Source of the DNA: an uncultured Cytophagales bacterium
GTDB taxonomy: Bacteria; Bacteroidota; Bacteroidia; Cytophagales; Bernardetiaceae
Assembly (NCBI GenBank): GCA_963761725.1
Contig: CAVXHP010000006.1
Span: 637,534-701,533 of the forward strand
Length of the DNA: 64,000 nt
Direction of reading: 5' to 3'
Shown: piece after piece, positions 1 to 64,000 of the stretch
Position numbering within the stretch: position 1 is the first letter of the stretch
How the letters are laid out: each line of letters starts with the position of its first letter
The notes under the pieces: generated by a model
The model's input: only the letters and a program-made list of their open reading frames with translations
What the model was told of the DNA's origin: nothing
The model's database searches: none
Program-made: the position numbers and the translations under genes

Positions 1-1317
1 ATCAGTGGACAACTTCTCTCTACTTTAGATTCTATTACAAGAGCACAAAATCAAAATGGTTCGCATACCTATGAACTTCAATTTGAAGTAAAGAATGGAT
101 TAGCTTCAAGTAGCCAAAGTACAGAGCTTATTCTTCAACCCATGACAAAATATGATGTTCGTGATCCAAAAATTGCTTGGGAAGAAAACAAACGCAGAAG
201 AATAAATAAGTCTCAGATTATATCTGTTATTGCCGAAAAATTATTTTTTCAAAATCAAGAAAAACCTATCCAACATCGTACTAGTCGTCCTGTAATTGAT
301 TCAATTTTACAGGAGGAAATGCAGAATAAAGGTGTTGCATTGGATTATGATTTTGCAGTTTTTAATCACGCTCAAAAGAAATGGTATTTTGCAAGCCCTA
401 ATACAAGTAATGAGTTTTTAATTGAAACGAATTATTGTACAAAGCTGTTTCCGAATGATATGCGTAATCCAGACAATTTGTTGTGCGTCTATTTTCCTAC
501 CGAATCCAAGTATTTAATGGGGAAAATGGCAATGATATTATCGTCTTCTATTATTTTTATTGGTGTAATTATTTTGTGTTTTGGAGCTGCTATTTATACA
601 ATTATTCGTCAGAAAAAGGTATCTCAAGTAACCAATGATTTTATAAATAATATGACTCATGAGTTCAAAACTCCAATTGCTACTATTTCTCTTACTCGTG
701 AAATTTTGCAAGACCCTACTATTCAGCAGAGTCCAGAAAAAACAAATCGATATTTGGGAGTAATTGCAGATGAGAGCAAACGCCTTAGTGCACAGGTAGA
801 AAAAGTATTACAGGCAGCAAAATTGGATAGAAAAGATTTTAAATTAAATATAAAATCGTTAGATATTCATCAGATTATTGAAAAAGTAATTCGTAATAGT
901 GCTGTCCAAGTAGAGAATAGAGGAGGTAAAATTTTTACGGATTTGAAGGCGACCCAAACACTTTTCGAAGGCGATCAAGTGCATATTACTAGCATTGTTT
1001 CGAATCTTATAGATAATGCAAATAAATATTCGCCCGAAATACCACGCATAGAAATTCAAACCAAAAATACTTCAAATGGAATTTCAATCAAGTTTATTGA
1101 TGAAGGACAAGGAATTCCGAAGAAGGTAATGAACAAAATCTTTGATAAATTTTATAGAGTTCCCACAGGAAATGTCCACAATGTAAAAGGTTTCGGATTA
1201 GGACTCAGTTATGTAAAATCTATGGTGGAGGCACATCACGGAACAATAAGTGTAGAAAGTGAACTTGAAAAAGGTTCTGTCTTTACAATCAAATTACCTT
1301 TCAAACAACCTGTATAG
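1..1317 (+). CDS. Two-component sensor histidine kinase (HisKA + HATPase_c), 5' partial; reading frame is open from window position 1
   Basis: Frame 1 is open from nt 1 through the ATG at 142. TM segment (MAMILSSSIIFIGVIILCFGAAIYTII), H-box HEFKTPIATISL, N-box LIDNANKYS and G-box GFGLGLSYVKSMVEAHHG. Confidence 0.85.
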   Translation: MSGQLLSTLDSITRAQNQNGSHTYELQFEVKNGLASSSQSTELILQPMTKYDVRDPKIAWEENKRRRINKSQIISVIAEKLFFQNQEKPIQHRTSRPVIDSILQEEMQNKGVALDYDFAVFNHAQKKWYFASPNTSNEFLIETNYCTKLFPNDMRNPDNLLCVYFPTESKYLMGKMAMILSSSIIFIGVIILCFGAAIYTIIRQKKVSQVTNDFINNMTHEFKTPIATISLTREILQDPTIQQSPEKTNRYLGVIADESKRLSAQVEKVLQAAKLDRKDFKLNIKSLDIHQIIEKVIRNSAVQVENRGGKIFTDLKATQTLFEGDQVHITSIVSNLIDNANKYSPEIPRIEIQTKNTSNGISIKFIDEGQGIPKKVMNKIFDKFYRVPTGNVHNVKGFGLGLSYVKSMVEAHHGTISVESELEKGSVFTIKLPFKQPV

Positions 1318-1397
1318 AAATTGAGGAAAGGAGAAAAGGAGTTTAGAGAATGGGAAATATTTCATTGAAGTGTTTCCCATTTTTTATTTTTATCTTT

Positions 1398-3185
1398 TTA
1401 CCCAACTTTCAAACTCTTCAATAGAAAGTGTTTTAAGCGTTTTTGATTCTTCAAAAGTCCTCCTTTCTGAGCTATTTTTACGCCCCATTGTGTATCTTTC
1501 AAGCCTTCGATAGTGTGTGCATCAGGACTGATACAGAGCCAAACATTTTTTTGCATAGCGTAATTAATCCATTTCCAATCCAAATCCAGACGATACGGAT
1601 TTGCATTTATTTCTATGGCTACATTATATTCTGCACAGGCATCAATTATTTTTTGGTGGTCTATTGGATAGCCTTCTCTTCTCAAAAGTAGCCTTCCTGT
1701 TGGGTGTCCTAGTATTTTTGTGTATGGATTTTGAATAGCTTTGAGTAGTCTTTCCGTTGCTTTTTCCTCACTCATTCCCAAAACAGAATGCACAGAAGCA
1801 ATAACGACTTCAAAACCTTTTAATACATTCTCATTATAATCCAAACTTCCATCATTCAAAATATCGGATTCTATTCCTTTAAAGATACGAAAGGGAGCTA
1901 ATTTTTTATTAAGTTCTTCTATTTCTCTCCATTGCTGTTCTACTCGTTCTTTATTTAGTCCATTTGCATAAAAAGCAGATTGAGAATGGTCAGAAATTAC
2001 CAAATAAGAATGACCTAACTTTTGTGCAGCTAAAGCCATTTGCTCAATAGTATTCTGACCGTCGCTATACTTGGAATGGTTATGAATTGTTCCCTTTAAA
2101 TCTTCCAATTGCAAAAGGTCATTTTGATTATTTTCTTTTGCCCATTTCCATTCTTGTAAATCATTCTAAACCATTTCTCTGAAAAGCAGGAATAAAATTC
2201 GAACCTACTTTTTGATAAATTTCTTCTTCTGAATTTGCTTTTTGATAAGAAGCCGAAAGCAAGGAAGTTTCTAAATGATTCGGATTATTTGAGGAATAAT
2301 TAAGATGAGAAATGGAAGCCGATTCTCTCAAAAGTTTGCCATAAAAATTATATTTGTCGGTAAAATGAATTTGGATATTCAAATCAATTTCATCAAAATT
2401 TCCTTTCCATAAAAAAGGCGAATTTTCTTTTTTGTTTTTACTCTCACTTATTCCGTCCAAATTATTCAAAAACTCAACTACTTCTTTACTTGATTTATTT
2501 TCATGTAAAACAATTACAAAAGAAAGCGTATCAATAATCGGTTCGTGCCTTGCTACTTGTCCTGCAAGGCTTATTTTTTCTATTAGTTCTTTCTTATCTA
2601 TTTTTGGAAACTTTCTAAACTTTTGAGAATATAATCAGAATACTGAAAAGCAATATTGATACGCTGTTTTCCTTCCTGTTTTCCTAAAAATTCTATTTGA
2701 CTAGCTATATTTTCGGCTGTCTTTTTGCCGAACCCTTTTGTTTTTTCTAAAGAACCATCTTGGGTAGCTTCGTACAAATCCTGAACTGTTTCAATGTCTA
2801 GTTCTGTCCAAATAACACGAATTTTTTTTGCTCCCAAACCTTTAATATTCAACATTTCAAAAACTCCTACTGGCGTTTGTTCTGTAAGTTCGTTCAATTC
2901 TTTAAAACTTCCATTTTCTAAAAGTGAAGCTATTTTATCACTCATATTCTGACTAAAACCTAAAGCGATAAGTTCTTTTTGAGATAATTTTGCAGCTTCT
3001 TCGTTTAGATTTTCTAATCGTGTAGCTGTTCCAGTATAAGAACGTACTTTGAAAGGGTTTTCATTGTGAAGTTCTAGTAAAGAACCTGTTAGTTTGAAGG
3101 CTTGAGCAAGCTGTTTGTTAGTCATCTTTTGAAGTAGAAAGGGATAGAAAAGAGGTAGATTTATTTCTCTGGCAAAGATAAGCAA
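1398..3185 (-). pseudogene. polX: DNA polymerase X family (Pol beta-like N-terminal 8kDa/HhH domain + C-terminal PHP phosphoesterase), broken into at least 3 ORFs (2598-3185, 2161-2469, 1398-2114)
   Basis: N-terminal fragment has the PolX lyase/HhH signature (NPFKVRSY, GLGAKKI, GFGKKTAENI). C-terminal fragment has the PHP motif HNHSKYSDG...ISDHS. The three pieces total ~535 aa over ~1.79 kb, the size of an intact PolX. Frame changes and an uncovered 128-nt gap (2470-2597) separate the fragments. Confidence 0.65.
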
Positions 3186-3223
3186 AAACTACTATTCTTG
3201 TTTCCTTGTTTTGAAGCATTACA

Positions 3224-5146
3224 TCAAACTCTTAAACCCAAAATAGTCATATCATCTCGTTGAGCTTCTCCATCTTTGAAGGTTTCAAATTCTTCCAAAA
3301 GTTCTTGTTTTTGAGTAGCAAAAGGATGTTCTTTGATTTGCTCTAGTAGTTGAACTAATCTTTGAGTTCCATATTTTGTTCTTTTAATGTTGTTTTGGTC
3401 TGCAAATCCGTCTGTTGTGAGGTATAATGTATCACCAACTTTCAAGTGAATGGTATGTGTTACAAACTGTTGATTTTCCTGTTTTTGCTTTCCTCCTATA
3501 CTTCTTTTATTTCCTTTTATTTTCAAAAATTGACCTTCTTGAATGTAATAAAGTGGACGATGTGCTCCTGCAAAAGTTACCTGTTTTCCAAAATCTGTAT
3601 TTTCGATAGCACAAACTGCTACTTCCATGCCATCATCATTTTTTCCTTCATTTTGCTTTAGAGCGTGCTGAATTTCTAAGTGCAAAATTTCCAAAATCAT
3701 AGCAGGGTCATAGATTTTGCTCTGACCAATTATTTTATTCAAAAGCGTTTGTCCAATCATTGACATAAACGCACCTGGCACTCCATGTCCCGTACAATCT
3801 ACAACAGCAACAAAGGTTATCCGCTTTTTCCGATATACCCAGTAAAAATCTCCAGAAACTACTTTTTGAGGTTTGTAAATAACAAAACTATCTGAAAAAT
3901 ATTCGTTCAGTTCTGATTCGGTAGGCAAAACAGCATCCTGAATCTGACGAGCATAGCGAATAGAATCCATAATCTGAACTTGTGAACGTTCAATTTCTTT
4001 TGTCTTTACCTGACTTTCCTGCAAACTATTCTGTATTTTATTGAGCATCAAACCAAAGTCTTTCGAAAGCCAACCTATTTCATCGTTTGTACTAATCGGA
4101 CTAATAGAATAATTTTCTGAAAAATCATTTTTTATCACTTTATGAATAGATTTGGAAAGTTTACGAACAGGCAGGCTCAATTTCTTACTAATCAGATAGC
4201 TGACAAACATTCCCAAAATAAAACACAAAACAACAATAGCACCTAATGTATATTTTATTCGAAACGTAATTTCTTTCGCTTGTTGTTTGCCTTCTTCGTT
4301 CATCTCTGCTATGATATCAGCAATTTGATAGGCTTTTTGCTGCGTTTGGTGACGCATTCCTTGATGAACATTCAGTCCAATTTGTTTTTCATAATCTACC
4401 ATATCCAGAAACGCATATTGATACTTCCGAAGCAAGTCTAACATTTCTTCTTTACGTTTTTTATCTTTTACAGTTGAGCGAATATCTGCACGAAGCTCTT
4501 GAACGGAAAGAGAAAGCTTGTCAATATATGCTTCTTCTTTACGAATCATAAAATCTTTTTCGTGCCTTCTTACCATCAGTAATTTTTCTCTTTTGAAAGG
4601 CAAATCAGAGTTTTCTATCTCGTGAATAAACTTACGCATCTGTCCTACCTTCCCAAAATCTTTATGTCCTTTTCGCTCTACAATTTGCACAAGATGTTCA
4701 AAAAGTACTTCATATTCTCCTACGGCTTGCTGAAGTTTTAACAATTTTTTGTCAATAGTATCATTACGTAGTTCTTCTCTACTCTTGAGAGCTATTAAAC
4801 CCTTTTGAACATTATATAATTTCTTAATACGAGTGTTCAAATATTGGCTTTCTCCTGTTTTGTAGAAATCATTATTAATAGTTTCGTAGGTAAAAAAATC
4901 CTTTTCTAATCCGTTTAGCGTCTGAATATCAATATAGAGTTGTGTAAGAAGGTCTGTAATATTTACTATACGTTCTCGTTTTTCGTAAAACATAAAGATA
5001 GAACCTATGATAAGTGCCGTAAGAATTAAATAAACACTAAAATAAATTTGCAATTTATTTTTTATCCCTCTAAATTTTTTATTTGGCTGAACAGAAGTGG
5101 TAGAATTTTGAATCATTTTTGAAAAGTATAATTGTAAGCCAAGCAT
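3224..5146 (-). CDS. Membrane sensor protein with HAMP domain and C-terminal PP2C/SpoIIE-type Ser/Thr phosphatase (RsbU-like)
   Basis: N-terminal TM segment and periplasmic region. Second TM followed by a HAMP-like segment. C-terminal PP2C motifs GDFYWV, VDCTGHGVPGAFMSMIG, DGFADQ. Confidence 0.8.
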   Translation of the reverse strand: MLGLQLYFSKMIQNSTTSVQPNKKFRGIKNKLQIYFSVYLILTALIIGSIFMFYEKRERIVNITDLLTQLYIDIQTLNGLEKDFFTYETINNDFYKTGESQYLNTRIKKLYNVQKGLIALKSREELRNDTIDKKLLKLQQAVGEYEVLFEHLVQIVERKGHKDFGKVGQMRKFIHEIENSDLPFKREKLLMVRRHEKDFMIRKEEAYIDKLSLSVQELRADIRSTVKDKKRKEEMLDLLRKYQYAFLDMVDYEKQIGLNVHQGMRHQTQQKAYQIADIIAEMNEEGKQQAKEITFRIKYTLGAIVVLCFILGMFVSYLISKKLSLPVRKLSKSIHKVIKNDFSENYSISPISTNDEIGWLSKDFGLMLNKIQNSLQESQVKTKEIERSQVQIMDSIRYARQIQDAVLPTESELNEYFSDSFVIYKPQKVVSGDFYWVYRKKRITFVAVVDCTGHGVPGAFMSMIGQTLLNKIIGQSKIYDPAMILEILHLEIQHALKQNEGKNDDGMEVAVCAIENTDFGKQVTFAGAHRPLYYIQEGQFLKIKGNKRSIGGKQKQENQQFVTHTIHLKVGDTLYLTTDGFADQNNIKRTKYGTQRLVQLLEQIKEHPFATQKQELLEEFETFKDGEAQRDDMTILGLRV

Positions 5147-5978
5147 ATTCTATAAGCCTTAATTCTTAGTTACAAAATTACTAGAAAGCTACTTTAAAAG
5201 ACCACAAAACGTTTTGCTAAATAATTACACTTTTATAAATTTTGATAAAACATAGAGTTTAAAAATAAAAAATACTTCTTTAAAGTTAGATTAATAAAAG
5301 AATAAACATAACTTTTTATTTTAAAAAAGAGTCAAATTATTTTTATTTGAAGATTTTGTAAATTAATTGTTACAGCTAAAAACAAGTTTTTTCTATTAAT
5401 AAGTTGCTCAACAAGAGAAAGAAAATAGGAAATAAATAGGTTTTGATACATTTTTATTTCCTAAAGATAAAGTAGTAATTATGTTAGATGAAAAAGAAGT
5501 TGCTAAATTTTTGAAAGGAAAAATAGTACTAGAAAATAACAGCACTTTCTACTTCAATACTTACGTTTTTTAAATAAATAAGTGCGTTATCATTTTTGAT
5601 TTGTGAGATTGATAAATCACCTGAATTATTATTAGTTTTATTTTGGCAAAACGATAAGGAAATAAAACAGAAGTAAAGCAGAGTAATAAAACTAAATTTG
5701 TGTAGAAGTGAACTCATAACATTACTAACTAGTGATTGAATTGCAAAAAAAGCTAAATAATTCTTAAAACCTTTATGATAACTTTTATAAAAAACGGTGT
5801 AAAAACTAATTTATACCGTTCTTAGGTCATACTATTTGTGATATGCCAAATGAATGTATATTGGCAAGATTTTTTCCTTATAGTTTGTGATAGTTTTGTA
5901 CATTTAATTTTTGAGTCAAAAATTAGCCTTTTTACTCACTCTCATTATTTATCTTAATTTACCTTACGATAGAATTTT

Positions 5979-6818
5979 ATGAAAACTCGTTTTACTTCTA
6001 CTACTATTTTTTCAATTTTACTTTCTGCTTTCGGATTAGCTATTCTGATTTTGGGAAGTAGTTTTTTTCCTATTTCTTTGAAAGAAAATAAAGTATATTC
6101 CACTTCCTCTACTTTTCCTTCTACTTTTTTATTTCCTTCTCATTTGCTCAAAACCCAGCAAGACACAACAGGAATGGTTTTCGTAAAAGGAAGCGTTTTC
6201 AATATGGGTAGTACTGTCTTTGAAAATGAAATGCCCATTCATGAAGTGGAATTAGATGATTTTTATATTGGAAGATATGAAGTAACAGTAAAACAGTACC
6301 GAGAATTTTGTGAAGCAACAGGAAGAGATATGCCCAAAAAACCTATGTGGGGTTGGGATGATACGCATCCAATTGTTGGTATAACTTGGGACGATGCAAG
6401 TCAGTACGCAGAATGGGTAGGTAAAAGATTACCGACAGAAGCAGAATGGGAATATGCAGCACGAGGAGGTTTGAAAACTCAAAATTATATCTATGCAGGT
6501 GCAAATTATGCCGAAGTAGTAGGGTGGTTTGAAAAAAATTCAGTAGAAATGGTACAGCCTGTTGGTCTAAAAAGACCTAATGAATTAGGAATTTATGATA
6601 TGTCTGGAAATGTTTGGGAATGGTGTTCTGACCATTATGGACGATATAGACAATTGCGTGAAAAAAATCCTAAAGGTGTCCCGCAAGGACTGAATCGTTG
6701 CGTTAGAGGAGGTAGTTGGTTTGGAAATAAAGGAAATCTACGTACAGCAAATCGCTATTACAATCCTCAAGGTTTTGGTAGTAATTTGATTGGATTTAGA
6801 GTAGTAATGGATAAATAA
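5979..6818 (+). CDS. FGE-sulfatase / formylglycine-generating enzyme (SUMF1)-like domain protein with N-terminal signal/TM segment
   Basis: Motifs GRYEVTVKQYREF, WEYAARGG, YDMSGNVWEWCSD, RCVRGGSWF are typical of the FGE-sulfatase (DUF323) fold. Confidence 0.75.
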   Translation: MKTRFTSTTIFSILLSAFGLAILILGSSFFPISLKENKVYSTSSTFPSTFLFPSHLLKTQQDTTGMVFVKGSVFNMGSTVFENEMPIHEVELDDFYIGRYEVTVKQYREFCEATGRDMPKKPMWGWDDTHPIVGITWDDASQYAEWVGKRLPTEAEWEYAARGGLKTQNYIYAGANYAEVVGWFEKNSVEMVQPVGLKRPNELGIYDMSGNVWEWCSDHYGRYRQLREKNPKGVPQGLNRCVRGGSWFGNKGNLRTANRYYNPQGFGSNLIGFRVVMDK

Positions 6819-6820
6819 TC

Positions 6821-6925
6821 AGTTATCAGTTATTAGTTATTAGTTATTAGTTATTAGTTATTAGTTATTAGTTATTAGTTATCAGTTATTAGTTATTAGT
6901 TATCAGTTATTAGTTATTAGTTATA
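6821..6925. repeat. Heptamer tandem repeat (AGTTATY) x15, starting right after the stop of 5979..6818
   Basis: Direct reading: agttatc/agttatt units with no interruption over 105 nt. Confidence 0.9.
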
Positions 6926-6983
6926 GAGTGCGAAACTGCGTTTCTCTGATAATTATTGTAAATGAAAGTTTTTTAATAAAAAA

Positions 6984-7043
6984 AATTCGTAATTCGTAAT
7001 TCGTAATTCGTAATTCGTAATTCGTAATTCGTAATTCGTAATT
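6984..7043. repeat. Heptamer tandem repeat (AATTCGT) x8, between convergent gene ends
   Basis: aattcgt repeated 8 times then a partial unit. The same heptamer recurs at 47771-47795 and degenerate copies occur at 49041 and 54455-54532. Confidence 0.9.
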
Positions 7044-7060
7044 ATAATAAAATTAACTGA

Positions 7061-8386
7061 TTACTGTTCACTGATTACTGACTTAAGTTCCCAGTTTGCA
7101 GCATCTTGGTAGATTTCTCTGTTTGCTTCTTGAAATGCTTTTTGTGCTTCTGCGTAGTTTTCCATTCGTTTATAACATAACCCTAACAGAAAATAGTATT
7201 TCGAACGGTCTTCGTTTTCTAGTTTTGGAAACTGTTTGAATAGTTCTTTTAATACTACAATTCCCTCCTTATCTCTCACTGTTTTATAATTAGAAAGAGC
7301 TTTTAAAAAGTAGATTTCGTGTTTATTTTTTTCTAAAAACAAACACGAATCTGCCATTTTTATAGCTTCATTATACCGTTTTTCGTGTACATAAAGGCGT
7401 GTAAGATCAGCATAATAATTTGCATTTCTCTCCTTTGAATACTCTACTTTTCTTCTCAAAAAATTAATCACATCAGATTTGTCATCTTTTCGTCCTTCTA
7501 CTTGATTGATAAAAATTTGTGCAGGCGAATAATCTGGCTTTATAATAAGAGCAGTTTGGAGATAGCGAAGACTTCTATCAAAATCATATAGAAAAAAATA
7601 AACATAACCCAAATTATAATAATATTGAGGTGCCGTATTTTCTAACTCTGTTTTAAGTTTTTCATCCTTTATGCGTGCATAATACGTTTTCATTTCTTCT
7701 AAATCTTGCATACGAAAAGCACAACTGGTATAAATAAAAGCAGCTTTTTGAATGGGGTAAGCGTTTGAAGACGTTTTTTCTAAGATAGCTTTTGTGAGTT
7801 TTTGAGCCGTTTGATAGTCTGAATTTTGATACAAAATATTCGCTAAACAAAGAGCAATAGGAGGAGGAATATTATTTATATCTTCACTTTTGAGATAATC
7901 AGTTGCATAGCCTAGCGTTTTTTTATCAAATTTACTAACCTGATCAGAAAGAATAATTATACTTCCTAAAATTATACTTTTCTCTTCTTTATCAGAACTA
8001 GAAACATGTGATAATGCTGTTTCATAGTACGAAAATGCTTGTGGAATAGAATCCACTTTTTCATGCAAAATCCCTAATCTATAATTGGCTTCAAAATTAG
8101 TTTTGTCTACTTTAATGGCTTCTTTGTAGAGTTCAACAGCTTTTGGAATGTTTTTTAATTGTTCTAAATAAAAACCTGTATAATATAATAGTTCTGTATT
8201 TTCTGAATCTGCACTTAATTCTGTTCTCAAAAGATTTAATCCATCTTGAGGGTTTCCATTTTGAGCCATTTCTACAGCTTGTGTGTAAACTTTTGGTTGT
8301 GCTTGTAAAAAATTTACAGTAAAAAGTATAAAAAATAGAAAACTATTCAAAATAAAAAATCTAATAAATAACAAATTATTTCTCAT
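7061..8386 (-). CDS. TPR-repeat protein with N-terminal signal peptide
   Basis: Hydrophobic N-terminus. Recurring TPR-like A/Y/L patterns (ELYKEAIKVDKTNFEANYRLG, AFSYYETAL, AEAQKAFQEA). Confidence 0.7.
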   Translation of the reverse strand: MRNNLLFIRFFILNSFLFFILFTVNFLQAQPKVYTQAVEMAQNGNPQDGLNLLRTELSADSENTELLYYTGFYLEQLKNIPKAVELYKEAIKVDKTNFEANYRLGILHEKVDSIPQAFSYYETALSHVSSSDKEEKSIILGSIIILSDQVSKFDKKTLGYATDYLKSEDINNIPPPIALCLANILYQNSDYQTAQKLTKAILEKTSSNAYPIQKAAFIYTSCAFRMQDLEEMKTYYARIKDEKLKTELENTAPQYYYNLGYVYFFLYDFDRSLRYLQTALIIKPDYSPAQIFINQVEGRKDDKSDVINFLRRKVEYSKERNANYYADLTRLYVHEKRYNEAIKMADSCLFLEKNKHEIYFLKALSNYKTVRDKEGIVVLKELFKQFPKLENEDRSKYYFLLGLCYKRMENYAEAQKAFQEANREIYQDAANWELKSVISEQ

Positions 8387-8452
8387 ACTTTTTTAGCTGG
8401 TTCAATTAGTACAACCGTCGTTGAGGTCTGAACCATCAACAAGGATTTAGAT

Positions 8453-9064
8453 TTATTTAATTTCGAAATCTAACATTTTTTTCTCTCTTATAAAACCCTC
8501 TAATTTGTCTCCTATATTTACCTTTGCTACACCTGCTGGCGTTCCCGTAAAAATAATATCTCCTATTTTAAGAGTAAAGAATTTAGAAATATAAGCTATT
8601 ATTTCATCAAAATTCCAAATCATAAGGTTGTTATTTCCCTTCTGACGAACTTCTCCATTTACCTCCAAATGAAAATCAATAGAATTTATATCTCTAATCT
8701 CTGAAAGCTCTACCCATTCAGAAACAGGAGCAGAACCATTAAAACCCTTTGCAATATCCCAAGGAAGACCTTTTTCTTTTGCTTTGGACTGCAAATCTCT
8801 TGCTGTAAAATCTATTCCTAATCCTATTTTGTCGTAATAAGAAGATGCAAATTTTTCTTCAATATGCTTTCCTTCTTTACAGATTCTCAAAAGCAGTTCT
8901 ACTTCGTGGTGAATATCGCTGCTAAAATCTGGATGATAAAATGGGTCATTATTTTTAAGAATTGCAGTATCTGGTTTTAAAAATATGACAGGTTCGGTAG
9001 GTCTTTCGTTTTGAAGTTCGGCAATATGGTCTGCGTAATTCCTGCCAATGCAAAGTATTTTCAT
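8453..9064 (-). CDS. Fumarylacetoacetate hydrolase (FAH) family protein (2-keto-4-pentenoate hydratase/YcgM-like)
   Basis: MKILCIGRNYADH, PVIFLKP, ELLLRI, DFTARDLQ, GLPWDIAKGF are characteristic of the FAH-family C-terminal domain. Confidence 0.8.
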   Translation of the reverse strand: MKILCIGRNYADHIAELQNERPTEPVIFLKPDTAILKNNDPFYHPDFSSDIHHEVELLLRICKEGKHIEEKFASSYYDKIGLGIDFTARDLQSKAKEKGLPWDIAKGFNGSAPVSEWVELSEIRDINSIDFHLEVNGEVRQKGNNNLMIWNFDEIIAYISKFFTLKIGDIIFTGTPAGVAKVNIGDKLEGFIREKKMLDFEIK

Positions 9065-9150
9065 TTTTTTTAAAGAGTTTAAAGAATAGGGAATGGAGAA
9101 TAGTGGTTCTATATGATTTTGGTTGCAAACTTAATCTTATATTTTTTCAA

Positions 9151-9247
9151 GTCTGTACCGAAGGTCTGACTTGAATAAAATAAGTCTTTTCAAAGTAAAA
9201 CCACTTATTTTTGATAGGTCAGACTTTCAGTACAGACCTATCAAAAA
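9151..9247. promoter_or_regulatory. Inverted repeat (20-bp arms GTCTGTACCGAAGGTCTGAC / GTCAGACTTTCAGTACAGAC, 57-bp spacer) in the divergent promoter region between the FAH gene and the GCS2-CBS gene
   Basis: Arms are reverse complements with 2 mismatches. Each arm contains a mini-hairpin (accGAAggt / actTTCagt). Confidence 0.5.
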
Positions 9248-9448
9248 CACAAGTTGCAATCAGATTCATAAAGAACTTTTAATTTACACAAAAATACAAA
9301 ATCAAGTTTGTTTTCTTAAAACATAATTTGAAAAGTAGTGATTAGTTTTATAAAAATTTGGTAACAAACTAAAATAATAAATTAAAATTCGTATTTTGGA
9401 TTAATTTAGAATAGAATAATTTATACAAATACATATATATAAAATTTT

Positions 9449-11515
9449 ATGGGAGATTTAAATGTACGTATAGCAGATAATCAGCTTGACCTCAATGAAT
9501 TTACAAGGCATTTATTAAAAGATATTCAAGCTCTGGATATGATGCTCAAAAAAGATTGCTTTGATAATGAGCAGATGCATATTGGAGCAGAACAAGAAAT
9601 TTGTTTGGTCGACGATCATGGAAAACCCTCCGCTACCTGTTTGGAAGTTTTGGAAGCATTAAACAATGAAAAATTCACAACCGAATTAGCTCGTTTTAAT
9701 GTTGAATGTAACCTAGAACCTCAACCTTTTAAAGGAGATTGTTTTTCCAAATTGGAAGCCGAAACATTAGGATTATTGAAGCAATTGGAAGAAGTTACCA
9801 AAAAACATGATATTGATTATGTCTTGACAGGAATACTTCCCACCATTCGAAAATTTGACCTTACAACAGATAATATTACGCCTTTAGATAGGTATTATGC
9901 TCTCATGAATGCACTCAAAAAACTAAGAGGAAATGAATCCTATGAACTTAAAATTGAAGGAATTGATGAATTAAATACAACACAAGATACGGCACTTGTT
10001 GAGGCGTGCAACACCAGTTTTCAGGTTCATTTACAAATCAAGCCAGAGGAGTTTGTAGCCAAATATAATGTTGCTATGGCTATTTCTGCACCTATTTTGG
10101 CAGCAGCTTGTAATTCTCCGATGCTTTTTGGAAAGCGTCTTTGGAGTGAAACTCGGATTGCACTTTTCCGTCAATCGGTTGATACTCGTATTGCTTCGGA
10201 GCATTTGCGTGAACGTAGTCCTCGTGTAATGTTTGGTAATAAATGGCTTAAAGGTTCTATTTTAGATTTGTACCGTGAAGATATTATGCGTTTTAGAGTT
10301 TTGCTAACTACTGATATTGATGAAGATGCTTTAAAGATGGTGCAGGAAGACAAAACGCCTAAACTTCGTGCTTTAAATGTTCATAATTCGACGGTCTATC
10401 GTTGGAATCGTCCTTGTTATGGCATAAGCCCGAATGGAAAACCCCATTTGAGAATTGAAAATAGGATTTTACCAGCAGGTCCTACAGTTGTAGATGAGGT
10501 AGCAAATGCTGCTCTTTGGATTGGTGCCATGAATGCTTTTGAAGACACTTATCCAGATGTGAGTGAAATAATGGAGTTTGATGATGCTCGTGCTAATTTT
10601 ATGAACGTAGCTAGACATGGTTTGCGTGTTGATGTAAGGTGGGTAAATGGTAAAAAAATGAGCGTAAAGAATCTACTTTTGAAGGAAATAATTCCGATGG
10701 CAAGAAAAGGATTAGAAAAAGCAAAAGTCAGTCAGACGGATATTGATAAGTATATGGGAATTGTGGAAGCTCGTGTAAAATCCGAACAAACAGGCTCTTC
10801 TTGGATGTTACAATCCTATTCCAAACTCATCAAACAGACTACAAAAGAGGAAGTAATGACAGCCATTACCGTTGCCATTGCAGCCAAACAAAAAAGTAAT
10901 AAGCCGATTCATACATGGAAATTAGCAACCATTGAAGATATTTCAGATTGGCAACCGTCCGATTTATTAGTAGAGGAATTTATGGATACCGACCTTTTTA
11001 CTGTTACAGAGGACGATGTACCCGAATTTGCAGCCGATATTATGGACTGGCAAAAAATCCGTTATATTCCTGTGGAGTGTGGAAATGGTGTTTTGGGTGG
11101 TTTGGTTTCTTCTCGTATTTTGTTGCGTCATTTCAAATCAAATCCTAGTCAGTCAAATCAAAAAAATAATATAACAACAGTAAAAGATTTGATGATAAAA
11201 GATGTTTATACCGTTTCACCAGAAGCAAATATCCACGAAGCAATGGATTTGATGCGGAAATACAAAGTCGGTTGTTTGCCTGTGGTGGCAAATAATAATC
11301 TAGTTGGAATAATTACAGAAGCTAATTTTCTGAATATTACAGCTAGTCTTTTGAAACGAATTGCAGAGCGAAGAAGAAAACGTAAGGAAGACAATGAGAA
11401 AAGTGATAAAACTAAAGTTAGTTCCAAACCTCAAACCATAAAAGATAGAGAAATTAAGATTCAAGGAGTAGATTCTCTTCGAAATGTAATGGCTGATGGA
11501 GAAGAGGAGGAATAA
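9449..11515 (+). CDS. Glutamate--cysteine ligase family 2 (GCS2/YbdK-like carboxylate-amine ligase) domain fused to a C-terminal CBS pair and a Lys/Glu-rich tail
   Basis: N-terminal ~470 aa resembles GCS2 carboxylate-amine ligases (HIGAEQEICLVD, FQVHLQI). Two CBS modules (TVTEDDV...IRYIPV; VYTVSPEANIHEAMDLMRKYKVGCLPVVANNNLVGIITEANFL). Confidence 0.65.
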   Translation: MGDLNVRIADNQLDLNEFTRHLLKDIQALDMMLKKDCFDNEQMHIGAEQEICLVDDHGKPSATCLEVLEALNNEKFTTELARFNVECNLEPQPFKGDCFSKLEAETLGLLKQLEEVTKKHDIDYVLTGILPTIRKFDLTTDNITPLDRYYALMNALKKLRGNESYELKIEGIDELNTTQDTALVEACNTSFQVHLQIKPEEFVAKYNVAMAISAPILAAACNSPMLFGKRLWSETRIALFRQSVDTRIASEHLRERSPRVMFGNKWLKGSILDLYREDIMRFRVLLTTDIDEDALKMVQEDKTPKLRALNVHNSTVYRWNRPCYGISPNGKPHLRIENRILPAGPTVVDEVANAALWIGAMNAFEDTYPDVSEIMEFDDARANFMNVARHGLRVDVRWVNGKKMSVKNLLLKEIIPMARKGLEKAKVSQTDIDKYMGIVEARVKSEQTGSSWMLQSYSKLIKQTTKEEVMTAITVAIAAKQKSNKPIHTWKLATIEDISDWQPSDLLVEEFMDTDLFTVTEDDVPEFAADIMDWQKIRYIPVECGNGVLGGLVSSRILLRHFKSNPSQSNQKNNITTVKDLMIKDVYTVSPEANIHEAMDLMRKYKVGCLPVVANNNLVGIITEANFLNITASLLKRIAERRRKRKEDNEKSDKTKVSSKPQTIKDREIKIQGVDSLRNVMADGEEEE

Positions 11516-11593
11516 ATGGGAATTGATTTAAGTAGTTGTCTAGTACAATTTTGTTGTTTTTAATTTTATTTTGTTAATAGTGCTATTTTGACT

Positions 11594-12181
11594 TTATGAA
11601 TCTGCAAAATTTATAGTATATTTTTTTCCAAACTGTGCTAATATCTCTAAAACGGCTTTTTCAAGTGTTTTTACATTTGTCCAAGCTGCTATATCCAACC
11701 AGTAATGTTTAATATGTTTCCATAGCATTTCAATGTAATTTAAGTCTGAACAATAAGAAGGAAGGAATTGAATGAATACATTTTTTTCTTTCCATTTTTT
11801 TATTGCTTCGTCCACTTTATGATTTCTGTGAGAACTAGCTCTATCTAAAATCAATATTATTTTCTGTCCTTTTGCTCGTTTTTCAATAAAATCATCTATA
11901 CAAACGATAAATGTATCTGCGTCCATAGCTTGATAAAATTCATAAAATTCATAAAATTCACTTTCATTATTCGTACGCATAAATCCTAAAATATTAGCTC
12001 CTCTAGCTCGTTGAGCAGGTAAAAACACCTTTTTAAGTGCTTCAGTAGCTTTTTCTTGCCAACCATACATACTATTAGGATTGAGATGAAAACTACTTTC
12101 ATCACTAAACCAAACTTCAACTTCTCCTTGAGTTTCTTGATTGAGCCACCATGCAATTTCAGATTTAAAAAAATCGTGCAT
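11594..12181 (-). CDS. IS630-family transposase, DDE_3 catalytic part (OrfB)
   Basis: DDE_3 signature DESSFHLNP...ILDRASSH...FLPSYCSDLNYIEMLW, typical of the IS630/Tc1-mariner DD(34)E transposases. Confidence 0.8.
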   Translation of the reverse strand: MHDFFKSEIAWWLNQETQGEVEVWFSDESSFHLNPNSMYGWQEKATEALKKVFLPAQRARGANILGFMRTNNESEFYEFYEFYQAMDADTFIVCIDDFIEKRAKGQKIILILDRASSHRNHKVDEAIKKWKEKNVFIQFLPSYCSDLNYIEMLWKHIKHYWLDIAAWTNVKTLEKAVLEILAQFGKKYTINFADS

Positions 12182-12201
12182 CCATTCGTCTCGTTGAGAT
12201 T

Positions 12202-12636
12202 TTAATGATTTTTGTATTCGTCTCCAGCTCCAATTCTTTTTTTTAAAAAGCGTTTGAGGACAGAGGGATTGGTTTCAATTTGATGTTCTTCTTTCAATAA
12301 AACAACAGTTCTTTTTAAATTTTGAGGTGTATTTTTTACACACTCTAAAATAATATCTTCATTCTCAACAGATAAGCTACTTTGAGAATGAGCCATGTTT
12401 TTATCTAAAAGACCCAAACAACCCATTGATTCATACTTATCAAACCAACTTTTTATGCTATTTTCACTCACATCAAATTGTATGGAAAGCTCCTTAATAG
12501 TCAATCTATGTTTGGAGCTTAAATAAATAGAACTAAATCGTTTACGTTCTCTTTCTAAGAGTTTTATATCTGTACTAGATAAATAACGGCGAAGTTCTTG
12601 TTCTTGAAAAATACTTAGAGTAGCTATGAAACGCAT
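12202..12636 (-). CDS. IS630-family transposase, N-terminal HTH part (OrfA)
   Basis: Winged-helix/HTH-like N-terminal region. Ends at a T8A5 run (TTTTTTTTAAAAA, 12238-12250). Confidence 0.7.
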   Translation of the reverse strand: MRFIATLSIFQEQELRRYLSSTDIKLLERERKRFSSIYLSSKHRLTIKELSIQFDVSENSIKSWFDKYESMGCLGLLDKNMAHSQSSLSVENEDIILECVKNTPQNLKRTVVLLKEEHQIETNPSVLKRFLKKRIGAGDEYKNH

Positions 12637-12796
12637 GAAAAATATAAAATTGTGTTTATTGAACTAAAAAACTAAATTTAACAAAATTGTAGCACATAAC
12701 TACTTAATTAAGATAATCAGAAATTAATTTCTCTAAACATTTGACCCACAACTATAATTGTGGGTTTCTTTATTGACAAAATCGTATAGAATTTTT

Positions 12797-13363
12797 CTAC
12801 CTAAAAACTCCCACCAAACGATAATAATCCATCATTGTAATACGGAAAGTTTCTCGTTCTTTTCTAGTTTCTAAAATAGGAATTTCGTTAGGCATCATGT
12901 AAAACTCATGATTATCCAAAATTCCATTATAAAGTCGTGTCGCAAATTCATATTGTGTATCTACGTGTCCTGCCATATAAAAAAGTGTTCCTTGTGCTTT
13001 GGTTTCTGGATTTTTCCACCTGATTTTGAGCGTATCGTTTTTAGATTCGTCAAAATAATCTTCTATGTATTTATTTGGGTCTGTAATAATATAGGCTTTG
13101 TCTTTGTCCCATAAATAAACAATTGTCATATTCAAAATAGGAGAAATACTATCTTGATTGGCATCTTCATGGACATAAATTTCTCGTTTGAGTTTGGGTT
13201 CATCTTTTTTATCGTAATCCAAACTTCTCATGTTCTTAAAAAACAAAACCGAATTATAGGTAGTAGAATTTTCTGGTGTAGTGGCAGAAACTCGTTTTTC
13301 TTTATCTGGATTACAAGAGAAAAGTAAAATAGATAGAAACAAAGTAAAATAAATAAATTTCAT
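12797..13363 (-). CDS. Hypothetical lipoprotein
   Basis: Signal peptide with lipobox LLFSC. No recognisable domain. Confidence 0.5.
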   Translation of the reverse strand: MKFIYFTLFLSILLFSCNPDKEKRVSATTPENSTTYNSVLFFKNMRSLDYDKKDEPKLKREIYVHEDANQDSISPILNMTIVYLWDKDKAYIITDPNKYIEDYFDESKNDTLKIRWKNPETKAQGTLFYMAGHVDTQYEFATRLYNGILDNHEFYMMPNEIPILETRKERETFRITMMDYYRLVGVFR

Positions 13364-13836
13364 AGAAGTAGAATAAAGAATTTTAGATTTTCAAAAATCA
13401 ACTTTTTGTTATCAAAATGGTTTTATATAGTATTTTTGTAGCGTACACTTTAGTGTGCGAATGTATTTTGTAGCGAATGCTTTAGCTTTCGTGATTTTCA
13501 AAATAAGAAAAATTAAATTTGATATTAATTTCAAAAAAATTCTTCAAATAAAATCAAAATATTGACCTTTGTAAAAGAAGCAAATTAAATTAATAAAACG
13601 ATAGAAAATACTATTAAGAATTTTTCGTTTATGAAATAGCCAACCATTACAAAATCAAAATTAATTAGTTCAAATGGGGAAAAATAAATCTGTTATTTTT
13701 TTTAACTCTTTTCCTCAACAGTTTCTTTGATAATTATTTAGATTATCTTCCAAAAAAATACTATTCTAACTTATAAATTTATATACACTATATAGGGTTG
13801 TTTTTTACGCTCTTTTACCTAAAAAAATATCTTTTT

Positions 13837-14838
13837 ATGTCAAATACAAATTCTAATACAAAAGAACTTTTACACGAGCCATTACTTGCCGAAAATCCAA
13901 ATCGCTTTGTACTTTTTCCTATCAAACACGACGATATTTGGCAAATGTACAAACAAGCAGAAGCCAGTTTTTGGACGGCTGAAGAAATAGACCTTTCCAA
14001 TGATATGAAGGATTGGGAAGCCATGAGCGATAATGAACGTCATTTTGTAAAACATGTTCTTGCTTTCTTTGCAGCTTCTGATGGAATTGTGAATGAAAAT
14101 TTAGTTGTTAATTTTATGAAGGAAGTTCAGCTTCCAGAGGCTCGTTGTTTTTATGGTTTTCAGGTAATGATGGAAAATGTTCATGCCGAGACCTATTCTC
14201 TTCTTATCGATAGTTATATCAAAGGCACAAAAGAAAAAGACTATTTATTCAATGCACTTGACAATTTGGAATGTGTAGCCAAAAAGGGAGAATGGGCTTT
14301 GAAGTGGATTGAGAGCGATAATTTTGCTGAACGTTTGGTAGCTTTTGCTGCTGTGGAAGGCATTTTCTTTAGTGGCAGTTTCTGTTCTATTTTTTGGCTC
14401 AAAAAACGTGGCTTGATGCCAGGGCTTAGTTTTTCGAATGAGCTTATTTCAAGAGATGAAGGCTTGCATTGTGATTTTGCTTGTCTTTTGTATAATAACT
14501 ATATTGAGAACAAATTGCCAAAATCACGTATTATTGAAATCATTACAGATGCTGTAAGGATTGAGCAAGAATTTGTAACCGATGCTATCCCAGTAAGTTT
14601 GATTGGAATGAATTCTGATTTGATGAATCAATATATTGAGTTTGTAGCTGATAGATTATTAGGCGAACTTAATTGTGAAAAGCAGTATGGAAGTGCAAAT
14701 CCATTCCAGTTTATGGAAATGATTAGTTTGCAAGGAAAGACAAATTTCTTTGAGAAACGTGTTGCAGAGTATCAAAAAGCGGGTGTAATGAATGCAAATG
14801 ATGATTCTCCGAAGTTTTCTTTAGATGAGGATTTTTAA
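13837..14838 (+). CDS. nrdB: Ribonucleotide reductase class Ia small (beta/R2) subunit
   Basis: Ferritin-like di-iron ligand motifs ([44 protein letters not shown]). C-terminal acidic tail for R1 binding. The ATG at 13837 is preferred over the TTG at 13798. Confidence 0.9.
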
Positions 14839-14964
14839 GAATTGAAATTTGTTTGAGCGTTGAGGCTTGAACTAATCAATAGATTTTTATATAGGAAAGC
14901 CGAAATTCAATAGTTTTGAATTTCGGTTTTTTGTGTAATATATTTTAATTTAGTTCTTTTATTT

Positions 14965-15244
14965 CAATATGAGTGTCATTAATTCAATTTAAAATAGCTC
15001 TTCATTAGCTATAGAGTAGCATAACCTTTAGCTTCGGTGACTCGCTGCTCTTCGGGTGTAGAAAGGAATAGAAAATTAATTTTAAAAGCTACAGAGTAGC
15101 GTAACCTTGTTTTTAATTCTAATTTTCTCGCAAATCACAGAGTTTCGCTACTCTGTAGCTCTAATAAAGCTGTTCATAATGTTCTACCAAGGTTACGTTG
15201 CTCTGCAACTGAAAACCAAATACTTAAAAATGACACTCATATTG
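14965..15244. mobile_element. MITE-like element copy 1 (280 bp): 16-bp perfect TIRs CAATATGAGTGTCATT/AATGACACTCATATTG, TSD TTATTT
   Basis: Perfect TIRs. Flanking 6-bp direct duplication (14959-14964 and 15245-15250). Internal complementary modules AGCTACAGAGTAGCGTAACC / CGCTACTCTGTAGCT. Near-identical to copy 3. Confidence 0.8.
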
Positions 15245-15265
15245 TTATTTATAAACTCTTTTTTT

Positions 15266-16387
15266 ATGAAAAATCCTTCTGAAAACAAAGAAATAATTCC
15301 TATTATTGATGAGAATAAAAAGAAATTATCTAAGCTAGAAAATCTTTTTAATAATCGCATCAAACATATAAAAGATTTAAAAGAAACTATAAACTTGGCT
15401 CGTCAGCAAATTCAATGGTATCATCAAGAGTCGGTTGCCAAAATTTTTCCTATCAAAACAGAAATAGTAACCAAAGAAGTAGTATTAATAAAACTATTAG
15501 TAAAAGCCTTTGATGAAAATGTATTAAAAGAAAAAAAACAAATCAGAGATTTCAAAAAACTTTTGATTTTCTTTATTGAAGACTTGATTTTTGAAAAACA
15601 GCAAAAAGATTTAGACAAACTCTATGAGCGTTTTGCAGGAAAAACTATCGAAAAAATTAAGGAAGAAACTGAGCAAGAAGAAAGGCAAAAACTCATTCAG
15701 ATAATAGATACATTAGGACTCAAACTTACCGAAGAGGAAAGAGAAAAATTGCTATTAAAAGATTCAAATCTAGATTTTATAAATGAAATAAAAGCAAGGT
15801 TATATGAAGATAAAAGAGGAAAACCACACAAAAAAAGTAAGAAGAAACTAAGAAAAGAAGAGAAACAAAATCAAGAATTAGAAAACATCAGTGCAATAGT
15901 AAAACAGGTTTATAAAGAATTAATGAAAGCATTGCACCCTGACAAAGAACTGAACGAATCTAAGATAGTAGAAAAAACTACACTTGTTCAGCAAATTACG
16001 GAAGCCTATCGCAATGACGATTTATTTACCTTATTATCCATAAAATTTATTTGGCTTGATAATGCTGATACTACAAGTCTTGGTGATGATAAAATAGAAT
16101 ATTTTAATAAAATGCTTCTCAAACAAGTTCAGGAATTAGAAGAACAAAAGCGACAAATAGGCTTTAGTTTGAAAATACATCCTGTATTAATCAATTTTTT
16201 GGGTAAAGCAGAATTTGATAAGTTTTCAAAACGAATTATTGAACAAACTCAAAAGGAGGTTGAGAAAAAATTGCAAGATATAAATAGTCAGATAGAAAGA
16301 ATAGAAATTAAGGATAAAAAACACATAAAGAGATTTGTAAATGAGCAGTACAAACTTCTTATTGAAGATAAAACTGAAAATTATTAG
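15266..16387 (+). CDS. Hypothetical coiled-coil protein with a J-domain-like HPD segment (KELMKALHPDKELNE...ITEAYRNDD)
   Basis: The ORF-track start at 15107 lies inside the MITE; the first ATG outside it is 15266. Lys/Glu-rich predicted coiled coil. The HPD tripeptide sits in a DnaJ-like context. Confidence 0.45.
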   Translation: MKNPSENKEIIPIIDENKKKLSKLENLFNNRIKHIKDLKETINLARQQIQWYHQESVAKIFPIKTEIVTKEVVLIKLLVKAFDENVLKEKKQIRDFKKLLIFFIEDLIFEKQQKDLDKLYERFAGKTIEKIKEETEQEERQKLIQIIDTLGLKLTEEEREKLLLKDSNLDFINEIKARLYEDKRGKPHKKSKKKLRKEEKQNQELENISAIVKQVYKELMKALHPDKELNESKIVEKTTLVQQITEAYRNDDLFTLLSIKFIWLDNADTTSLGDDKIEYFNKMLLKQVQELEEQKRQIGFSLKIHPVLINFLGKAEFDKFSKRIIEQTQKEVEKKLQDINSQIERIEIKDKKHIKRFVNEQYKLLIEDKTENY

Positions 16388-16479
16388 TTTTTCTATTAAA
16401 AAACATTATATCAAAAAAAACAGAATTATTTTTTCTTGTCTTTCTGAATAACTATACTCATTTTTGTATGGATTAACGT

Positions 16480-16543
16480 AGCTGACACTTTCCAAGTGTC
16501 AGAATGTGATATGTATTTTATTGACACTTGGAAAGTGTCGGCT
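16480..16543. promoter_or_regulatory. Inverted repeat with internally palindromic 23-bp arms (AGCTGACACTTTCCAAGTGTCAG ... TTGACACTTGGAAAGTGTCGGCT) immediately upstream of the next gene
   Basis: Each arm is a 9-bp stem hairpin with a 3-nt loop (TCC vs GGA). Arms are reverse complements separated by an 18-nt AT-rich spacer. Confidence 0.45.
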
Positions 16544-16559
16544 ACTTTTGAATTATTTT

Positions 16560-18209
16560 ATGACAAAATTGAAGATGCGTCTTTTACGCTTTCGTGTGTG
16601 GTTTCAAAATCAATGGAAAAGCCGTTCTCAAAAGGAAAAATATACGGTCGGAATGGCTGGACTTTTGGGTGTTTTGCTAATTTTTGCAGTCGCTTTTGTG
16701 ATTTGGAATACGAATAGAGAAGCCTCTGTTTGGGAACTTGTGCCTAATGATGCCATTTTGGTTTTGGAAACTACGGAAGCACAGCGAATGAGAGAAAAAA
16801 TTGATTCCCTTCCCTTTTGGCAGCCTTTCAAAAATTTGCCTTATCTTCAATCCTATCACTCACGCAAAACGGTTTTGGATTCTGTTGGTAGAGATTCTTT
16901 AGATATTATGAATTATCTAAAAGGCAGGAAAATATATGTTTCATTGCATCAAACTTCACGTACAAGTGCTGATATTATGTTTTTTGTTCCGATGTCTTTG
17001 CAATCAAGGATTATAAATAGTCTATCCAAAAAATTACAAAAAGATATTCCTTTTACACATTCAGAGCGTCTCTACAATGAAATTACGGTTCACGAGCTAA
17101 AATATGAATATGAAAAGACCGATAAAGATGGAAATATAGAAGCTAGAAAAAACTCAAATCGCAAAAACGAAACGGAAAGCGTAATTTTTACTTATGTAAT
17201 CTACAAAAACTTTTTTATAGGAAGTTATACACCTTTTTTGGTAGAAGATGCTGTTCGTAAAATAGCAAATAATGAAGAGACGCCTTTTTTTAAAGAAAAT
17301 AAAGACCTTCTCAAACTCACAAAAATAGAAGATGACGATGCAAACCTATATGTTTCGGCTTCACAAATTCCAAAACTTTTTTCCCTTTTTACGGAGGAAG
17401 AAAACACAGCTCTACTTTCTAGTTTTGGTAATTGGGCAAAATCAGCTATGCTTGATGTTTCCTTGAAGGAACATTTACTTTTATTAAATGGCTATGTTTT
17501 GACGCAAGAAGAAGGAACAGAAAGAGATTATTTGTCTATTTTAGAAACTCAAAAATTGATTGATTTTATTGATTTACAGCAATTTATCCCTCAAGAAACC
17601 GCTCTTTTGTATAGAATTGGACTTTCAGAACCCGAAAAGTATTTTAATGAATTAGAAAAATATAGAAAAGAATATTTACCAAGACAGATTGAAGCAAAGG
17701 AAACTTTGATTGATAATTATAGCTTCTCACCTACTCGTTTTTTGGATAATCTAGGAAATGAAATTGCTGTTGCTGTCTTGGAAATGCCAGAAAACCGAAA
17801 AAACCCAGAAAAATTAGCCTTCCTAAAGATAAAATCAGAAGACGGACAAACCGAAAAATACGAACAAAAAGCAGTCGCCTTATTAAAACAACTTGCCGAA
17901 AATTCATTGGTACAAGTAAAAAGTGAAGATGGTAAAGAAAATGAAACCAAACCATTGACAGAAATCTATGAAGAACTTCCAATTACACGTATTGAAGTAG
18001 CAGATTTTCCCAAAAAGATGTTTGGAGAAGGTTTTAGTGGATTTTCGCAGTCTTATTACACTGTTTTGGAAAGTAAATATATTGTGATTGGAAGTAGTTT
18101 TCAGGCTATTCAAAAATTGATTGATGATTATAAAAATGAACGTGTTTGGGGAAAACTAGTCAGGCAAAGACAGTTTTTCGAACAAATCGGAACTCGTTCG
18201 AACAGTTAG
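16560..18209 (+). CDS. Hypothetical membrane-anchored protein (single N-terminal TM, large extracytoplasmic domain)
   Basis: The ORF-track start (GTG at 16506) lies within the palindrome, so the ATG at 16560 is preferred. TM YTVGMAGLLGVLLIFAVAFVIWN. No recognisable catalytic motifs. Confidence 0.45.
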   Translation: MTKLKMRLLRFRVWFQNQWKSRSQKEKYTVGMAGLLGVLLIFAVAFVIWNTNREASVWELVPNDAILVLETTEAQRMREKIDSLPFWQPFKNLPYLQSYHSRKTVLDSVGRDSLDIMNYLKGRKIYVSLHQTSRTSADIMFFVPMSLQSRIINSLSKKLQKDIPFTHSERLYNEITVHELKYEYEKTDKDGNIEARKNSNRKNETESVIFTYVIYKNFFIGSYTPFLVEDAVRKIANNEETPFFKENKDLLKLTKIEDDDANLYVSASQIPKLFSLFTEEENTALLSSFGNWAKSAMLDVSLKEHLLLLNGYVLTQEEGTERDYLSILETQKLIDFIDLQQFIPQETALLYRIGLSEPEKYFNELEKYRKEYLPRQIEAKETLIDNYSFSPTRFLDNLGNEIAVAVLEMPENRKNPEKLAFLKIKSEDGQTEKYEQKAVALLKQLAENSLVQVKSEDGKENETKPLTEIYEELPITRIEVADFPKKMFGEGFSGFSQSYYTVLESKYIVIGSSFQAIQKLIDDYKNERVWGKLVRQRQFFEQIGTRSNS

Positions 18210-18222
18210 TGTAATTGTAGAT

Positions 18223-19503
18223 TTGCCTCGCTCTTGGAATTGGCTTATGACAAATATTTCTCCAGAATGGCAAAAGACGTTTGAAGCCTATAAATACGAT
18301 CTTTTGAAAGTAGAGTTTTTGGCGTGGCAAGCAGAAGGAGAAGAAAAGCGTTTTGCTAGTTCGATTATTTTCCAACAACAAAAAACAGCTGAATTAGTAG
18401 CTCAAAGCAAGAAAGAAGAAGCCAAAACGATTTTTAAAAGTAGATTAGAAAGTCCTCCCTATTTGGTTAGAAATCATTTGGATAGAAGTCAGGAAGTGTT
18501 GGTTCAAGATGAAAAAGATATGTTGTATTTGGTTTCGAAGGAAGGAAAAATACTTTGGAATTATTATCTAAATGGAACAATGCGACCACAAGTTTATCAA
18601 ATTGATGCTTATAAAAATGGAAAATTGCAGTATTTGATTGCTACGCCTACAAAGGTTTATTTGATTGACCGTTTGGGAAGAGCAGTTTCTGGTTTTCCGA
18701 TTTGGTTTCCAGAAAACACATTTATTACGCATCTTTCAGTCATTGATTATGACAATTCAAAGAATTATAGAATTAGTGTAGCTACTAGTCAGGGCAATGT
18801 TTATTTATACGACAAAACGGGTCAGAGTTTACCAGGCTGGCAACCTCGTAAGGTTGGCATGGCTCTTTCTGCTCCTTTAGAACACGTTCGGGCAGGAAAT
18901 AGAGATGCCATGATTGCGATTGAACAAAACGGAATTGTCAATTTACTAAAACGAAATTCTCAAAGTTATTCCAATTTTCCACTCAATTTTAGTTCGGATA
19001 TTACCAATGATTTTCATGTAGATTATGGCAACACACTTTCCACAACAGAAGTAAGTATGCTGACCGAAGCTGGCGAACTAATTCGTTTTAATTTGGAGGG
19101 AAAAATAGTAGATAGAAAATTCTTTGAGAGAGGAGAACAAGGTGCAATTTTTACGCTTGCAGCCGACAAACAGCGTGAACAAAATTTTGTAATTGCACGA
19201 CAAGACAGCAAAAAACTAACGCTTTATTCGTCGGAAGAAGAACTCTTGTTTTCTAAAAATTATGACAATGAAGGAACAAAACTAATTCAATATTTCAATT
19301 TTGGAGCAAGTATAGAAGTCATTGCTGTTACAGATATGCACGCACAAAAAACCTATCTCTATTACACTAACGGAACAATGATAGGAGGAAAACCAATACA
19401 AAGTAACACAACGATTGCACTTTTTTATTCGGAACAAACGAGCCTTTTTACGCTTTACAGAACACTTGACAATGAATGTCAGAAACTGGTTTTTGGGAGG
19501 TAA
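18223..19503 (+). CDS. Hypothetical protein with beta-propeller-like (PQQ/WD-like) repeats; possibly the continuation of the preceding gene via a frameshift
   Basis: Track start is TTG, 13 nt after the stop of the previous ORF in another frame (alternative ATG at 18247). Recurrent beta-strand repeats (LYLVSKEGKILWNY, VYLIDRLGRAVSGFP, GNVYLYDKTGQSLPGW). Confidence 0.4.
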   Translation: MPRSWNWLMTNISPEWQKTFEAYKYDLLKVEFLAWQAEGEEKRFASSIIFQQQKTAELVAQSKKEEAKTIFKSRLESPPYLVRNHLDRSQEVLVQDEKDMLYLVSKEGKILWNYYLNGTMRPQVYQIDAYKNGKLQYLIATPTKVYLIDRLGRAVSGFPIWFPENTFITHLSVIDYDNSKNYRISVATSQGNVYLYDKTGQSLPGWQPRKVGMALSAPLEHVRAGNRDAMIAIEQNGIVNLLKRNSQSYSNFPLNFSSDITNDFHVDYGNTLSTTEVSMLTEAGELIRFNLEGKIVDRKFFERGEQGAIFTLAADKQREQNFVIARQDSKKLTLYSSEEELLFSKNYDNEGTKLIQYFNFGASIEVIAVTDMHAQKTYLYYTNGTMIGGKPIQSNTTIALFYSEQTSLFTLYRTLDNECQKLVFGR

Positions 19504-19521
19504 AATAACTATTCTATTTCT

Positions 19522-19544
19522 GTTCTTAGCATCACGCTAAGAAC
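19522..19544. terminator. Hairpin (9-bp stem GTTCTTAGC/GCTAAGAAC) between convergent genes
   Basis: Perfect stem-loop read directly. Lies between the 3' ends of 18223..19503(+) and 19661..23041(-). Confidence 0.45.
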
Positions 19545-19615
19545 CTATAAAACTAAAAGCTTCACGCTGTATTTATTATACGAAATACAAAGCGTGACGC
19601 TTAAATACATTTAGG

Positions 19616-19635
19616 TTCGTAGTGGACACTACGAA
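19616..19635. terminator. Hairpin (TTCGTAG-tggaca-CTACGAA) between convergent genes
   Basis: 7-bp stem with 6-nt loop, 25 nt from the stop of the minus-strand giant gene. Confidence 0.45.
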
Positions 19636-19660
19636 CAGGTGGGATAAAATCTTATAAATC

Positions 19661-22600
19661 CTAACCAATTTTACCTTTTATATATGATTCAAATTCTTCA
19701 AAATTTAGAACATTTTTATTGTTCTGATGCTCCCAAATACTTTTATTAATTTTGTATTTGTAAGTCTGATTTTCAAACTCTAATAGAATATTCTGATTTT
19801 CATTAATTGTTTTATCTAGGAAAAACTCTTCAGTTTCATAATATTTTTCACTTAGTAAAAATTTTATATCAAGTATAAATCTAGCTTTTTGCTTGAAATT
19901 TTCTGGTGTAGAGTCGGAAACATCAGGAAACACACATAGAACATATTCTTCTGTACAAATAACAGCATTTTTTGCTTGAGCCTTTGTCATTAATACATAA
20001 TCTCCTTTCCGACTTCTTGATTTTATTTCTAATCTAATTCCAATTTCCAATAATGAATTTAAAAGCAAAAAATCTTGTCCATTATCTTCAACTTTTGCAT
20101 TTGAACCTGTAATAGATTGAAATATATTTTCCACAGTCTTTCCTAAATTCCTATAAAATTTGGCATTTTGTATTTTTTCATCTTCTTTCTCTAAACTTTT
20201 CATTATAACTTCAATCAGTGGTTTTCTATCTTTATCATCTTGTTTCTTTATCACTTCAGTAATTTGTGATAATTCGTTCAAATATCCACTATAAATAATA
20301 TTGCCAGACTTTTCTTTTTCTTCAATAGTTAAAGTATTGTAAGCAATTCCTGCTCTTAATTTAAAAAACTTTGGAAAATAATCTTCTAATCTTTTATTAT
20401 TCCAAAAATCTGTTTTTTGCATTTGGCTTTTCTTAGAAATCCAATTATCCAACTTTCTAATATTTTGCTTTATATCTGGCTCTGTATTATCTCTAAGTTC
20501 CATAACAGTTTCATCAAGCTTTTTACATATATCACTAATATCTAAGGTTTTTTTCAATATTATATTAACTCCATGATGTCTCAATTTATTTTTGAAATCA
20601 AACTCTTTTCCAAAGTCTACTAATATCATTTTTAATTCACTAGGTATTTTTTGACTATTATAATTATTTTTATTCTCTTCCATGTTATAATTGTCTTTAT
20701 CAAAAACATCATTATAAATCTCATCATGATAAGAAAGTAAATTATTATTTTGGTTAGGAATGATTGCGTATTTATCAAGTAATTCCACATAATAGCATTC
20801 TATAAATTCAATTATTTCATTTATACAATAATCTATTTCAGAATCGCCTTCAATACTATAAGGTCTATGAAACAATCTTTCACTAAAATCATTTAAGTTT
20901 GAAATGCCTTCAAGATTATTAGAATTCTTAAAGTTAGATAGAATCTCGTCAATTAATACTTGATTTGCGAATGACCAATCAAAATCTAAAGCATTATCTA
21001 TTATAATTACTTCCTTATTTTTTTCTCTATACATTGTAAAAAAATAACTTGCAATCTTATGTAATTGAGTTTGCTTTTGTTCGTTTTCGCTACTTGAGTA
21101 AGAGTTTAATATAAGTATTGCGTTCAAGAACTGTTCTTTTTCATTTGAGGTAGTTATTTTCTTTCCATTTTCAATTGCTAAACGAATTGAATTAGAAAAC
21201 TGAACAAGAGTTCTTTTATTATCACTAATAAAAGCTTCTTTAAATTCTTCTTTTACTAATATTCTGTTGTAGTCATACTCTTTACCGAAATGCTCACTAC
21301 ATTCAATTAATTTCATTGGTATATTTTCATTCTTAAAAAGTGTATCTTTTTTCTTATAATCTCCATAGTAATTAGGGATTATACAAAAATAATTTTCTGG
21401 TTTTATCAATAAATCTAGCTTGTTACTTTCAATAAATCCTATAACCTTTATTAAAGCAGAACAAGCTGTAATTCTTTGATTATTAAACAAAAATGCTATT
21501 GTGTTTTCAAGTTTTAGGTTTTCTCCCTGTATGATATTTAGCAAATCTTCTATATCAAACTTAATTTCAGCATTCCAGTTCTTATATTCATTTTTATTAG
21601 GATGAATTATGTTTTGCCAAGTATAAGATTGAGACAAAATTGGAATTTTTTCACTAATAAATTCATTACATAATTCCCAAAAATGTTTATACTCTGCTTC
21701 TATTTCATAAATAGGAAAAAGAGTATTAATTGGTTTAATATTTTTATTTCCTTTTGATGGTTTTACAATTTCAGACTCAAGTATTGTTGTTCTTATTTTT
21801 CTCTGAATATCTCTAAACCATTCTTTATCAACATTTTTAGGAGTATTCGTTTTTGCTAATAATTCTATATTTTTCCAGTCCTTTTCTATACCATGAGACA
21901 GTATCGAAAGATAAAGTTCAACTCCCTGCTCATAAATTGATTTATTTAATTTGGCTTTTTTTATAGCAATATCATTTTCTTGTAAATCTTCATTTGATTG
22001 AATGATCAAACTATCTCTTGGTTCAGTAGGATTAAAAAGAGGACTATTAATTATGACAGGAAAATCAAACTTTATATCACTTATCAAGGGAAAAGAGAGA
22101 AATTGGGTGGAAATATTATCATCAATAAATTCTAAAGAAATTGTGCCATTTTCTTGTACTGAAATAGGAATAGCAACTTGAACTATATTGTTTTTTGATG
22201 ATGCTACTACTATTTTTACAGATTTTTCGTTTTCCAATATTTCTATTATATTAATTCCTTCTCTTAAATTGTCAGATTTCTTTTCATAAGAAGTGATCTG
22301 CCCGTCGTTATCTATTTCGATTGATTTTATTGAATCTACAAAAGCTAGTGTATAATAAACTGAATTTTGTAGATTATTTATTCCTTTTAATGCAATTCTA
22401 TGTGCTGATTCTTTACCATTGAATTTGTATTTAAATTTTGTGAAATACTTTCTTTCTTCAAATCCTATTATGTAATCTGACGAATTCAGATTTTCAATCA
22501 CATCTAATACCTCAAAGGAAGCATTTACTTTTTTTTCCATGTCAAAAAGATTATCAGCTTCTCTATCTAAGTTAATTTCTAATTTAGAATAGTTTTTTTT

Positions 22601-23041
22601 ATCATCAGCATAAATAGTTTCAAGTTCTATATTGTAGCTTAATAAGTATGTTGTCATAAATCCTGTTCCAAACTTCCCAGTTTTATTTAAATACTCTTCT
22701 ATTTCTTGTTCTGTTAATTCTTCACTTATTATAGCTTTTTTAAAAAAAGAAAATTTATCATCATCACTAAAATTTGGTGTTTTTGATGAATCTTTTGTTA
22801 GTAGACTTATCAAATCATTTTGGTTAAAAGGTTTACCGTTATGAGAAAATTCAATATACTCAGGTGTTAGCTTTATTTTTATATCGACACCCTTAGGAAA
22901 TGAACAGTCTTTAGCATTTTGAAGTAACTCCCATATCCAACGTTGTGAAGCATTTATATTTGGTTCTGCAAAATCAGCTAAAATATCTTTTGCTATTTTT
23001 CTTGGATAACCTTCTAACAATTTTTTATATATTGATGACAT
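19661..23041 (-). CDS. Large (1126 aa) protein with N-terminal sacsin/NOV-like GHKL ATPase (HATPase_c_3) domain; remainder uncharacterised
   Basis: Bergerat-fold motifs: N-box IWELLQNAKDC, G1 HNGKPF, G2 TGKFGTGFMTTYLLSYNIELETIY. Very Asn/Lys/Ile-rich, AT-rich coding sequence atypical of the surrounding genes. Confidence 0.6.
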   Translation of the reverse strand: MSSIYKKLLEGYPRKIAKDILADFAEPNINASQRWIWELLQNAKDCSFPKGVDIKIKLTPEYIEFSHNGKPFNQNDLISLLTKDSSKTPNFSDDDKFSFFKKAIISEELTEQEIEEYLNKTGKFGTGFMTTYLLSYNIELETIYADDKKNYSKLEINLDREADNLFDMEKKVNASFEVLDVIENLNSSDYIIGFEERKYFTKFKYKFNGKESAHRIALKGINNLQNSVYYTLAFVDSIKSIEIDNDGQITSYEKKSDNLREGINIIEILENEKSVKIVVASSKNNIVQVAIPISVQENGTISLEFIDDNISTQFLSFPLISDIKFDFPVIINSPLFNPTEPRDSLIIQSNEDLQENDIAIKKAKLNKSIYEQGVELYLSILSHGIEKDWKNIELLAKTNTPKNVDKEWFRDIQRKIRTTILESEIVKPSKGNKNIKPINTLFPIYEIEAEYKHFWELCNEFISEKIPILSQSYTWQNIIHPNKNEYKNWNAEIKFDIEDLLNIIQGENLKLENTIAFLFNNQRITACSALIKVIGFIESNKLDLLIKPENYFCIIPNYYGDYKKKDTLFKNENIPMKLIECSEHFGKEYDYNRILVKEEFKEAFISDNKRTLVQFSNSIRLAIENGKKITTSNEKEQFLNAILILNSYSSSENEQKQTQLHKIASYFFTMYREKNKEVIIIDNALDFDWSFANQVLIDEILSNFKNSNNLEGISNLNDFSERLFHRPYSIEGDSEIDYCINEIIEFIECYYVELLDKYAIIPNQNNNLLSYHDEIYNDVFDKDNYNMEENKNNYNSQKIPSELKMILVDFGKEFDFKNKLRHHGVNIILKKTLDISDICKKLDETVMELRDNTEPDIKQNIRKLDNWISKKSQMQKTDFWNNKRLEDYFPKFFKLRAGIAYNTLTIEEKEKSGNIIYSGYLNELSQITEVIKKQDDKDRKPLIEVIMKSLEKEDEKIQNAKFYRNLGKTVENIFQSITGSNAKVEDNGQDFLLLNSLLEIGIRLEIKSRSRKGDYVLMTKAQAKNAVICTEEYVLCVFPDVSDSTPENFKQKARFILDIKFLLSEKYYETEEFFLDKTINENQNILLEFENQTYKYKINKSIWEHQNNKNVLNFEEFESYIKGKIG

Positions 23042-23202
23042 TTGAATTTAGTTTTATAGATTACACAAAATTTTAACTACATAAAAATCTACCACCAATT
23101 CAAAAAAAAGAACCAATAGTGTTTACAATATACAAAAAATAAGTATTTACACAGAATAAAATTTGGTTGTAATTTATCTTTTGTAAAATATTACAATGTT
23201 GG

Positions 23203-24322
23203 TTAAATAATTACAAACTCTCTAAAATTATCTCTATGTATTAGTTTTTCTTCTGCGTTGTATTTTTCTATAAATGTTTTGGGTAAGTTTACTTTCTTTT
23301 TTGGATTCCATTTAAACTCATAACCATATAATTTTTGATTCGTACTTTCTACATAATCAATTTCTTGTTGTTGAGTTGTTCGCCAAAAATAAGGTTGTGA
23401 TAAAGTAAGCTTATATTTATTTTGTTTCATTCTTTCCGAAATCAAGAAATTTTCCCACAAAGCACCTACATCTGTACGCAAACTCAAATCAGTAAAATTT
23501 CCTATAATCATGTTTCTAATTCCATTATCATAAAAATAAATTTTCTTGCTCTTTTTTCAGTTCATTTCGCACGTTTTTACTATAACTTCCCAACCTAAAT
23601 ATAACATATCCCTTTTCCAAAATCTCAATATATCTCTGAATTGTATTTCTATCTACTCCAATAAGTTGGCTCAATTCATTATAATTGACCTCACTACCTA
23701 TCTGTAAGGCTAAAGCCTGAACCAATTTTTCTAATACTTCTGGTTTTCTTATTTCTGCATAAGAAAGAACATCTCTATACAAATAACTATTGACTAGATT
23801 TTTCAAAATCTCTCTTTCTTCTCCATCATTATTAATCACATCTGGATAAAAACCATATATCAGTCTATTTTCTAGCTGTTGTTGTGCCTGTAAATAGCCA
23901 ATATTATTTTGGTACTCTTCCCAACTAATCGGAAATAGTTCATATTCCCATTTTCTTCCTGTCAATGGTTCACTTAGTTCATTGAAAAGAATAAAAGACG
24001 ACGAACCACTAATCCATAATTGAACATCTTTAAATTGATCTATAATAATTTTAAGTGTCAGATCTATTCCTTTGATGCGTTGAGCTTCATCTATAAAAAC
24101 TATTTTTTTTCCTCCAATCAGATTCTTAATTTTTTCTGTATTAGGAGTATCAAGAATAGATCGAACAGTTGGGTCATCTCCATCAAAGAATTGATAATCC
24201 AAACCTTTTAGTTGTTCCAAAATAAAAGTTGTCTTTCCTACTTGGCGAGGTCCTACTATTATAATAGCCTTTCCCTTCCCTATCTTACTTATAACTTGTT
24301 TTTTTATCAGTCTTTCAATCAT
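23203..24322 (-). pseudogene. COG1373-type AAA+ ATPase (AAA_14 + DUF4143), split into two ORFs (23528-24322 and 23203-23511)
   Basis: N-terminal Walker A GPRQVGKTT. The 102-aa downstream ORF matches the DUF4143 C-terminal region (WENFLISE). Combined ~366 aa is the typical length. Confidence 0.65.
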
Positions 24323-24437
24323 ACTCTAAATATAACAAAAACAGAACATATTCACAAATTATTATACTTTTATGTGAACGTATTCATAGATTGTTATGAT
24401 TTTATAGGAATAGATTCACAAATTATTTATTTTCTTA

Positions 24438-25403
24438 TTAAATCTTAATCACTTTTACGGTAAATAAAACATCAATAATTGCTAAAAATAAAGTTGCATA
24501 TAAGAAGTAATAATATTTATTTGTCGTTGTGTCTATTTGTTTTACACCTCTTACTTCTCCTTGAATAGATTGAATGGCATTTATGAGTCGCTGAACATCA
24601 TTTTGAGTTTCTCCAATTTCGTAATATTTTCCTCCTGTTTGGCTTGCTAAATCTTGTAAGTCAGACGGATTTAGTTTTGTAATAATCGTTTCTCCATTTC
24701 TATCGTCTTTCTTAAAACCACTACCAGATGGTATTTTTCCACCTTGTTCTGTCCCGATTCCTAATGCAAAGAGTTTGATTCCCAAATCTTCAATTTCATC
24801 TATTGCATCGCCTGTTTCTTCTCCAAAATCTTCTCCATCACTTATCATAATAATGATTTTCGAATTCGTTTTGGTATCTTTATCACTTTCAAATTTTTCT
24901 AAAGCCATTTGTAAAGGAGGTGCAAAATCAGTTCCTCCACTGGGTACAAGTCCAGTATTCAGAGATTCTAATATTAATCGCAATGCACTTTGGTCACTTG
25001 TAAGAGGACATTGAAGAAATGCTTCCGATGAAAAAATGATAATTCCTTGCCTGTCAGAAGAAAAAGCTGTCGTAATTGCTTTAAGTTCGTGCTTGATACG
25101 CTCCATTCTGGAAGGCTGAATATCTATTGCATCCATTGAGCGAGATAAATCTACCAAATAAAAAATATCTTTTCCTATACTTTTTACTTCTTGCTTCGTT
25201 TCTCCAAAAGAAGGACCAAGAAGAGCCAAAATGAGCAAAATAAAATAGCTGCTTCGAAGCACAAATTTAAGCCAGACATATTTTGAAGAAGTGCGTAAGT
25301 ATTTTGCTTTTTTGTGTGTTCTGAAAATATACAAACCATATAAAAGTAAAAACACACAAATAAATACAGTTTCAAGAATGCCTAAGTCGTTGTTCCAAAT
25401 CAT
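24438..25403 (-). CDS. von Willebrand factor type A (vWA) domain protein, BatA-like, N-terminal TM
   Basis: vWA MIDAS motif DLSRSMDAIDIQPSRMERIK, ISDGEDFG. The track start (25445) is the ATG inside the MITE TIR; the start at 25403 (MIWNND...) is preferred. Confidence 0.7.
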   Translation of the reverse strand: MIWNNDLGILETVFICVFLLLYGLYIFRTHKKAKYLRTSSKYVWLKFVLRSSYFILLILALLGPSFGETKQEVKSIGKDIFYLVDLSRSMDAIDIQPSRMERIKHELKAITTAFSSDRQGIIIFSSEAFLQCPLTSDQSALRLILESLNTGLVPSGGTDFAPPLQMALEKFESDKDTKTNSKIIIMISDGEDFGEETGDAIDEIEDLGIKLFALGIGTEQGGKIPSGSGFKKDDRNGETIITKLNPSDLQDLASQTGGKYYEIGETQNDVQRLINAIQSIQGEVRGVKQIDTTTNKYYYFLYATLFLAIIDVLFTVKVIKI

Positions 25404-25430
25404 AGTACAATTAAAATCTATTTGAAATAT

Positions 25431-25671
25431 CAATATGAGTGTCATTTTGAGTCATTGACTTTTAGTTGCAGCCGCAACGTAACCTTGGTAGAAGCTCAAA
25501 AGCGTATTTCAATAGAGCTACAGAGTAGCGAAACTTGCAATTGGGCAATTAAGAATAAAGTTACGCTACGTTGTAGCTTTTCAAATCAATTTTATTTTTG
25601 TTCTACCAAGGTAAAGCTACTCTGTAGCTAATAAATGCCTATTTTGATTTCTGCCAATGACACTCATATTG
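25431..25671. mobile_element. MITE-like element copy 2 (241 bp, inverted orientation relative to copy 1), TSD AAATAT
   Basis: Same perfect 16-bp TIRs. Flanking direct repeat AAATAT (25425-25430 / 25672-25677). Internal AGCTACAGAGTAGCG and GGTTACG..GCAACT modules. Confidence 0.8.
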
Positions 25672-25929
25672 AAATATATCAGAATTAAAATAAAGTATTT
25701 TTAGTAAAATAATTAAGTGAAAGTAAGCAAAAACTATCGTTTATGGGAATTTTTTAGTTTAATTTATTAAAAATACTTTTCAAAATTGAAAATCCTAAAA
25801 TCTTTTTGTATCTTTTAGTTTATTTATTCTGTGTCGCTCGTAGGGATACAAGCAACGGTAGAGCAAGTTTTTGTTCTAACAAATTATCTTTTTTTAAAAT
25901 AAAACGGTTGTCTGACAATTTTTGTGGAA

Positions 25930-26001
25930 GTCGTTGGTGAGACACCAACAACGGAAAAAAAGAGTCATAAATACCTCGCCATTGTCGGTGTCTCACCGAC
26001 G
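25930..26001. repeat. REP-like palindromic pair (GTCGTTGGTGAGACACCAACAACGG and CGCCATTGTCGGTGTCTCACCGACG)
   Basis: Two hairpins with stems GTTGGTG/CACCAAC and GTCGGTG/CACCGAC. Related copies at 53301-53332 and in the element at 40735-40918. Confidence 0.55.
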
Positions 26002-26019
26002 ATTTTACCATCACCACTT

Positions 26020-28194
26020 ATGAATATTAAACATCTAAAAATTAGTCAAAAATTAGCCATTCTGTTTTCGGGACTTTTTGTGATGCTTTTACTTCACTAT
26101 TTTTTAGTTTTTAGGCTTGATGCAATTATTTTAGATGATGGAACAAAATTAGATATTGCACAACGCAATGGAATGTCTATTCAACAAGCCATTTTTTACC
26201 TTCGAAATGTAATAGATGGTAATCAACAAACCGACCTCAATGACCTTAGCAACCGAGTAGGTTTGGTTAATTCTAATTTGGATATTCTTCAAAATGGAGG
26301 TATTTATAAACTTCGTTTTGATGAAAAAATTCAAGTAGAACCTGTTTCAGAAGAGATTAGTAATCAGTTACTTTCCTTCCAACGCCTCTGGAAAGAATTT
26401 GACAAACGATTTACAAAAATAAGAACAACTAGCCAGTTACATCACGATAGTACACTTGTCTATTACATAAAAGAAAATACAACTGGTTCTATCAATCCAC
26501 TTCCAGTAGAAGAAGATTTATTTTCATTAGGAAACTTGGGTTTGGGCAATTTAGATGGAGATTTAGACGACTTAGGAAGTTTGGGAGATTTATCACTTTC
26601 CTTTGATGATAATACAACAAATACAGTTCTTTCTAGTACCTATAGAAAGATGGAATATCGGTTTGATAATGTTTTGAATGGAAGTATTGCACCCGATGTA
26701 AATTTTATTATTCGAAATGCTGAAAAACTGATTTTACTCAACAAAAATTTAGAAAACTCACTTTCTACTCGCTTGTATTACGACCAAGTTCGTTTACGTT
26801 ATTGGATGGTTGCACTTTTTTTGATTAATGCTATTGTTATTGGTGTAGGATATTGGTTCGTCGTAAAGACTTCTTTGCACCCACTTTTGAAAATTCGTCA
26901 GCTTATTAATCGTCTTGCAGCAGGAGATATTTCTCGTACACTTTCAGCTCGTTCTCACGATGAAGTAGGCAATTTGATTCAAGATTTAAGTCGTTTTTCT
27001 CAAGGATTAGAGCAGATTACAGATTTTGCAACACAGGTAGGAAAGGGAAATTTTGATGAAGAATTTGAGGTCAGAAGTAAAAAAGACAAACTAGGATTTG
27101 CACTTTTAGAGATGAGAAATGACTTAAAACAAAACTCTGAAGAAGACAAACGTAGGAATTGGTCTAATGAGGGAACAGCCAAATTTTCAGATATTTTGCG
27201 TCAGCATGCACAAGATATGCAAGCTCTTTCTTATCAACTTATTTCTAATTTAGTACATTATTTAGGAGCCAATCAAGGTGGAATTTATAGTTTGGAGAAA
27301 GAAGGAGAAGATGATACAAAGTCAAATTTAGTTTTAAAGGCTGCTTATGCCTACAACAAACAAAAGTTTATACAACAATCTATTCCTATACAGCAAGGTC
27401 TTTTAGGGCAGGCGGTTATGGAAAAGGGACATTTGTATTTTAATCAAATTTCGTCTGATTATATTCGTCTTACTTCTGGTCTGGGAGAAGCAACGCCAAG
27501 TTATTTGCTAATTGTTCCCTTGATTTCGAATAATGAAGTACATGGTGTAATTGAAATTGCTTCTTTTAAGCCGATTGAAGAATATCAACTTGCTTTTGTA
27601 ATTAAATTGTCTGAGAGTATTGCTGCTACGCTTTCCAATGTGAGAAGTAATGAGCGTACCAAATTACTCTTAGAAGAATCTCAAATGTATGCCGAACAAA
27701 TGGGAGCACAAGAAGAAGAAATGCGTCAGAGTATGGAAGAACTGACTACTACACAAGAAGAATTAGAACGCATTCAGAGAGATTTGAAAGAGCGATTGAC
27801 AAATTATGAATCCGTTGTGAATAGTACAAAAAGTATGATTTTGGCTCTTGATGGAGAATATAATATTAAGGTCTTAAATCGTTCGTATTCTATTATGTTA
27901 CGAAGGTTAAAAGGAACAGAAGTTCCGAATGGCTCAAATATTTTAGAGATTCTGACACAAGAACAACTAGAATATTGGAAACCTTATTACGAACGTGCCT
28001 TGGGTGGCGAATCCTTTACGATGGTTTCAAACGTTAAAAATTCGGAGTTTGAAGACGTCTATTACGAATTGGAATTCTTCCCTCTTATTACCACTAATGG
28101 CGTTATTACAGGTTTTGCCATCGTAAATAGAGATGTAACATCACTTAATCCTATTCGTTTTACAGAATATGAGGATATTATTCCGATTGAGTAA
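26020..28194 (+). CDS. Signal-transduction protein: TM, periplasmic PilJ/NarX-like sensing domain, HAMP, GAF, coiled coil, C-terminal PAS; no kinase or other enzymatic output domain
   Basis: HAMP (LINRLAAGDISRTLSARSHDEVGNLIQDLSRFSQGL). GAF (GLLGQAVMEKGHLYF...LIVPLISNNEVHGVIEIASF). C-terminal PAS-like region. The track start at 25924 lies in a REP-like hairpin, so the ATG at 26020 is preferred. Confidence 0.6.
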   Translation: MNIKHLKISQKLAILFSGLFVMLLLHYFLVFRLDAIILDDGTKLDIAQRNGMSIQQAIFYLRNVIDGNQQTDLNDLSNRVGLVNSNLDILQNGGIYKLRFDEKIQVEPVSEEISNQLLSFQRLWKEFDKRFTKIRTTSQLHHDSTLVYYIKENTTGSINPLPVEEDLFSLGNLGLGNLDGDLDDLGSLGDLSLSFDDNTTNTVLSSTYRKMEYRFDNVLNGSIAPDVNFIIRNAEKLILLNKNLENSLSTRLYYDQVRLRYWMVALFLINAIVIGVGYWFVVKTSLHPLLKIRQLINRLAAGDISRTLSARSHDEVGNLIQDLSRFSQGLEQITDFATQVGKGNFDEEFEVRSKKDKLGFALLEMRNDLKQNSEEDKRRNWSNEGTAKFSDILRQHAQDMQALSYQLISNLVHYLGANQGGIYSLEKEGEDDTKSNLVLKAAYAYNKQKFIQQSIPIQQGLLGQAVMEKGHLYFNQISSDYIRLTSGLGEATPSYLLIVPLISNNEVHGVIEIASFKPIEEYQLAFVIKLSESIAATLSNVRSNERTKLLLEESQMYAEQMGAQEEEMRQSMEELTTTQEELERIQRDLKERLTNYESVVNSTKSMILALDGEYNIKVLNRSYSIMLRRLKGTEVPNGSNILEILTQEQLEYWKPYYERALGGESFTMVSNVKNSEFEDVYYELEFFPLITTNGVITGFAIVNRDVTSLNPIRFTEYEDIIPIE

Positions 28195-28249
28195 AAATAG
28201 GAATTGTACAACTACTGACTGCACAAGTAGAAAATAGAGTTTCATAATC

Positions 28250-30325
28250 CTACTTCAAAACCCTAACTTCAATTCTTCGATTTAGTTCTCGTCCTTCCTT
28301 TTCGTCATCATTACTGGCTATTGGTCTCTCTTGTCCATATCCATTTGCTTTCAGTCTTGACTTTTCTACTCCTTTATCTACCAGAAAATCAATAATACTT
28401 TGGGCTCGCTCTTTTGATAAAATGAGATTTGTAGAAGCATTTCCACTATTATCTGTGTGTCCAATTATTTCCAAAGAAAGAGATTCATTTTCATTCAAAA
28501 AAATTGCTAATTCTTCTAAATTTTGATGCGATTCTGTTTTTAAAATAGCATTTCCTTTTTCAAAATAAATATTTTTCAGCGTAATACTCTCGTTTTTACT
28601 TACACTCAAATCATCAATTAGTTTTTGTAATAATTTTATGTTTTCTGATTGATTTTCATCTTCATAAACATTTTCCTCTTCTACATACAAATACGCATTA
28701 ATTACATAATTCCTAGAATTTTTTTGTGCTAATATATAAGGGTTTAATGAAATTTGGTCTTGATAAGCTAATCTATCTTTATGACGAATTTCTATGTTAT
28801 AAAATGTAATTTCCTGAACCGATTTATCTAGGTTGTAAAAATTATTTGAGTTAGAATCATCCTTAGCTTTGTCTTTCAAATAAATCGGAACATTGATTTT
28901 ATAATTTCCATCTTCATCTGTTTTGGTTTGAAAAGTAGTGCTGTCTATTTTATAATTTATACTTTTGAAAATAATGTTAGCATTCTGAACTGCTTTTTTC
29001 TCTAGTGTTCGTTCTCTAAATTGTCCTTTTACTTCTATCGAATCAAAAAAGAAAACTTCATAAATATCGTCCCCTCCTTGTCCATTTATACGGTTAGAAA
29101 CAAAATAACCTAATTGATTATTTTTATTATTAGAATAATCAATACTAAAATAGAGTTCATCGGCAACGCTATTAATTGGATAGGGAAGTAATAATGGATT
29201 TGTCCATTCGTTGGAAGTGGTATCAAATTCTGCCTTAAAAATATCAAATCCACCTGTCGTATTTTCTCTATTCGAACTAAAATAAAGCGTATTGTCTTTA
29301 TCCAAAAAAGGAGTTATTTCACCTGATTTTGAATTTATTTTTTCTAACAAAATAGGGTTTTCAAAATCATTTTTTATATCTTCTCTTCTTGATACAAAAA
29401 GTTCGTAGTTTCCTTTTGATTTATAATCAGAAGCAAAAATGAGTGTTTTTTTGTCGTTTGACAGACAGGCATATTCTTGAATTCCTTTTTCTTCGCTCAA
29501 TGTTTGTGAAAATAACTGTGGTTCTTGCCAAACTCCTTTTTCTCTTTTTAGAGTTTTTAAGTCTCCATTCTGGGAGATAAGAAATGTTTTATCACTACTT
29601 GTAAACTCATACTTCAAAATCTGTAAGACACTAAATTGAGAATCCAGAGACTCAGATTTGTTCCATTGCTCAATTTCTTCTATTGTTCCATCTTTTTGTA
29701 TTTGTGCATTGTAAAGCGTAAATATTTGTGTATCATAAACATCAGTAATTTTATCTTTAAAAGTAAGGCGATTACTACTATAAATTAGATTATCAGAAAA
29801 CGTAATCTTGCTTACTCCAAACTCATCAAAGGGAGAATTAACGTGAATTCCCATATTTCTGACAATATAATTCTCTGGTCTTTGATAGATTTCTAAGGCC
29901 GTTTTGAGATGAGAAAGAAGTATATCATAACTTTCTATTTTATTTTTTGAATTTTGATTAGCATAGAGTTTCAGCATCTCAAGTGCATTTCCGAAATCTT
30001 CATTTAGAAAATAGGCTTCTGCCAACCAATAAAAATAATGTGTATTTTCTTTGAGATGATTTGTATTGACAGCCTTCAATTCATTCAAAGCCTGTTCTTG
30101 TAAATGCAAGTGAAGTTTGCAGATAGCAGAATAATATTTTGCGTCTTGATGAAGATTATTTTCCTTTTTTATTTCTTCAAAATAATAAAGTGCATTTCTA
30201 TACTTTCCATTTTTGAGGTCTTCCTTTCCATTCAAAAAATACTCCTTTTCATTATAACCTATTTGTGAAAAACAAAGAGGAATATTTACAGCTATCAATA
30301 AAATTATAACTATTGTTTTTTTCAT
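28250..30325 (-). CDS. OmpA-family outer-membrane protein with TPR repeats and TolB-like beta-propeller region
   Basis: C-terminal OmpA domain (NIYFEKGNAILK...IIGHTDNSGNASTNLILSKERAQSI...RRIEVRV). Signal peptide MKKTIVIILLIAVNIPLCFSQ. The start at 30325 is preferred over 30394. Confidence 0.75.
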   Translation of the reverse strand: MKKTIVIILLIAVNIPLCFSQIGYNEKEYFLNGKEDLKNGKYRNALYYFEEIKKENNLHQDAKYYSAICKLHLHLQEQALNELKAVNTNHLKENTHYFYWLAEAYFLNEDFGNALEMLKLYANQNSKNKIESYDILLSHLKTALEIYQRPENYIVRNMGIHVNSPFDEFGVSKITFSDNLIYSSNRLTFKDKITDVYDTQIFTLYNAQIQKDGTIEEIEQWNKSESLDSQFSVLQILKYEFTSSDKTFLISQNGDLKTLKREKGVWQEPQLFSQTLSEEKGIQEYACLSNDKKTLIFASDYKSKGNYELFVSRREDIKNDFENPILLEKINSKSGEITPFLDKDNTLYFSSNRENTTGGFDIFKAEFDTTSNEWTNPLLLPYPINSVADELYFSIDYSNNKNNQLGYFVSNRINGQGGDDIYEVFFFDSIEVKGQFRERTLEKKAVQNANIIFKSINYKIDSTTFQTKTDEDGNYKINVPIYLKDKAKDDSNSNNFYNLDKSVQEITFYNIEIRHKDRLAYQDQISLNPYILAQKNSRNYVINAYLYVEEENVYEDENQSENIKLLQKLIDDLSVSKNESITLKNIYFEKGNAILKTESHQNLEELAIFLNENESLSLEIIGHTDNSGNASTNLILSKERAQSIIDFLVDKGVEKSRLKANGYGQERPIASNDDEKEGRELNRRIEVRVLK

Positions 30326-30441
30326 ATATTTCTCTAAGTCACTCAAAGACATTTTTTTCATAATTCTACAAAAATAACTAAAAAGGCTTTGCATCGGAAA
30401 TGATACAAAGCCTTTTTATGAGAAACGATTCTTTAAACTAT

Positions 30442-30645
30442 TTATTTTTCCTCTTCTTTTTGTCTTGCCATTTGCTGGTAATATTCTTTAGACAAACCTA
30501 CTTTTGCTAGATGTGCTTTTGCTTTTTTCACTTTCTCGGGAAAAAGAGATATTCCTTTAAGTTTATCTAACTCTGGATTATAAGTAACTTTTGCGTTCTT
30601 TATAGAATCACAGAACTCTTTTATTTCTTGTTCTCTAGTTTTCAT
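30442..30645 (-). CDS. Small hypothetical protein (67 aa), paralog of 30649..30831
   Basis: Same conserved core as the preceding small ORF, separated from it by 3 nt. Confidence 0.45.
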   Translation of the reverse strand: MKTREQEIKEFCDSIKNAKVTYNPELDKLKGISLFPEKVKKAKAHLAKVGLSKEYYQQMARQKEEEK

Positions 30646-30648
30646 AAT

Positions 30649-30831
30649 TTATGTCTTTTCATTTTTCTTCCTAGTAATTTCTTTAGGTAAACCATATTTT
30701 TTAATAAATTGGTTTGCCATTTCTAGTTTTTCAGGAAACAAAACCACGTTTTGTAATTTTTCTAATTCCTTATCAAAAGCTACAATAGGAGTTTTTGATT
30801 TATTTAGTTCTTGTATCTTGTCTGATTTCAT
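30649..30831 (-). CDS. Small hypothetical protein (60 aa), paralog of 30442..30645
   Basis: Shares the pattern D/PELxKLxxxxLFPEKxxxAxxxxxKxGLxKE with the downstream 67-aa ORF. Confidence 0.45.
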   Translation of the reverse strand: MKSDKIQELNKSKTPIVAFDKELEKLQNVVLFPEKLEMANQFIKKYGLPKEITRKKNEKT

Positions 30832-30835
30832 TATT

Positions 30836-31282
30836 TTATTTTTTTGTAATTAAAAATGCAGCATACTCTTTTCCTATTACGAAATTTTCCCATTCTTCGT
30901 TGTCAGTTTGAAAACCGAGTACTTCAAAATCTTTCGTAATTTCCTCCAAATTATTAGATATACCCATTCTGTAAAGTCTAGTTCTAGCCTTTGTACTTCC
31001 TGTTGCAAATATAGTAGCATTCGGATATTTTTTAATAAATGAATAAATCGTAGAGGCTACAGTAGCTAAAACTTTTTGACTATCCCCATTATTTGTAACA
31101 TTTATATCATCTATCGTTTTAGTTTTTTCGTCATAATCTCCAAAACCTAGATTGTAAATTCCTTCTGCATCTGTTTCAGTATATTCTACCATTTTACGAA
31201 TTTTCCCTTTTACGCCTTCACTTACAAATTCAAAGTGCTTACGTAAAGGTTCTGACTTATACAGATATTTTGGTTGATTCAT
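30836..31282 (-). CDS. Conserved hypothetical protein (148 aa); first gene of a compact 3-gene operon
   Basis: No recognisable catalytic motif. Contains ATIFATGSTKARTRLYRMGIS. 4-nt gap to the next ORF. Confidence 0.5.
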   Translation of the reverse strand: MNQPKYLYKSEPLRKHFEFVSEGVKGKIRKMVEYTETDAEGIYNLGFGDYDEKTKTIDDINVTNNGDSQKVLATVASTIYSFIKKYPNATIFATGSTKARTRLYRMGISNNLEEITKDFEVLGFQTDNEEWENFVIGKEYAAFLITKK

Positions 31283-31432
31283 ATTTTTTTAATTACTTCT
31301 TACCCAACAACTCATCTATTTTTTTCTCTAATAAAGATAGCTTTTCTCTTAGTTCTTGATAAAAATAAAGTTCTAAAATTAGTATATTTATGCTTCACTA
31401 AGTTAGCTTAATTTTACTAATTCCTCAAAATT

Positions 31433-31735
31433 ATGAATATAGAAACATTTTTAAATAATTATGCAGCAAAAATTATAGGTTTTTCTATGATTGTTTGTAA
31501 TTCATTATTTTTATTGCAAAATATAAAACTGTTTTATGAATATCATTTTACAAATATATTATTCTGTCTAATGATTCCTAATACAGTTTTATTTATTTCT
31601 GCTATCCTATTTTCTATAGGAATTGGTATAGGAATCTTAGTTTTTAAAGACAAAATAAATTATTTAAAATGGTCTTTGATTGATTTAGGAATTATAGTTT
31701 TAGTTTTTTTAATCGAAAATTTACTTGTAATGTAA
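31433..31735 (+). CDS. Small hypothetical membrane protein (3 predicted TM helices)
   Basis: Hydrophobicity pattern only. Confidence 0.35.
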   Translation: MNIETFLNNYAAKIIGFSMIVCNSLFLLQNIKLFYEYHFTNILFCLMIPNTVLFISAILFSIGIGIGILVFKDKINYLKWSLIDLGIIVLVFLIENLLVM

Positions 31736-31867
31736 TTATAAAAATACCTTCCAAAAAGCCGTCAAAACAAGCATTCCCAACGAAAAAGGAAGTAAATATT
31801 TTTCCAAACCTAAAACTCTTATTTTCGTTTTATTCAAAAGTCAAGATTATTCTGTAACTTTATAAAA

Positions 31868-32119
31868 ATGAAAAATAGTATAGCTATGAATATTCAATTA
31901 GATGTAAATGATGATTTAGTTTCTAAATTAGGAAAAGAAGCTATCACAAACAAAATAAAAAAATGGTTGGAGTGGGAAGAACTGCGTATGTTGGCTACTT
32001 CTATTAATGAAGGAATTAAAGATGCTGGTTTAGATGCAAATGAAATTTCTCAAACTGCTCGCTCTCAAGCGTGGGAAGAATACAAAAAGAATAATTTACC
32101 TTTCCTATCTAATCTTTAA
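31868..32119 (+). CDS. Small hypothetical protein (83 aa)
   Basis: ORF only; no motif recognised. Confidence 0.3.
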   Translation: MKNSIAMNIQLDVNDDLVSKLGKEAITNKIKKWLEWEELRMLATSINEGIKDAGLDANEISQTARSQAWEEYKKNNLPFLSNL

Positions 32120-32582
32120 TTTACTTTGAAACATTTTGTAACTGATGCTAATGTTCTTTTTAGTGGAAAAATTAGTGTAAACGAATAAATAGTACGACTT
32201 TTTGTTTATATACAATTTTAGCTCCCGAGTAGCTCACTTTGTTAGAACATTCAGCGAAGCAAATATGAAGAAATGATATTTATCAAAAACAGAATTGGTA
32301 ACCTAAAAGTTTATGAGATTATACACTTCGTTTAATCAAAAAGTTTGCAGCTTGTTGTTCTAAATCTTATCAATCTCTAATCAAAGCTATTATAAAGGTT
32401 AATTTATGCTACAAGGTGTAGATGAACCAAAGATACGTCCTTATTTAGCTTTATGCGATTAACTAGAAATTGAGTGAACATACATCAAGATGAAAAATTA
32501 TCTATTCATTTGATACAAGAAGGTTTTGATAAAGTAATTTCTTTGACAAACTTTTTGAGCGAAATATAAGCTCGTCATCTGG

Positions 32583-32660
32583 TGCAAGGTTTTACCTTGT
32601 ACCTACTATTTCAGCAAGCATATGCTTGAGAAATTATAAGCACAAGATAGAATCTTGCGC
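32583..32660. repeat. REP-like palindromic element (CAAGGTTTTACCTTG; GCAAGCATATGCTTG; CAAGATAGAATCTTG), family shared with 36727-36807
   Basis: Three adjacent perfect or near-perfect palindromes. About 45 nt is near-identical, in inverted orientation, to 36727-36773. Confidence 0.55.
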
Positions 32661-32675
32661 TAGAGATAAAATAAT

Positions 32676-33791
32676 TTAACACAAAAACACCTTCCAAAAA
32701 GCCGTCAAAACAAGCATTGCAAGCGAAAAAGGCAACAAGTATTTCCAACACATGCTCATCAGTTGGTCGACTCTTAATCTTGGAAAACTCCATCGAATCC
32801 ACATCTGAATCAGCATAAAAATAATAGTTTTGCTCATTAGCCAAAAGAAAGACCACAGATAACTAGAAAAATGATTTAATTCTCCACTTGTATAAGTAGC
32901 TAATTCAAAACTACCTATGTTTGGAAAAGGTGTATTCCAACCTCCAAAAAACAAAATACTGGTCAGAAGTCCTATCAAAAGCATCATTCCATATTCTGCA
33001 AGCATCAAAAAAGCCCAACGCATTCCTGAATACTCCGTTTGAAAACCTGCTACGAGTTCCGATTCTGCTTCGGGAATATCAAAAGGCGTTCGGTTAGCTT
33101 GTGCAAGTCCTGAAATAAAGAAAATCAAGAAGACAATAAAGAAAAAAGGCATCGAAATAATATTCCAAGACAAAATTCCTCCAATATTCTGCGTTTCGAT
33201 GTTTAAAAATGAAAGTCCAAATAAATACGTCGTTTGTTCTGCAAAAATTCCTTGTGCTTTGCTTATCTCCTGCAAATCCAGAGAACCATTCCAAACCACG
33301 ACACACAAAATAGAAAGTCCTAGAGGCAATTCATACGAAACCATTTGAGCCAAAGAACGAACAGCACCGTACAAAGAAAACTTATTGGAAGAAGCCCAGC
33401 CAGCCATCAAAATCCCGATAACATCTAAGGCTACAATTCCGAGCCAAATCAGAATACCTAAAGGCATCTTGGTTTCTGTATTTGCAGAAAAAGGAATAAT
33501 CGCAAACCCAGCAAAAACAGCCATAAAAACCAAAACAGGAGCAAATTTGAACAAAAAGGTATTAGAAGAGGAGGGAATAATGTCTTCTTTGAATAATAGT
33601 TTTACAACATCAGCAAAGGTTTGTAAAAGTCCATATTTTCCTGTCTCGGTAGGACCAATACGATCTTGAATGAAAGCCGAAATTTTTCGTTCTACATAAA
33701 CACCAACAAGTGTATTAAATAAAATCAAAGAAAGTGTAAGAAATATTAGGAGAATAATAGGCATACTATTATATTTGGTAGTAAAATTCAC
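32676..33791 (-). CDS. nuoH: NADH-quinone oxidoreductase subunit H / ND1-family membrane subunit, apparently solitary
   Basis: VERKISAFIQDRIGP...GLLQTFADVVKLLFKEDIIP matches the NuoH/ND1 signature. ~8 TM helices. Start probably at M10 (33764). Confidence 0.7.
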   Translation of the reverse strand: MNFTTKYNSMPIILLIFLTLSLILFNTLVGVYVERKISAFIQDRIGPTETGKYGLLQTFADVVKLLFKEDIIPSSSNTFLFKFAPVLVFMAVFAGFAIIPFSANTETKMPLGILIWLGIVALDVIGILMAGWASSNKFSLYGAVRSLAQMVSYELPLGLSILCVVVWNGSLDLQEISKAQGIFAEQTTYLFGLSFLNIETQNIGGILSWNIISMPFFFIVFLIFFISGLAQANRTPFDIPEAESELVAGFQTEYSGMRWAFLMLAEYGMMLLIGLLTSILFFGGWNTPFPNIGSFELATYTSGELNHFSSYLWSFFWLMSKTIIFMLIQMWIRWSFPRLRVDQLMSMCWKYLLPFSLAMLVLTAFWKVFLC

Positions 33792-34017
33792 AAATTGAAT
33801 TAATGTACTAATTTCTAAGTCAGAATGATTTTTTTCAAAATTTTATACCAAAAAACAGCATTTTTTCAAAATTTTGTTTTTAATTCTTCGCTTTTTAAAA
33901 AAATGCTACTATATTAGTGATTCAATTAGAAAAATATCAATTGTAAACTAACATTTAAAATTGTTTATTTGCTATAATTACAAAATTACACACAAACCTC
34001 AACAAAACTCTTATTTT

Positions 34018-35139
34018 ATGAACAAAAAACATTACAAGAAATACCATTTATTTGCTATCGCCTTCGTTTTCTGTTTTCTTTTCTTTAGCAACTCCTTCTT
34101 TGCAAACGCACAAGTAGATACAGGTGATGTAATTGCACCAGACGAGGAAGAAGAATTTAGTATGGACAATTTCGAAGAAGCAGATGATACAGTCATTAAG
34201 CAATACTGCAATAACAAAATCAACAATCTAAATCCAACGACGCTTATCGGACTTAGCTATGATTTTATGTTTGGGGCAGAACTTGAATCTACAAATCCAG
34301 AAGATAGTGATAGTACCTTCATGTACAATTCTCCGATTAACCTAAATCACGGTATTCGATTAGATGCAAATATTCCTTTGATATTGAAGAGCAATATCAT
34401 TTTGAATGCTACTTTTTCGTATTGGGAAAGTCGTTATGATTTTGATAATATTGATAGTAGAGACCCTTTGGCTATTGCCTTAAGCAATAACCCACTTCGT
34501 ACAACTACTTTAGGAATCTTGGCATTCAAACCACTTGATGAAAAACATTTTCTTATCTTTCAAGCTGCCACTTCGCTCAATGGAAATTATAGTTTTGGAA
34601 CGTTTGATGCTGGAGAGGTTGAGCCTGATTTTGGTAAAATGAAATATACAGCCTCTATACTTTATGGTTGGAAGAAAAGTGATAACCAAAATATAGCAGT
34701 AGGACTTACTCGTACCTATCGTGGTGGTCGTCTTCTGCATATTCCTATTTTCCTCTGGAACAAAACCTTTAATAATAAGTGGGGAATGGAATTATTGTTG
34801 CCTGCTCGTGGTGCTTTGCGTTATAATTTTACGGCTAAATCTTCTCTTAATTTTGGATATGAGTTGGAAGGACAAAGTTACCTTTTACAAAACTCACCAG
34901 GTAGAGAAACATTTGCTACCAACAACTATGAGCTTTTAAAATCTGAAATTCGTGCTCGCATAGAACTCAATAAAGCCATTACTAGTTTTATTCGTCTGAA
35001 TCTTCAAGCTGGTGTAGCTCCTGCATATCGTTTTGGTTTGGATAGTGAAGCAACTGGAAGTAGTGATAATGAAGTATCGATAGGAAGTTTGGGTTTACCA
35101 ATGTATTTCCGTATTGGTCTTAATTTTGTAAGTCCTTAA
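34018..35139 (+). CDS. Hypothetical outer-membrane beta-barrel protein with signal peptide
   Basis: Signal peptide MNKKHYKKYHLFAIAFVFCFLFFSNSFFANA. Alternating amphipathic beta-strand pattern through to the C-terminus. Confidence 0.45.
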   Translation: MNKKHYKKYHLFAIAFVFCFLFFSNSFFANAQVDTGDVIAPDEEEEFSMDNFEEADDTVIKQYCNNKINNLNPTTLIGLSYDFMFGAELESTNPEDSDSTFMYNSPINLNHGIRLDANIPLILKSNIILNATFSYWESRYDFDNIDSRDPLAIALSNNPLRTTTLGILAFKPLDEKHFLIFQAATSLNGNYSFGTFDAGEVEPDFGKMKYTASILYGWKKSDNQNIAVGLTRTYRGGRLLHIPIFLWNKTFNNKWGMELLLPARGALRYNFTAKSSLNFGYELEGQSYLLQNSPGRETFATNNYELLKSEIRARIELNKAITSFIRLNLQAGVAPAYRFGLDSEATGSSDNEVSIGSLGLPMYFRIGLNFVSP

Positions 35140-35325
35140 TTATTAGATAATTAGAATAAAAATAATTCATCAAGAAACGATGATTTACATAAAGGGCATA
35201 GTTTTTGGATTTTAGATATATAAATAACAAAACTATTACTTCAACTACAAAAGCAATCTAAGTTTTTTGGATTGCTAGTTTAATAAAAACCTATTCAAAC
35301 AACACTTTAATTTTAAAACTTCATT

Positions 35326-35841
35326 ATGAAAAAATTTCAAACTTTATTTATAGCTCTTTTTGCTTCTTTATTTGTTTTGACTAGCTGGACAGCAGCCGAA
35401 TATTACTCTCCTACACAAGATAGTCCTGGTGATATTTTGTTAGGTGATTGGAGACCAAGTAACGGACGTTCTGTAATTCGTATCTCAAAAGGAGAAACTA
35501 GCAAAGGTCAAGACCCTAATAAATACTACGGTCGTATTGTTTGGGTAATAGAAAAAAACAATCCTGATGGAACTCCTCGTGTAGATGTTAATAATCCTGA
35601 TGCTTCCAAACAATCTGAAAAAATATTAGGAATGACTAATATGAGAGGATTAGAATTTGTAGGTGATGAGAAGAATTTAGTTTGGGAAAATGGAAATATC
35701 TATGACCCAAATAACGGTTCTGATTATAGCTTTGAAATGACTATGGATAAGAAAAACACAAATATTGTAGATGGTCGTGGTTATATCGGTGTTTCTATGT
35801 TTGGTCGTACTGATACGTGGAAGCGTATGGTTAAAAAATAG
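35326..35841 (+). CDS. DUF2147 domain protein (secreted)
   Basis: Signal peptide. GDWRPSNGRSVIRI...GRIVW...DPNNGSDYSFEMTMD is typical of DUF2147. Confidence 0.65.
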   Translation: MKKFQTLFIALFASLFVLTSWTAAEYYSPTQDSPGDILLGDWRPSNGRSVIRISKGETSKGQDPNKYYGRIVWVIEKNNPDGTPRVDVNNPDASKQSEKILGMTNMRGLEFVGDEKNLVWENGNIYDPNNGSDYSFEMTMDKKNTNIVDGRGYIGVSMFGRTDTWKRMVKK

Positions 35842-35859
35842 TAACTAACTGTTTGATTA

Positions 35860-35881
35860 CGCACACTAAAGTGTACGCTAC
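35860..35881. repeat. 22-bp palindromic element CGCACACTAAAGTGTACGCTAC (reverse complement of the copy at 13437-13458)
   Basis: Exact 22/22 match to the reverse complement of GTAGCGTACACTTTAGTGTGCG at 13437-13458. Confidence 0.6.
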
Positions 35882-35955
35882 ATAAATGCAAAAACTCTTT
35901 CTATTGACTTAGGAAGAGTTTTTTTTGTGTTCACAAAGTAAATCAAAAAAATAAG

Positions 35956-36693
35956 TCAAAACATTAGTTTTTTCAGGTTTTCCATATATCCTCTACTTAC
36001 TCGCACTACTTCATTATTCTCCATTACTACATCATAACTACTCGTGTATTTATTGACTTCTTTTATAAAATTGATGTTTATTATCGCAGAGCGATGAACA
36101 CGTACAAAAAATTCTGGATTTAGTTTTTGTTCTAATATTCCGATTCCAAAATTGCTTACAAAAATACCATCGTTAGTTATGAGTTTTGCATAATCTCCGT
36201 AGGCTTCAATTCTGATAATTTCTCTGGTAGAAATATTGATTAGTTTCTTATTATGCTGTACCAAAATCCGTTTTGGATATGTATTTTGTTCTAACATCAA
36301 ATTTTCAGTAAGTGGCTGAAGAGCTTTTTGTGGTTCTGAAAAATTGAGCTTTTTCATGGCAGCTTCAAAACGCTTTAAGGTATAAGGTTTCAATAAATAA
36401 TCAATAGCATTTACCTCAAAGGCTTGCATAGCATATTCATCATAAGCCGTAGAAAAAATAATCTTTGGTAGTTCTTCTAAGTGTTGCAATACTTCAAAAC
36501 CAGTAAGTCCAGGCATTTGAATGTCCAAAAAAATTAAATCTGGCTTAAATTCATTAATCACTTTTACAGCATCGACACCATTATTTGCTTCTGCTACTAC
36601 AAAGAAATTTTTATATTTTTCTAAATATTGATTTATCAATTTTCTTCCTGCAGCTTCGTCGTCTATGAGTGCTACTTTTTTTAGTTCTTTCAT
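35956..36693 (-). CDS. LytTR-family response regulator (REC + LytTR DNA-binding domain)
   Basis: REC: VALIDDEAAGRKL...DLIFLDIQMPGLTGFEV. C-terminal LytTR region (ISTREIIRIEAYGDYAKL). Confidence 0.85.
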   Translation of the reverse strand: MKELKKVALIDDEAAGRKLINQYLEKYKNFFVVAEANNGVDAVKVINEFKPDLIFLDIQMPGLTGFEVLQHLEELPKIIFSTAYDEYAMQAFEVNAIDYLLKPYTLKRFEAAMKKLNFSEPQKALQPLTENLMLEQNTYPKRILVQHNKKLINISTREIIRIEAYGDYAKLITNDGIFVSNFGIGILEQKLNPEFFVRVHRSAIININFIKEVNKYTSSYDVVMENNEVVRVSRGYMENLKKLMF

Positions 36694-36726
36694 TTTTTTA
36701 TAAAATCATTTTCCTTCGCAAGATTC

Positions 36727-36807
36727 TATCTTGTGCTTGTAAATTCGCAAGCATATGCTTGCAGAAAAAGAGTGTCCAAGCAATATGCTTGAACAAGAGA
36801 TACATAT
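36727..36807. repeat. REP-like palindromic element between the LytS-like kinase and LytTR regulator genes (GCAAGATTCTATCTTG; GCAAGCATATGCTTGC; CAAGCAATATGCTTG)
   Basis: Perfect 16-bp palindrome GCAAGCATATGCTTGC plus two flanking palindromes. Same family as 32583-32660. Confidence 0.55.
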
Positions 36808-37883
36808 TACAATTCAAATTCAATGATTAATCCTGTTGGATAATTATCATTTACCTTCAAAACAGAATTATACATTTTTTCCAGTCTTAATTTTGTATTT
36901 GCAAGTCCTACTCCTTTTTCCAAAATAGAATCTCTTTCTTCTGTGTCTATTCCTGCTCCTGTATCACTTATTTTGAAGTGTAATTTTTTGTTTTGTTTAT
37001 AAATTTCAATCGTAATTTTTCCACCTTCTATAAGAGGAGAAATTCCATGTTTAACTGCATTTTCTACCAACGGCTGTAAAATCATAGGAGGAATTTTAGA
37101 GTTTAAAATACTTGAATCTACATTTATTTCTACCTCCAAACGTTCTCCGAAACGAGCTTTTTCTAGCTCCAAATAACTTTTTACGAAATCTAATTCTTCT
37201 TTTAATTTTACAAAATCTTGTCTTGATGCTTTGAGTTGATATCTAAAAAGGTCAGAAAGTTCGGCTATTAATTGTCTTGTTTCTTCTTGTTCTGGTGGAA
37301 TGGCTGCATTGATTGTATTAAAGGCATTGTACAAAAAATGAGGATTTAATTGTGCTTTGAGTGCTGAGAGTTCACTTTGCAATGCTGCTTCTTTCAAAAC
37401 TGCTTCTTCTTTAAGCTGTTTTTGAGTTTGAGAATAATAATGATAAGCGTGAAAAATTCCGAATTGTAGGATATAGAAAAGAGCAGGAATATAAATATCC
37501 CAAACTTGTCCATTTCCTTGTAGATGATAAAATCCTATATAATCGCAAATTTGATAATAAAGAAAACGAAAAGTAAAAGCAAAAATAGGTAATGCAATGA
37601 CGTGAACAGATAAGCGAAGCCAAAGAGGATAGTTTTTTAAACCTCTAAAAATAAGCCACCAAATAGGAATAGTAAGAATGAGTTTGATACCATAATTAAG
37701 CAAACCACTATCAAAAAAATCCATTAAGTCAAAAAGATCTTTTAAATCTTGTCGTTCTACTGGACGATTGAGCCACAAAGTAATGTAATAACTATAACCA
37801 GAAGCTATATAAAAGATGAATACAAAAAGTAGCTCATCAATTCTAATTCCTGCTATTTTTTTTGAACGTATTTTTTGTAGCAT
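36807..37883 (-). CDS. LytS/YehU-type sensor histidine kinase (His_kinase PF06580 + HATPase_c), multi-TM N-terminus
   Basis: LNPHFLYNAFNTINAAI signature of LytS-type kinases. HATPase motifs LVENAVKHG, DTGAGI. Confidence 0.85.
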   Translation of the reverse strand: MLQKIRSKKIAGIRIDELLFVFIFYIASGYSYYITLWLNRPVERQDLKDLFDLMDFFDSGLLNYGIKLILTIPIWWLIFRGLKNYPLWLRLSVHVIALPIFAFTFRFLYYQICDYIGFYHLQGNGQVWDIYIPALFYILQFGIFHAYHYYSQTQKQLKEEAVLKEAALQSELSALKAQLNPHFLYNAFNTINAAIPPEQEETRQLIAELSDLFRYQLKASRQDFVKLKEELDFVKSYLELEKARFGERLEVEINVDSSILNSKIPPMILQPLVENAVKHGISPLIEGGKITIEIYKQNKKLHFKISDTGAGIDTEERDSILEKGVGLANTKLRLEKMYNSVLKVNDNYPTGLIIEFEL

Positions 37884-38259
37884 TTTTTAATTTTTTAGGG
37901 TAGGGAAAAGACACATCTTTTGCTCTATATGTACTTTCAAAATTGCACAACATGTTTAGGAAAAGGCGTACCTTTTCCCTACAAAATGCAAATTATTACG
38001 TTTTATTTCTATCAAAACTAATCTTTACACAATCAGAAAATAAATAAAATCCGATAAGGTGCAATATAGTCCGATGAGCTGCAAATCTATTTCAGTCTGT
38101 TCATTCAACGGCTTATTTTACCACTTATCAGAAAGGAAGTGCAACAGAATTTTTTAAAGTAGATATTTGTTGTATAGATTTTCAATTGGTCTAACCAAAA
38201 ACCTATTTGACAAATACCTTTAATCCGAACAAATTAATTACTCAATAAACTCTTTCACT

Positions 38260-40688
38260 ATGAAACTTCTTTTTTCTACTTTCGCACTTTTTATTTTTAC
38301 TTCATTTGCTCCTCTTTTTCCTCTTATTGCTCAAAATTATTCTATTATAGGAATTGCAGAGTCTGAAACAGAAGAGCCTATTTCTTTTGCTGCTGTCGGC
38401 TTAATGAATGCTTCTGATTCTTCTCTTGCAAAAGCTACCGTTGCTGACGAAGAAGGAAAATTTCGTTTAGTAGGAATTCAAAAAGGGAATTATTTCCTAA
38501 CTATTTCAAGTGTTGGATATGATAAATATACTCAAAAAATTACTGTTTCTGCTACTTCAAATCAAACTATTGATTTGGAAAAAATACTTGTAAAATCAAA
38601 TAATGTCTTAGATGCCGTTGAAATAAAAGCTCAAAAACCAATGGTAGAAGTTTTTGCAGACAAAACCGTTTTTAATGTAGAGGGAACAATCGCAGCAACA
38701 GGTTCATCAGCCTTAGATGTAATGAGAAAAGCACCAGGTGTAATGTTAGATAACAATGATAATTTAATGGTAGAAGGAAAGACAGGCGTACAGATTTTTA
38801 TAGATGGAAAACGCTCCATTTTGCAAGGTGAAGCACTTACCAATTATCTCAACACATTACAGTCTTCCGATATTGAAAGCATTGAAATTATTACTCAACC
38901 TTCTTCCAAATACGATGCAGCAGGAAGTGCAGGAATTTTGAATATCAAATTAAAGAAAAACAAGAATTTTGGCACAAATGGAAGTATAGGAGTTGGCTAT
39001 TCAGTTTGGGATAATAATAGAATGAATGGTTCGCTTTCACTCAACAATCGCACAAAAAAGACAAATACTTTTTTGAGTTATAGTAATAGTTTTGGTAAAA
39101 CGGGAAGTTTTATCAATTTATACAGACAACAAAACGAATCTAATTTTTGATGCTAGAACTGATAATGTAAGAGAACAAAATAGCCATAATTTTAGAGCAG
39201 GAACGGATATTTTTGCCAGCAAAAAAAGTACATTCGGAATTTTGATTGATGCTAATTTGAGTGACAATTATGCAGAAACAGACTCTAGAACGCCAATTAT
39301 TAATCAAACTACTAACGAAACGCTACAAGTTTTGAAAGCAGATAATACAGACGACTCTAATTTTTATAATCTTTTGGGAAACCTCAATTATCGTTATGAA
39401 GATACATTGGGACGTTCGTTTAATGTGGATTTTGATTATGGAAAATACAATTCGGATAGACAAAATTACCAGCCTAATCTGTATTTCAATGGAAATGAAG
39501 CTCAAGTTTTGAGTAGTGTAATTTATGAAATGATTACGCCTACTACGATTGATATTCTGACAGGACAAGCAGATTACGAACAAAATTTTTTGAAAGGAAA
39601 ATTAGCTGTGGGAGTAAAAGCATCGCAAGTAAAGACAGATAATAGCTTTTGAATTTTATGATGTTTTGGATGGGAATTCTGTTTTCAATGAAGACAAAAG
39701 CAATCAGTTTTTTTATACTGAAAACATCAATGCAGCGTACTTTAATTACAACAGAAAGTGGAAAAAAATGAATGTTCAGGTAGGTTTGCGTGTAGAAAAC
39801 ACAGTTTCTGATGGAAGACTAGAAAGTACACAGGTAGAAAACAACGAGCGAGTAAAACGAAATTACACAAACCTTTTTCCTTCTGGCGGACTTACTTACA
39901 ATCTAAATCGTCAGAATTCTTTTGCTCTTACATACAGTCGTAGAATTGAGCGACCAAATTATCAAAACCTAAACCCTTTTGAAATGCAGATAGATGAGCT
40001 TAGTATAAGAAAAGGAAATGCCTTTTTGCAGCCTCAATATGTAGATAATATAAAATTTTCGCATACCTATAAATACACGCTCAATACTTCGATTAGTTAT
40101 AGTCATGTTCAAGACTTTTTTGCACAAGTTACGCAAGCACAAGACGAGCGAAGAAGTGTTCTGCAAACTCAAAATGTAGCTAGTCAAGAAGTATATAGTT
40201 TTTCGTTGAGTTATCCTTTTGAGATTACCAAGTGGTGGAATGTTTATGCAAGTATGAATGCGTATCATAGTGTTTATGAAGGAACAACAGAGGCATTTTT
40301 GTCAGTTTCACAAAGTACAGTTACAGGTTATGGACAGAATACATTTTCGCTTCCCAAAGAGTTTAAGTTTGAAGTTTCGGGTTGGGTAAGTTCGCCTTCC
40401 GTTTGGGGTGGAACGTATCTAACAAAAACTTTGGGTTCTCTTAATTTAGCGTTACAGAAGAAGTTTTTAGATGATAAGTTATCACTTCGTTTGTCTCTGA
40501 ATGATGTTTTGTTTACCTCTCCTTGGCGTGGCGATACAGAGTTTGATAATGTAATTATTCGTGGAAATGGTGGTTGGGAAAGCCGTCAGTTTAGAATAAA
40601 TTTGAGTTATAATTTTGGTAGCAAACAAGTAAAGTCAGCTAGGAAACGCAAGACAGCAGCAGAAGATGAGAGTGGAAGGATTGAATAA
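38260..40688 (+). pseudogene. TonB-dependent outer-membrane receptor (carboxypeptidase-regulatory-like N-domain + plug + beta-barrel), split into 3 ORFs (38260-39150, 39092-39652, 39666-40688)
   Basis: N-terminal CarbopepD_reg-like beta-sandwich (IGIAESETEEPISFAAVGL). Plug region (DAVEIKAQKPMVEV...DVMRKAPGV). Beta-barrel-rich C-terminus. Overlapping ORFs in different frames; total ~820 aa. Confidence 0.65.
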
Positions 40689-40734
40689 GAACTTGATGTA
40701 AAATTTTGAAAACTAAAAACTCCTTATTTCCCGA

Positions 40735-40918
40735 GCCGTTGTTGGTCTTTAACTTCGGCTTGCCGTTGTGATTACCAACAACAGACATACACGAACAATT
40801 TATGAACTCACCACCAAAACTAAAAAGTTAAATGCGAAAAAAGTGTTTATCTTAGCTTACACATGTTTGAGTTGTTGGTCATCGTAACGGCAAGCCGAAA
40901 CTAAAGACCAACAACGGC
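40735..40918. repeat. ~184-bp element bounded by ~47-bp imperfect inverted repeats (GCCGTTGTTGGTCTTTAACTTCGGCTTGCCGTTGTGATTACCAACAAC ... GTTGTTGGTCATCGTAACGGCAAGCCGAAACTAAAGACCAACAACGGC)
   Basis: Long arms are reverse complements with a few mismatches. Shares the CCGTTGTTGGT/ACCAACAACGG core with the hairpins at 25930 and 53301. Confidence 0.6.
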
Positions 40919-41065
40919 ATTGTAGCATTTAAACCTAATAAAAAAACTCTTTATTCCTTCCATAAAAAAGAAATAAAGAGTTTAAAATTAAATTTACAAA
41001 AAAAGCAATTGGCATTTAATCTTCATTCATCATATGAATCATTTACCAATAAGTTCAAAAAAATA

Positions 41066-42571
41066 TTACATCGCAATAGCAAAAAATCCTCTTCTACCTG
41101 TTGGATGAAAACCTTCAATCAAAACGCCTCCTGTTTTTCCTTCTAAAAGTCGGATTACATCAGCAGAGTTATCTACTTTTTCTTTGTCTATATGCGTAAT
41201 AATAAATCCTTCAGGAACTTGTGCCTCCTTAAACTTTCCTTTCTCAATACTTGCTATCTTTACACCTGTTGTTCCTATTTTGGTAGCATCTTCTGGAGAA
41301 ATATTCTGGATATCAATTCCTAAAGTCTGAATTTTCATTACTTTCCCAGCTTCATTGGTAACAAGTTCGGTAGTTCCCAAACGATTTTTGAGTTCTACAT
41401 TGGTGTTTCGTTCTTTTCCATTTCTAAGATAAACTACCGCCACCTTATCACCTGGACGTTTTCTTGCAATACGCTCTTGAAGCTGTGCCGAAGTGTTTAC
41501 TTGAACGCCATCTATTTCAATGATTACATCACCTGTTTCTAGACCTGCTTCTATGGCTCCACTTTTTTCGGTTACACCTGCTACATAAATTCCACGTACA
41601 ACAGACAAATTCATTTCCTTGGATAATTCTGCTGTTACATCTCTGATTTGAACTCCCAAAAGACCACGCTGGACAATTCCATGTTCTCTCAAATCGGTTA
41701 CTACTTTTTTCACAATTCCAATCGGAACAGCAAATGAATATCCTGCAAAAGAACCTGTTGTGGAAGCAATAGCTGTATTTATTCCTACTAATTCTCCATT
41801 TACATTTACCAACGCACCACCACTGTTACCAGGATTTACGGCTGCATCAGTTTGTATAAATGCTTCTACTCCCAAACCATCTCTACGACGCAAAATATTT
41901 ATATTTCTAGCCTTTGCACTCACAATTCCTGCCGTTACGGTAGAAGTAAGGTCAAACGGATTTCCGACAGCAAGTACCCACTCACCTACTTGTAAATCAT
42001 CTGAATTTCCAAAAGGAACGGGTTTTAATTCTTCATCAGCATCAATTTTCAGAAGTGCCAAATCTGTACTTGGATCTGTTCCGATAAGCTCTGCCGTATA
42101 ACTTTTTTGATTATTCATTACTACATCAATACGAGTAGCATTTTCCACAACGTGATTATTAGTTACGATATAACCATCTTGCTGAATAATAACTCCCGAA
42201 CCCGAACCCATTCTAACCTCTCCATTATTCTGATTTCTATCTGGCATTTGTCCACCAAAAAAATCTTTAAAAAGATCTTCCATAGATTGTTGCTGACGAT
42301 TACTCATAGCCGAAGGATTTCCAAAGGTCTGAATATGAACAACGGCTGGTGTTGCTCGTTTGGCAGCTTCTACAAAATTCAAATTTTGAGGAGAAAGGTT
42401 TGGACTTGCAGGGTCTGGATTTCCAAAACCTGTTTGTAAAAAAGGTTGATTGACTTGTAAAGCTCCGTTTTGATAAACTGGTGCAAAAAAGTTTAGATAA
42501 ATACCCAAAGCAACTGTTGCACCCACAACACCAGAAAATAAGGCGATAAAAAATAATCCTATTCGTTTCAT
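41066..42571 (-). CDS. htrA: Periplasmic serine endoprotease DegP/HtrA family (trypsin-like domain + 2 PDZ)
   Basis: Catalytic triad context TNNHVV (His), D, GNSGGAL (Ser). Two PDZ-like regions. N-terminal signal/TM. Confidence 0.85.
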   Translation of the reverse strand: MKRIGLFFIALFSGVVGATVALGIYLNFFAPVYQNGALQVNQPFLQTGFGNPDPASPNLSPQNLNFVEAAKRATPAVVHIQTFGNPSAMSNRQQQSMEDLFKDFFGGQMPDRNQNNGEVRMGSGSGVIIQQDGYIVTNNHVVENATRIDVVMNNQKSYTAELIGTDPSTDLALLKIDADEELKPVPFGNSDDLQVGEWVLAVGNPFDLTSTVTAGIVSAKARNINILRRRDGLGVEAFIQTDAAVNPGNSGGALVNVNGELVGINTAIASTTGSFAGYSFAVPIGIVKKVVTDLREHGIVQRGLLGVQIRDVTAELSKEMNLSVVRGIYVAGVTEKSGAIEAGLETGDVIIEIDGVQVNTSAQLQERIARKRPGDKVAVVYLRNGKERNTNVELKNRLGTTELVTNEAGKVMKIQTLGIDIQNISPEDATKIGTTGVKIASIEKGKFKEAQVPEGFIITHIDKEKVDNSADVIRLLEGKTGGVLIEGFHPTGRRGFFAIAM

Positions 42572-42931
42572 AAATTGATTGATTGTAATTTAATTACTGA
42601 TTTTATAATTTTTATAACTATTGATAGAAGACGGTATATTCTTTCGCTTCTAAACTACTTTATACAAATTTAGTTCTGAATTTTAATTTTTGATATACGT
42701 AATCTACTATCTTATACTCATTCCAACTGCCAAAGTCGTACTAATTTTACTCCTTGTACTATGGATTAACAATTTCTAAGAAAAATAAGAAAAAATAGTA
42801 CAAAATTAAGATTTTAGAATGTCGTTTTGTCAGTTTTGATTCAAAAATTAGTACATCAAATTCAACAAAAAAACCCTATTCATTTTCATAAAAAATAGGG
42901 ATTTTACTGTTCTAAAACATAGTATAAAAAA

Positions 42932-43084
42932 CTAGCTATTTACAGAACTCTGAACCGTCTTTGTAGTCTGTTTTGCATACGTCGGACAGGTTTTGAAAGA
43001 AGTACAAGAACTAGCCGTAATTATTAAAAGACAACCAATAATTGCCGATGCTCTGCGAAAGTTTTTGATTGAAATATTTTTCAT
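42932..43084 (-). CDS. Putative small secreted/lipoprotein-like peptide (50 aa; MKNISIKNFRRASAIIGCLLIITASSCTSFK...)
   Basis: Own translation of the minus strand in the 930-bp ORF-poor region. Signal-like hydrophobic stretch followed by Cys. Below the 60-aa track threshold. Confidence 0.25.
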   Translation of the reverse strand: MKNISIKNFRRASAIIGCLLIITASSCTSFKTCPTYAKQTTKTVQSSVNS

Positions 43085-43502
43085 AGAAGTAGGATTTGAA
43101 GTATAAAATATCTTTTTTTTGGAGAAATATGAATAGTAGGAATGTAATACTAGAATGAAAACTACTACTGCAAAAGTACAAAATCTAGATCAATTTAGTA
43201 GCACCTATATCAGTACCTAGATTAGCACCTAATTATGTTTAAAGAACGTAATTTTGTGTCAATTGGTATAAAATTAATGCTATATACAAATCAAAGCAAA
43301 TAACTTGCCTTTTTATTGTGTAGCGTGCAACAAATCTACTACTTTACAAATAGTTATAAACTTGTTTTTTCGTTGAGTATTTCAGATTACTTACCGAGCG
43401 TTTTGATTAGATAGCTTCTTTATGGATATAAGTTTGAAAAGTATAAAAAAAAGGTACAACAAAAATCCTATCATTCTATACGCCTATTTAATATTTTGAA
43501 TT

Positions 43503-46500
43503 ATGAAATCCCTATCTTCTAAATTCTTGTCTTCAACCCATTCAATTATTCTACCAAAGCAAATATCTTTATTTTTTGAAGGTATTTTTTCATTATCCTT
43601 TTTTGCTCTTTCTTTTATAGGTTATTTAGCCATTCTGTTAGTTTTCTTTTTTGGAAATACTGTTTCTTTATTTGCTCAAAAAACTAATTCTATACAACTA
43701 CAAGAACAGCAAAATCAACAAACACAGGCAATAATGGGATTGCGTTTTAAGGGGTTTGATTCTGATGATGGATTAGCACAAAATAATGTTACGGCAATTT
43801 TGCAAGATACTCGTGGCTTTGTTTGGATAGGAACAGGTGACGGACTAAGTAAATATGATGGGTATGAATTCAAGAATTATACACACATAGTAGAAGATTC
43901 TTCTTCACTTTCGGCTGGAATGGTAACTGCTCTGCATCAAGATGCACAAGGCATTCTTTGGGTAGGAACTACAAACGGAATCAATAAATATGACTTTACA
44001 AAAGACCGTTTTATACAATATAGACTTAAAGAAAGCAGAATTTCTAATCTAAATACTCGTACAGTAAGAAGTATTTTCCAAGATAGCAATGAAACATTAT
44101 GGATAGGAACAGAAAATGGAATCAAAATCTATGATAAGCTAAATAATAGTATCGAATATTCGCAAGAATATAATGGTCTTTTAGAAGTTCCTGTTTTGGC
44201 TTTGTATGAAGATAATGATAGTACATTTTGGGTAGGAACTGAAAATGGACTTTATAAATTAGATAGACAACGTAGAGCTTTTGTTCCTGTTTTTGTAGAT
44301 GGAACACAACTTACACAGTTTCCTGTCTATACTTTTTTTGAGGACAGACAACAAAATCTTTGGGTAGGAACGCAAGAAGGTGCCTTCAAATTAGATAGAA
44401 AACGAAAAAAAGCAAAAAAATATTCTTCTACCAGTTTCCCAACTACACTTAGTAATGATATTGTCAAGACCATTTCGCAAGACAAAAAGGGAGATATTTG
44501 GATAGGAACCTATGGAGGAGGAATTAATCGTTTGATTACTACCACTGGACAAGTTGCAACTATTCGCCAAAATGAAGCCGAGCAGTATTCCTTAAGTGAT
44601 GATATTGTACAAACTATATATCATGATAGAAGCGGAATTCTTTGGATAGGAACGTATGACGGACTTAATAAATACGATGAGGAAAAAGAAGTTTTTTATA
44701 ATTATCCTATTCCATTACAATACGTAGCTCGTAATCTCCAAAAAGAAGTTTGGGCTGTAGAAGAAGATTATTTAGGAAACACATGGATAGGTACAGAAGA
44801 AGGGCTGTATGTTTATATGCCAAAACCTGAATCTACACAATGGGAACTTACCAAAATCGGAGACAAACTTGGACTCAAGAACAAACATATAGTGAGCCTT
44901 TTAGAAGACAAAAAAGGAACTCTATGGATAGGAACATTACAAGATGGTCTCTACAAGTATAATCTCAAATCATTAGGCGTTGGAGGAAATTCTACTACTG
45001 AAGCTATCCCCTTTGACCTTACCAATCTGGCAAACAAAAAAGCAGAGATAAATCTACAACTTGCTGATAATAGCATCTGGACAATGATGCAAGATACTTA
45101 TAATGATATATGGATAGGTACAAATAATGGACTTTATACCATAAAAGATAAGACCGAAAAAGTCAATAAATATACAGAAAGAGATGGTTCGGGGTTGAGT
45201 GATAATTCTATTTGGGCATTATTACAAGACCGATATGGGGTAGTATGGGTAGGAACAAGCAATGGACTAAACCGTTTTAGAAAACAAAGTCGTGATTTTA
45301 TTACCTATAATCAAGCAAATAATGATTCTGGTGGATTAAGTAATGGCTATATCGTTACTCTTTTTGAAGATGAAACGGGTGTACTTTGGGCAGGAACGCA
45401 TGGAGGAGGTCTTAATCGTTTCCATAAAGAAGCTGATAATTTTACACACTATACCGAAAAAGATGGATTACCTGATGGTGTAATTTATGCCATAGAGCAA
45501 GATAATAGCCGTCATTTATGGATTAGTACCAACAGAGGTTTATCAAGATTTAATATTGATACGCAGGTTTTTAATAATTATGATGTAAATGATGGACTTC
45601 CAAGTAATCGTTTTAATCACAATGCTGTTGAGAAAACTAAAAATGGAGAACTTATATTTGGTACAGTTTACGGAATTACGGTTTTTCATCCAGATAGTAT
45701 AAAGGATAATAATTATATTCCACCTGTTTATCTTACTAATTTGAAAGTATTGGGTAGAGATATTCGTGCAGGCGATGGAACAGGAATATTGACTAGAAAT
45801 ATTGCTCAAACAGATATGATTACGCTTCCTCATGGACAGAATAGTTTTGCTGTAGATTTTGTAGCTCTAAATTACCGCCTTCCCAAAAAGACAGTTTATA
45901 TGTATAAGCTAGAAGGTTTTGATAACGAATGGCATTATACAACGTATAGAAATCATACGGCTTCTTATACTAATTTACCAGAAGGTAGAGAATATATTTT
46001 GAGAGTAAAAGCTGCAAATAGTGATGGCTATTGGAATGAGAGTGGTGCGACATTACGCATTTATATCAATCCTCCTTATTGGGAAGCAATTTGGTTCAGA
46101 ATTGCATTAGCTATGCTTTTGATTGGTGCTGGAGCTTCATTTTGGTTTTGGAGAAATGGCGAAATGCAGAAACAAAAAAACCGCCTTTCGATGGAAGTTC
46201 ATCAACGCACAAATGAATTAGAAGAAGAAAAAGAAAAATTACAGACTGCTTATAATGAAATATCAAACCAAAGTCGTCAGATTTTGGATATGAATGCAGT
46301 CTTGAAACAAAAGCAGACCGAAGTCATGATACAGCGTGATGACCTTTCAAAACAAAGAAATGAAATTGAGAATTCGTATCAAAATGTACGTGTTCTTTCT
46401 GATATTGGTCAGCAAGTAACAGCTACCTTAGATTTTGACCAAATGGTAGGCGTTCTTTATCAGCACGTTAATAGTTTAATGAATGCTCCTGGTTTTGGAA

Positions 46501-47681
46501 TCGGTGTTTTGAACGAAAAAACAAGTTTGATAGAATTTAGAGGTTATTCTGTTGAAGGACAACCACTTAATTATGATTTTAACGCAGCAAGAGATAAGAC
46601 ATTACTTTCTGCTTGGGCAATCCGAAATCAGAAAGAAGTAAAGATAGGAGATTTGCAAAGCGAATATGCAAAATATGTAGCTGGAGAAGTAGTAGCAGTA
46701 GGAACTACAATTCCAAAATCGCTTATTTATTTACCTTTAGCTATCAAAAATCGTCCTGTTGGTGTTCTGACTGTACAATCTTTGGAAAAGGGTGCGTACT
46801 CTGACCGTCATTTGACATTACTAAAAGGTCTTGCTTCTTACGTTTCGATTGCACTAGATAATATTCAAAATTATTCAGAATTAGGACAAGCCAAGAATAC
46901 AATTCAGGAAAGTAGTGTTCGTATTATGGACAGTCTGCGTTATGCTCAAACCATTCAGCAAGCCATTTTGCCTACCGATGATATGCTTCAAAGTAGTTTT
47001 GATGATTCTTTCATGATTTTCAGACCAAAAGATGTAGTTTCTGGAGATTTTTATTGGCTCAGAGAAATAGAAGGACGTACTTTTATTGCTGCTGTTGATT
47101 GTACAGGACACGGAGTTCCAGGAGCTTTTATGTCTATGATTGGAAGTAGATTGCTCAATGAAATTATTAATGAAGCAAATATACTTGAACCTGCCAAAAT
47201 TTTAGATGAATTACATATTCGTTTGAAAAATGCACTAAAGCAAGAAGAATCAAGAAATGACGACGGTATGGATGTTTCTTTGTGTAGAATTGATGCACTA
47301 GAAGAAGATACATTAGAACGAGAAATTGTTTTTGCAGGAGCAAAACGTCATGCAGTTTGGGTAAGTAGAGGAGAATCTCATATTTTGAAAGGAGATAAAA
47401 AGTCTATTGGAGGTTGGAGAAAGAGTAAAAAACGTCCGTTTATACAACTTCAAATGACTGCAAAAAAAGGAGATGCTCTTTATTTATTTACAGATGGGAT
47501 AACAGACCAGAATAATATCGCAGGTGCAAAATACGGCTCAAAACGTTTGCATCAATTATTAAATCAAAGTTCAGATTTTGATATGGGTGAGCAAAAAACT
47601 ATTTTGGAAGAAGATTTAGACCGCCATCAGGGAAATCAAAAGCAAAGAGATGATATTACTCTTATTGGAATCAGACTGTAA
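43503..47681 (+). CDS. Large sensor protein: two-component-regulator beta-propeller repeats + Y_Y_Y domain, TM, coiled coil, GAF, C-terminal PP2C/SpoIIE Ser/Thr phosphatase
   Basis: Multiple Reg_prop repeats (W.GT..GL..YD). Y_Y_Y-like region (YMYKLEGFDNEWHYT...YILRVKAANSDGYWNE). TM after it. GAF. PP2C motifs GDFYWL, VDCTGHGVPGAFMSMIG, DGITDQ. Confidence 0.75.
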   Translation: MKSLSSKFLSSTHSIILPKQISLFFEGIFSLSFFALSFIGYLAILLVFFFGNTVSLFAQKTNSIQLQEQQNQQTQAIMGLRFKGFDSDDGLAQNNVTAILQDTRGFVWIGTGDGLSKYDGYEFKNYTHIVEDSSSLSAGMVTALHQDAQGILWVGTTNGINKYDFTKDRFIQYRLKESRISNLNTRTVRSIFQDSNETLWIGTENGIKIYDKLNNSIEYSQEYNGLLEVPVLALYEDNDSTFWVGTENGLYKLDRQRRAFVPVFVDGTQLTQFPVYTFFEDRQQNLWVGTQEGAFKLDRKRKKAKKYSSTSFPTTLSNDIVKTISQDKKGDIWIGTYGGGINRLITTTGQVATIRQNEAEQYSLSDDIVQTIYHDRSGILWIGTYDGLNKYDEEKEVFYNYPIPLQYVARNLQKEVWAVEEDYLGNTWIGTEEGLYVYMPKPESTQWELTKIGDKLGLKNKHIVSLLEDKKGTLWIGTLQDGLYKYNLKSLGVGGNSTTEAIPFDLTNLANKKAEINLQLADNSIWTMMQDTYNDIWIGTNNGLYTIKDKTEKVNKYTERDGSGLSDNSIWALLQDRYGVVWVGTSNGLNRFRKQSRDFITYNQANNDSGGLSNGYIVTLFEDETGVLWAGTHGGGLNRFHKEADNFTHYTEKDGLPDGVIYAIEQDNSRHLWISTNRGLSRFNIDTQVFNNYDVNDGLPSNRFNHNAVEKTKNGELIFGTVYGITVFHPDSIKDNNYIPPVYLTNLKVLGRDIRAGDGTGILTRNIAQTDMITLPHGQNSFAVDFVALNYRLPKKTVYMYKLEGFDNEWHYTTYRNHTASYTNLPEGREYILRVKAANSDGYWNESGATLRIYINPPYWEAIWFRIALAMLLIGAGASFWFWRNGEMQKQKNRLSMEVHQRTNELEEEKEKLQTAYNEISNQSRQILDMNAVLKQKQTEVMIQRDDLSKQRNEIENSYQNVRVLSDIGQQVTATLDFDQMVGVLYQHVNSLMNAPGFGIGVLNEKTSLIEFRGYSVEGQPLNYDFNAARDKTLLSAWAIRNQKEVKIGDLQSEYAKYVAGEVVAVGTTIPKSLIYLPLAIKNRPVGVLTVQSLEKGAYSDRHLTLLKGLASYVSIALDNIQNYSELGQAKNTIQESSVRIMDSLRYAQTIQQAILPTDDMLQSSFDDSFMIFRPKDVVSGDFYWLREIEGRTFIAAVDCTGHGVPGAFMSMIGSRLLNEIINEANILEPAKILDELHIRLKNALKQEESRNDDGMDVSLCRIDALEEDTLEREIVFAGAKRHAVWVSRGESHILKGDKKSIGGWRKSKKRPFIQLQMTAKKGDALYLFTDGITDQNNIAGAKYGSKRLHQLLNQSSDFDMGEQKTILEEDLDRHQGNQKQRDDITLIGIRL

Positions 47682-47683
47682 TT

Positions 47684-47739
47684 GGAGAATGAGAGTTGGA
47701 GAATGGGAATTGGAGAATGGATAATGGAGAATGGAGAAT
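47684..47739. repeat. Heptamer tandem repeat (GGAGAAT) x8 immediately after the stop codon
   Basis: ggagaat gagagtt ggagaat gggaatt ggagaat ggataat ggagaat ggagaat. Confidence 0.85.
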
Positions 47740-47770
47740 TATCATAACTAGAATTTTTATAACAAGAAAA

Positions 47771-47795
47771 AATTCGTAATTCGTAATTCGTAATT
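47771..47795. repeat. Heptamer tandem repeat (AATTCGT) x3 abutting the stop of the GNAT gene
   Basis: Same heptamer as 6984-7043. Confidence 0.85.
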
Positions 47796-48280
47796 TAAAC
47801 CTTATAAATCATTTTGTAGTGTTTTATTCCACTTTCATCAAAAATATCTCCATCTTTTTTGAATCCACAACGCTCATATAACGAAACAGCAGTTAATTGG
47901 GCATGTAAATAAATCATCTCTACAGTCTTGAATTCTTCTTTTTTCTGAATTTGTTCTAAAATAAACTCTACCATCTTTTGTCCTGTTTTTTTTCCTCTGT
48001 CTTCTTCCAAGACAGCAAAACGCTCCAATTTTATTCTCTTAGGAGAATTATCTTTATGCTTTTGTGTTATTCTAAAACGAGCCGTTCCGACAGCTTTTCC
48101 GTTGCCATACTTCTCTTCATCAATTGCTAAAATATGAGTAGCTATTTTGTCTAACCCATCCAAATCATCTTCTTCTGGGACATCTTGTCCTTCTATAAAA
48201 ACAATCCTGCGAATAGAAAAAGCACGCTCTAGTTTTTCTGAGTTTTCTGATGGGGTGCCTTCGAAAATCTGAATATTCAT
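47795..48280 (-). CDS. GNAT-family N-acetyltransferase
   Basis: Acetyl-CoA binding motif RFAVLEEDRGKKTGQKMV and the C-terminal YERCGF. Confidence 0.7.
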   Translation of the reverse strand: MNIQIFEGTPSENSEKLERAFSIRRIVFIEGQDVPEEDDLDGLDKIATHILAIDEEKYGNGKAVGTARFRITQKHKDNSPKRIKLERFAVLEEDRGKKTGQKMVEFILEQIQKKEEFKTVEMIYLHAQLTAVSLYERCGFKKDGDIFDESGIKHYKMIYKV

Positions 48281-48408
48281 AATAAATTGAGAAAAAATAA
48301 GTAAAAAAGATACTTTTTAAAATTAGGTTCTGTAATTTTGCAGCCACAAAAATAATTTATTTAATTTACAAAGGACAACGTTTTACTAAAAAATATCTTC
48401 AAATCATT

Positions 48409-48688
48409 CAATATGAGTGTCATTAATTCAATTCAAAATAGCTCTTCATTAGCTACAGAGTAGCATAACCTTTAGCTTCGGTGACTCGCTGCTCTTCGGG
48501 TGTAGAAAGGAATAAAAAATTAATTTTAAAAGCTACAGAGTAGCGTAACCTTGTTTTTAATTTTAATTTTCTCGCAAATCACAGAGTTTCGCTACTCTGT
48601 AGCTCTAATAAAGCTGTTTGTAACGTTCTACCAAGGTTACGTTGCTCTGCAACTGAAAATCAAATACTTAAAAATGACACTCATATTG
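48409..48688. mobile_element. MITE-like element copy 3 (280 bp), TSD AATCATT
   Basis: Perfect TIRs. 7-bp flanking duplication (48402-48408 / 48689-48695). Differs from copy 1 by a few SNPs. Confidence 0.8.
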
Positions 48689-48747
48689 AATCATTAATGA
48701 CTTAATTAAAAGATTTAATAGACAAGTTATATTTTAAGTTAATTTTA

Positions 48748-48999
48748 CAATATGAGTGTCATTGGCGAAAATCGAAACAAGTATTTGTTAGCTACAGAGT
48801 AGCGTAACCTTTGTAGAAAAAGAATAAGAATTGATTTGAAAAGCTACAGCGTAGCGTAACCTTATTTTTAATTCTAATTTCATGAAAGTTGCAAGGTTTC
48901 GCTACGCTGTAGCTCTAATGAAGGTTATTATTTACTGTTCTACCAAGGTTACGTTGCGATGCAACTAAAACTCAATACTTAGAAATGACACTCATATTG
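48748..48999. mobile_element. MITE-like element copy 4 (252 bp), TSD ATTTTA, 59 bp downstream of copy 3
   Basis: Perfect TIRs. Flanking ATTTTA (48742-48747 / 49000-49005). Internal hairpin carries a compensatory pair change (CAGCGTAGCG/CGCTACGCTG vs CAGAGTAGCG/CGCTACTCTG in copy 1). Confidence 0.8.
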
Positions 49000-49086
49000 A
49001 TTTTAATTCGTAGTTTTTAATTGACTTCGTCGCTTTGACAGGTCGTAATTCGTAATTATTTAATTCATTCATAAATTCATAAAATT

Positions 49087-49554
49087 ATGATTCAACGTAT
49101 TCAAAGTATTTTTTTATTAATGGTTTCTATTTTTATGGGACTTACTGTTTTTCTTCCTATCTGGGGAAAATCAGACGGAACAAATAAAATTGAGATGAAC
49201 TCTATCGAAATGGTACAGACTTTAGCAGGTGATGTAGTAATGGAGCAAACAACCGTTTATCTTGCCATTATTGCAGCTCTAACGGCTATTCTTTCTTTTG
49301 GAAATATTTTTAATTATAAAAATCGTCGTTTTCAAATGAAAATTTCACTTTTTTGTACTCTTCTTATCGCTATTTTTATTGGAGCCTCTACTCTCCTAAC
49401 ATTCTATGCACAAGACAATTTTTCTCCTCAAGTAGGCGGAGTATTTGGTACGGGTTATTTTCTGCCTGTAGCAGCAGTTTTATTTAATTGGCTTTCTATT
49501 CGTTTTATTAAAAAGGACGAAGATATGGTTCGTAGTGCAGACCGTTTGAGATAG
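49087..49554 (+). CDS. DUF4293-like small membrane protein
   Basis: N-terminus MIQRIQSIFLLM and four predicted TM helices are typical of the Bacteroidota DUF4293 family. Confidence 0.55.
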   Translation: MIQRIQSIFLLMVSIFMGLTVFLPIWGKSDGTNKIEMNSIEMVQTLAGDVVMEQTTVYLAIIAALTAILSFGNIFNYKNRRFQMKISLFCTLLIAIFIGASTLLTFYAQDNFSPQVGGVFGTGYFLPVAAVLFNWLSIRFIKKDEDMVRSADRLR

Positions 49555-49646
49555 ATTTTGCACACAGTTTTAATCAAAAAAGCCATTTCTATTTATGTAG
49601 AGATGGCTTTTTTGATGTAGTATAACTTATGATTTGTAACCAAAAA

Positions 49647-50834
49647 TTAATTCATAGTATTATCTGGTGCGTCTATTTTATCTCCCTTATTGACATTAAA
49701 TAAAAGAGAAAAACGAATGGTATCAGCAAGGGGATGTTGTTGTTGATTTGGAATAAGATACGCAAAATCAAACCCGAAAACTTGATAACGCAAGCCCAAA
49801 CCTACCGTAAAATAACGACGATTTCCTTTGTCTTGGTTTTCGTGGAAATATCCACCACGAAGTGCAATCAAATCAGCATACCAATATTCTGCACCCACCG
49901 CAAAAATCATTTCCTGTACTTCTTCACTAAAACCATTAGGAGCATCTCCGAAAGATTGAAAAATAGAAGACAATACAGGAGCGTTAGCACCGTTAGTAGC
50001 TGTATTTTCAGGAGTAGGAACTAATAATTTGCTCATATCAAAAGCAAGTGTCAGTTTATTAAATTCATCAAACTGACCATTAAAAGCCGTTCCGATACGC
50101 AAGTTAGCTGGCAAATAATCTTGTTGAGCAGCATCATTATAAGTAACTGGAGCACCCACATTTGAAATATTTACTCCCAATGCCCAATCTCCTTCAAAAC
50201 TAGTAAAGTTGAGTTTACTCTTATAGAACATCGATACATCTACTGCACCTGTATTGGCTGCTTTTACATTATTTACAGGACCATTATTGGTTACATTTCC
50301 TGCCAAATTGGAGTGAATATAACGAAACGTACCTGCAATACTCAATTTTTCGGAAAGCTGTTGTGCAAAGGTAACATCAATAGCTGCTTCACGAGGATTA
50401 AAATTTTGCAAAGGTTCGCCTCTAGCATCTGTAAATTGAAGACTTCCCATATCAAAATAACGGAAAGAAACCCCTATCGTCTGTGTTTTGGAAATTCGTT
50501 TTACACCACTAACATAACCCAGCCACATATCATTTACTAATCTCTGTAACCACGGAGAATACGCAACTCCAAACGACCAATCATTTTCTATAAAAGCTAA
50601 TTTTGATGGATTCCAATGCACTGAATTTGCATCAGGAGAAGTGGCTGCACCCAAATCTCCCATACCAGCGGCACGAGAATCAGGTCCCACTAATAAAATA
50701 GGAACAGCAGTTGTGATTACTCTGCGTCCAGTAGAATCCAAACCAATTTGAGCTGAAACTGTATTAAAATTTGAGTAGAAAAAACTTACTATTAAGCAAC
50801 CTAAGACGGCTGCAAGAACTTTACGTATCTGCAT
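49647..50834 (-). CDS. PorV/LptO-like outer-membrane beta-barrel (T9SS-associated, FadL-like family)
   Basis: Signal peptide. N-terminal motif VPILLVGPDSRAAGMGDLGAATSPDANSVHWNPSKLAF resembles the PorV/PorQ family signature. Beta-barrel-like remainder. Confidence 0.5.
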   Translation of the reverse strand: MQIRKVLAAVLGCLIVSFFYSNFNTVSAQIGLDSTGRRVITTAVPILLVGPDSRAAGMGDLGAATSPDANSVHWNPSKLAFIENDWSFGVAYSPWLQRLVNDMWLGYVSGVKRISKTQTIGVSFRYFDMGSLQFTDARGEPLQNFNPREAAIDVTFAQQLSEKLSIAGTFRYIHSNLAGNVTNNGPVNNVKAANTGAVDVSMFYKSKLNFTSFEGDWALGVNISNVGAPVTYNDAAQQDYLPANLRIGTAFNGQFDEFNKLTLAFDMSKLLVPTPENTATNGANAPVLSSIFQSFGDAPNGFSEEVQEMIFAVGAEYWYADLIALRGGYFHENQDKGNRRYFTVGLGLRYQVFGFDFAYLIPNQQQHPLADTIRFSLLFNVNKGDKIDAPDNTMN

Positions 50835-51202
50835 ACAATTATTTAATTTTTAGAAATATAAAATTTCGAATATAATTTACTAATATAATTTAGTTAAGAG
50901 CTGAAGGGATTAAGCCTCGTTATATCTTTTTTTATTTGAAAATAATACTTTTAAAACTACTCTACAATCAGAGTATTATTTTTGGATAGACGTGTTGAGA
51001 CAAAAGATAAGTAAAGTTTTTATTCATAGGCTAATCAGCACGCAAACTAGGGGAATTACCAAAGGGTTTGGCAAAAATGGATATTTAAGGACTACTACAA
51101 AAATATAAAAAAAAATTATTAAATGAGACTAAACGAAATTAAATCTATTCAAAACTCAACCAAAATATTGTTCTTTTTCAAACAATTGATTCATTATATG
51201 AT

Positions 51203-52250
51203 TTATTTATTAATAAATTGTTTTATTAGAAGAATAATTTTTTGAACCTGTTTTACATAAAAAGGCAGTTTGTTGTAATCTAAAACAAAAAATAATTTTT
51301 CTTCACTTCCAAAACTAGTATTAAAACGAGCTATTTCTTTTTCTTGTGCCGATTCAAAATCTAAGATTTTAGATACATTACCAATTGGTTCCTTTTCTTG
51401 ATTACTTTTTTCTTGAATAAACTTATCTAAAAACCACCTTCTGCTTTCATTTTTTTGACTATTTTCTTTTGTAGCTGCATTAAATAGATAAATCCATTTT
51501 GTACTAGAGTAATTTTGATTATTCTTTTGATAAAAGGACTCACTTTTTATCAACATAATTCCACTCACAATTTTGCCTTTGCTATTTTGAATATAAACCA
51601 ATTTAGTCAAATCTTTTTCTATCAATATTTTGAAAAGAATTTTCAAAGTTTGCTTCGCCTGACTTGATACTCCATTTTTCAAAAAAACACTTTCTTCAAA
51701 AAAACCATATAATAAATCAATATTATTACCTTCTATAATTTTGAAATTTTGTTTTTTAGCTCTATTGATTTTGTTTTTAGTATTCTGTTTATAATTTTGA
51801 CGAATTTTAGAATACTTATGCTGCAAAGAAAGATGATGTGTTTTGTATTTTTTTAAAACTTTACTATCAAATACTTCTTCAAAAATCTCATTGTACTCTT
51901 CGTAATTTGTAGTATTGAATGGATAATTTGAAACTAAATCAAAATTTCTTTTGAAGTAAAATTAAAAAAGCTTTGAATTCTAAATTAGACAATTTTTGAG
52001 TAGAAAAAATTCCCAATTGTTGTGCAAAAAGAGGTATGTTGCAAGAAATAAAATTCCGTATTTTTTCTTAACAGGCAAGGGGAAGTACAGCTACATAATT
52101 TTGATTCTTATCTTCTAAAATAAATGCTTCCCAAGCAGGAGAAACACAATCCAAATACCACGAAAAGGCATAAATTATATTTTCTTTTGAAGAAGAAATA
52201 CAATTATCCCATTTTTTTTTGTTTATTTGATGATGTTTGAAATACTTCAA
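51203..52250 (-). pseudogene. FemAB/BioF2-like GNAT acetyltransferase (PF13480-like), apparently disrupted (fragments 52068-52250 and 51203-51826)
   Basis: N-terminal fragment (KKKWDNCISSSKENIIYAFSWYLDCVSPAWEAFIL) resembles the start of PF13480 proteins. Combined span ~349 codons matches family length. Uncovered segment between fragments. Confidence 0.4.
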
Positions 52251-52256
52251 ATGGGA

Positions 52257-52425
52257 TATTAGGAATTAGAGATTAGGAATTAGGAAAATACAGTTTTGAA
52301 TTACAGAGGTATTAGAGGAACTGCAGAGTTAGCAGGGAAATTAGGGATTAGGAATTAGGAAAATACAAATATAGTTTTGAACCACAGAGGTAAGAGAGTT
52401 AAGAGAGGAACTGCAAAGTCAGCAT
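52257..52425. repeat. ~80-bp tandem direct repeat x2 (ATTAGGAATTAGGAAAATACA..GTTTTGAA..ACAGAGGTA..GAGGAACTGCA.AGT.AGCA)
   Basis: Two adjacent units with ~80% identity read directly. Followed at 52476-52496 by (AACTGAT)3, the reverse complement of the CAGTTAT heptamer at 6821-6925. Confidence 0.7.
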
Positions 52426-52473
52426 AGCAATAAATTTTATACTTCTAACTTTATTCAACTGGTTACATTACTG

Positions 52474-53367
52474 CTAACTGATAACTGATAACTGAAAAGC
52501 CATTTCTTGCTGAATTTGCTGTGCTGCTTTGGCTGCCATTTCTGCAAAATCTCTGTCTTTGCTGGCATAGATAATCTGACGAGAAGAGTTTATCAGAAGT
52601 CCACATTCTTTTGTAAGTCCTGCTTTTGATACTTCTGCTAAATTTCCTCCTTGAGCTCCAACTCCTGGAACCAACAAAAAATGATTGGGTATTATTTTGC
52701 GAATATTCTCTATGTATTCTGCCTTTGTTGCACCCACAACATACATTAGATTTTCTTCTGTCCCCCATTCTTTACTTTTTTCTAAAACTTCTTCATATAC
52801 TTTTTTTCCATTTTTGAGTTCTAACATTTCAAAATCTTCTGCACCCGAATTTGAAGTAAGAGCTAACAGAATTGTCCATTTATTTTTTATTTCTAAAAAA
52901 GGTTTTACAGAGTCTTCTCCCATATAAGGTGCAACTGTAATGGCATCACAATTCAAGTTTTCAAGAAATGCTTTTGCATATTGAGTAGAAGTATTTCCAA
53001 TATCACCTCGTTTTGCATCAGCAATAATAAAGACATTGTGAGGTAAGTATTCAATTGTTTTTTGCAGACTTTCCCACCCTTTTGTTCCTAGAGCTTCGTA
53101 AAAAGCAGTGTTTAGTTTGTAAGAAACAGCATATTTTTCTGTCGCATCAATAATGCGTTTATTAAACTCAAAAATAGGGTCTTTTGCATTTAATAAATGA
53201 AACGGAATTTTTTTAATATCACTATCCAAACCTACACAAAGGTAAGATTCTTTAGCTTTTATTTGAGAGATGAGTTTAGTGCGATTCACTTTTAATATAT
53301 GTTGTGTCGTTGGTGGAGACACCAACAACGGCGAAGAGAAATGAGTTTTGAAACCAATTTTATACAA
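52474..53367 (-). CDS. pyrF: Orotidine 5'-phosphate decarboxylase (type 2)
   Basis: [35 protein letters not shown] motifs. The N-terminal ~25 codons of the track ORF are encoded by a REP-like hairpin, so the true start is probably further 3'. The C-terminal codons overlap the heptamer repeat. Confidence 0.85.
53301..53332. repeat. REP-like hairpin GTTGTGTCGTTGGTGGAGACACCAACAACGGC
   Basis: Near-identical to 25930-25954, and shares the CCGTTGTTGGT/ACCAACAACGG core with the 40735-40918 element. Confidence 0.55.
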
Positions 53368-53444
53368 AAATAGTATTTTTAAAACTATTTTTTAGTTGAA
53401 AGCTAAAGCATTCGGTACATTTTCTTACGCTAAAGTGTAAGCTA

Positions 53445-54449
53445 CTAATATTGCTGTAATGTATTCTCCAATTCTGCTTGTATTTGTTTGGCTAATGGAT
53501 TTGGACTAAGCACACGAACCGACGAACCATATCCCAAAATCATCATTTTGAGTTCGTAATTTACAATCAAATGCAAACGAATTCTATATTCATTATCATC
53601 TTCTACCAAAACTTCCTGTGTGTGATGAAGAGGTTGAGATTTGATATACTTTCCTTGAAAAACATCAAAGCTCAAAACTACATCTTCTGGTTTTTGATTC
53701 AGAGCCGAAACACCAATACAGTAATGATAAAATTCTTCTGGATTGAATTTGGCTTGTTCGGGAGTAATGAAAAGGGACTCATCTGATGGTTCTATGTCCA
53801 TTATTCTATCCAAACCAAAGGTTCTGACTTCATTGTATTTTCTTACCCACCCAATTAAATACCACATATTACGGTATTCTTTTAATAGATAAGGATGAAT
53901 ATTGTAAGGTTTTGTATGTGGTTCATTGTGTTTTTGATAGAATATTTTGATTACATTTTGCTCTGAAATATGATAAATCAAATCCTTTAACTGGTGCGTT
54001 CCTTTTCCTTTATAGATCGATTGTTCGACTTGAATAATTCGCTGTACATTTTTTTGGATTTCCGAACTTTTAGCAATTTCCATTCCGTCCAAAACTTTAT
54101 CTACTGCACCAGAAAACTCATTGAAAATAGGTAATTCTCTAAATTCTCCCAAAAGAGATTCTACAAAAGCCATAGCAAGCTGCTCATCATCAGAAAGATT
54201 GACAGACAAAAATTTGTACTTTGCATCTGAATACGAATAGCCTTTCATTTTTTTATTGTAATCAATCGGTGCATCAAATTCATCACGCATAGCAGCCAAA
54301 TCTTTTTCGATGGTAGAAGCTGAAGAAACACCAAAACGCTCTCTACACGCCTCCAACAATTCATCTTTAGTAGGAAAAGGTTTGAATTTGCTGCGTAACA
54401 TTTGATCGATGAGCAAATAGCGAAAAAAAGCGAGTTTGGTAGCTGCCAT
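53445..54449 (-). CDS. WYL-domain transcriptional regulator (N-terminal HTH + WYL domain + C-terminal WCX-like region)
   Basis: N-terminal HTH pattern FFRYLLIDQMLRS...FPTKDELLEACRERFG. Signature WYL motif in NMWYLIGWVRKYNEVRTFGLDRI. Confidence 0.75.
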   Translation of the reverse strand: MAATKLAFFRYLLIDQMLRSKFKPFPTKDELLEACRERFGVSSASTIEKDLAAMRDEFDAPIDYNKKMKGYSYSDAKYKFLSVNLSDDEQLAMAFVESLLGEFRELPIFNEFSGAVDKVLDGMEIAKSSEIQKNVQRIIQVEQSIYKGKGTHQLKDLIYHISEQNVIKIFYQKHNEPHTKPYNIHPYLLKEYRNMWYLIGWVRKYNEVRTFGLDRIMDIEPSDESLFITPEQAKFNPEEFYHYCIGVSALNQKPEDVVLSFDVFQGKYIKSQPLHHTQEVLVEDDNEYRIRLHLIVNYELKMMILGYGSSVRVLSPNPLAKQIQAELENTLQQY

Positions 54450-54454
54450 AAATG

Positions 54455-54532
54455 AATTACGAATTATGAATTATAAAATAATCAGCGTAGCTAATTAAAA
54501 ATTACGGATTACGAAATAATAAGTGTAGCTAA
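54455..54532. promoter_or_regulatory. Two ~35-40 bp direct repeats (AATTACGAATTATGAATTATAAAATAATCAGCGTAGCTAA / AATTACGGATTACGAAATAATAAGTGTAGCTAA) immediately upstream of the WYL regulator gene
   Basis: Direct repeats read from the sequence. They contain TTACGAATT, the reverse complement of the AATTCGT heptamer. Confidence 0.5.
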
Positions 54533-54698
54533 ACGATAGTTTGGTAAAGACAATTAAAGATTATTATTTTCTTTGACTATGAAAGGCAAAACAACTTTTA
54601 TGTCAAATCATATTTCTAACAAAAAACGCATTTTAAAATGGCTTTGCCAAAAAAATAATGAGTTTTTTATTATTTGAAAGATAATGTATGCCTTATCT

Positions 54699-55784
54699 CT
54701 ACAAACTACTTTCTCGTATTTCAATCAATGCTTTTTCCAAATTAGCTACATTTGGAAGCTCTGGCAATGTAGAATTTTGATAAGCTATTTCTAAAAGTTC
54801 AATTTTTTGGTCTGCTTTTTTTAGTAGTTCTTCATACGTAAAAAAACCACTTCTTATTTGTAGTAATTCTTCTCTATTAGGTCTTTTGACAATTACTTCC
54901 TGCTTTTCCAAAATCTCAATTGCCATATCTAAAAGACGAAAAGTGTGCATCATATTTTTGGCATCGTAATTTTTGCCATGTTCAAGTGTGTTTTCATAGC
55001 GTGCCTCATTTCTATTGCTTACCCATTCCCAATACTGTTTGTATTTCTTGCAATGTGCAGCGTAACCTTCTTTATTGAAATATAGATAGGCTACTGCTTT
55101 TTCACCTTTTGGAATATTGCTCAAACTGACTTCATTTGATTCTGTATTTTTCAAAATTCCTTTATAATAAAAATCAACTTCACCTTTTTGATGAAAAAGC
55201 AAATACATATTTTTGACATGATTGACAGCCGAAAGTCCACAATTTTCTTGTTTGTAATTAGTTGATTTTAGCCATTTTTTTAATGAAATACTTGTATTTT
55301 TGTCTTGCTGATTATCCAAAATATAACAAAAATCCAAAACTGTTTTTCGTTTTTCTGGCATTGGATTAAAAATTTTCTTGTTTAATCCTTTTGCTTTTCT
55401 GATTTGTGAAAGTGCATAACCTGCAAAGGTATCTTTACATAATTTGGATAAAATATCTTCTGACTTTATCAAATCCAAAATTGGATTTTTGTAGATAATA
55501 TCTTCTTTTGAAGTATATAAAATCTCAATTATAGACGGATTATTTTTGGCTAATAGCTCTATAAAACGTTTTATTTCATAAAAAACAACATCATTTTTCT
55601 CATCGCTTACTTGTGGAACATATTCCAAACCATAAAACTGTTCTTTAGGTAGAATAAAAATTCCTTTTATATCTGTGTCCGAAGTAGGTAAATCTGTTCC
55701 GTAGGCTTTGCTTCCTGCAAGCGTTTCTAGGAGGATGAGATTTTCTTTTTTTAGGGTTTCTATGTTTATCATAAATTGTAGCAA
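54699..55784 (-). CDS. Pol-beta-superfamily nucleotidyltransferase domain protein (361 aa) with uncharacterised helical C-terminal region
   Basis: Canonical NTase motif hG[GS]x9-13Dh[DE]h in LAGSKAYGTDLPTSDTDIKGIF. No other motif recognised. Confidence 0.6.
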   Translation of the reverse strand: MLQFMINIETLKKENLILLETLAGSKAYGTDLPTSDTDIKGIFILPKEQFYGLEYVPQVSDEKNDVVFYEIKRFIELLAKNNPSIIEILYTSKEDIIYKNPILDLIKSEDILSKLCKDTFAGYALSQIRKAKGLNKKIFNPMPEKRKTVLDFCYILDNQQDKNTSISLKKWLKSTNYKQENCGLSAVNHVKNMYLLFHQKGEVDFYYKGILKNTESNEVSLSNIPKGEKAVAYLYFNKEGYAAHCKKYKQYWEWVSNRNEARYENTLEHGKNYDAKNMMHTFRLLDMAIEILEKQEVIVKRPNREELLQIRSGFFTYEELLKKADQKIELLEIAYQNSTLPELPNVANLEKALIEIRESSL

Positions 55785-56089
55785 TATTTTTTAAAATTAT
55801 CATTTCAAGAGAACAGAAAAATCATACAATAAAAGCAAATAAGTGTAAATTTAAGTTCAATTTTATATTTTCTAGCTTTTTCTATTGCTCTTTTTTTTAG
55901 ATTTGGTTTTGCCATAGTTTTCGACGACTATTTTGGGTAGTCGAAGTACAAGGTATAATAGAAGTGCTAGATTGAGTATTTAGAATTTCATTGTATATTT
56001 GTGTTTCTAATTTTCACTACTTTGGTAAATCCTGAAAATATCATACAGGAAACTAAACTAGGATACAAACGCATAACGAAGACTATAAT

Positions 56090-57271
56090 ATGAGATTGAT
56101 AAAATTTACCATTCTTTTTATCCTGATAACTCAGACCTTGCTTGCTCAAAAACCAATAACCAATGAGTCTTCAGCCATCGATAAAAAAGCATTGGAACTC
56201 CCTGACTCATTGACAAAAAACACAGATCTTATTGCAAATTATATTACTTCCAACTTTGCAACTGATGAAGACAAATCACGAGCAATATTTATTTGGGTTA
56301 CATCAAATATTGAATATGACATTGAAAATATGTTTGCAATGAATTTTTACGAAAAAAAAGAAGAAAAAATAGCAAAACCTCTTAAAACAAGAAAAGGAAT
56401 CTGCGAAAATTATGCTTTATTATTTACAGATATCTGTATTAAATCAGGTATTAAATCTTTTGTAGTTGAAGGTTATACAAAGCAAAATGGTTTTACTGAC
56501 TATATTCCTCATGCTTGGAGTGCAGCACTAATTGACAGTTCATGGGTTCTCTTTGATCCAACTTGGGGTTCAGGTTATGTAGATGGTGGAAAGTTTTTTA
56601 GAAAAATAAATAATGAATACTATAAAGCTAATCCAACAACACTCATCAAATCTCACATCCCTTTCGATTACTTATGGCAATTTGTGAATTATCCAATAAC
56701 AAACCAAGAATTTTACGAAGGAAAGATACAACAAGACAAAACTAAGCAGTTTTTCAACTTCAAAGACACATTGCAAGTTTATGAGAAACAGAATCATATT
56801 GACCAGTTAATTTCTACAGCATATCGTGTAGAAAAAAACGGAGTAAAAAACTCAATGATTTTTGATCAACTTCAACATTTGAAATTAGAAATAGAAAATG
56901 ACAGACAAAGAAAAACTGTAAATCTATACAATTCAGCAATTGTTGAATATAATAATGCAATTAATGGTTTAAATGAATTTATAAATTACAGAAACAAAAA
57001 ACTCACGCCAAGTAAAACTGATCCTGAAATACAGAGCATGATTGATATTATAGACAGTAAAATAGAAGAAGCAAAAGGTAAATTAGACCGAATTGCAAAT
57101 CCTGATGTAAACACAGCTAATATGATTCAGCAATTAACTAAATCAATAAATGATGTTTCAAAACAAGTGGAAGAGCAACAAGATTGGCTAACACTATATT
57201 TTAGTAAAGGTAAATTAGGACGGAAATCTATGTTTTATAAAGTAAGTTGGTTTGGTGTTCCTTTAAATTAA
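56090..57271 (+). CDS. Secreted transglutaminase-like cysteine-protease-fold domain protein with C-terminal coiled coil
   Basis: Signal peptide. Cys-His-Asp triad context GICENYALLF (Cys), IPHAWSAAL (His), VLFDPTWG (Asp). Confidence 0.65.
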   Translation: MRLIKFTILFILITQTLLAQKPITNESSAIDKKALELPDSLTKNTDLIANYITSNFATDEDKSRAIFIWVTSNIEYDIENMFAMNFYEKKEEKIAKPLKTRKGICENYALLFTDICIKSGIKSFVVEGYTKQNGFTDYIPHAWSAALIDSSWVLFDPTWGSGYVDGGKFFRKINNEYYKANPTTLIKSHIPFDYLWQFVNYPITNQEFYEGKIQQDKTKQFFNFKDTLQVYEKQNHIDQLISTAYRVEKNGVKNSMIFDQLQHLKLEIENDRQRKTVNLYNSAIVEYNNAINGLNEFINYRNKKLTPSKTDPEIQSMIDIIDSKIEEAKGKLDRIANPDVNTANMIQQLTKSINDVSKQVEEQQDWLTLYFSKGKLGRKSMFYKVSWFGVPLN

Positions 57272-57379
57272 AAGTTGTTTATCCCCTGCTTCTAATCTTA
57301 ATAGGCTTTTTTTATACCTTTCACTCATTTCCAAATGAGTAAGTAATCTATATTCAACACCTTGTCCTGTATTTACTAG

Positions 57380-57593
57380 TATAACGTGAACTCGGTATTA
57401 TGATTTAGTTCATTTGTGTATTTCCCCATTATCAACGTCTATTTTTTCAAAATAGACGATTGCTAAGGGAGTTTTGTGTTTTTTTACCTTAGCAATCGTC
57501 TGTTATCGCAGATAACAAGACGTTGATAATGGTGAAAAAATACAAAACGGTTACTAATAAGAACTATTTTAATACCGAGTTCACGTTAGTATA
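57380..57593. repeat. Nested palindromic element (214 bp): outer 20-bp IR TATAACGTGAACTCGGTATT / AATACCGAGTTCACGTTAGTATA enclosing perfect 14-bp IR pairs (CCATTATCAACGTC/GACGTTGATAATGG; GACGATTGCTAAGG/CCTTAGCAATCGTC) and the central palindrome TTATCGCAGATAA
   Basis: All arms read directly and verified as reverse complements. Confidence 0.65.
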
Positions 57594-57721
57594 TACACTA
57601 AAAAAACTCAACCAAAAACTTCAAGCAGAAATTAAGGAGGTTACAACTCTGACAGTTAGAAACTGTCAGCTATGTGACACAATGAAGGCATCACTTTTGC
57701 GTTTTGCTAACAAAATGTATC

Positions 57722-57777
57722 ACAGACTTCCCAGTCTGTGCAAAAATATAGTATTTCTAACAGACTAGGAAGTCTGT
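57722..57777. promoter_or_regulatory. Inverted repeat with internally palindromic arms (ACAGACTTCCCAGTCTGT ... ACAGACTAGGAAGTCTGT), 24 nt upstream of the C1 peptidase start
   Basis: Each arm is a 7-bp stem hairpin with a 4-nt loop (TCCC / AGGA). 20-nt AT-rich spacer. Same architecture as 16480-16543 and 9151-9247. Confidence 0.45.
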
Positions 57778-57800
57778 TTTACTTATAAATTCTATCTCAA

Positions 57801-59240
57801 ATGAAAATTCCATTGTATAAATATAATTCAAAATACGCTTTTTTGTGTGTTTTCCTGTTTTGTTTTACTCTTAATTCTGCTTTTCTTTTTGCTCAACAAA
57901 GACCAACACTTGATAATCGGGGAAAAGGATTGAACTTAGAAGCAGAAATGGAAACAACCAAAGATATTCCCTTAAAATCTCAACAAACTCAAGAGAGTTA
58001 TAGAGGTTTGCCTTCTGCCGTTTCTTTAAAGCAATACTGCCCAACACCAGGCGATCAGGGAACATATGGAACGTGTGTAGGTTGGACGACAGCCTACGCT
58101 GCACGTACTATCTTAGAGGCTCGTCAGTTAGATTTACGCTCACAAGAAGAAATTGATGAACTTATCTTTTCACCTGGTTTTATTTACAAATTAGTAAAAG
58201 AAGAACAAGATAATGATTGTACCTATGGTGCAATTATGACCGATGCACTCAAAAAAATGCAGGTTCATGGAGTAGCAAAGCGAGCCAGTTTTCCAGAGCA
58301 ATGTGTCGATTATGTACCAGAAAAAATCTATAAAGAAGCCGAAAATTATAAATTAAAAGATTATGTTCGTTTATGGAACTTCAATTTTACGCAAGAAGAG
58401 CAAATTTTGGCACTCAAAAAAAGCCTAACAGAAGGAAATCCTGTGGTAATTGGGATGGAAGCACCGCCTTCTATTTACGATGCAAAAGAATTTTGGCGAC
58501 CTACTGAAAAGGCAGGAAATGGCTGGGGAGGACACGCAATTTGCGTTATTGGTTTTGATGACAAAAAAGGTAAAAAAGGTTCTTTCGAAATAATGAATAG
58601 TTGGGGAACAGGCTGGGCAAATGGTGGTTTTACGTGGATAGAGTATGACACCTTTACTGATTTTGTTCGTTTTGCGTATGAACTTGTACCGTATTACAAA
58701 CCCAAAAAAGAACGTCCTTTACTTGCTGGAAGTTTGCGTTTTGAGCTTGCCAATGGAAACAAAATTGACTTAGAAAAGAATGGAATAGCTTCTTATAAGA
58801 CGTCTCAAATTTTCAATGGAGGAACTAATTTTCGTCTTTATCTTTCCAATTTTGAGCCTGCTTATGTTTATGCTTTTGCAACTGATAAAACCAAAAATAT
58901 ACAAGTTGTATTTCCTCACAAAGCCTATATAAGTCCGTTTTTGCCCTATCATAATGGGGAAATTGCATTTCCAGATGAAAAGCATTATCTCACAATGGAT
59001 AACGTAGCAGGAACAGATTATTTTTGCGTTATTTACTCTCGTTATCCTTTAGAAATTAATGAAATTTATAAGGAACTTGGAGAACGAAGAGGAGATTTGA
59101 GAGTGGGCTTGGAAGAGATTTTGGGAAATAAACTTATCAGAACTAATGAAATACTATATTCTGCTAATGAAGTGAAGTTTTCTACAAGTTCAATAAAGGG
59201 AACAGTTGCCTTTTTTGTGGTAGAATTAGAACATAAATAG
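57801..59240 (+). CDS. Secreted papain-like (C1 family) cysteine peptidase with C-terminal extension
   Basis: Signal peptide. Catalytic Cys context QGTYGTCVGWTTAYA, His in GGHAICVIGFDD, Asn/Trp in NSWGTGWANGG. Confidence 0.8.
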   Translation: MKIPLYKYNSKYAFLCVFLFCFTLNSAFLFAQQRPTLDNRGKGLNLEAEMETTKDIPLKSQQTQESYRGLPSAVSLKQYCPTPGDQGTYGTCVGWTTAYAARTILEARQLDLRSQEEIDELIFSPGFIYKLVKEEQDNDCTYGAIMTDALKKMQVHGVAKRASFPEQCVDYVPEKIYKEAENYKLKDYVRLWNFNFTQEEQILALKKSLTEGNPVVIGMEAPPSIYDAKEFWRPTEKAGNGWGGHAICVIGFDDKKGKKGSFEIMNSWGTGWANGGFTWIEYDTFTDFVRFAYELVPYYKPKKERPLLAGSLRFELANGNKIDLEKNGIASYKTSQIFNGGTNFRLYLSNFEPAYVYAFATDKTKNIQVVFPHKAYISPFLPYHNGEIAFPDEKHYLTMDNVAGTDYFCVIYSRYPLEINEIYKELGERRGDLRVGLEEILGNKLIRTNEILYSANEVKFSTSSIKGTVAFFVVELEHK

Positions 59241-59436
59241 AATATTTTTTAAAGAATGATTAAACAAATTTATATACTTTATGTTAAGAAAATAGAAGTA
59301 ATACTATTCTTCTGAACCTTCTGATTTTAGACTTTTATCTCTCATTTGCCAATTACCTATCCATTACTATTTTTTTGAATTGATAGAAATTTGTAGCATA
59401 AAAAACTACTTTTTAACCTTTTATTTTTACGACTTT

Positions 59437-59898
59437 ATGCAACAACTTATTTACGAAGATTATGATAAGCCAAATGATGCTTATTATAAGTTATATGTAG
59501 ATACTACTGACAACTATTTTTACATTGATATTGGAGGCGATACGAGTCTAGAATTTGACACAAAGACTCATCTTAGATTTTTGGAAGAAGTTGAGAAATA
59601 CCAGTACAGCAACTTTGTGTTTAATCTTACAAATCAAAAGTCATCTACTGTAAAAGGACGTATCTGGTTTGTGTCTTATGTTATGAAAAAAGGGTATAGA
59701 ATACTTAGAGGCAAAAAAATGAGAGGTGCAGTACTAAGCTCGTCCAATTCCTTACAAAGAGCTGTTATTTCTATCTTGATGAGTTCTGCAACTCGTGTTG
59801 TTCCTAATGCTTATATGAAGTCATTCGATTCTAAGTCATTGGAAGAAGCCATAAATTGGATAAAAGCAGGCAAAGAAGAAACGTTACTAGCAAGCTAA
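59437..59898 (+). CDS. Hypothetical protein
   Basis: ORF only. The ATG at 59437 is preferred over the TTG at 59380. Confidence 0.35.
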   Translation: MQQLIYEDYDKPNDAYYKLYVDTTDNYFYIDIGGDTSLEFDTKTHLRFLEEVEKYQYSNFVFNLTNQKSSTVKGRIWFVSYVMKKGYRILRGKKMRGAVLSSSNSLQRAVISILMSSATRVVPNAYMKSFDSKSLEEAINWIKAGKEETLLAS

Positions 59899-60221
59899 AA
59901 TCAGCTACTTTATTTTATCTATTTTGATGAAAAATGTTTTTTAAACTCCCACTTTTATACATTAACTTTATCTGCGAAAAGGAGAAAAGCAAATGTCATC
60001 TATTGAGTTTTATAGATTCAATAAGAGAATATCTGATAATATGACATTTTGAGTGATAACAAATGTTTGTCTATCATTTTTCTGTCGTTTTTTGTCATTT
60101 CTCTGTTTTAATTATTTTTGAAAGAAAAACAAAAAAAACAGAGATACTACATCATTCGCTAAATTACACTACCTAAAAAAGTAGTCTATTTTCCTATAAA
60201 ATTATAGTACCAATTACTATT

Positions 60222-61358
60222 TTATTCATTCAAAGGAATTACTTTTCCAGGTCTTTGCCTATCAACTACTCCTTCTTCTACCAGCATTTGTTGTATCTGT
60301 TCGGCTTTCTTTTTACTCCAATAATTTCCATACAAGATTTTGAATGTAAAATCAGGACCATAATGGTCTACCTCTATATAAGCTTCTCTGTAACCAGCTT
60401 CTATAAGTCCTGCACAAAACTCTTGAGCTCCTTCTTGTTCTGGAAAATCTGTTAGATGAATTACCCAACGCCTTTTATCAATTCTATGTCCTTTATGGTC
60501 GTACATAAAATCATTTTTAGGGTCAAAGGGTTGATAAGGTGGATAAAAAGTTGCAATTTCTAGTACTTTATTGTCTTTCTTGAAAGGCATAAACCAATCG
60601 TATTGAACCACAGAAAATGCTTGTATGTCTTCATCAACAGGTTTTACATAGATATAATAGGGATTTCCGTCTTCTTCTTTTTCCATTCTTGCAAGCTCTC
60701 CATTTACAGTTGGTGTATAAACTGTAATGAGAATATTCAAACGGCGGTCATCTTCTGGAGATTCTACAAAACTTTCAGGGGTTTTGGGAAGAGCTGTCAG
60801 TACATCCATTTTTCCATCAAAATTGAAATCACCAAATGATTCTATTCCTGGTAAAATACTATTGAAAGCATAAGCAACTACTTTGTCTGGATTTGTAATA
60901 TCAAATAAATTATAACACTTAAAACGACATCCTTTTGTCATACATTCTTCGCTAAGTGTATAAAAACAAAGGTATTTCCTTCCCAAGAAGTCAAATTCAT
61001 AGACATCTAAAAAAATACTTAAATATTGAACCAACGAACGCTCAATACTACAATAAAATTTGAAATGTTGCCCATTTATATAAACGCCTGTTGGAGCAGG
61101 ATTAATAATTGGATGAAATTGTGGACCATTGAGAACATAAAGAGAAAGAGGAATACTTGACCCTTGATAATCCGTAAAACTAGTATCACTCTTTTCTCTA
61201 GGAAGAGACGGAGTAGGTTGCATCGTAATGGTAATAGGCTCTTGACTAAGCTGTCCTATTTGATAATCTTGTGCCGAAGCAGAATGTACAAATAAAATAA
61301 AGGAACCAATAAATAAAACAAATGCGATTATATTTTTCATAAACTTCGCTTTTTTCAT
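60222..61358 (-). CDS. Secreted hypothetical protein with conserved Cys motif and SPOR-like C-terminal domain (paralog A)
   Basis: Signal peptide. Shared block with the next gene (YLSIFLDVYEFDFLGRKYLCFYTLSEECMTKGCRFKCYNLFDITNP). C-terminus (AGYREAYIEVDHYGPDFTFKILYGNYWSKKKAEQIQQML) resembles SPOR peptidoglycan-binding repeats. Confidence 0.5.
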   Translation of the reverse strand: MKKAKFMKNIIAFVLFIGSFILFVHSASAQDYQIGQLSQEPITITMQPTPSLPREKSDTSFTDYQGSSIPLSLYVLNGPQFHPIINPAPTGVYINGQHFKFYCSIERSLVQYLSIFLDVYEFDFLGRKYLCFYTLSEECMTKGCRFKCYNLFDITNPDKVVAYAFNSILPGIESFGDFNFDGKMDVLTALPKTPESFVESPEDDRRLNILITVYTPTVNGELARMEKEEDGNPYYIYVKPVDEDIQAFSVVQYDWFMPFKKDNKVLEIATFYPPYQPFDPKNDFMYDHKGHRIDKRRWVIHLTDFPEQEGAQEFCAGLIEAGYREAYIEVDHYGPDFTFKILYGNYWSKKKAEQIQQMLVEEGVVDRQRPGKVIPLNE

Positions 61359-61513
61359 GTGTAGTATACTAAGCAGATTTTTATAGTATGATTATTATAA
61401 CAATTTTAAGGAGGCTTTTTTTAGTATTATCTTTAAAACGCTAAGTTAGCTGATTATGGTATAGAAAATAAAAGTTAAATAGTAGATTTAGAAATCTGTA
61501 TTTAAAACGTATT

Positions 61514-62629
61514 TTAGAACTCCACTTTCATATTTATCACTTTTCCATTTACTCCTGCTTTTTTCAAATCTAGCTGTAGTTTTTGTATTTTTTCTCTATT
61601 TTGATAATTGCCTGCCAAAACTAAAAAATGCAAATCTCTATTGTATTGGTCTATATAAACAAAAACATCTTCCAAACCTCCTTGCATCAAGTATTCGCAA
61701 TAATCCAAAGCTCCCTCTATTTCATCAAATTCTGCTACTTGCACAGCCCAAAGATTTTGAGCTACTCGGTAGCCTTTTGCATCATACAAAAAGGGTTCTT
61801 TAGGGTCAAAGGAAATATAAGGAGCAAAATAAGGGGTAATAGGAGCAATTTTTCCAGATTGGTCTTTTAATGGAATAAACCAATCATTTTGTACAATCTC
61901 AAAGCCTGAAAACTCTTCGTCTGTTGCTTTTACAAATAAATAATAACTGTTTCCTTCACGTTTTAAATCAACTGCTTTTCCTTCCTTATCAAATGAAAAA
62001 ACAGTAACAAGTCCATAAAGCAATCTATCTTCTGTTGGAATTTTGTCTTCTGCAATATTAGGAGGAAGTTGTGTAGCTACACGTATAAAATCCATTACGC
62101 CATCACTATTGTAGTCTCCAAATGTAAAGGTTTCGCCATAAACACTTGCAAAAGAATTAGCAGTTACATTTTTTGGGTCTGTAACGTCAAACAAATTATA
62201 ACAACGGTACAAACAACCTTTATGCAAACAATCTTCTCTAAAACTAAAAAAACAAAGGTATTTTCTTCCCAAATACTCAAATTCATAAATATCTAAAAAG
62301 TTGGAAATATTTTTCTTACTTCCTCTTTCAGAATCACAATAAAAATTATACTCTTTTCCATTTATTAAAAGTCCTGTTGGATTTGGATTCAAGATATGAT
62401 GATACTGAGGTCCATTGACAAAATAAACCGAAAAGTCTCCAAACAGACCCGAATAAACTGTCAGTGTAGTATCTCCTTTCTCATCAAAACCTGAAGGCAA
62501 AGGGTGTGATTTTACTTCTACCTGCTCCTGCACAAGCATAGGGAAGGTGTAAATAGCTTGTGCCTTACTAAGTTGAGTAGAAATTAGAAGAAAGAAAAAA
62601 GAAATGAATAATAAAGTATATTTTTTCAT
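61514..62629 (-). CDS. Secreted hypothetical protein, tandem paralog of 60222..61358 (paralog B)
   Basis: Same architecture and conserved Cys block (FLDIYEFEYLGRKYLCFFSFREDCLHKGCLYRCYNLFDVTDP). Confidence 0.5.
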   Translation of the reverse strand: MKKYTLLFISFFFLLISTQLSKAQAIYTFPMLVQEQVEVKSHPLPSGFDEKGDTTLTVYSGLFGDFSVYFVNGPQYHHILNPNPTGLLINGKEYNFYCDSERGSKKNISNFLDIYEFEYLGRKYLCFFSFREDCLHKGCLYRCYNLFDVTDPKNVTANSFASVYGETFTFGDYNSDGVMDFIRVATQLPPNIAEDKIPTEDRLLYGLVTVFSFDKEGKAVDLKREGNSYYLFVKATDEEFSGFEIVQNDWFIPLKDQSGKIAPITPYFAPYISFDPKEPFLYDAKGYRVAQNLWAVQVAEFDEIEGALDYCEYLMQGGLEDVFVYIDQYNRDLHFLVLAGNYQNREKIQKLQLDLKKAGVNGKVINMKVEF

Positions 62630-63022
62630 AGTATATTAAAGGACATTTTTAGAATTATCAAACAGATAGTAAATAGTTTGAAATAAGAAAGTTTAAAAAA
62701 TGGAATTAGAAATAGTGTTTTGTATTCTCTAATCAAAATTATATATCCAAAATACGAACCAAAAATTTTATTTGCATTTTTTCAATCTTATTTGAGCTTC
62801 AATTTAGCCAAAAATATAAAAAAACAGAAAACCTATCTCTTCAAAATTATTTCTTCAAGACTTTATTATAAATAAATTCGGTAGTGTTAAAGATGTAATG
62901 CTGCAATTCTAAAAATCTGTGTTTTATTCGTTCAATCTGTGTTATCTGTGTTCTATTTTTTATTTACAGCATTACTTGTTATAGACTACCATAAATTCTA
63001 TTTACTTATTTACTATCTATAC

Positions 63023-63556
63023 TTACTCTTTGTTTTGTCTCTGACTTTTATAAAATGTAGTCAATTCTTTTACACGCTGGTCAAACGTTATTTTTTCTGC
63101 ATCAAACTCTTCTAAAACTACTTTTGAAAAAAATTCTTTGATATTTTCGGTGTGATTTGTTCTTCTTCCATTAGTAAGATTGATAAAAACTAATTTCATC
63201 CAAAGAAGTGATTTTAATTGTGTTTCATCTTTGTTGAGCATTCGGCATTCGATCATCAAATTAGAATCGTCATAGAATACGCTTGCCGTTCGAATTACAA
63301 TTTCTTCTCCATACACAGCAGAACGCAAATAAGCTAGTTCTTGCTTTTGTACTACCCAGCCTTTTTTTTCTTCATTGATGAAATCTACCAATTTCCAGCC
63401 ATAATCGTAGGTAACTTGATTATCTCTTCCATCAAGAAAATAATCTAAATAGCGTCCGTTATTGAGGTGTCCGTAAGGGTCACAATCTTGGAAGCGAACA
63501 AGGAATTCAGTTTTTGATAACGGATTTATTTTGTGGGTAGGTTGAGGGAGTTGCAT
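63023..63556 (-). CDS. Hot-dog fold acyl-CoA thioesterase (YbgC/4HBT-like)
   Basis: VRFQDCDPYGHLNNGRYLDYF matches the 4HBT thioesterase active-site region. Confidence 0.7.
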   Translation of the reverse strand: MQLPQPTHKINPLSKTEFLVRFQDCDPYGHLNNGRYLDYFLDGRDNQVTYDYGWKLVDFINEEKKGWVVQKQELAYLRSAVYGEEIVIRTASVFYDDSNLMIECRMLNKDETQLKSLLWMKLVFINLTNGRRTNHTENIKEFFSKVVLEEFDAEKITFDQRVKELTTFYKSQRQNKE

Positions 63557-63875
63557 AACTAATAAAATGAATGATTTGAATAATTTATAAGTTTACAAAA
63601 CTACCTAATTTTGATTGAATTTTTGTGTTTACGATTCTAAAATTAAAATTCTTTATTTATTTTACTACACTACCCAAATCTTATAAAGCACACTAAAATC
63701 TATAGACGATTAAAATCATGTTTAATTTTACTCAATTACTTAAAAAGAAGTAAACCCTACAAATAAAGTTAAATTTTAAATAAAAAAATTAGTGGATTAA
63801 TTTGTATAATAAAACTTGATAAGCTAACTTTGTAGATACTATTTTTTTACAATTTAATTCAAAAACAAAGTTATT

Positions 63876-64000
63876 ATGAAAGTATCTCAATTCTTAGGTT
63901 TTGCTAAAAAGCCTTTTTCTATATCGTTCAAATTAGCAATGGTATTGTTTATTTTGGCAGCTACCTTTACATCTTGTGATAGTGATAAAGAAGATCCTAT
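63876..64000 (+). CDS. Putative lipoprotein, 3' partial (runs off window end)
   Basis: ATG at 63876. Lipoprotein-like signal (MVLFILAATFTSC). Open to the end of the window. Confidence 0.35.
   Translation, partial: MKVSQFLGFAKKPFSISFKLAMVLFILAATFTSCDSDKEDP

What the first reader, a model, noticed from the sequence alone, without database searches (positions are those of the whole stretch)
30442..31282. Compact three-gene operon: 148-aa conserved hypothetical followed by two tandem paralogous ~60-aa proteins
The three minus-strand ORFs are separated by only 4 and 3 nt. The two small proteins are clear paralogs (…D/PELxKLxxxxLFPEKxxxAxxxxxKxGLxKE…), i.e. a local duplication. None of the three has an identifiable motif. 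The tight packing and duplicated small partner resemble toxin/immunity or adaptor-type modules. The operon lies between an OmpA-family gene and small membrane-protein ORFs, followed by a 550-bp ORF-free stretch.
Basis: seen in the sequence. Interest (0 to 1): 0.5.

Follow-up and report, generated by a model that had tools for sequence, protein, structure and literature searches.

The report
GNAT-like protein with small partner genes
The three genes are one copy of a widespread, mobile and so far unstudied Bacteroidota cassette, in which an acetyltransferase-like protein (Pfam DUF6934) is always followed by a tiny basic partner protein, here in two versions; it most likely acts like a toxin–antitoxin pair, but that is untested.

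Summary
The three minus-strand ORFs are real, spaced 4 and 3 nt apart, under purifying selection, and followed by a terminator-like hairpin. The 148-aa protein is a full-length member of Pfam DUF6934. A confident AlphaFold model (pLDDT 95) has a GNAT-like core that lacks the N-terminal β1-α1-α2 arm. In 80 of 80 testable loci from many Bacteroidota orders, a DUF6934 gene is followed on the same strand by a ~50-aa basic partner gene. An ATGA overlap is the commonest arrangement, and natural in-frame fusions exist, one of them with two partner domains. Neighbouring genes are not conserved. The cassette occurs in several copies per genome, on resistance plasmids, beside other TA genes and next to an integrase. 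The second small gene is not a recent local duplicate. It belongs to a separate partner subtype that elsewhere accompanies a divergent DUF6934 subclade, often as tandem doubles. Partner genes survive next to decayed DUF6934 genes, and the reverse was never seen. My best reading, with modest confidence, is a new toxin-first TA-like module with a GNAT-like effector. The main rival is a two-piece acyltransferase whose partner is an obligate or specificity subunit. No literature on the family was found.

The parts
30836..31282 (-). DUF6934 gene (148 aa), a GNAT-like core protein and the proposed effector or catalytic component
30649..30831 (-). Small basic partner, main-clade type ('s60', 60 aa, pI 9.6)
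   Evidence: Homologous small ORFs lie directly downstream of DUF6934 in 79 of 81 copies by tblastn, and a divergent partner follows one of the other two. The profile search found 1637 relatives, none with a Pfam domain among those listed. dN/dS 0.24. pI.
30442..30645 (-). Second small partner, 's67' subtype (67 aa, pI 9.4, with a KEYYQQMARQKEEEK tail)
   Evidence: 41% identity to s60 over 46 aa. Only 12 relatives were found. They follow intact or decayed DUF6934 genes of a divergent subclade. 64-70% identity to those relatives, 38% to s60. dN/dS 0.16.
30379..30418 (-). Terminator-like hairpin (17-bp stem plus T-rich tail) 24 nt after the last stop codon, marking the end of the operon
   Evidence: (I5) and 81: 1 site found where shuffles give 0.2 on average.
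31283..31432 (-). Upstream intergenic region, presumed to hold the promoter (inferred; no clear consensus in this copy)
   Evidence: Many other loci have a Bacteroidetes-type TAnnTTTG box a short distance upstream of the DUF6934 start codon (read by eye). The window and L002 lack a clean match. The sigma-70 scan found no more sites than shuffled sequence.

Best explanation
The operon is one copy of a self-contained, horizontally mobile, Bacteroidota-specific two-component cassette. The first gene encodes DUF6934, a ~148-aa mildly acidic protein with a GNAT-like (acyl-CoA N-acyltransferase-like) core and a strongly conserved polar site (S21, K30, N44, D49, D59, N65, D67, R100, R102, Y104). The next gene, usually translationally coupled, encodes a ~50-aa very basic partner. 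I predict that it binds DUF6934 through a hydrophobic beta-strand and an amphipathic helix. I propose that the cassette works like a toxin-first type II toxin-antitoxin (addiction or defence) module: DUF6934 is the active, potentially growth-inhibiting acyltransferase-like effector, and the small protein holds it in check. The window's copy carries a second partner of a different subtype. That extra partner would neutralise, in trans, the divergent DUF6934 paralogs found in the same lineage. Shown here: the genes, the strictly conserved pairing, the coupling, the fusions, mobility, fold similarity and purifying selection. Inferred: physical binding, cofactor use, toxicity and neutralisation.
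Confidence: 0.4

Rival explanations
1. Two-piece ('split') acyltransferase. DUF6934 is a GNAT core that lacks the N-terminal beta1-alpha1-alpha2 arm. The small partner, predicted by eye as strand-helix-helix, supplies that arm or otherwise completes the active site as an obligate, non-inhibitory subunit. Different partner subtypes (s60, s67) would give different acceptor specificities. The cassette would be an accessory enzyme, for example modifying a xenobiotic, antibiotic or cellular target, and not an addiction module.
For: The AF2 model has no helix before residue 68, whereas canonical GNATs have alpha1-alpha2 there (established knowledge). The pairing is obligate. C-terminal fusions are frequent, one with two partner domains. 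Tandem partner genes recur. The whole protein is highly conserved. The cassette sits among resistance genes on Riemerella plasmids.
Against: The partner's secondary structure was not predicted with a tool. Partner genes are kept intact next to decayed cores. Contexts are TA-like and not metabolic. The repeats in P0367 lack the strand and the first helix.
Confidence: 0.3
2. Enzyme-substrate pair, or a type VII-like arrangement. DUF6934 acylates the lysine-rich small protein, whose K13 and K35 are invariant. This would switch the small basic nucleic-acid- or ribosome-binding factor on or off. In the extreme version the small protein is the toxin and DUF6934 is an enzymatic antitoxin.
For: The partner is very basic (median pI 10) and has invariant lysines. 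The fold is GNAT-like. The two genes are co-inherited.
Against: Orphan partner genes are common and conserved, which argues against a small protein that is toxic without its modifier. Stable fusions are unusual for enzyme-substrate pairs.
Confidence: 0.12
3. Non-catalytic adaptor or scaffold domain. DUF6934 is related to the N-terminal domain of virion-associated multidomain phage proteins and serves only as a protein-protein interaction module with its small partner.
For: The Foldseek search of BFVD gave 24 hits with E at or below 1e-3 and TM 0.54-0.70, better than to any PDB GNAT. Hits include N-terminal domains of Ackermannviridae proteins and fusions to zeta-toxin, deaminase and ART domains. 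One relative is annotated 'unknown structural protein'.
Against: The ten conserved polar residues of DUF6934 are not conserved in the phage domain. The profile-profile link is marginal (E 0.009, probability 4.6%). DUF6934 itself is almost absent from viral collections: 1 locus in 2.9 M IMG/VR contigs and none in 50,697 phage records.
Confidence: 0.1

Closest known systems
GNAT/RHH (DUF1778) type II toxin-antitoxin systems: TacAT, AtaRT, KacAT, ItaRT
   Different: The gene order is reversed, with the GNAT-like gene first. The partner is ~50 aa, very basic, and has no RHH/DUF1778 match. DUF6934 lacks the alpha1-alpha2 arm and matches no Pfam GNAT family. It is no closer to the toxins than to housekeeping GNATs. 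No aminoacyl-tRNA acetylation has been shown.
Toxin-first type II modules (HigBA, MqsRA, HicAB) and fused toxin-antitoxins (CapRel-SJ46, EzeT); recalled from my own knowledge
   Same: The proposed effector gene is upstream and the neutraliser downstream. In the natural single-chain versions the neutralising domain is C-terminal.
   Different: The folds are unrelated. In those systems the antitoxins, or the fused C-terminal domains, have defined DNA-binding or sensor roles. None is evident here.
N-terminal domain of Ackermannviridae and jumbo-phage virion-associated multidomain proteins (e.g. Dickeya phage RC-2014 AHZ60251, and its LIMEstone1 relative annotated 'unknown structural protein'), of the polyvalent-protein type (PMC5512222)
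   Same: These are the best structural matches found: Foldseek E 2.5e-6 to 1e-4, TM up to 0.70. The strand-strand-strand-helix-strand-helix order is the same.
   Different: The sequence relationship is not established. DUF6934's conserved polar residues are absent. The phage domains are fused to large C-terminal regions and were not seen with a small partner gene. Whether they are the GNAT family described in PMC5512222 was not verified.
Pfam DUF6934 (PF22028)
   Same: The 148-aa protein is a full-length member.
   Different: Pfam lists the family only as 'Family of unknown function'. The obligate small partner, the GNAT-like fold, the fusions and the mobility seen here appear in no paper I could find.

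Membership tests
Pfam DUF6934 (PF22028) | Full-length HMM match above the gathering score (27 bits) | tested here: met
   193.7 bits, E 2e-57, residues 2-148 against profile positions 1-145 of 145.
GNAT (acyl-CoA N-acyltransferase) superfamily | Core mixed beta-sheet with the alpha3-beta5-alpha4 cofactor-binding unit | tested here: met
GNAT (acyl-CoA N-acyltransferase) superfamily | N-terminal beta1-alpha1-alpha2 arm | tested here: not met
   The model has only strands before residue 68 and no helices.
GNAT (acyl-CoA N-acyltransferase) superfamily | Motif A pyrophosphate-binding loop Q/R-x-x-G-x-G/A at the start of alpha3 | tested here: inconclusive
   The equivalent loop reads T-N-N-G-D-S, with N65 invariant and G66 and D67 nearly invariant. 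The Gly is kept but the flanking residues are not. The spacing from this Gly to Y104 (38 residues) resembles that in RimI (36), counted by hand.
GNAT (acyl-CoA N-acyltransferase) superfamily | Sequence-profile match to GNAT families | tested here: not met
   None of the 25 Pfam families listed (of 34 found) for the 95 members at E up to 10 is an Acetyltransf_* family. hhalign to RimI gave E 0.71. hhalign to a small home-made GNAT profile was not significant.
GNAT (acyl-CoA N-acyltransferase) superfamily | Acyl-CoA binding and transferase activity | not testable with these tools
   This needs biochemistry or a cofactor-aware structure prediction.
Type II toxin-antitoxin modules (generic) | Two small adjacent co-oriented genes conserved as a pair, often overlapping | tested here: met
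   80 of 80 testable loci, with an ATGA overlap in 26 of 79.
Type II toxin-antitoxin modules (generic) | Patchy, multi-copy, mobile distribution with unconserved neighbourhoods | tested here: met
Type II toxin-antitoxin modules (generic) | One product inhibits growth and the other neutralises it by direct binding | not testable with these tools
   Only indirect evidence exists: fusions and retention of partner genes beside decayed DUF6934 genes.
Type II toxin-antitoxin modules (generic) | Antitoxin carries a DNA-binding domain (RHH, HTH, AbrB, Phd) for autoregulation | tested here: not met
   The small proteins have no Pfam, NCBIfam or PDB-sequence match. No conserved operator-like palindrome was noticed upstream (by eye).
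GNAT/DUF1778 TA family (TacAT, AtaRT, KacAT) | Upstream DUF1778/RHH antitoxin and downstream Acetyltransf-family toxin of 160-175 aa | tested here: not met
   The order is reversed, and there is no DUF1778 or Acetyltransf match.
Known anti-phage defence systems (PADLOC-DB 2.0) | Significant match of any component to a PADLOC model | tested here: not met
   Only chance-level hits were found, E about 0.01 to Avs2 and HORMA.

The most novel reading that the evidence does not exclude
DUF6934 plus its partner is a GNAT enzyme split into two polypeptides. The ~50-aa strand-helix-helix partner supplies the missing beta1-alpha1-alpha2 arm in trans, or as a C-terminal circular permutation in the natural fusions. 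Interchangeable partner subtypes, encoded in tandem as in this window, would retarget one catalytic core to different acceptors. This would be a modular, mobile acyltransferase system specific to Bacteroidota, whose fold also seeds the N-terminal domains of virion-delivered phage effector proteins.
Probability: 0.15. Interest if true: 0.75.

Novelty: new variant of a known kind. Interest (0 to 1): 0.5.

Why it matters
DUF6934 cassettes are abundant. The searches found 2105 homologous proteins and at least 556 loci in one-genome-per-species data, sometimes several per genome, and some on multidrug-resistance plasmids of the poultry pathogen Riemerella. Nothing has been published on them. If they are TA-like, they add a Bacteroidota-specific family with an atypical minimal GNAT-like effector and a new ~50-aa neutraliser. 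That would matter for plasmid and island stabilisation, persistence and possibly phage defence in a phylum whose TA repertoire is poorly characterised. If the partner instead completes the enzyme, this would be a rare natural example of a split GNAT with swappable specificity arms. Either way, the pair gives a concrete two-plasmid experiment that would assign a function to a large DUF.

Tried and rejected
- **First AF2 run.** The 21-sequence alignment gave pLDDT 57 and was discarded. The 95-sequence alignment gave pLDDT 95.
- **Sequence-level GNAT link.** An iterative search for GNATs in all fetched DNA found only 2, and the resulting profile gave nothing.
- **afdb50 fold library.** It was unavailable.
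- **Small proteins.** No Pfam or PDB match was found. The PGAP label 'DUF4197' on the Riemerella partner is not supported: 1 of 26 sequences matched at E 0.09.
- **RHH antitoxin idea.** I considered and rejected it, because the predicted strand (P-I-I-V-F) is hydrophobic and does not alternate polar residues.
- **RiPP precursor idea.** I rejected it because the partner is conserved along its whole length, fusions exist, and no transporter or peptidase gene is nearby.
- **Phage origin.** This is unlikely: no hit in 50,697 phage records and 1 locus in IMG/VR.
- **Literature.** Searches for DUF6934 and PF22028 returned nothing. TA/GNAT/Bacteroidetes and Riemerella plasmid searches returned nothing relevant.
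- **Exact-sequence look-up.** The window's 148-aa protein is not on record.

Full report
**Observation.** The window holds three minus-strand ORFs: 30836-31282 (148 aa), 30649-30831 (60 aa, 's60') and 30442-30645 (67 aa, 's67'). They are separated by 4 and 3 nt. A 17-bp-stem terminator-like hairpin with a T-rich tail lies at 30418-30379, 24 nt after the last stop codon. The scan found 1 such site where shuffles give 0.2 on average. s60 and s67 are paralogs, with 41% identity over 46 aa and E 1e-9. Against the closest relative with the same three genes (L002, an uncultured Cytophagales MAG), dN/dS is 0.10, 0.24 and 0.16. All three are therefore functional genes. The window contains only this one module.

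**Identity of the large protein.** The 148-aa protein is a full-length member of Pfam DUF6934 (PF22028, E 2e-57). It has no significant match in NCBIfam, PADLOC, PHROGs or PDB sequences. The word-seeded search found 2105 relatives, and the exhaustive representative search found 2474 clusters at 50% identity. Every named source organism belongs to Bacteroidota: Cytophagales, Flavobacteriales, Chitinophagales, Sphingobacteriales and Bacteroidales. The family is unusually conserved, at 55-70% identity across these orders. Invariant or nearly invariant polar residues are S21, K30, N44, D49, D59, N65, D67, R100, R102 and Y104.

**Fold.**
- AlphaFold2 with a 21-sequence alignment failed (pLDDT 57). 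With 95 diverse sequences it gave pLDDT 95 and pTM 0.86.
- The element order is three long antiparallel strands (16-23, 26-36, 42-51), a short hairpin strand, helix 68-85, strand 90-93, helices 98-110 and 112-118, then three strands.
- By topology the elements correspond to GNAT beta2-beta3-beta4-alpha3-beta5-alpha4-beta6-beta7. The canonical N-terminal alpha1-alpha2 arm is missing.
- The loop before alpha3 reads T-N-N-G-D-S, compared with motif A Q/R-x-x-G-x-G/A. 'RTRLYRMGI' resembles GNAT motif B. A non-significant hhalign to RimI (E 0.71) aligns Y104 with the RimI general-acid Tyr115.
- No sequence-profile link to GNAT families could be shown.
- I therefore call the protein GNAT-like at fold level, not a demonstrated GNAT member.

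**Pairing with the small protein.**
- The genome scan (one genome per species) confirmed 556 relatives, and 80 loci were kept.
- In 79 of 81 DUF6934 copies, an s60-like ORF lies on the same strand within 150 nt downstream.
- One exception sits at a contig end. The other (L080, second copy) has a divergent 51-aa partner with the same F-x-x-K-x-x-x-A-x-x-x-L...P motif. That makes 80 of 80 testable copies.
- The commonest spacing is an ATGA overlap, in 26 of 79, and most of the rest are 1-14 nt.
- Partners are ~50 aa and very basic (median pI 10), whereas DUF6934 has a median pI of about 6. K13, L23, K35 and A39 are invariant. They match no family.
- Distances between DUF6934 proteins and between their partners correlate: Mantel r 0.72, 0 of 2000 permutations reach it. 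This shows co-inheritance as a unit.
- L023 and several metagenomic proteins (P0255, P0295, P0302, P0337, P0350, P0356) are in-frame DUF6934-partner fusions. P0367 carries two partner domains in tandem.
- The reverse look-up from partner proteins gives canonical pairs. It also gives an orphan partner beside AbiJ and an R-M system, and an intact partner next to a 56-aa DUF6934 fragment inside a PemK/ParE array.

**The second small gene.**
- s67 has only 12 relatives in 5.8 billion proteins.
- In L096, four s67-type genes flank a divergent DUF6934 that is 48% identical to the window's protein: two upstream and two downstream.
- In L092, two fragmented DUF6934 genes of that subclade are each followed by an intact s67-type gene.
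- In L093-95, a 43-aa DUF6934 remnant is followed by an s67-type gene and then a UPF0175/DUF3368 pair. The same pair follows s67 in L002.
- s67 is 64-70% identical to these proteins and 38% identical to s60.
- s67 is therefore a distinct partner subtype that has been joined to a main-clade module, not a fresh tandem copy.
- The tandem is recombinogenic. In the Flexibacter MAG locus L001 (99% identical DUF6934), a single hybrid gene has the s60 body and an s67-type tail joined at the shared CTAAAGAA. A chimeric assembly cannot be excluded.

**Context.**
- The 135 immediate neighbours of the 80 loci match 153 Pfam families. None recurs more than 4 times, and many are housekeeping genes.
- Recurrent neighbours in the wider flanks are TA components: UPF0175, PIN, MNT/HepT and XRE.
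- Several genomes hold two or more copies.
- The module sits on plasmids of Riemerella anatipestifer (between ere(D) and blaOXA), Myroides and Spirosoma.
- It is almost absent from viral collections. The single IMG/VR locus places it between an S24-type repressor and a tyrosine integrase.
- In this lineage the nuoH-OmpA interval collects small cassettes. L002 has nuoH, then DUF6934-s60-s67, then UPF0175/DUF3368, then the OmpA-family gene.
- The window instead has a PIN/antitoxin cassette inserted after nuoH, flanked by a 62-nt duplication of the nuoH 3' end. The PIN gene has decayed and the antitoxin-like gene is intact.

**Interpretation.** The data establish an autonomous, mobile, strictly paired module whose two products almost certainly bind each other.

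My preferred mechanism (confidence 0.4) is a toxin-first TA-like cassette. The GNAT-like protein would be the active component and the small basic protein would restrain it. The extra s67 gene would then act as a trans-acting neutraliser of the divergent paralogs present in the same lineage. Support comes from the cassette behaviour, the TA-rich settings, and the repeated survival of partner genes beside dead DUF6934 genes, with no converse case.

Several points weigh against this reading:
- There is no functional evidence.
- The partner has no DNA-binding domain.
- The charge pattern is reversed relative to most type II pairs.
- The family is highly conserved.
- Fusions are frequent.
- The decay asymmetry is partly explained by gene size and by how the loci were sampled.

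The main rival (0.3) is a two-piece acyltransferase, in which the strand-helix-helix partner supplies the missing GNAT arm or a specificity element. Lesser rivals are an enzyme-substrate pair (0.12) and a non-catalytic adaptor related to phage virion-protein N-terminal domains (0.1).

The last rival rests on the best structural matches found anywhere. The Foldseek search of BFVD gave E down to 2.5e-6 and TM up to 0.70. The hits are uncharacterised phage proteins, including N-terminal domains of Ackermannviridae proteins, one relative of which is annotated as an 'unknown structural protein'. Their sequence relationship to DUF6934 is marginal.

**Novelty.** No paper mentions DUF6934 or PF22028. 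Known GNAT toxin systems differ in gene order, antitoxin type and toxin family (background from the papers listed). I rate this as a new variant of a known kind, with moderate interest.

Noticed in passing
window 32126-32536 (+), with 31868/31886-32119 (+): The '550-bp ORF-free stretch' is a decayed PIN-domain toxin gene: 37% identity to the intact 131-aa PIN of L001, E 4e-13, with many in-frame stops. Its upstream 77/83-aa antitoxin-like gene is intact and 96% identical to the L001 copy.
   Followed up: yes
window 31740-31801 and 32683-32744: A 62-nt direct repeat (87% identical) duplicates the 3' end of nuoH (32676-33791, minus strand) and brackets the PIN/antitoxin insertion. In L002, nuoH is followed directly by the DUF6934 operon. 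The nuoH-OmpA interval is therefore a landing site for small TA-type cassettes, and the insertion mechanism is unknown.
   Followed up: partly
L001 1300-1945: In the 99%-identical Flexibacter MAG copy, the DUF6934 stop codon is lost (160 aa, overlapping the next gene). Only one small gene is present. It is an s60/s67 hybrid joined at the shared CTAAAGAA, from either recombination between the tandem paralogs or an assembly chimera.
   Followed up: partly
L096 3753-5187; L092 3125-4204: L096 holds an array of two s67-type small genes, a divergent DUF6934, then two more s67-type genes, all with near-identical PKEYYEQMAKKNE tails. In L092, two fragmented DUF6934 genes are each followed by an intact s67-type gene.
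   Followed up: partly
L086 34893-36488 (Dickeya phage RC-2014) and 356 phage records: The DUF6934 model's best structural matches (TM up to 0.70) are uncharacterised phage proteins. They include the N-terminal ~150 aa of large Ackermannviridae proteins (a relative in LIMEstone1 is annotated 'unknown structural protein') and fusions to zeta-toxin, deaminase and ART domains. These proteins have no Pfam match, and the profile link to DUF6934 is marginal.
   Followed up: partly
L085 15602-16243 (Riemerella plasmid NZ_CP072192); L084 3095-3745 (4.8-kb plasmid NZ_CP081933): The module is embedded in multidrug-resistance regions, between ere(D) and blaOXA. On the 4.8-kb plasmid the DUF6934 match is split into two pieces while the small gene is intact. 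PGAP's label 'DUF4197 domain-containing protein' for the small partner looks spurious.
   Followed up: partly
window 30325-30394: The mechanically listed start of the OmpA-family ORF (30394) overlaps the terminator hairpin of the DUF6934 operon. The real start is probably the downstream Met before the signal-peptide-like MKKTIVIILLIAV..., as in the L001 and L002 orthologs.
   Followed up: no
window 31433-31735 (+): This 100-aa multi-pass membrane-type ORF lies between the DUF6934 operon and the nuoH fragment. It is conserved at only 39% identity in L001 and absent in L002. It matches no family, and whether it is a real gene is unclear.
   Followed up: no

What the first reader, a model, noticed from the sequence alone, without database searches (positions are those of the whole stretch)
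40735..40918. Family of REP-like palindromes sharing a CCGTTGTTGGT/ACCAACAACGG core, including a 184-bp element with 47-bp inverted-repeat arms
The hairpin GTCGTTGGTGAGACACCAACAACGG occurs at 25930-25954, with a second hairpin at 25977-26001. A near-identical copy at 53301-53332 overlaps the annotated 5' end of pyrF. A much larger element at 40735-40918 has long imperfect inverted arms built on the same core. These are dispersed structured repeats (REP/BIME-like). Such elements can act as mRNA stabilisers or terminators, and can be substrates for REP-associated tyrosine transposases. In two places they generate false N-terminal extensions in ORF calls.
Basis: seen in the sequence. Interest (0 to 1): 0.5.

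Follow-up and report, generated by a model that had tools for sequence, protein, structure and literature searches.

The report
Bacteroidota REP hairpins and REPIN-like doublet
These are copies of a small hairpin-forming repeat (a REP element) that in many Bacteroidota genomes brackets its own REP-associated transposase gene, and the 184-bp element is a mobile-looking pair of enlarged copies; this is a known kind of selfish or domesticated DNA, so the finding is real but fairly ordinary.

Summary
The window holds five hairpin units at three intergenic loci, all built on GT(T/C)GTTGGT…ACCAACAACGG. They include a 184-bp element (40735-40918) with 48-nt arms that are 90% complementary.

The short hairpin GTTGTTGGTG-AnAA-CACCAACAAC-GGC is not species-specific. 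In 12 of those loci, and in 5 of 5 loci picked by protein homology alone, two inverted copies bracket a ~175-aa HUH/Y1 transposase-like gene. That is the arrangement of a REP-associated tyrosine transposase (RAYT). A supplementary table in Quentin et al. 2018 already lists this hairpin for a subclass 2.6 RAYT of Runella.

The 184-bp element is a REPIN-like inverted doublet of a long-loop variant of the hairpin. Homologous copies of about 185-200 bp, ending exactly at GCC…GGC, occur in low-GC metagenome contigs. The element is absent from the orthologous site in two Bernardetia relatives.

Covariation supports two separate arm hairpins rather than one long hairpin. No RAYT gene lies in the window, and the copy number in this genome could not be measured.

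Verdict: a new member of a known kind, of modest interest.

The parts
40735..40918 (.). 184-bp REPIN-like element: two long-loop REP units in inverted orientation, with the GCC/GGC tags at the outer ends and an 88-nt spacer
   Evidence: Inverted repeat I1. Full-length homologues in metagenome contigs have homology that stops exactly at these ends. The element is absent from the orthologous site in L289 and L290.
40735..40782 (-). Left arm: a 48-nt long-loop REP unit. Read on the minus strand it is GTTGTTGGTAATCACAACGGCAAGCCGAAGTTAAAGACCAACAACGGC. It carries the 'AC..GT' variant of the inner helix.
   Evidence: The intra-arm helix is supported by compensatory changes.
40783..40870 (.). 88-nt spacer of the element, partly conserved in homologous copies from metagenomes
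   Evidence: Alignment A1. BLAST covers the whole element at 74-84% identity.
40871..40918 (+). Right arm: a 48-nt long-loop REP unit, GTTGTTGGTCATCGTAACGGCAAGCCGAAACTAAAGACCAACAACGGC ('GT..AC' variant). It is identical to the commonest arm in the metagenome contigs (16 copies).
25930..25954 (+). Short REP unit GTCGTTGGTG-AGA-CACCAACAAC-GG, in a divergent intergenic region
25978..26003 (-). Short REP unit, diverged and in inverted orientation to the previous unit: ATCGTCGGTG-AGA-CACCGACAAT-GGC. It has a compensatory C:G pair. Together the two units form a tail-to-tail doublet.
53306..53332 (+). Short REP unit GTCGTTGGTG-GAGA-CACCAACAAC-GGC, between the WYL-regulator gene and pyrF (both on the minus strand)
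   Evidence: The same GTC…G(A/G)GA…GGC subtype occurs in Bernardetia loci L125, L155 and L233.

Best explanation
The hairpins are REP elements of the family that partners the Bacteroidota-type REP-associated tyrosine transposase (TnpA_REP/RAYT subclass 2.6 of Quentin et al. 2018, which equals Bertels group 5).

**The unit.** Each unit has a 10-bp stem GTTGTTGGTG/CACCAACAAC, a 3-5 nt A-rich loop and an unpaired GGC foot. On the other strand this reads as a 5'-GCC foot, and it takes the place of the canonical GTAG.

**The 184-bp element.** It is a REPIN-like doublet of two enlarged units. In each arm the loop carries an extra CGGC-AA-GCCG mini-hairpin. The two units are inverted with their feet pointing outward, which is the same polarity as the two REPs that bracket RAYT genes.

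**Likely mechanism (inferred, not shown here).**
- A single-copy HUH/Y1 RAYT binds the folded hairpin in single-stranded DNA.
- It cleaves next to the foot and moves or copies REP units and doublets without creating target-site duplications.
- The copies settle in intergenic DNA, often just after genes.

**In this window.** The doublet sits at a rearranged junction between the htrA terminator and a truncated terminator of a TonB-receptor-like gene. It may now serve as the 3' structure of that transcript.
For: **Shown**
Positions the pattern did not constrain complete the structure. GTT precedes the match in 89-94% of copies, and C follows GG in 81%.
2. Twelve of the 119 8-kb loci carry a ~175-aa ORF with NH(I/L/M)H … WERN … YIHxNP motifs, and in at least 9 of them it is directly bracketed by two inverted hairpins with feet outward. 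About 0.3 such loci would be expected for a gene present at 1-2 copies per genome.
3. Reciprocal test: all 5 homologues chosen by protein similarity alone are bracketed in the same way. Some of these carry compensatory stem variants, such as GGAG/CTCC.
4. Matches of these proteins:
   - NCBIfam REP_Tyr_transpos, E about 1e-19.
   - Their only PDB match is E. coli TnpA_REP 4ER8.
   - JGI and NCBI name the homologues RayT.
5. PMC6006769 Table S1 lists GCCGTTGTTGGTGTTATCACCAACAACC for the subclass 2.6 protein AEI49282.1 of Runella slithyformis.
6. Only 20% of copies lie in long stop-free stretches, against 81% of all bases.
7. The 184-bp element has full-length homologues in at least 7 metagenome contigs. 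Similarity ends at GCC…GGC and no flanking duplications are seen.
8. Two Bernardetia relatives lack the element at the orthologous site.
9. Covariation supports each arm's own hairpin: 8 pairs changed on both sides, 96.6% of cells paired, 0 of 500 shuffles as good (arms alone).
Against: - No RAYT gene lies in the window, in the Bernardetia loci held, or in the low-GC metagenome contigs. Whether this genome has the cognate enzyme is unknown.
- Quentin's table lists three subclass 2.6 RAYTs for Flexibacter (Bernardetia) litoralis, all with other REP types.
- Only 5 units at 3 loci are visible in 64 kb. Three 21.5-kb loci from relatives hold 0-1 copies, so the family may be sparse or a relic here.
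- The proteins score below the NCBIfam equivalog cut-off (69 against 80 bits). Only 1 of 3 passes the Pfam Y1_Tnp cut-off.
- No transposition, cleavage or transcript end was observed. The mechanism is inferred from E. coli TnpA_REP and the IS200/IS605 family.
- The 119 loci were selected for an exact core, so the apparent sequence invariance across taxa is partly due to how they were found.
Confidence: 0.8

Rival explanations
1. Relic or orphan REPs. The family in this Bernardetia genome descends from RAYT-mobilised REPs, but the cognate RAYT has been lost. The copies would then be immobile leftovers, possibly kept for a host use.
For: - No RAYT in the window or in any Bernardetia sequence held.
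- The three subclass 2.6 RAYTs listed for F. litoralis have other REP types.
- The local short units are imperfect. They have GTC instead of GTT, which gives a C·A mismatch, and one has a GGA foot.
- Density in the relatives' loci is low.
Against: - The long-loop arm is identical in the window and in 16 metagenome copies, and many contigs of one sample series carry it. That suggests recent amplification in a related low-GC organism.
- The element is absent from the orthologous site of congeners, which suggests recent arrival.
- Only 64 kb of the genome was seen.
Confidence: 0.3
2. The 184-bp element is a conventional MITE. In that case its 48-bp arms are terminal inverted repeats recognised by a DDE transposase of a full-length insertion sequence.
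For: It has long terminal inverted repeats, a size typical of MITEs, and multiple copies with defined ends.
Against: - No target-site duplication flanks the window copy or the 7 aligned full-length copies.
- The arm ends are the same stem and foot that bracket HUH/Y1 RAYT genes.
- Each arm is an independently conserved hairpin with compensatory changes, while the two arms do not covary with each other.
- No DDE transposase was found next to any copy.
Confidence: 0.04
3. The hairpins are primarily RNA or transcription signals (terminators, 3'-end protectors or a small RNA) kept by selection on gene expression, and the link with transposases is incidental.
For: - All three window loci are intergenic.
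- The 184-bp element starts 47 nt after the stop codon of the TonB-receptor-like gene. It replaces the lost right half of that gene's terminator hairpin.
- REPs in E. coli are known to affect 3'UTRs (my own knowledge; see also the bioRxiv title listed).
Against: - None of the units is followed by a T-run. The only terminator-like site in the region is the separate htrA terminator at 40983-40944.
- There is no Rfam match.
- One locus lies in a divergent promoter region, not at a 3' end.
- The transposase association is far above chance and holds in both directions.
- A role in RNA would be secondary and would not exclude the REP reading.
Confidence: 0.1

Closest known systems
REPs flanking TnpA_REP/RAYT subclass 2.6 (Bertels group 5) in Bacteroidetes; Quentin et al. 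2018, BMC Genomics 19:475 (PMC6006769)
   Same: - The hairpin has the same sequence as the REP listed for Runella slithyformis AEI49282.1 (GCCGTTGTTGGTGTTATCACCAACAACC).
- It lacks the GT[AG]G foot, as the paper describes for this subclass.
- It brackets a ~175-aa protein with NH[LIV]H and YIH[QN]NP motifs.
- Copies occur elsewhere in the genome.
   Different: - The paper records this hairpin for one species, in a supplementary table. Here it is seen in more than 100 loci over many families of Bacteroidota and in Ignavibacteria.
- The Bernardetia copies carry a GTC variant.
- The 48-nt long-loop form and its 184-bp doublet are not in that table.
- The proteins here have WE, not the WQ given for subclass 2.6, so the subclass assignment rests on the shared REP rather than on a tree.
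REPINs of Pseudomonas fluorescens (Bertels and Rainey 2011, PMC3116915)
   Same: Two REPs in inverted orientation with a short spacer behave as one multi-copy unit with defined ends. The presumed mobiliser is a single-copy RAYT.
   Different: - The arms here are 48-nt composite hairpins and the spacer is 88 nt.
- The two arms are consistently different variants (AC..GT against GT..AC).
- Covariation supports two separate hairpins, not the long REPIN hairpin.
- The foot is GCC/GGC, not GTAG.
E. coli REP/BIME and TnpA_REP (PDB 4ER8; Messing et al. 2012, PMC3479197)
   Same: - An HUH/Y1 enzyme gene bracketed by inverted REP hairpins (a REPtron).
- 4ER8 is the only PDB sequence match of the associated proteins.
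- Doublets are made of unlike REP variants, as in BIMEs.
   Different: - Protein similarity is very low (E = 7e-5 with a profile).
- The stem is a perfect A/T-rich 10-bp palindrome rather than a G+C-rich imperfect one.
- There is no GTAG guide tetranucleotide.
CGTC-tagged REPs (Di Nocera et al. 2013, PMC3733652)
   Same: Short palindromes with 8-9 bp stems, 4-5 nt loops and a short unpaired tail, reported in Bacteroidetes and Chlorobi among other phyla. Inverted dimers are common.
   Different: - The consensus here has no CGTC tag. Only the diverged unit at 25978-26003 happens to contain CGTC.
- CGTC REPs were reported to lack any associated transposase, whereas this family brackets one.

Membership tests
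REP (repetitive extragenic palindrome) | Short (20-40 nt) palindromic unit able to form a stem-loop | tested here: met
   The units have 9-10 bp stems (with the GTC mismatch, the DNA fold pairs 7 bp in two of the three short window units). DNA folds are -6 to -11 kcal/mol with z from -2.4 to -4.3. Compensatory stem variants occur across genomes.
REP (repetitive extragenic palindrome) | Extragenic location | tested here: met
   All 3 window loci are intergenic. In 119 loci, 31 of 154 copies lie in stop-free stretches of at least 150 codons, against 81% of all bases.
REP (repetitive extragenic palindrome) | Many dispersed copies within one genome | tested here: inconclusive
   Only 64 kb of this genome is available: 5 units at 3 loci. 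The long-loop form is on about 28 contigs, mostly from one metagenome series.
REP (repetitive extragenic palindrome) | Canonical 5' GT[AG]G foot | tested here: not met
   The foot is GCC on one strand and GGC on the other. C follows GG in 81% of copies. This matches the 'atypical' REPs that PMC6006769 describes for subclass 2.6.
REPtron (REP plus RAYT) | The REP brackets a RAYT gene in inverted orientation | tested here: met
   Seen in 12 of 119 hairpin-selected loci (at least 9 bracketed on both sides) and in 5 of 5 protein-selected loci. This was shown in other genomes, not in this window.
REPtron (REP plus RAYT) | A cognate RAYT is present in the same genome | not testable with these tools
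There is no RAYT in the window or in the related loci held. Two window proteins, and the database protein P0121 reported as 100% identical to one of them, are not on record for contig look-up.
RAYT / TnpA_REP (HUH Y1 transposase) | HUH and catalytic Y motifs, and sequence membership in the family | tested here: inconclusive
   - The motifs N-H-x-H and Y-I-H-x-N-P are invariant in alignment A3.
- NCBIfam NF047646 matches at E about 1e-19, but at 67-69 bits against a cut-off of 80.
- Pfam Y1_Tnp passes the cut-off in 1 of 3 proteins.
- 4ER8 is the sole PDB match, E = 7e-5.
- Source databases name the homologues RayT.
REPIN | An inverted REP doublet that is multi-copy as a unit and has defined ends | tested here: met
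   At least 7 full-length homologues (186-200 bp) and 2 truncated ones were found. Flanks are unrelated beyond GCC…GGC.
REPIN | The doublet is selected as one long hairpin | tested here: not met
   For inter-arm pairing, 0 pairs changed on both sides and 91.3% of cells paired, which is below the shuffle mean. For intra-arm pairing, 8 pairs changed on both sides, 96.6% paired, and 0 of 500 shuffles did as well.
MITE of a DDE insertion sequence | Target-site duplication flanking the terminal inverted repeats | tested here: not met
   No direct repeats flank any of the 8 aligned full-length copies. The 14-nt repeat 40715/40942 turned out to be two similar terminators, not a duplication.
Intrinsic terminator | G+C-rich hairpin followed by a T-run | tested here: not met
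   No REP unit was called. The only site found is the separate htrA terminator at 40983-40944.
Any Rfam RNA family | Match at the gathering score | tested here: not met
   There are 0 matches in the whole window.

The most novel reading that the evidence does not exclude
One REP hairpin (10-bp stem plus GGC foot) has stayed almost unchanged across most of Bacteroidota and into Ignavibacteria, while its partner RAYT diverged to about 50% amino-acid identity. That would point to an ancient, mainly vertically inherited and tightly constrained RAYT-REP partnership, unlike the fast-changing, species-specific REPs of Proteobacteria. The Bernardetia lineage would then have evolved a composite 48-nt 'hairpin-within-hairpin' REP that amplifies as hetero-doublets, perhaps without a local cognate RAYT.
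Probability: 0.25. Interest if true: 0.5.

Novelty: new member of a known kind. Interest (0 to 1): 0.3.

Why it matters
- **Annotation.** It explains three odd intergenic palindromes and two probably over-extended ORF calls in this Bernardetia-like genome.
- **A simple signature.** GTTGTTGGTG-N3-5-CACCAACAAC-GGC is an easily searched marker of the Bacteroidota RAYT clade. It could be used to annotate REPs, avoid false start codons and explain assembly breaks in Bacteroidota MAGs.
- **Test material.** The wide conservation of the hairpin, and the clear two-hairpin covariation in the doublet, give a convenient substrate for testing how a non-GTAG RAYT recognises its DNA.
- **Limit.** It does not reveal a new kind of system.

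Tried and rejected
- **Rfam.** A scan of the whole window at gathering thresholds found nothing.
- **Loose viral scan.** Loci L001-L120 are noise.
- **Specific viral scan.** It gave 11 hits. Most are one conserved phage sequence without the GTT prefix or GGC foot, and only L294 looks like a true REP. Phages are therefore not an evident vehicle.
- **Literature search by sequence.** Searching for the hairpin as text found only unrelated primers and aptamers.
- **CGTC-tagged REP family.** Considered and rejected, because the consensus lacks the tag and that family has no transposase.
- **Possible target-site duplication.** The 14-nt direct repeat at 40715/40942 was considered as a target duplication. 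Alignment with relatives shows it is the retained left half of the receptor-gene terminator plus the similar htrA terminator.
- **Locating the source genome.** Exact-protein look-ups of two window proteins, and of P0121 (reported as 100% identical to one of them), failed. Genome-wide copy number and RAYT presence therefore remain untested.
- **RAYT search in held sequence.** tblastn with 10 RAYTs against the window, the Bernardetia loci and the metagenome contigs gave no hit with an E-value below 0.07, so nothing significant.

Full report
**1. The observation**

The sequences are as described. The repeat finder reports arms 40735-40782 and 40871-40918 that are 48 nt long, 90% complementary and 88 nt apart. 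The 206-nt region folds far better than shuffles on both strands (z = -12.9 and -9.2).

The short hairpins are:
- 25930-25954 (+).
- 25978-26003 (-), a diverged copy with a compensatory T:A to C:G pair.
- 53306-53332 (+).

The 11-mer core with at most one mismatch occurs 5 times against 0.5 expected. A relaxed scan found nothing else in the 64 kb.

Each 48-nt arm is itself a hairpin. The same outer stem GTTGTTGGT/ACCAACAAC encloses a 26-27-nt insert with a CGGC-AA-GCCG mini-hairpin.

All three loci are intergenic:
- One lies between convergent genes: a TonB-receptor-like gene ending at 40688 and an htrA-like gene ending at 41066.
- One lies between divergent genes (25446-26022).
- One lies between two minus-strand genes, a WYL regulator and pyrF.

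Rfam finds nothing in the window.

**2. The hairpin is not species-specific**

The loci include:
- Hymenobacteraceae: Rufibacter, Pontibacter, Nibribacter.
- Mucilaginibacter.
- Chitinophagaceae and Saprospiraceae.
- Cytophagales: Runella, Bernardetia, Chryseolinea, Thermoflexibacter.
- Gelidibacter and Paludibacter.
- More than ten Ignavibacteria MAGs.
- A few Chlorobiota, Verrucomicrobiota and Eubacteriales records. Two or three of these look like coding or chance matches.

The 155 instances give the consensus GTTGTTGGTG-A.AA-CACCAACAAC-GGC. At positions the pattern did not fix, GTT precedes in 89-94% of copies, which completes a 10-bp stem. C follows GG in 81%. Nothing is conserved beyond that.

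Only 20% of copies lie in stop-free stretches of at least 150 codons, although such stretches cover 81% of the loci.

The window itself is not among the retrieved loci.

**3. The link to a transposase**

A motif search of six-frame translations found a ~175-aa ORF in 12 of the 119 8-kb loci. It carries NH(I/L/M)H … WERN … YIHxNP. In at least nine of these loci the gene is directly bracketed, within about 10-150 bp, by two hairpins in inverted orientation with the GCC/GGC feet pointing outward.

For a gene present at 1-2 copies per 5-Mb genome, about 0.3 such loci would be expected by chance. That expectation is my own estimate, using the copy number in PMC6006769 Table 1.

Evidence on what the proteins are:
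- NCBIfam REP_Tyr_transpos matches at E about 1e-19 but below its cut-off.
- Pfam Y1_Tnp matches weakly.
- The only PDB sequence match is E. coli TnpA_REP 4ER8.
- A profile search finds more than 7,500 homologues, many named RayT by JGI or NCBI.

As a reciprocal test I took five homologues chosen by protein score and contig length only. All five are bracketed in the same way. In Mucilaginibacter sp. X4EP1, two gene copies are each bracketed by a variant with a compensatory GGAG/CTCC change.

The ten aligned proteins share only 46-54% identity with the first one.

**4. Literature**

Quentin et al. 2018 (PMC6006769) define TnpA_Y1 subclass 2.6, which equals Bertels group 5. [quoted passage not shown]

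Their Table S1 lists GCCGTTGTTGGTGTTATCACCAACAACC for Runella slithyformis AEI49282.1, which is exactly this hairpin. The kind is therefore known, and this sequence has been recorded once.

Bertels et al. 2017 note that group 5 is flanked by 16-mers about as frequent as those flanking insertion sequences.

**5. The 184-bp element**

A metagenome scan for the inner mini-hairpin plus the right stem (CGGCAAGCCGN{6,12}ACCAACAACGG) returned 43 contigs. Of these, 28 are low-GC (26-37%) and carry the 48-nt arm. The other 15 are G+C-rich (49-69%) and lack the arm, so they look like chance matches. The commonest arm, with 16 copies, is identical to the window's right arm.

BLAST and MAFFT show full-length homologues of 186-200 bp in L240, L241, L242, L247, L252, L266 and L278, and truncated ones in L257 and L275. 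The spacer is partly conserved, and similarity ends exactly at GCC…GGC. No flanking direct repeats are seen.

The arms come in two variants, AC..GT and GT..AC, around the inner helix. L264 has a third, CCC..GGG. These are compensatory within an arm.
- On 14 distinct arms, 95.8% of cells pair, 4 pairs change on both sides, and 0 of 500 shuffles reach the score.
- On the full-element alignment, the two-hairpin model has 8 pairs changed on both sides and 96.6% pairing.
- The single long inter-arm hairpin has none and pairs worse than shuffles.

The conserved unit is therefore the individual REP hairpin. In most of the aligned full-length copies (six of eight) the element pairs two unlike variants.

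**6. Presence or absence at the orthologous site**

The window's HtrA is 86% identical to that of Bernardetia litoralis DSM 6794, and 89-91% identical to those of two unnamed assemblies.

In those two assemblies (L289, L290) the order sensor kinase, htrA, TonB receptor is kept. The htrA-receptor spacer there holds 1.2-1.3 kb with 2-3 small ORFs and no REP element.

Alignment shows that homology to the window ends at the htrA terminator on one side. On the other side it resumes at the left half of the receptor gene's terminator hairpin. In the window, the 184-bp element plus about 15 nt fills the gap, and the right half of that terminator is missing.

This is an insertion or replacement polymorphism between congeners, which is consistent with mobility. 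It also explains the 14-nt direct repeat 40715/40942 as two similar terminators rather than a target duplication.

A more distant syntenic contig (L264, about 68% nucleotide identity) has a single long-loop unit downstream of the intact receptor gene.

**7. Mechanism: what is shown and what is inferred**

Shown:
- The structure, with covariation.
- The extragenic bias.
- The REPtron arrangement in many genomes.
- Defined element ends without target duplications.
- The polymorphic site.

Inferred from E. coli TnpA_REP and IS200/IS605 biochemistry (established knowledge, PMC3479197): the RAYT binds the folded hairpin in single-stranded DNA, cleaves next to the foot, and spreads units or doublets.

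Not shown:
- Any activity.
- The presence of the RAYT in this genome. None was found in the window, the Bernardetia loci or the metagenome contigs.
- Any effect on transcripts. The units lack T-runs, and the only terminator call nearby is the separate htrA terminator.

**8. Verdict**

The finding is a new member of a known kind, with a lineage-specific composite variant. The breadth of conservation of one REP sequence across a phylum is the only mildly surprising point, and it is partly a result of how the loci were selected. Interest is 0.3.

Noticed in passing
window 32579-32602 (+), 32640-32663 (-), 36713-36736 (+): A second, unrelated REP family: CT(A/G)G(C/T)GCAAG(A/G)TT(C/T)TA(C/T)CTTGT(G/A)C. 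The copy at 32640-32663 is identical to the REP listed for the Flexibacter litoralis RAYT AFM02620.1 in PMC6006769 Table S1. The first two copies form an inverted doublet. GCAAGCATATGCTTGC palindromes lie beside them.
   Followed up: partly
window 38260-40688: The TonB-dependent-receptor-like gene is split into three overlapping ORFs (38260-39150, 39092-39652, 39666-40688). Its orthologues are intact at 805-809 aa in L264, L289 and L290. It is either a pseudogene or the result of sequencing frameshifts.
   Followed up: partly
window 40689-41065, compared with L289:11507-12775 and L290:11507-12921: Two Bernardetia relatives carry 2-3 small ORFs (266-274 aa plus 58-66 aa, no Pfam hit) between htrA and the receptor gene. 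The window lacks them and has the REP doublet instead. Only the left half of the receptor-gene terminator (40715-40730) survives.
   Followed up: yes
window 40944-40983 (-): A well-formed intrinsic terminator of the htrA-like gene (18-pair stem followed by a T-run), conserved in L289 and L290. It is separate from the REP element, which begins 25 nt beyond it.
   Followed up: yes
L217:3798-3841, L232:3886-3927, L239:22-71, L216:1628-1682, L158:98-163 and others: In many genomes the REP is followed within 4-30 nt by an extra copy of only its right half plus foot (CACCAACAACGGC). This could be a footprint of cleavage and rejoining, or of slippage.
   Followed up: no
window 19522-19636; 16482-16502; 57649-57669: Other perfect hairpins:
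- A nested set: GTTCTTAGC…GCTAAGAAC, CACGCT…AGCGTG and GTTCGTAGTG…CACTACGAAC.
- Two CTGACA…TGTCAG hairpins.

These may belong to further small repeat families.
   Followed up: no
L284:2299-2826 and 5001-5528 (Mucilaginibacter sp. X4EP1, CP183229.1): Two RAYT gene copies lie 2.2 kb apart. Each is bracketed by a REP variant with a compensatory stem change (TTGTTGGAG…CTCCAACAA). In this genome the RAYT is not single-copy.
   Followed up: partly
L290:15362-15401: A Bernardetia relative has yet another loop variant of the REP, with a 14-nt loop: CTTGTTGGTG-TCGCTTCGCTAAAA-CACCAACAAA-GGC. It lies upstream of the TonB-receptor gene.
   Followed up: no

What the first reader, a model, noticed from the sequence alone, without database searches (positions are those of the whole stretch)
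43503..47681. Two large sensors whose output is a PP2C/SpoIIE phosphatase rather than a histidine kinase
The 1392-aa protein combines the Bacteroidota 'two-component regulator propeller' + Y_Y_Y periplasmic sensor (normally the input of hybrid histidine kinases) with a GAF domain and a PP2C phosphatase (GDFYWL...VDCTGHGVPGAFMSMIG...DGITDQ). A second protein (3224..5146) is TM-HAMP-PP2C. Together with the PilJ/NarX-like-HAMP-GAF-PAS protein that lacks any output domain (26020..28194), this suggests partner-switching (RsbU/anti-sigma-antagonist-type) signalling with unusual extracytoplasmic inputs. No anti-sigma antagonist or anti-sigma factor is adjacent to either phosphatase.
Basis: partly seen in the sequence, partly recalled or inferred. 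Interest (0 to 1): 0.5.

Follow-up and report, generated by a model that had tools for sequence, protein, structure and literature searches.

The report
Propeller-sensor PP2C phosphatase, Sia-type switch
The 1392-aa gene is a real, intact membrane sensor that joins a Bacteroides-type periplasmic propeller sensor to a SiaA-type PP2C phosphatase; this fusion is common and already auto-annotated, it most likely drives a Sia-like partner switch, and this genome has lost the neighbouring SiaB-family kinase gene that every sampled relative keeps.

Summary
ORF 43503..47681(+) encodes signal anchor, Reg_prop propellers, Y_Y_Y, TM, long helix, GAF, helix, PP2C. ORF 3224..5146(-) is TM-HAMP-PP2C. ORF 25924/26020..28194(+) is TM-HAMP-GAF-PAS with no output. 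All catalytic PP2C residues are invariant, and full-length orthologs in complete Bernardetia genomes rule out a chimera.

Partner switching is supported, but it is the Sia type rather than RsbU/anti-sigma. Both PP2C domains match only P. aeruginosa SiaA among solved structures (E 4e-36; TM 0.89). In every sampled ortholog locus (at least ten genomes) the next gene is a SiaB-family protein kinase. A Chitinophaga propeller-PP2C sits with SiaB plus SiaC, and two Ignavibacteria/Chlorobiaceae ones sit with RsbW-like/STAS genes.

In this window the kinase gene is cleanly absent, most likely by deletion, yet the sensor is under strong purifying selection (dN/dS about 0.08). No SiaC, STAS or RsbW gene lies in the 64 kb.

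The fusion is not unusual. About 100 of the best 120 homologs share it, and JGI and NCBI already name it. I found no experimental study. The verdict is a new member of a known kind, of modest interest. The substrate, output and ligand remain unknown.

The parts
43503..47681 (+). Sensor phosphatase gene, 1392 aa (P0254): signal anchor, 2 propellers, Y_Y_Y, TM, helical stalk, GAF, helical linker, SiaA-type PP2C
   Evidence: ORF; Pfam; orthologs 85-89% identical in Bernardetia genomes; dN/dS 0.08
43563..43649 (+). N-terminal hydrophobic signal anchor / TM1 (residues about 21-49)
   Evidence: Kyte-Doolittle scan
43674..46085 (+). Periplasmic sensor (residues about 58-861): Reg_prop beta-propellers plus Y_Y_Y domain (790-855), homologous to Bacteroides HTCS sensor domains
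   Evidence: Pfam Reg_prop E 5e-68, Y_Y_Y E 7e-15; PDB 4A2L E 1e-135, 3V9F, 3OTT
46086..46142 (+). TM2 (residues 862-880)
   Evidence: part of the continuous helix 863-974 in the AF2 model
46143..46424 (+). Cytoplasmic helical stalk (residues 881-974), a presumed dimeric coiled coil
   Evidence: AF2 model helix 6-117 of the fragment (= residues 863-974), mean pLDDT 85. Dimerisation is inferred, not shown.
46428..46859 (+). GAF domain (residues 976-1119)
   Evidence: Pfam GAF_2 E 1e-14; model
46860..46976 (+). Helical linker from GAF into PP2C (the model helix spans residues 1101-1155)
   Evidence: AF2 model helix 244-298 of the fragment; compare the linker mechanism in PMC12143880
46977..47678 (+). 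SiaA-type PP2C/PPM phosphatase domain with intact catalytic motifs (GD1182, D1199-CTGHG, TD1331G..D1335, D1383-D1384)
   Evidence: PDB phmmer finds only 6K4E, E 4e-36; Foldseek 6K4E TM 0.89, 33% id; invariant columns; NCBIfam SiaA partial match 193.6 bits
47682..47794 (.). 113-bp spacer between the sensor stop and the GNAT gene's 3' end. It is rich in heptamer tandem repeats (TGGAGAA x8, AATTCGT x3.6). In all sampled orthologous loci a 181-aa SiaB-family kinase gene sits here.
   Evidence: Junction alignment; tandem repeats; relatives
3224..5146 (-). Second sensor phosphatase, 640 aa: TM (34-52), periplasmic region of about 250 aa with no Pfam hit, TM (301-319), HAMP (319-372), SiaA-type PP2C (385-640; nt 3227..3994). 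Same architecture as P. aeruginosa SiaA.
   Evidence: SiaA model 209 bits over residues 298-640; 48% identical to the other PP2C
25924..28194 (+). TM-HAMP-GAF-PAS protein without an output domain (likely start 26020). It is a conserved stand-alone architecture with no demonstrated link to the phosphatases.
42932..43084 (-). Conserved 50-aa putative lipoprotein ORF between htrA and the sensor gene, divergent from the sensor. Its relation to the system is unknown.

Best explanation
The 1392-aa protein is a transmembrane sensor phosphatase of the SiaA branch of the bacterial PPM/PP2C (SpoIIE-type) family.

The periplasmic double propeller plus Y_Y_Y module is homologous to the ligand-binding domain of Bacteroides hybrid two-component sensors. 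It probably binds a periplasmic ligand, most likely an oligosaccharide (inferred). The conformational change would pass through TM2 into a long continuous helix, then the GAF domain, then a second long helix that runs straight into the PP2C domain. This would set phosphatase activity by the dimeric helical-linker mechanism described for other sensor-controlled PPM phosphatases (inferred from the model and from the literature).

The active phosphatase would remove a phosphate from a small STAS-like switch protein, of SiaC/DUF1987 or STAS type, that is encoded elsewhere. A SiaB-family kinase would re-phosphorylate it. The unphosphorylated switch protein would then bind and control an effector, which is unknown here.

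The 640-aa TM-HAMP-PP2C protein is a second input of the same kind, with the canonical SiaA architecture. In this genome the SiaB-family kinase gene that follows the sensor in all sampled relatives is absent. The switch is therefore either served by another kinase or biased towards the dephosphorylated state.

Shown: the domain anatomy, the intact catalytic residues, the SiaA-type affinity, the kinase adjacency in relatives and its absence here, and purifying selection. Inferred: the ligand class, the linker mechanism, and the identity of the substrate and output.
For: Anatomy. AF2 model of residues 858-1392 (mean pLDDT 85.3): helix 863-974, GAF, helix 1101-1155, PP2C.

SiaA affinity: the only PDB sequence hit is 6K4E (E 4e-36). 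The best Foldseek hit is 6K4E (TM 0.89, 33% id), against 14-19% id for RssB, SpoIIE and RsbX. The best NCBIfam model for both phosphatases is SiaA.

Catalytic residues are invariant.

Kinase partner: the gene directly downstream in L001/L008, L009, L004/L005, L006, L092 and L093 is DUF6272 = NCBIfam SiaB_fam_kinase, 138 bits against a cutoff of 85. Consecutive accessions pair the sensor and 'SiaB family protein kinase' in Bernardetia sp. MNP-M8, OM2101, ABR2-2B, Wsw4-3y2 and a Flexibacter MAG. This kinase aligns end to end with PDB 6KKO (181 aa), which I take from memory to be P. aeruginosa SiaB although the depositor's label reads 'Putative serine phosphatase' (E 3e-13). The Glu of the IIE-x-x-QN motif is conserved.

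A full Sia-type cluster lies next to a distant propeller-PP2C: L042 has SiaB (DUF6272, 148 bits) plus SiaC (PF09345, 150 bits, 'LEYFNTSSSK'). Classical RsbW-like/STAS genes lie next to propeller-PP2Cs in L082 and L060.

Selection: dN/dS is 0.08 overall and 0.03-0.06 in the PP2C domain.

Literature: the SiaABCD mechanism (PMC7647112, PMC7278518, PMC8457831); linker control of PPM phosphatases by GAF, HAMP, PAS or REC domains (PMC12143880); BT4663 scissor-like transmembrane signalling (PMC8534201, citing Lowe et al. 2012).
Against: No SiaC, STAS, RsbW or SiaB gene was found in the 64-kb window or in any 20-kb Bernardetia neighbourhood examined, so the substrate is not identified.

Both phosphatases score far below the NCBIfam SiaA equivalog cutoff (194 and 209 bits against 700).

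No GGDEF (SiaD-like) gene is in the window.

Ten of the 13 distant propeller-PP2C loci, and the 48%-identical homolog (L002), have no partner gene within 4 kb.

The locus has no SusC/SusD-type polysaccharide utilisation genes, so a glycan ligand is only an analogy.

With the adjacent kinase missing, the pathway may not operate here as it does in relatives.
Confidence: 0.6

Rival explanations
1. This is the reader's version: classical RsbU-type partner switching. The phosphatases dephosphorylate a STAS anti-sigma antagonist (RsbV/SpoIIAA-like). That protein then sequesters an RsbW-like anti-sigma kinase and releases an alternative sigma factor.
For: The PP2C domains belong to Pfam SpoIIE (PF07228), the family of RsbU and SpoIIE. 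JGI names homologs 'serine phosphatase RsbU (regulator of sigma subunit)'. Propeller-PP2C genes in L082 and L060 lie next to HATPase_c_2 and STAS genes. A weak SpoIIAA-like hit (PF11964, 18.6 bits, below cutoff) lies in ORF 59380..59898, and STAS-fold proteins recur among non-significant Foldseek hits to it.
Against: No solved RsbU, SpoIIE or RsbX structure is found by sequence, only SiaA. By fold they are far weaker matches (14-19% id against 33%). The conserved neighbour in orthologs is a SiaB-family (DUF6272) kinase, not an RsbW-type HATPase_c_2. The PP2C domains of L082, L060, L017 and L019 are only about 19-28% identical to this one. No sigma factor, STAS or RsbW gene is in the window. 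The 59380 candidate is not significant (E>=0.04 on a model with pLDDT 54).
Confidence: 0.2
2. The pathway is broken in this genome. After the adjacent SiaB-family kinase gene was lost, the sensor phosphatase became an orphan with no working switch, and it is intact only because the loss is recent.
For: The kinase gene is cleanly absent here but present in all sampled orthologous loci. None of the 29 listed SiaB-like cluster members sits on a 739,377-bp contig, which is the window's source contig. Several other genes in the window are interrupted: a TonB-type receptor with two frameshifts relative to the intact L006 ortholog, a split AAA_14/DUF4143 ATPase and a split PolX-like gene.
Against: The 4.2-kb ORF is intact in a 31% GC genome and all catalytic residues are kept. 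Pairwise dN/dS for the window against relatives (0.08) equals that between kinase-bearing relatives (0.079). The second SiaA-type phosphatase is also intact and is 77-85% identical to its orthologs. Other contigs of the source genome could not be examined. More divergent SiaB paralogs would have escaped the word-indexed search.
Confidence: 0.12
3. There is no partner switch. The PP2C domains act as general Ser/Thr phosphatases that oppose Hanks-type kinases or act on other phosphoproteins, and the SiaB-like neighbour in relatives is functionally unrelated.
For: Most distant propeller-PP2C loci have no partner-switch gene nearby, and no substrate was identified here.
Against: The domain is of the SpoIIE/SiaA type, not the PstP/Stp1 type; PstP and related phosphatases are weak fold matches (12-18% id). 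The sensor-SiaB gene pair is conserved on the same strand, about 105-120 bp apart, in at least 10 genomes. A Chitinophaga cluster links propeller-PP2C, SiaB and SiaC.
Confidence: 0.05

Closest known systems
P. aeruginosa SiaA (PA0172) of the SiaABCD partner-switch system (SiaA PP2C phosphatase, SiaB kinase, SiaC DUF1987 switch protein, SiaD diguanylate cyclase)
   Same: The PP2C domain is the only solved structure matched by sequence (E 4e-36) and is the best fold match (TM 0.89, 33% id). Both are membrane-anchored sensor phosphatases. In orthologs the neighbouring gene is a SiaB-family kinase. The 640-aa protein has the same TM-TM-HAMP-PP2C layout as SiaA.
   Different: The 1392-aa protein replaces SiaA's small periplasmic region plus HAMP with an 800-aa propeller/Y_Y_Y sensor, a long helix and a GAF domain. 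Both proteins score far below the SiaA equivalog cutoff. No SiaC or SiaD gene is in the locus. In this genome the SiaB gene is missing as well. The organism is a Bacteroidota (Bernardetia), not a pseudomonad.
Bacteroides thetaiotaomicron hybrid two-component sensors (BT4663, PDB 4A2L/4A2M; also 3V9F, 3OTT)
   Same: The periplasmic Reg_prop double propeller plus Y_Y_Y domain is homologous (E 1e-135). It is followed by a single TM helix that carries the signal inwards.
   Different: The output is GAF plus PP2C instead of HisKA-HATPase-REC-AraC. No polysaccharide utilisation locus is adjacent. The ligand is unknown.
Sensor-domain-controlled PPM phosphatases of partner-switching systems (B. subtilis RsbU/RsbP, C. 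difficile RsbZ with GAF domains, HAMP-PPM proteins; PMC12143880)
   Same: An N-terminal sensor module is joined to the PPM domain by a long helix (model). GAF and HAMP are documented input domains for this family.
   Different: The input here is extracytoplasmic and passes through the membrane. The PP2C domain is only 14-19% identical to the solved RsbX, SpoIIE and RssB domains.
Database family 'ligand-binding sensor domain-containing protein / serine phosphatase RsbU' (JGI), also 'two-component regulator propeller domain-containing protein' or 'SpoIIE family protein phosphatase' (NCBI)
   Same: Identical architecture, with or without GAF or PAS. About 100 of the best 120 homologs carry Reg_prop, Y_Y_Y and SpoIIE. 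The window protein clusters at 90% identity or more with named Bernardetia proteins.
   Different: None in architecture. These are automatic names with no experimental characterisation that I could find.

Membership tests
PPM/PP2C phosphatase, SpoIIE-type (PF07228), catalytically competent | Pfam SpoIIE match above the gathering cutoff | tested here: met
   71.1 bits and 87.4 bits against a cutoff of 25
PPM/PP2C phosphatase, SpoIIE-type (PF07228), catalytically competent | Metal-binding Asp residues and the D-x-x-GHG motif are kept | tested here: met
   D1182, D1199-C-T-G-H-G, D1331-G, D1335 and D1383-D1384 are invariant in 16 homologs. The same motifs are in the 640-aa protein. They align to SiaA 6K4E.
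SiaA (NCBIfam NF038263 equivalog) / SiaABCD system | Score at or above the curated equivalog cutoff (700 bits) | tested here: not met
   193.6 bits (residues 1125-1392 only) and 209.4 bits (residues 298-640)
SiaA / SiaABCD system | PP2C domain closest to SiaA among characterised phosphatases | tested here: met
   The only PDB sequence hit is 6K4E, E 4e-36. Foldseek top hit is 6K4E, TM 0.89, 33% id.
SiaA / SiaABCD system | TM-TM-HAMP-PP2C architecture | tested here: inconclusive
   Met by the 640-aa protein. Not met by the 1392-aa protein, which has a propeller/Y_Y_Y sensor and GAF instead.
SiaA / SiaABCD system | Cognate SiaB-family kinase encoded alongside | tested here: not met
   Absent from the window. 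Present directly downstream in all sampled orthologous loci.
SiaA / SiaABCD system | SiaC (DUF1987, PF09345) phospho-switch substrate | tested here: not met
   No hit in the window or the Bernardetia loci by tblastn or a 2-sequence HMM. Found next to a Chitinophaga propeller-PP2C. The rest of the genome could not be searched with these tools.
SiaA / SiaABCD system | SiaD-type diguanylate cyclase output | tested here: not met
   No GGDEF domain in any window ORF scanned
RsbU/RsbV/RsbW-type sigma-factor partner switch | STAS antagonist and RsbW-like (HATPase_c_2) kinase in the locus | tested here: not met
   None in the window. There is only a sub-threshold SpoIIAA-like hit at 59380..59898 (18.6 bits against a cutoff of 25).
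RsbU/RsbV/RsbW-type sigma-factor partner switch | Phosphatase acts on a phospho-STAS protein and controls a sigma factor | not testable with these tools
   This needs biochemistry or genetics.
Bacteroides-type hybrid two-component system (HTCS) | Periplasmic Reg_prop plus Y_Y_Y sensor | tested here: met
Bacteroides-type hybrid two-component system (HTCS) | Cytoplasmic HisKA-HATPase-REC-AraC output | tested here: not met
   No such domains. This is not an HTCS.

The most novel reading that the evidence does not exclude
In Bernardetia the conserved two-gene module (propeller/GAF sensor phosphatase plus SiaB-family kinase, with no SiaC or STAS gene nearby) might be a variant partner switch. It would couple a periplasmic, possibly glycan, signal to an output not yet described. 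Either the kinase and phosphatase act on a non-canonical substrate, perhaps the sensor itself, or several SiaA-type sensor phosphatases converge on one distant switch protein. The genome in this window would then be a natural kinase-less variant locked in one signalling state.
Probability: 0.12. Interest if true: 0.55.

Novelty: new member of a known kind. Interest (0 to 1): 0.3.

Why it matters
The finding shows that the large periplasmic propeller sensor best known from Bacteroides polysaccharide-sensing hybrid kinases is also routinely wired to Ser/Thr-phosphatase partner switches, of Sia type here and RsbW/STAS type in other phyla. This is a concrete, widespread example of the proposed modular exchange of sensor domains between kinases, cyclases and PPM phosphatases.

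None of these proteins appears to have been studied experimentally. Bernardetia strains are cultivable and have complete genomes, and a natural kinase-less variant exists, so they could serve as a system for finding out what such switches control in Bacteroidota.

For annotation, 'RsbU, regulator of sigma subunit' is probably a misleading name for this subfamily.

Tried and rejected
1. Apparent PP2C-like DNA fragments upstream of the sensor and near the OMP decarboxylase gene were my own artefact. The BLAST database file held three loci and I had not printed subject ids. Searches show no extra PP2C fragments in the window.

2. I tried to fetch the source contig around the window's own proteins and failed twice ('no gene on record'). 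The rest of the genome could not be searched for partners.

3. The search for SiaC in the window and in the Bernardetia loci found nothing. I used tblastn with the L042 SiaC, a 2-sequence HMM over all ORFs of 50 aa or more, and an N-T-S-S motif scan. The HMM is shallow, so distant SiaC-like proteins could be missed.

4. The ORF at 59380..59898 was tested as a STAS or SiaC candidate. Pfam SpoIIAA-like is below cutoff, there is no NCBIfam hit, no PDB sequence hit, the single-sequence model has pLDDT 54, and Foldseek gives no hit with E<=0.001, only scattered STAS/SiaC matches at E 0.04-0.2. I rejected it as evidence and keep it only as a weak lead.

5. The idea that the HAMP-GAF-PAS protein is a truncated kinase or phosphatase is rejected. 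Many homologs of 640-760 aa end at the same position.

6. Conserved context for the HAMP-PP2C gene: the B. litoralis ortholog has no partner genes nearby.

7. Polarity of the kinase presence or absence: in an NJ tree with the 48% homolog as outgroup, the window nests among kinase-bearing lineages, but deep nodes have under 50% support. Loss is favoured but not proven.

8. Rfam and tRNA scans of the window found nothing.

9. Literature searches for the propeller/Y_Y_Y plus SpoIIE fusion and for partner switching in Bacteroidetes found no specific study.

Full report

Yes. ORF 43503..47681(+) encodes 1392 aa and contains the quoted motifs. Pfam finds nine Reg_prop repeats (E 5e-68), Y_Y_Y at 790-855, GAF_2 at 976-1119 and SpoIIE at 1190-1391. 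A hydropathy scan places hydrophobic segments at about 31-49 and 862-880. So residues about 58-861 are periplasmic and 881-1392 cytoplasmic. The periplasmic part is a clear homolog of solved Bacteroides hybrid two-component sensor domains: 4A2L/4A2M at E 1e-135, 3V9F at 4e-81 and 3OTT at 1e-48.

The second protein is on the minus strand (3224..5146, 640 aa). It reads TM, a periplasmic region of about 250 aa with no family hit, TM, HAMP, PP2C.

The third protein (25924..28194, probable start 26020) is TM-HAMP-GAF-(weak)PAS with no output domain.

**2.

- Catalytic residues. In an alignment of 16 diverse family members, D1182 (GD), D1199-C-T-G-H-G, D1331-G, D1335 and D1383-D1384 are invariant. 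The 640-aa protein has the same motifs, and its PP2C domain is 48% identical to the other.
- Chimera. The window protein is itself in the protein collection (P0254, on a 739,377-bp contig). It clusters at 90% identity or more with full-length orthologs from Bernardetia sp. MNP-M8, OM2101, ABR2-2B, Wsw4-3y2 and a Flexibacter MAG. More distant full-length homologs (31-48% identity) have the same architecture.

The window has 31% GC and comes from a Bernardetia-like member of the Bacteroidota.

**3. How unusual is the architecture?**

It is not unusual. Roughly 100 of the 120 best database hits carry Reg_prop, Y_Y_Y and SpoIIE, with or without GAF or PAS. Eleven of these have a full HisKA-HATPase-REC block placed before the PP2C. 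JGI already names these proteins 'ligand-binding sensor domain-containing protein/serine phosphatase RsbU'. NCBI uses 'SpoIIE family protein phosphatase' or 'two-component regulator propeller domain-containing protein'.

A genome scan found propeller-PP2C genes in Bacteroidota (Chitinophaga, Rikenellaceae, Bacteroidales, Microscilla), Ignavibacteria, Chlorobiaceae, Candidatus Marithrix and an Acidithiobacillales MAG. I found no paper describing the fusion.

**4. What kind of PP2C is it?**

A sequence search of the whole PDB with the PP2C domain returns a single entry, 6K4E, the P. aeruginosa SiaA PP2C domain (E 4e-36). No RsbU, SpoIIE or RsbX entry is returned. The best NCBIfam model for both phosphatases is SiaA, but only as a partial match far below the equivalog cutoff (194 and 209 bits against 700).

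An AlphaFold2 model of residues 858-1392 (mean pLDDT 85.3) has 6K4E as its top Foldseek match (TM 0.89 on the target, 33% identity, E 6e-20). RssB, SpoIIE, RsbX, tPphA and PstP follow at 12-19% identity.

**5. The decisive context evidence.**

In the window the sensor is flanked by an HtrA-type protease (41066..42571, -) and a GNAT acetyltransferase (47795..48280, -), followed by DUF4293 and PorV. The closest relatives keep this synteny. In every one examined, however, a 181-182-aa gene lies on the same strand about 105-120 bp after the sensor:

- L001/L008 (GCA_020630575.1)
- L009 (Bernardetia sp. MNP-M8, CP147012.1)
- L004/L005 and L006 (metagenome-assembled contigs)
- L092 and L093

That gene is Pfam DUF6272. 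It passes the NCBIfam 'SiaB family protein kinase' model (138 bits against a cutoff of 85). It aligns end to end with PDB entry 6KKO (181 aa), which I take from memory to be P. aeruginosa SiaB; the depositor's label in the tool output is 'Putative serine phosphatase'. The match has E 3e-13, and the Glu of the IIE-x-x-QN motif is kept.

Consecutive GenBank accessions pair the sensor with 'SiaB family protein kinase' in five named genomes. Matching contig lengths pair them in three more.

**6. This window lacks the kinase.**

The sensor's stop codon is followed by 113 bp of heptamer tandem repeats (TGGAGAA x8, AATTCGT x3.6). Then comes the 3' end of the GNAT gene. No kinase remnant is present, and tblastn and HMM searches of the whole window find none. 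None of the 29 listed members of the SiaB-like clusters sits on a 739,377-bp contig, so the source contig has no such gene anywhere.

The window keeps repeat-rich spacer of the kind that precedes the kinase start codon in relatives. In an NJ tree rooted with the 48% homolog, the window nests among kinase-bearing lineages, although deep nodes are poorly supported. I therefore favour a lineage-specific deletion but do not regard it as proven. The outgroup locus L002 also lacks the kinase.

The sensor is not decaying. Pairwise dN/dS against three orthologs is 0.08 overall and 0.03-0.06 in the PP2C domain. That equals the value between two kinase-bearing orthologs (0.079).

**7. Wider support for partner switching with this sensor.**

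Of 13 distant propeller-PP2C loci from a genome scan:

- L042 (a Chitinophaga MAG) has, downstream of the phosphatase, a 276-aa ORF with no family hit. After that come a SiaB-like gene (DUF6272, 148 bits) and a SiaC gene (PF09345, 150 bits). The SiaC contains 'LEYFNTSSSK', matching the P. aeruginosa SiaC T68 peptide LLYLNTSSIK (PMC7647112).
- L082 (Ignavibacteria) has a propeller-Y_Y_Y-SpoIIE gene followed by HATPase_c_2 (RsbW-like), STAS and a second PP2C gene.
- L060 (Chlorobiaceae) has a propeller-Y_Y_Y-SpoIIE gene followed by STAS and a second PP2C gene.
- The other ten have no partner gene within 4 kb.

So the propeller sensor feeds both flavours of partner switch. The PP2C domains of L060 and L082 are only about 19-26% identical to the one studied here.

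**8. What was not found.**

No SiaC, STAS, RsbW-like or GGDEF gene lies in the 64-kb window, and none lies in the Bernardetia neighbourhoods retrieved. The only hint is ORF 59380..59898, with a sub-threshold SpoIIAA-like Pfam hit (18.6 bits against a cutoff of 25). Follow-up was inconclusive.

The B. litoralis ortholog of the HAMP-PP2C has no partner nearby. Bernardetia sp. MNP-M8 carries at least four SiaA-type sensor phosphatases in the regions seen: the ortholog, two tandem paralogs and a HAMP-PP2C. Only one SiaB-like kinase family was detected by the word-indexed search. This pattern fits several inputs converging on one switch, but it does not prove that.

**9. Mechanism proposed.**

Shown: the domain order and topology, intact catalytic residues, SiaA-type affinity, and a conserved kinase neighbour in relatives.

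Inferred:

- (a) Ligand binding to the periplasmic propeller/Y_Y_Y dimer, by analogy with BT4663, for which a scissor-like transmembrane movement was proposed (PMC8534201 citing Lowe et al. 2012).
- (b) Transmission through the continuous helix 863-974, the GAF domain and the helix 1101-1155 that enters the PP2C fold. This matches the dimeric helical-linker control described for RsbU and predicted there for GAF-, HAMP-, PAS- and REC-linked PPM phosphatases (PMC12143880).
- (c) Dephosphorylation of a SiaC/STAS-like switch protein that a SiaB-family kinase re-phosphorylates. The unphosphorylated form would act on an effector, as in SiaABCD (PMC7278518, PMC8457831).

In this genome the loss of the adjacent kinase predicts either use of another kinase or a bias towards the dephosphorylated state.

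**10. The third protein.**

Many homologs of 640-760 aa end at the same C-terminal position as the HAMP-GAF-PAS protein. Its lack of an output domain is therefore a conserved feature, not a truncation. Nothing ties it to the phosphatases: it lies 17 kb from one and 21 kb from the other, and it has unrelated neighbours (VWA and OmpA-family genes).

**11. Verdict.**

The partner-switch idea is supported and sharpened to the Sia type. The claim of unusualness is not supported, because the architecture is abundant and already auto-annotated. The 'missing partner' is a peculiarity of this genome.

This is a new, uncharacterised member of a known kind of system. The real open questions are the substrate, the output and the ligand. 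Interest is modest (0.3).

Noticed in passing
window 42932..43084 (-): A conserved 50-aa ORF (MKNISIKNFRRASAIIGCLLIITASSCTSFKTCPTYAKQTTKTVQSSVNS) with a signal peptide and a lipobox-like ITASS|C. It is conserved at protein level in L009, L004, L006 and L092. The block is 81-93% identical at DNA level, against 40-70% in the flanking spacer. It lies upstream of htrA on the same strand and is divergent from the sensor gene. It has no Pfam family.
   Followed up: partly
window 43362..43440: A conserved block (86-93% identity across five genomes) just upstream of the sensor start codon. It contains TTTG, 23 nt, then TAAGTTTG, which resembles the Bacteroidota -33/-7 promoter consensus recalled from memory. 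It is probably the sensor's promoter.
   Followed up: partly
window 38260..40688 (+): A TonB-dependent-receptor-like gene (CarboxypepD_reg, Plug, OMP_b-brl_3) is split into three ORFs by two frameshifts, yet it is 86-92% identical to the intact 805-aa ortholog in L006. This is either a pseudogene or assembly indels. A LytTR-type two-component system lies next to it (35956..37883).
   Followed up: partly
window 23203..24322 (-) and 1398..3185 (-): Two more interrupted genes. An AAA_14/DUF4143 ATPase is split into 264-aa and 102-aa ORFs. A PolX-like gene is split into HHH (2598..3185), a 102-aa ORF (2161..2469) and PHP (1398..2114). Together with the split receptor this suggests either gene decay or an indel-prone assembly.
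   Followed up: no
window 11594..12636 (-): An IS630-type transposase in two ORFs (HTH_23 144 aa plus DDE_3 195 aa), either a frameshifted or a programmed-frameshift IS element.
   Followed up: no
window 15107..23041: Four large ORFs (426, 567 and 426 aa on the plus strand; 1126 aa on the minus strand) with no Pfam hit at E<=0.001.
   Followed up: no
window 59380..59898 (+): An ORF with a sub-threshold SpoIIAA-like (PF11964) hit. The low-confidence model has STAS-like secondary-structure order, and STAS and SiaC structures appear among non-significant fold hits. It is a possible but unproven STAS-fold protein 11.7 kb from the sensor.
   Followed up: yes
window 53445..55784 (-): A WYL-WCX regulator next to an RlaP (RNA repair pathway DNA polymerase beta family) gene. 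The pair is conserved in L006 and L009.
   Followed up: no
L003 5964..13975 (Bernardetia sp. MNP-M8): Two tandem 1324-aa paralogs of the propeller-GAF-PP2C sensor, with a HAMP-SpoIIE gene 8 kb downstream. The sensor-phosphatase family is expanded in Bernardetia.
   Followed up: no
L006 5705..9881: In this relative the orthologous sensor gene is called as two pieces (1319 aa plus a 75-aa SpoIIE fragment). This is a frameshift or an assembly error near the PP2C domain.
   Followed up: no
protein hits P0012, P0016, P0017, P0022 and others: A variant architecture: Reg_prop, Y_Y_Y, HisKA, HATPase, REC, SpoIIE. This is a complete hybrid kinase followed by a PP2C output in one polypeptide of about 1550 aa.
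   Followed up: no

Follow-up and report, generated by a model that had tools for sequence, protein, structure and literature searches.

A long-type RlaP nucleotidyltransferase gene and a DriD/PafBC-like WYL regulator gene as probably independent neighbours in Bernardetia

The gene pair described here forms an ordinary locus rather than a new defence system. It lies in a 64-kb stretch of DNA (the window), and its best explanation, with a probability of about 0.6, is that of two chromosomal genes, each transcribed on its own and adjacent in no genus but Bernardetia: an orphan “long” RlaP nucleotidyltransferase (NTase) and a stand-alone WYL transcription factor resembling DriD and PafBC, together with a repeat duplication specific to the strain. 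The first-pass annotation had proposed a defence-type WYL regulator paired with an NTase of possible signalling function. Both open reading frames were present as it claimed (53445..54449, minus strand, 334 aa; 54699..55784, minus strand, 361 aa). The second extends without a stop as far as a TTG at 55784, and the ATG at 55772 is most likely its true start, since the alignments of orthologues begin at M-I/T-I; the NTase would then be 357 aa long. A spacer of 249 bp separates the two genes:

53445..54449, minus strand: WYL gene, 334 aa; predicted wHTH-WYL-WCX transcription factor of a stand-alone Bacteroidota family
54699..55772, minus strand: NTase gene, 357 aa; predicted Pol-beta nucleotidyltransferase of the RlaP “long” subfamily

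The genes around the pair (pyrF, PorV, a transglutaminase-like protein, a C1 peptidase and GNAT) were housekeeping surroundings, and the immediate neighbours of the NTase gene were the WYL gene and the divergent transglutaminase-like gene. As the first reading had observed, no canonical effector adjoined the pair; nor were defence genes recognised among its immediate neighbours in the window by PADLOC and neighbour annotation. Neither RtcB nor a short RlaP was found within the 64 kb, and the window contained no tRNA or tmRNA genes.

The NTase was assigned to Pfam PF10127 (RlaP, RNA-ligase-associated Pol-beta), which was matched with 62.1 bits (gathering cutoff of 23) and was the one family, among those proposed for testing, to do so. 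The match covered residues 15-130, corresponding to profile positions 18-139 of 249 only, and hhalign also aligned the protein with canonical short RlaP (probability 96%, E 1.9e-9). The minimal NTase motif of the Pol-beta superfamily was confirmed: GSKAYGTDLPTSDTDIKG is present, and G20, S21, D32, D34 and D61 were invariant across 24 homologues and aligned to the GS/DxD/D residues of canonical RlaP. The two types of protein share a GS...DxD...D core and an N-terminal NTase domain, after which a helical domain is predicted, but the NTase is about 100 aa longer and its C-terminal half lies outside the Pfam model. The description of this half as uncharacterised holds, Pfam giving no coverage of the C-terminal ~220 aa; in the AF2 model it comprised a helical C-terminal region (H234-356) and an extra beta-rich insertion (residues ~145-232) that canonical RlaP lacks. 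Three queries against PDB sequences (the NTase, the profile of its family and that of canonical RlaP) gave no meaningful matches, the coordinates of PfRlaP being absent from the PDB copy searched, and neither the NTase nor the WYL protein matched NCBIfam. From its sequence, the NTase is best classified as a divergent member of a “long” RlaP (PF10127) subfamily, and not as a CD-NTase.

The name RlaP was reportedly coined by Burroughs & Aravind in 2016. Its substrate could differ in the long subfamily, because identity to canonical RlaP is only about 20-23% and confined to the first ~150 residues. [quoted passage not shown] By analogy with these enzymes, long RlaP would take part in RNA repair by extending the 3'-OH of damaged RNA, such as cleaved tRNA, by one or a few nucleotides; in the window it is an orphan, with no RNA ligase (RtcB) or short RlaP as partner.

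Long RlaP proved to be a Bacteroidota-wide subfamily of ~355 aa, with about 50-58% identity between classes of the phylum. Canonical short RlaP (~255 aa) was located directly upstream in 42 of 72 orthologue loci and was missing from the locus in 26, as in the window. RtcB was found at 10 kb or less in 12/80 loci and Ro/TROVE in 4/80. The contexts were varied, chromosomal and mostly non-defence, and frequently included RlaP and RtcB, a pattern which fits a vertically inherited core function and not a mobile defence gene.

A WYL regulator was encoded near long RlaP in about 11/80 loci. Orthologues of the NTase do, then, co-occur with WYL regulators, and the first reading's own condition for a coincidental pairing holds only by half, but nine of these regulators belonged to a clade separate from that of the window's WYL protein, and the other two were weak matches. 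Members of the nine-member clade sat divergently upstream of RlaP/RtcB operons; divergence to RlaP-short/RlaP-long/RtcB operons was seen in at least five genera from several Bacteroidota orders, and coupling to RlaP/RtcB/Ro operons in Pedobacter, Dysgonomonas, Niastella, Chryseobacterium, Flavobacterium and an unclassified Bacteroidetes MAG. These operons (e.g. locus L064 of Pedobacter), which may already have been described in earlier literature, resemble the rtcBA RNA repair operon and its CARF regulator RtcR in placing a nucleic-acid-sensing regulator beside RNA-repair enzymes. The distinct WYL clade occupies the place of RtcR before RlaP/RtcB/Ro operons, a hint that RNA damage may be among the signals detected by WYL domains. 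The operons also contain RlaP-long; the window, unlike them, has no RtcB, Ro or short RlaP, and its WYL gene, which is of another clade, follows downstream in tandem instead of lying divergently upstream.

One point speaks against the preferred reading: a functional affinity between WYL and RlaP exists in Bacteroidota, since the related WYL clade is repeatedly divergent to RlaP-short/RlaP-long/RtcB operons, and the adjacency in Bernardetia could be a second, independent instance of it.

DriD of Caulobacter and PafBC of Actinobacteria are ssDNA-sensing WYL transcription activators, and BrxR and CapW are WYL repressors of defence islands. The WYL protein of the window had been assigned to the BrxR/CapW type. 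Its wHTH-WYL-WCX architecture is indeed the same, but PafBC and DriD were its nearest solved relatives by profile and by fold, and BrxR and CapW the weakest matches. Pfam recognised the WYL (E 1.5e-13) and WCX (E 1.5e-10) domains and missed the N-terminal HTH (HTH_11, E 0.16), which is supported because the AlphaFold model aligns full-length with DriD, PafBC, CapW and BrxR. In the PDB the family profile reached PafBC (1.4e-16), PafB (9e-13), DriD (1.1e-11), BrxR (2e-4) and CapW (5e-4), the last two through the WYL domain only, and Foldseek gave a full-length match with DriD (E 2.7e-13, ~339 columns) and E-values of 1e-8 to 1e-10 for BrxR and CapW. The BrxR family has been defined by BLASTP E < 1e-5 and, so defined, is ~97% proteobacterial (PMC9122601); phmmer, used here as a proxy for family-level BLASTP, did not reach BrxR (7qfz) or CapW in the PDB at E <= 0.1. 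Similarity to DriD and PafBC was restricted to ~16-18% identity, and the family of the window's protein, unlike theirs, is Bacteroidota-specific and found in housekeeping neighbourhoods. RlaP, RtcB and Ro were all absent from the vicinity of 79 of 80 metagenomic relatives, which showed housekeeping synteny; none of the nearest out-of-genus orthologues (Hugenholtzia, a Bernardetiaceae MAG and Rapidithrix; 54-58% identity) adjoined RlaP; and in a neighbour-joining tree the protein grouped with stand-alone WYLs, outside the RNA-repair-linked clade. It is accordingly classified, from sequence and predicted fold, as a DriD/PafBC-like wHTH-WYL-WCX factor of a Bacteroidota-wide stand-alone family; its WYL domain would detect a signal of nucleic-acid damage, and the factor may regulate its own gene.

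The spacer upstream of the WYL gene contained three elements:

54594..54656, minus strand: conserved non-coding block; candidate promoter/operator of WYL, ~150-200 nt ahead of its ATG
54493..54530, minus strand: distal 38-nt copy; the ancestral unit, a conserved leader segment (TTAGCTACACTNATTATTTCNTAAT...) found once in each of six related genomes
54455..54492, minus strand: proximal 38-nt copy; strain-specific tandem duplicate

The conserved block was identical at 57-61 of 63 nt to five of six related genomes, far above the 4-fold degenerate sites of the WYL gene, which were just 58-71% identical across these genomes, and is most simply explained by purifying selection. It included a short AT-rich palindrome, CATTTTAAAATG, and was unique within the window, where the WYL-upstream motifs had no further copies. 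No BrxR-like 11-bp inverted-repeat operator was recognised upstream of the WYL gene. An Rfam scan of 53300-56200 gave no match at E <= 1, so the conserved block of the spacer belongs to no known RNA family and is neither a Y RNA nor a riboswitch. Outside the genus (Hugenholtzia, the Bernardetiaceae MAG and Rapidithrix), no conservation of the WYL-upstream elements could be detected. The WYL gene may use a promoter/operator region of its own within the conserved ~190 nt upstream, and the ~60-nt block offers a ready probe for the operator of this regulator family.

Two other candidates in this region were set aside. A stem-loop formed by the inverted repeat 54585-54598 / 54635-54648 was rejected, its right arm being unconserved and covariation absent across genomes. 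An antisense frame of 32 codons over the block (54580-54678, plus strand) was open in seven genomes, with no conserved start and with different ends, and is probably not a gene.

The direct repeats reported in the spacer were real and far beyond chance: two tandem copies of 38 nt (54455-54492 and 54493-54530) with 79-80% identity and a TRF score of 100, verified against single-copy orthologous sequence. Their proposed role as an operator pair did not survive the comparison, because the six relatives have a single copy and the second occurs in one strain only. Most of the proximal copy had no counterpart in the related loci (L081, L084-L087 and L089). It carried heptad sub-repeats, T(C/A)NTAAT, with a period-7 sub-array detected by TRF at 54452-54474, and finished with the conserved TAATTCGTAATT, 5 nt from the WYL ATG. 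The repeat is an in-strain tandem duplication of a conserved leader segment and not an ancestral operator pair.

The RlaP-WYL tandem was conserved only within Bernardetia, where the two genes were adjacent or near-adjacent in 7/7 loci examined in the clade. In two strains, ABR2-2B and OM2101, a TIR-WD40 gene (4.9 kb; 1,610-1,622 aa) was inserted cleanly between them, with the conserved block remaining directly upstream of WYL in both. This gene was present at just 2/171 loci, a rarity that fits a lineage-specific insertion. With the interruption in two strains and the out-of-genus WYL orthologues away from RlaP, the view of the two genes as a conserved pairing must be narrowed to one genus, and even there RlaP neighboured the upstream C1 peptidase region (5/6 loci of relatives) about as consistently as it neighboured WYL, so genus-level synteny cannot discriminate a functional pair.

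The terminator scan gave no prediction in the spacer, so read-through co-transcription is possible; promoter-like matches did not exceed the expectation from shuffled sequence. The sequence upstream of RlaP was poorly conserved. The 7-mer TGCGTTT of the WYL-upstream block recurred there in 5/6 genomes, which amount to just two independent contexts and are not significant. Independent transcription of the two genes is most likely, as judged from these comparisons, and a regulatory link between WYL and RlaP is possible.

The alternative that survives best, unlikely but by no means negligible, is a real regulatory pair, in which the WYL protein would sense damaged nucleic acid (ssDNA, or RNA fragments or 2',3'-cyclic-phosphate ends) and switch on the adjacent long RlaP, forming a minimal RNA-repair module with a role like that of RtcR for rtcBA. 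The constant adjacency within the Bernardetia clade agrees with such a pair, but the unrelated C1 peptidase keeps its place about as well, and in two strains the pair is split by the 4.9-kb gene. In several genera RlaP/RtcB/Ro operons are divergently coupled to a WYL gene of a sister clade, but the window's WYL lies outside that clade, and RlaP and RtcB are absent near both its closest out-of-genus orthologues and nearly all its metagenomic relatives. WYL factors often control adjoining stress genes, as in the case of SiwR (PMC10693628), and WYL domains have been linked to 2',3'-cyclic RNA ends (PMC7824862); no operator motif shared by the two genes was found.

It is improbable that Bernardetia independently recruited a WYL of the stand-alone family beside long RlaP as a sensor of RNA damage, responding to cleaved tRNA or 2',3'-cyclic-phosphate ends rather than to ssDNA, and switching on an RtcB-independent repair of RNA 3' ends, with the heptad-rich leader and the invariant block as operators. 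If true, the protein would be the WYL counterpart of RtcR, a CARF regulator, and damaged RNA would join the ligands of WYL transcription factors.

An anti-phage system, minimal or degraded, in which the NTase would be controlled by WYL and produce a nucleotide or oligonucleotide signal like that of CBASS or Hailong, the effector being lost here and kept as TIR-WD40 in related strains, is quite unlikely. The NTase matched no PADLOC family and no CD-NTase sequence model, and was placed by Pfam in RlaP; no CD-NTase or cGAS/DncV fold appeared among its structural neighbours (Foldseek E-values all > 0.03); and no Cap effector or HalA-like membrane partner adjoined it. HalB, the oligo-dA-synthesising defence NTase of Hailong, resembled it by fold only (15% identity, Foldseek E 0.14), and is 217 aa long without the insertion; a HalA-type channel gene is absent at the window locus. 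The mostly non-defence contexts of the family across Bacteroidota classes and the rarity of TIR-WD40 point the same way, and together with the housekeeping surroundings they leave the cGAS/DncV-like or defence-signalling reading given at first unsupported.

An antibiotic-modifying nucleotidyltransferase (ANT/Lnu-like) with an adjoining regulator is hardly credible, since the structural matches were weak (TM 0.2-0.3) and reflect the common minimal NTase and helical-domain fold, no resistance family was matched in Pfam or NCBIfam, and the NTase family co-occurs with RlaP and RtcB and not with resistance contexts. The preferred reading, of two probably independent neighbours, is of corrective value: it removes a “WYL + signalling NTase” defence candidate and files the NTase with the RNA-repair RlaP family, in which long RlaP stands out as a large uncharacterised subfamily across Bacteroidota, usually in tandem with canonical RlaP and with an extra domain.

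The NTase gene, the WYL gene and the direct repeats described by the first-pass annotation in the spacer between them were all present in the window:

54699-55784, minus strand: NTase open frame, 361 aa
53445-54449, minus strand: WYL protein open frame, 334 aa
54455-54492 and 54493-54530: tandem direct repeat in the 249-bp spacer, two copies of 38 nt (79-80% identity, TRF score 100)
54452-54474: period-7 sub-array (tandem-repeat search)

Alignment with homologues placed the NTase start at the ATG at 55772 (357 aa). The protein belonged to PF10127, RlaP (“RNA repair pathway DNA polymerase beta family”; 62 bits vs. a cutoff of 23), with a match spanning only residues 15-130; the remaining ~225 residues had no Pfam match, and no NCBIfam or PADLOC match was obtained. 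Among 8,000 scored candidates, 5,826 were significant homologues, and all those named were from Bacteroidota: Bernardetia spp. were the closest (82-84% identity), which suggests a Bernardetia-like source for the window, and a broad plateau at 50-58% identity included Cytophagales, Saprospiraceae, Flavobacteriales, Sphingobacteriales, Chitinophagales and Bacteroidales. The invariant residues G20, S21, D32, D34 and D61 paired with the GS/DxD/D of canonical RlaP (profile-profile alignment covering residues 14-154 only; probability 96%, E 1.9e-9). The characterised Pseudomonas RlaPs extend RNA at its 3'-OH end by one or two NMPs, favour damaged-tRNA mimics, and are encoded within rtcB-rtcA operons (bioRxiv 10.64898/2025.12.29.696909). 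The reading we favour, with a probability of roughly 60%, is that of an orphan, divergent RlaP-family RNA 3'-end nucleotidyltransferase lying beside a DriD/PafBC-like WYL factor that is transcribed on its own and probably autoregulated; the NTase activity and the WYL ligand and regulon are putative.

In the AlphaFold model of the protein (pLDDT 86), the NTase domain was N-terminal and was followed by a beta-rich insertion (~145-232), with helices making up the C-terminal region. C112, C149, H185 and C241 were invariant and C178 nearly so; C149, C178 and H185 fell within the insertion, which is specific to this ~355-aa subfamily (RlaP-long), and C241 just past it. C149, C178, H185 and C241 could form a putative metal-binding site.

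Gene contexts of RlaP-long orthologues were taken from 80 genomic loci, 72 of them with enough flank to count the canonical ~255-aa RlaP (RlaP-short; PF10127, 239 bits). RlaP-short came directly before RlaP-long, in the same orientation, in 42 of these 72 loci and was missing from 26, as in the window; neither RlaP-short nor RtcB was found in the 64 kb. Other partners among the 80 loci were RtcB within 10 kb (12 loci), Ro/TROVE (4), a Band_7 protein (3), an unknown ~750-aa protein (4) and a WYL-WCX regulator (~11), typically divergent and upstream of the operon; the Pedobacter locus L064 had the order WYL (minus strand), Band_7, RlaP-short, RlaP-long, RtcB. These contexts place the RlaP-long subfamily in an RNA-repair gene neighbourhood for some of the Bacteroidota. 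The two-NTase tandem was conserved across Bacteroidota (L001-L080; e.g. L064:9250-11041), which suggests that RlaP-short and RlaP-long act jointly; no description of this tandem was met in a survey of a few papers.

The WYL protein carried WYL and WCX domains (Pfam), an HTH under the Pfam threshold and, in its AlphaFold model (pLDDT 79), an N-terminal winged helix. Its assignment to the BrxR/CapW type held for the architecture, but the protein was closer to the DriD/PafBC activators: full-length fold matches were DriD (E 2.7e-13), PafBC, CapW (2.6e-10) and BrxR (7e-9), and sequence profiles ranked PafBC (1.4e-16), PafB, DriD (1.1e-11), BrxR (2e-4) and CapW (5e-4). In a neighbour-joining tree of 204 sequences, nine WYL proteins adjoining RNA-repair operons formed an exclusive clade:

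L032, L037, L038, L043, L045, L046, L052, L064 and L078 (e.g. L064:6185-7204, minus strand): RNA-repair-linked WYL clade

The genes of this monophyletic WYL-WCX clade (Pedobacter, Dysgonomonas, Niastella, Chryseobacterium, Flavobacterium and an unclassified Bacteroidetes MAG) were divergent and upstream of operons made up of RlaP-short, RlaP-long and RtcB and, in some cases, Ro/TROVE, Band_7 or the ~750-aa protein; they hold the place that RtcR has in Proteobacteria.

Given the recurrent coupling of this sister clade to RlaP/RtcB operons, a real regulatory link, in which the window WYL protein would sense nucleic-acid damage and control RlaP-long, is plausible, though less likely than the favoured reading. 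The pairing proposed by the first-pass annotation was shared by members of the Bernardetia clade: RlaP-long was followed by WYL in B. litoralis DSM 6794, in two further assemblies, in a “Flexibacter sp.” MAG and in a metagenome contig. Beyond the genus it was absent: no RlaP was near the closest outside WYL orthologues (Hugenholtzia roseola, 58% identity; a Bernardetiaceae MAG, 54%; Rapidithrix, 54%), and among 80 metagenomic loci of WYL relatives (33-41% identity) RlaP occurred only at a Bernardetia-like one, the other 79 showing lineage-specific housekeeping synteny blocks without RlaP, RtcB or Ro. The upstream C1-peptidase region, present in the window and in 5 of 6 relatives' loci, had about the same synteny as the pair, so conservation at this shallow depth says little. 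The window protein clustered with stand-alone WYLs, outside the RNA-repair clade, and its adjacency to RlaP-long would thus be coincidental or an independent recent recruitment. In one close relative, five tandem paralogous genes (L085:5583-8170; 152-159 aa, no Pfam match) lay upstream of the C1 peptidase, with no counterpart in window 48000-61000.

In Bernardetia sp. ABR2-2B and OM2101 the two genes were separated by a TIR-TIR-WD40 gene (1,610-1,622 aa), set precisely between the stop codon of RlaP-long and a conserved WYL-upstream block (alignment of six genomes):

L084:11171-16039 (ABR2-2B) and L086:11159-15991 (OM2101): TIR-TIR-WD40 gene, equivalent to the window spacer near 54657-54698
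54594-54656, minus strand: conserved non-coding block, 63 nt, 57-61 of 63 identical in five relatives
Abutting the WYL ATG: conserved leader segment TTAGCTACACTNATTATTTCNTAAT...TAATTCGTAATT
54580-54678, plus strand: 32-codon ORF (MKGKTTFMSNHISNKKRILKWLCQKNNEFFII), antisense to NTase/WYL, over the invariant block
56063-56074, minus strand: TGCGTTT upstream of RlaP-long (also in L081, L085, L086 and L087)

In the same comparisons, identity at four-fold degenerate WYL sites was only 58-71%, which places the 63-nt block under purifying selection. The block remained directly upstream of WYL in both strains with the insertion, which argues for it as the predicted promoter/operator region of WYL itself and for independent transcription of this gene; the region upstream of RlaP-long was poorly conserved. 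The proposal of two operators was not borne out: the second 38-nt copy was found in the window only, six other genomes having one each, and the repeat is a tandem duplication, particular to this strain, of a conserved leader rich in CGTAAT heptads. The WYL-upstream motifs had no further copies in the 64 kb and were not recognisable 5' of the out-of-genus orthologues, and nothing in the spacer matched Rfam. The 32-codon frame was open in seven genomes and is probably no gene: it had no conserved start codon (none in B. litoralis) and its termini differed. In 5 of 6 Bernardetia genomes the 7-mer TGCGTTT of the block was also present 5' of RlaP-long, in two independent sequence contexts only, close to where the divergent neighbour begins; it was not significant in a window-wide search.

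A CBASS- or Hailong-like defence system is unlikely. The surroundings of the pair are not a defence island (pyrF, PorV, a transglutaminase-like protein, a C1 peptidase and a GNAT acetyltransferase). An antibiotic NTase is still less probable, at very long odds. The TIR-TIR-WD40 gene (79.5% identity between its two copies) was missing from the window and the other 169 loci examined, and in OM2101 WYL was closely followed by HNH_2 and HTH_3/DNA-methylase genes, so that the WYL flanks acquire defence-like cargo in some strains.
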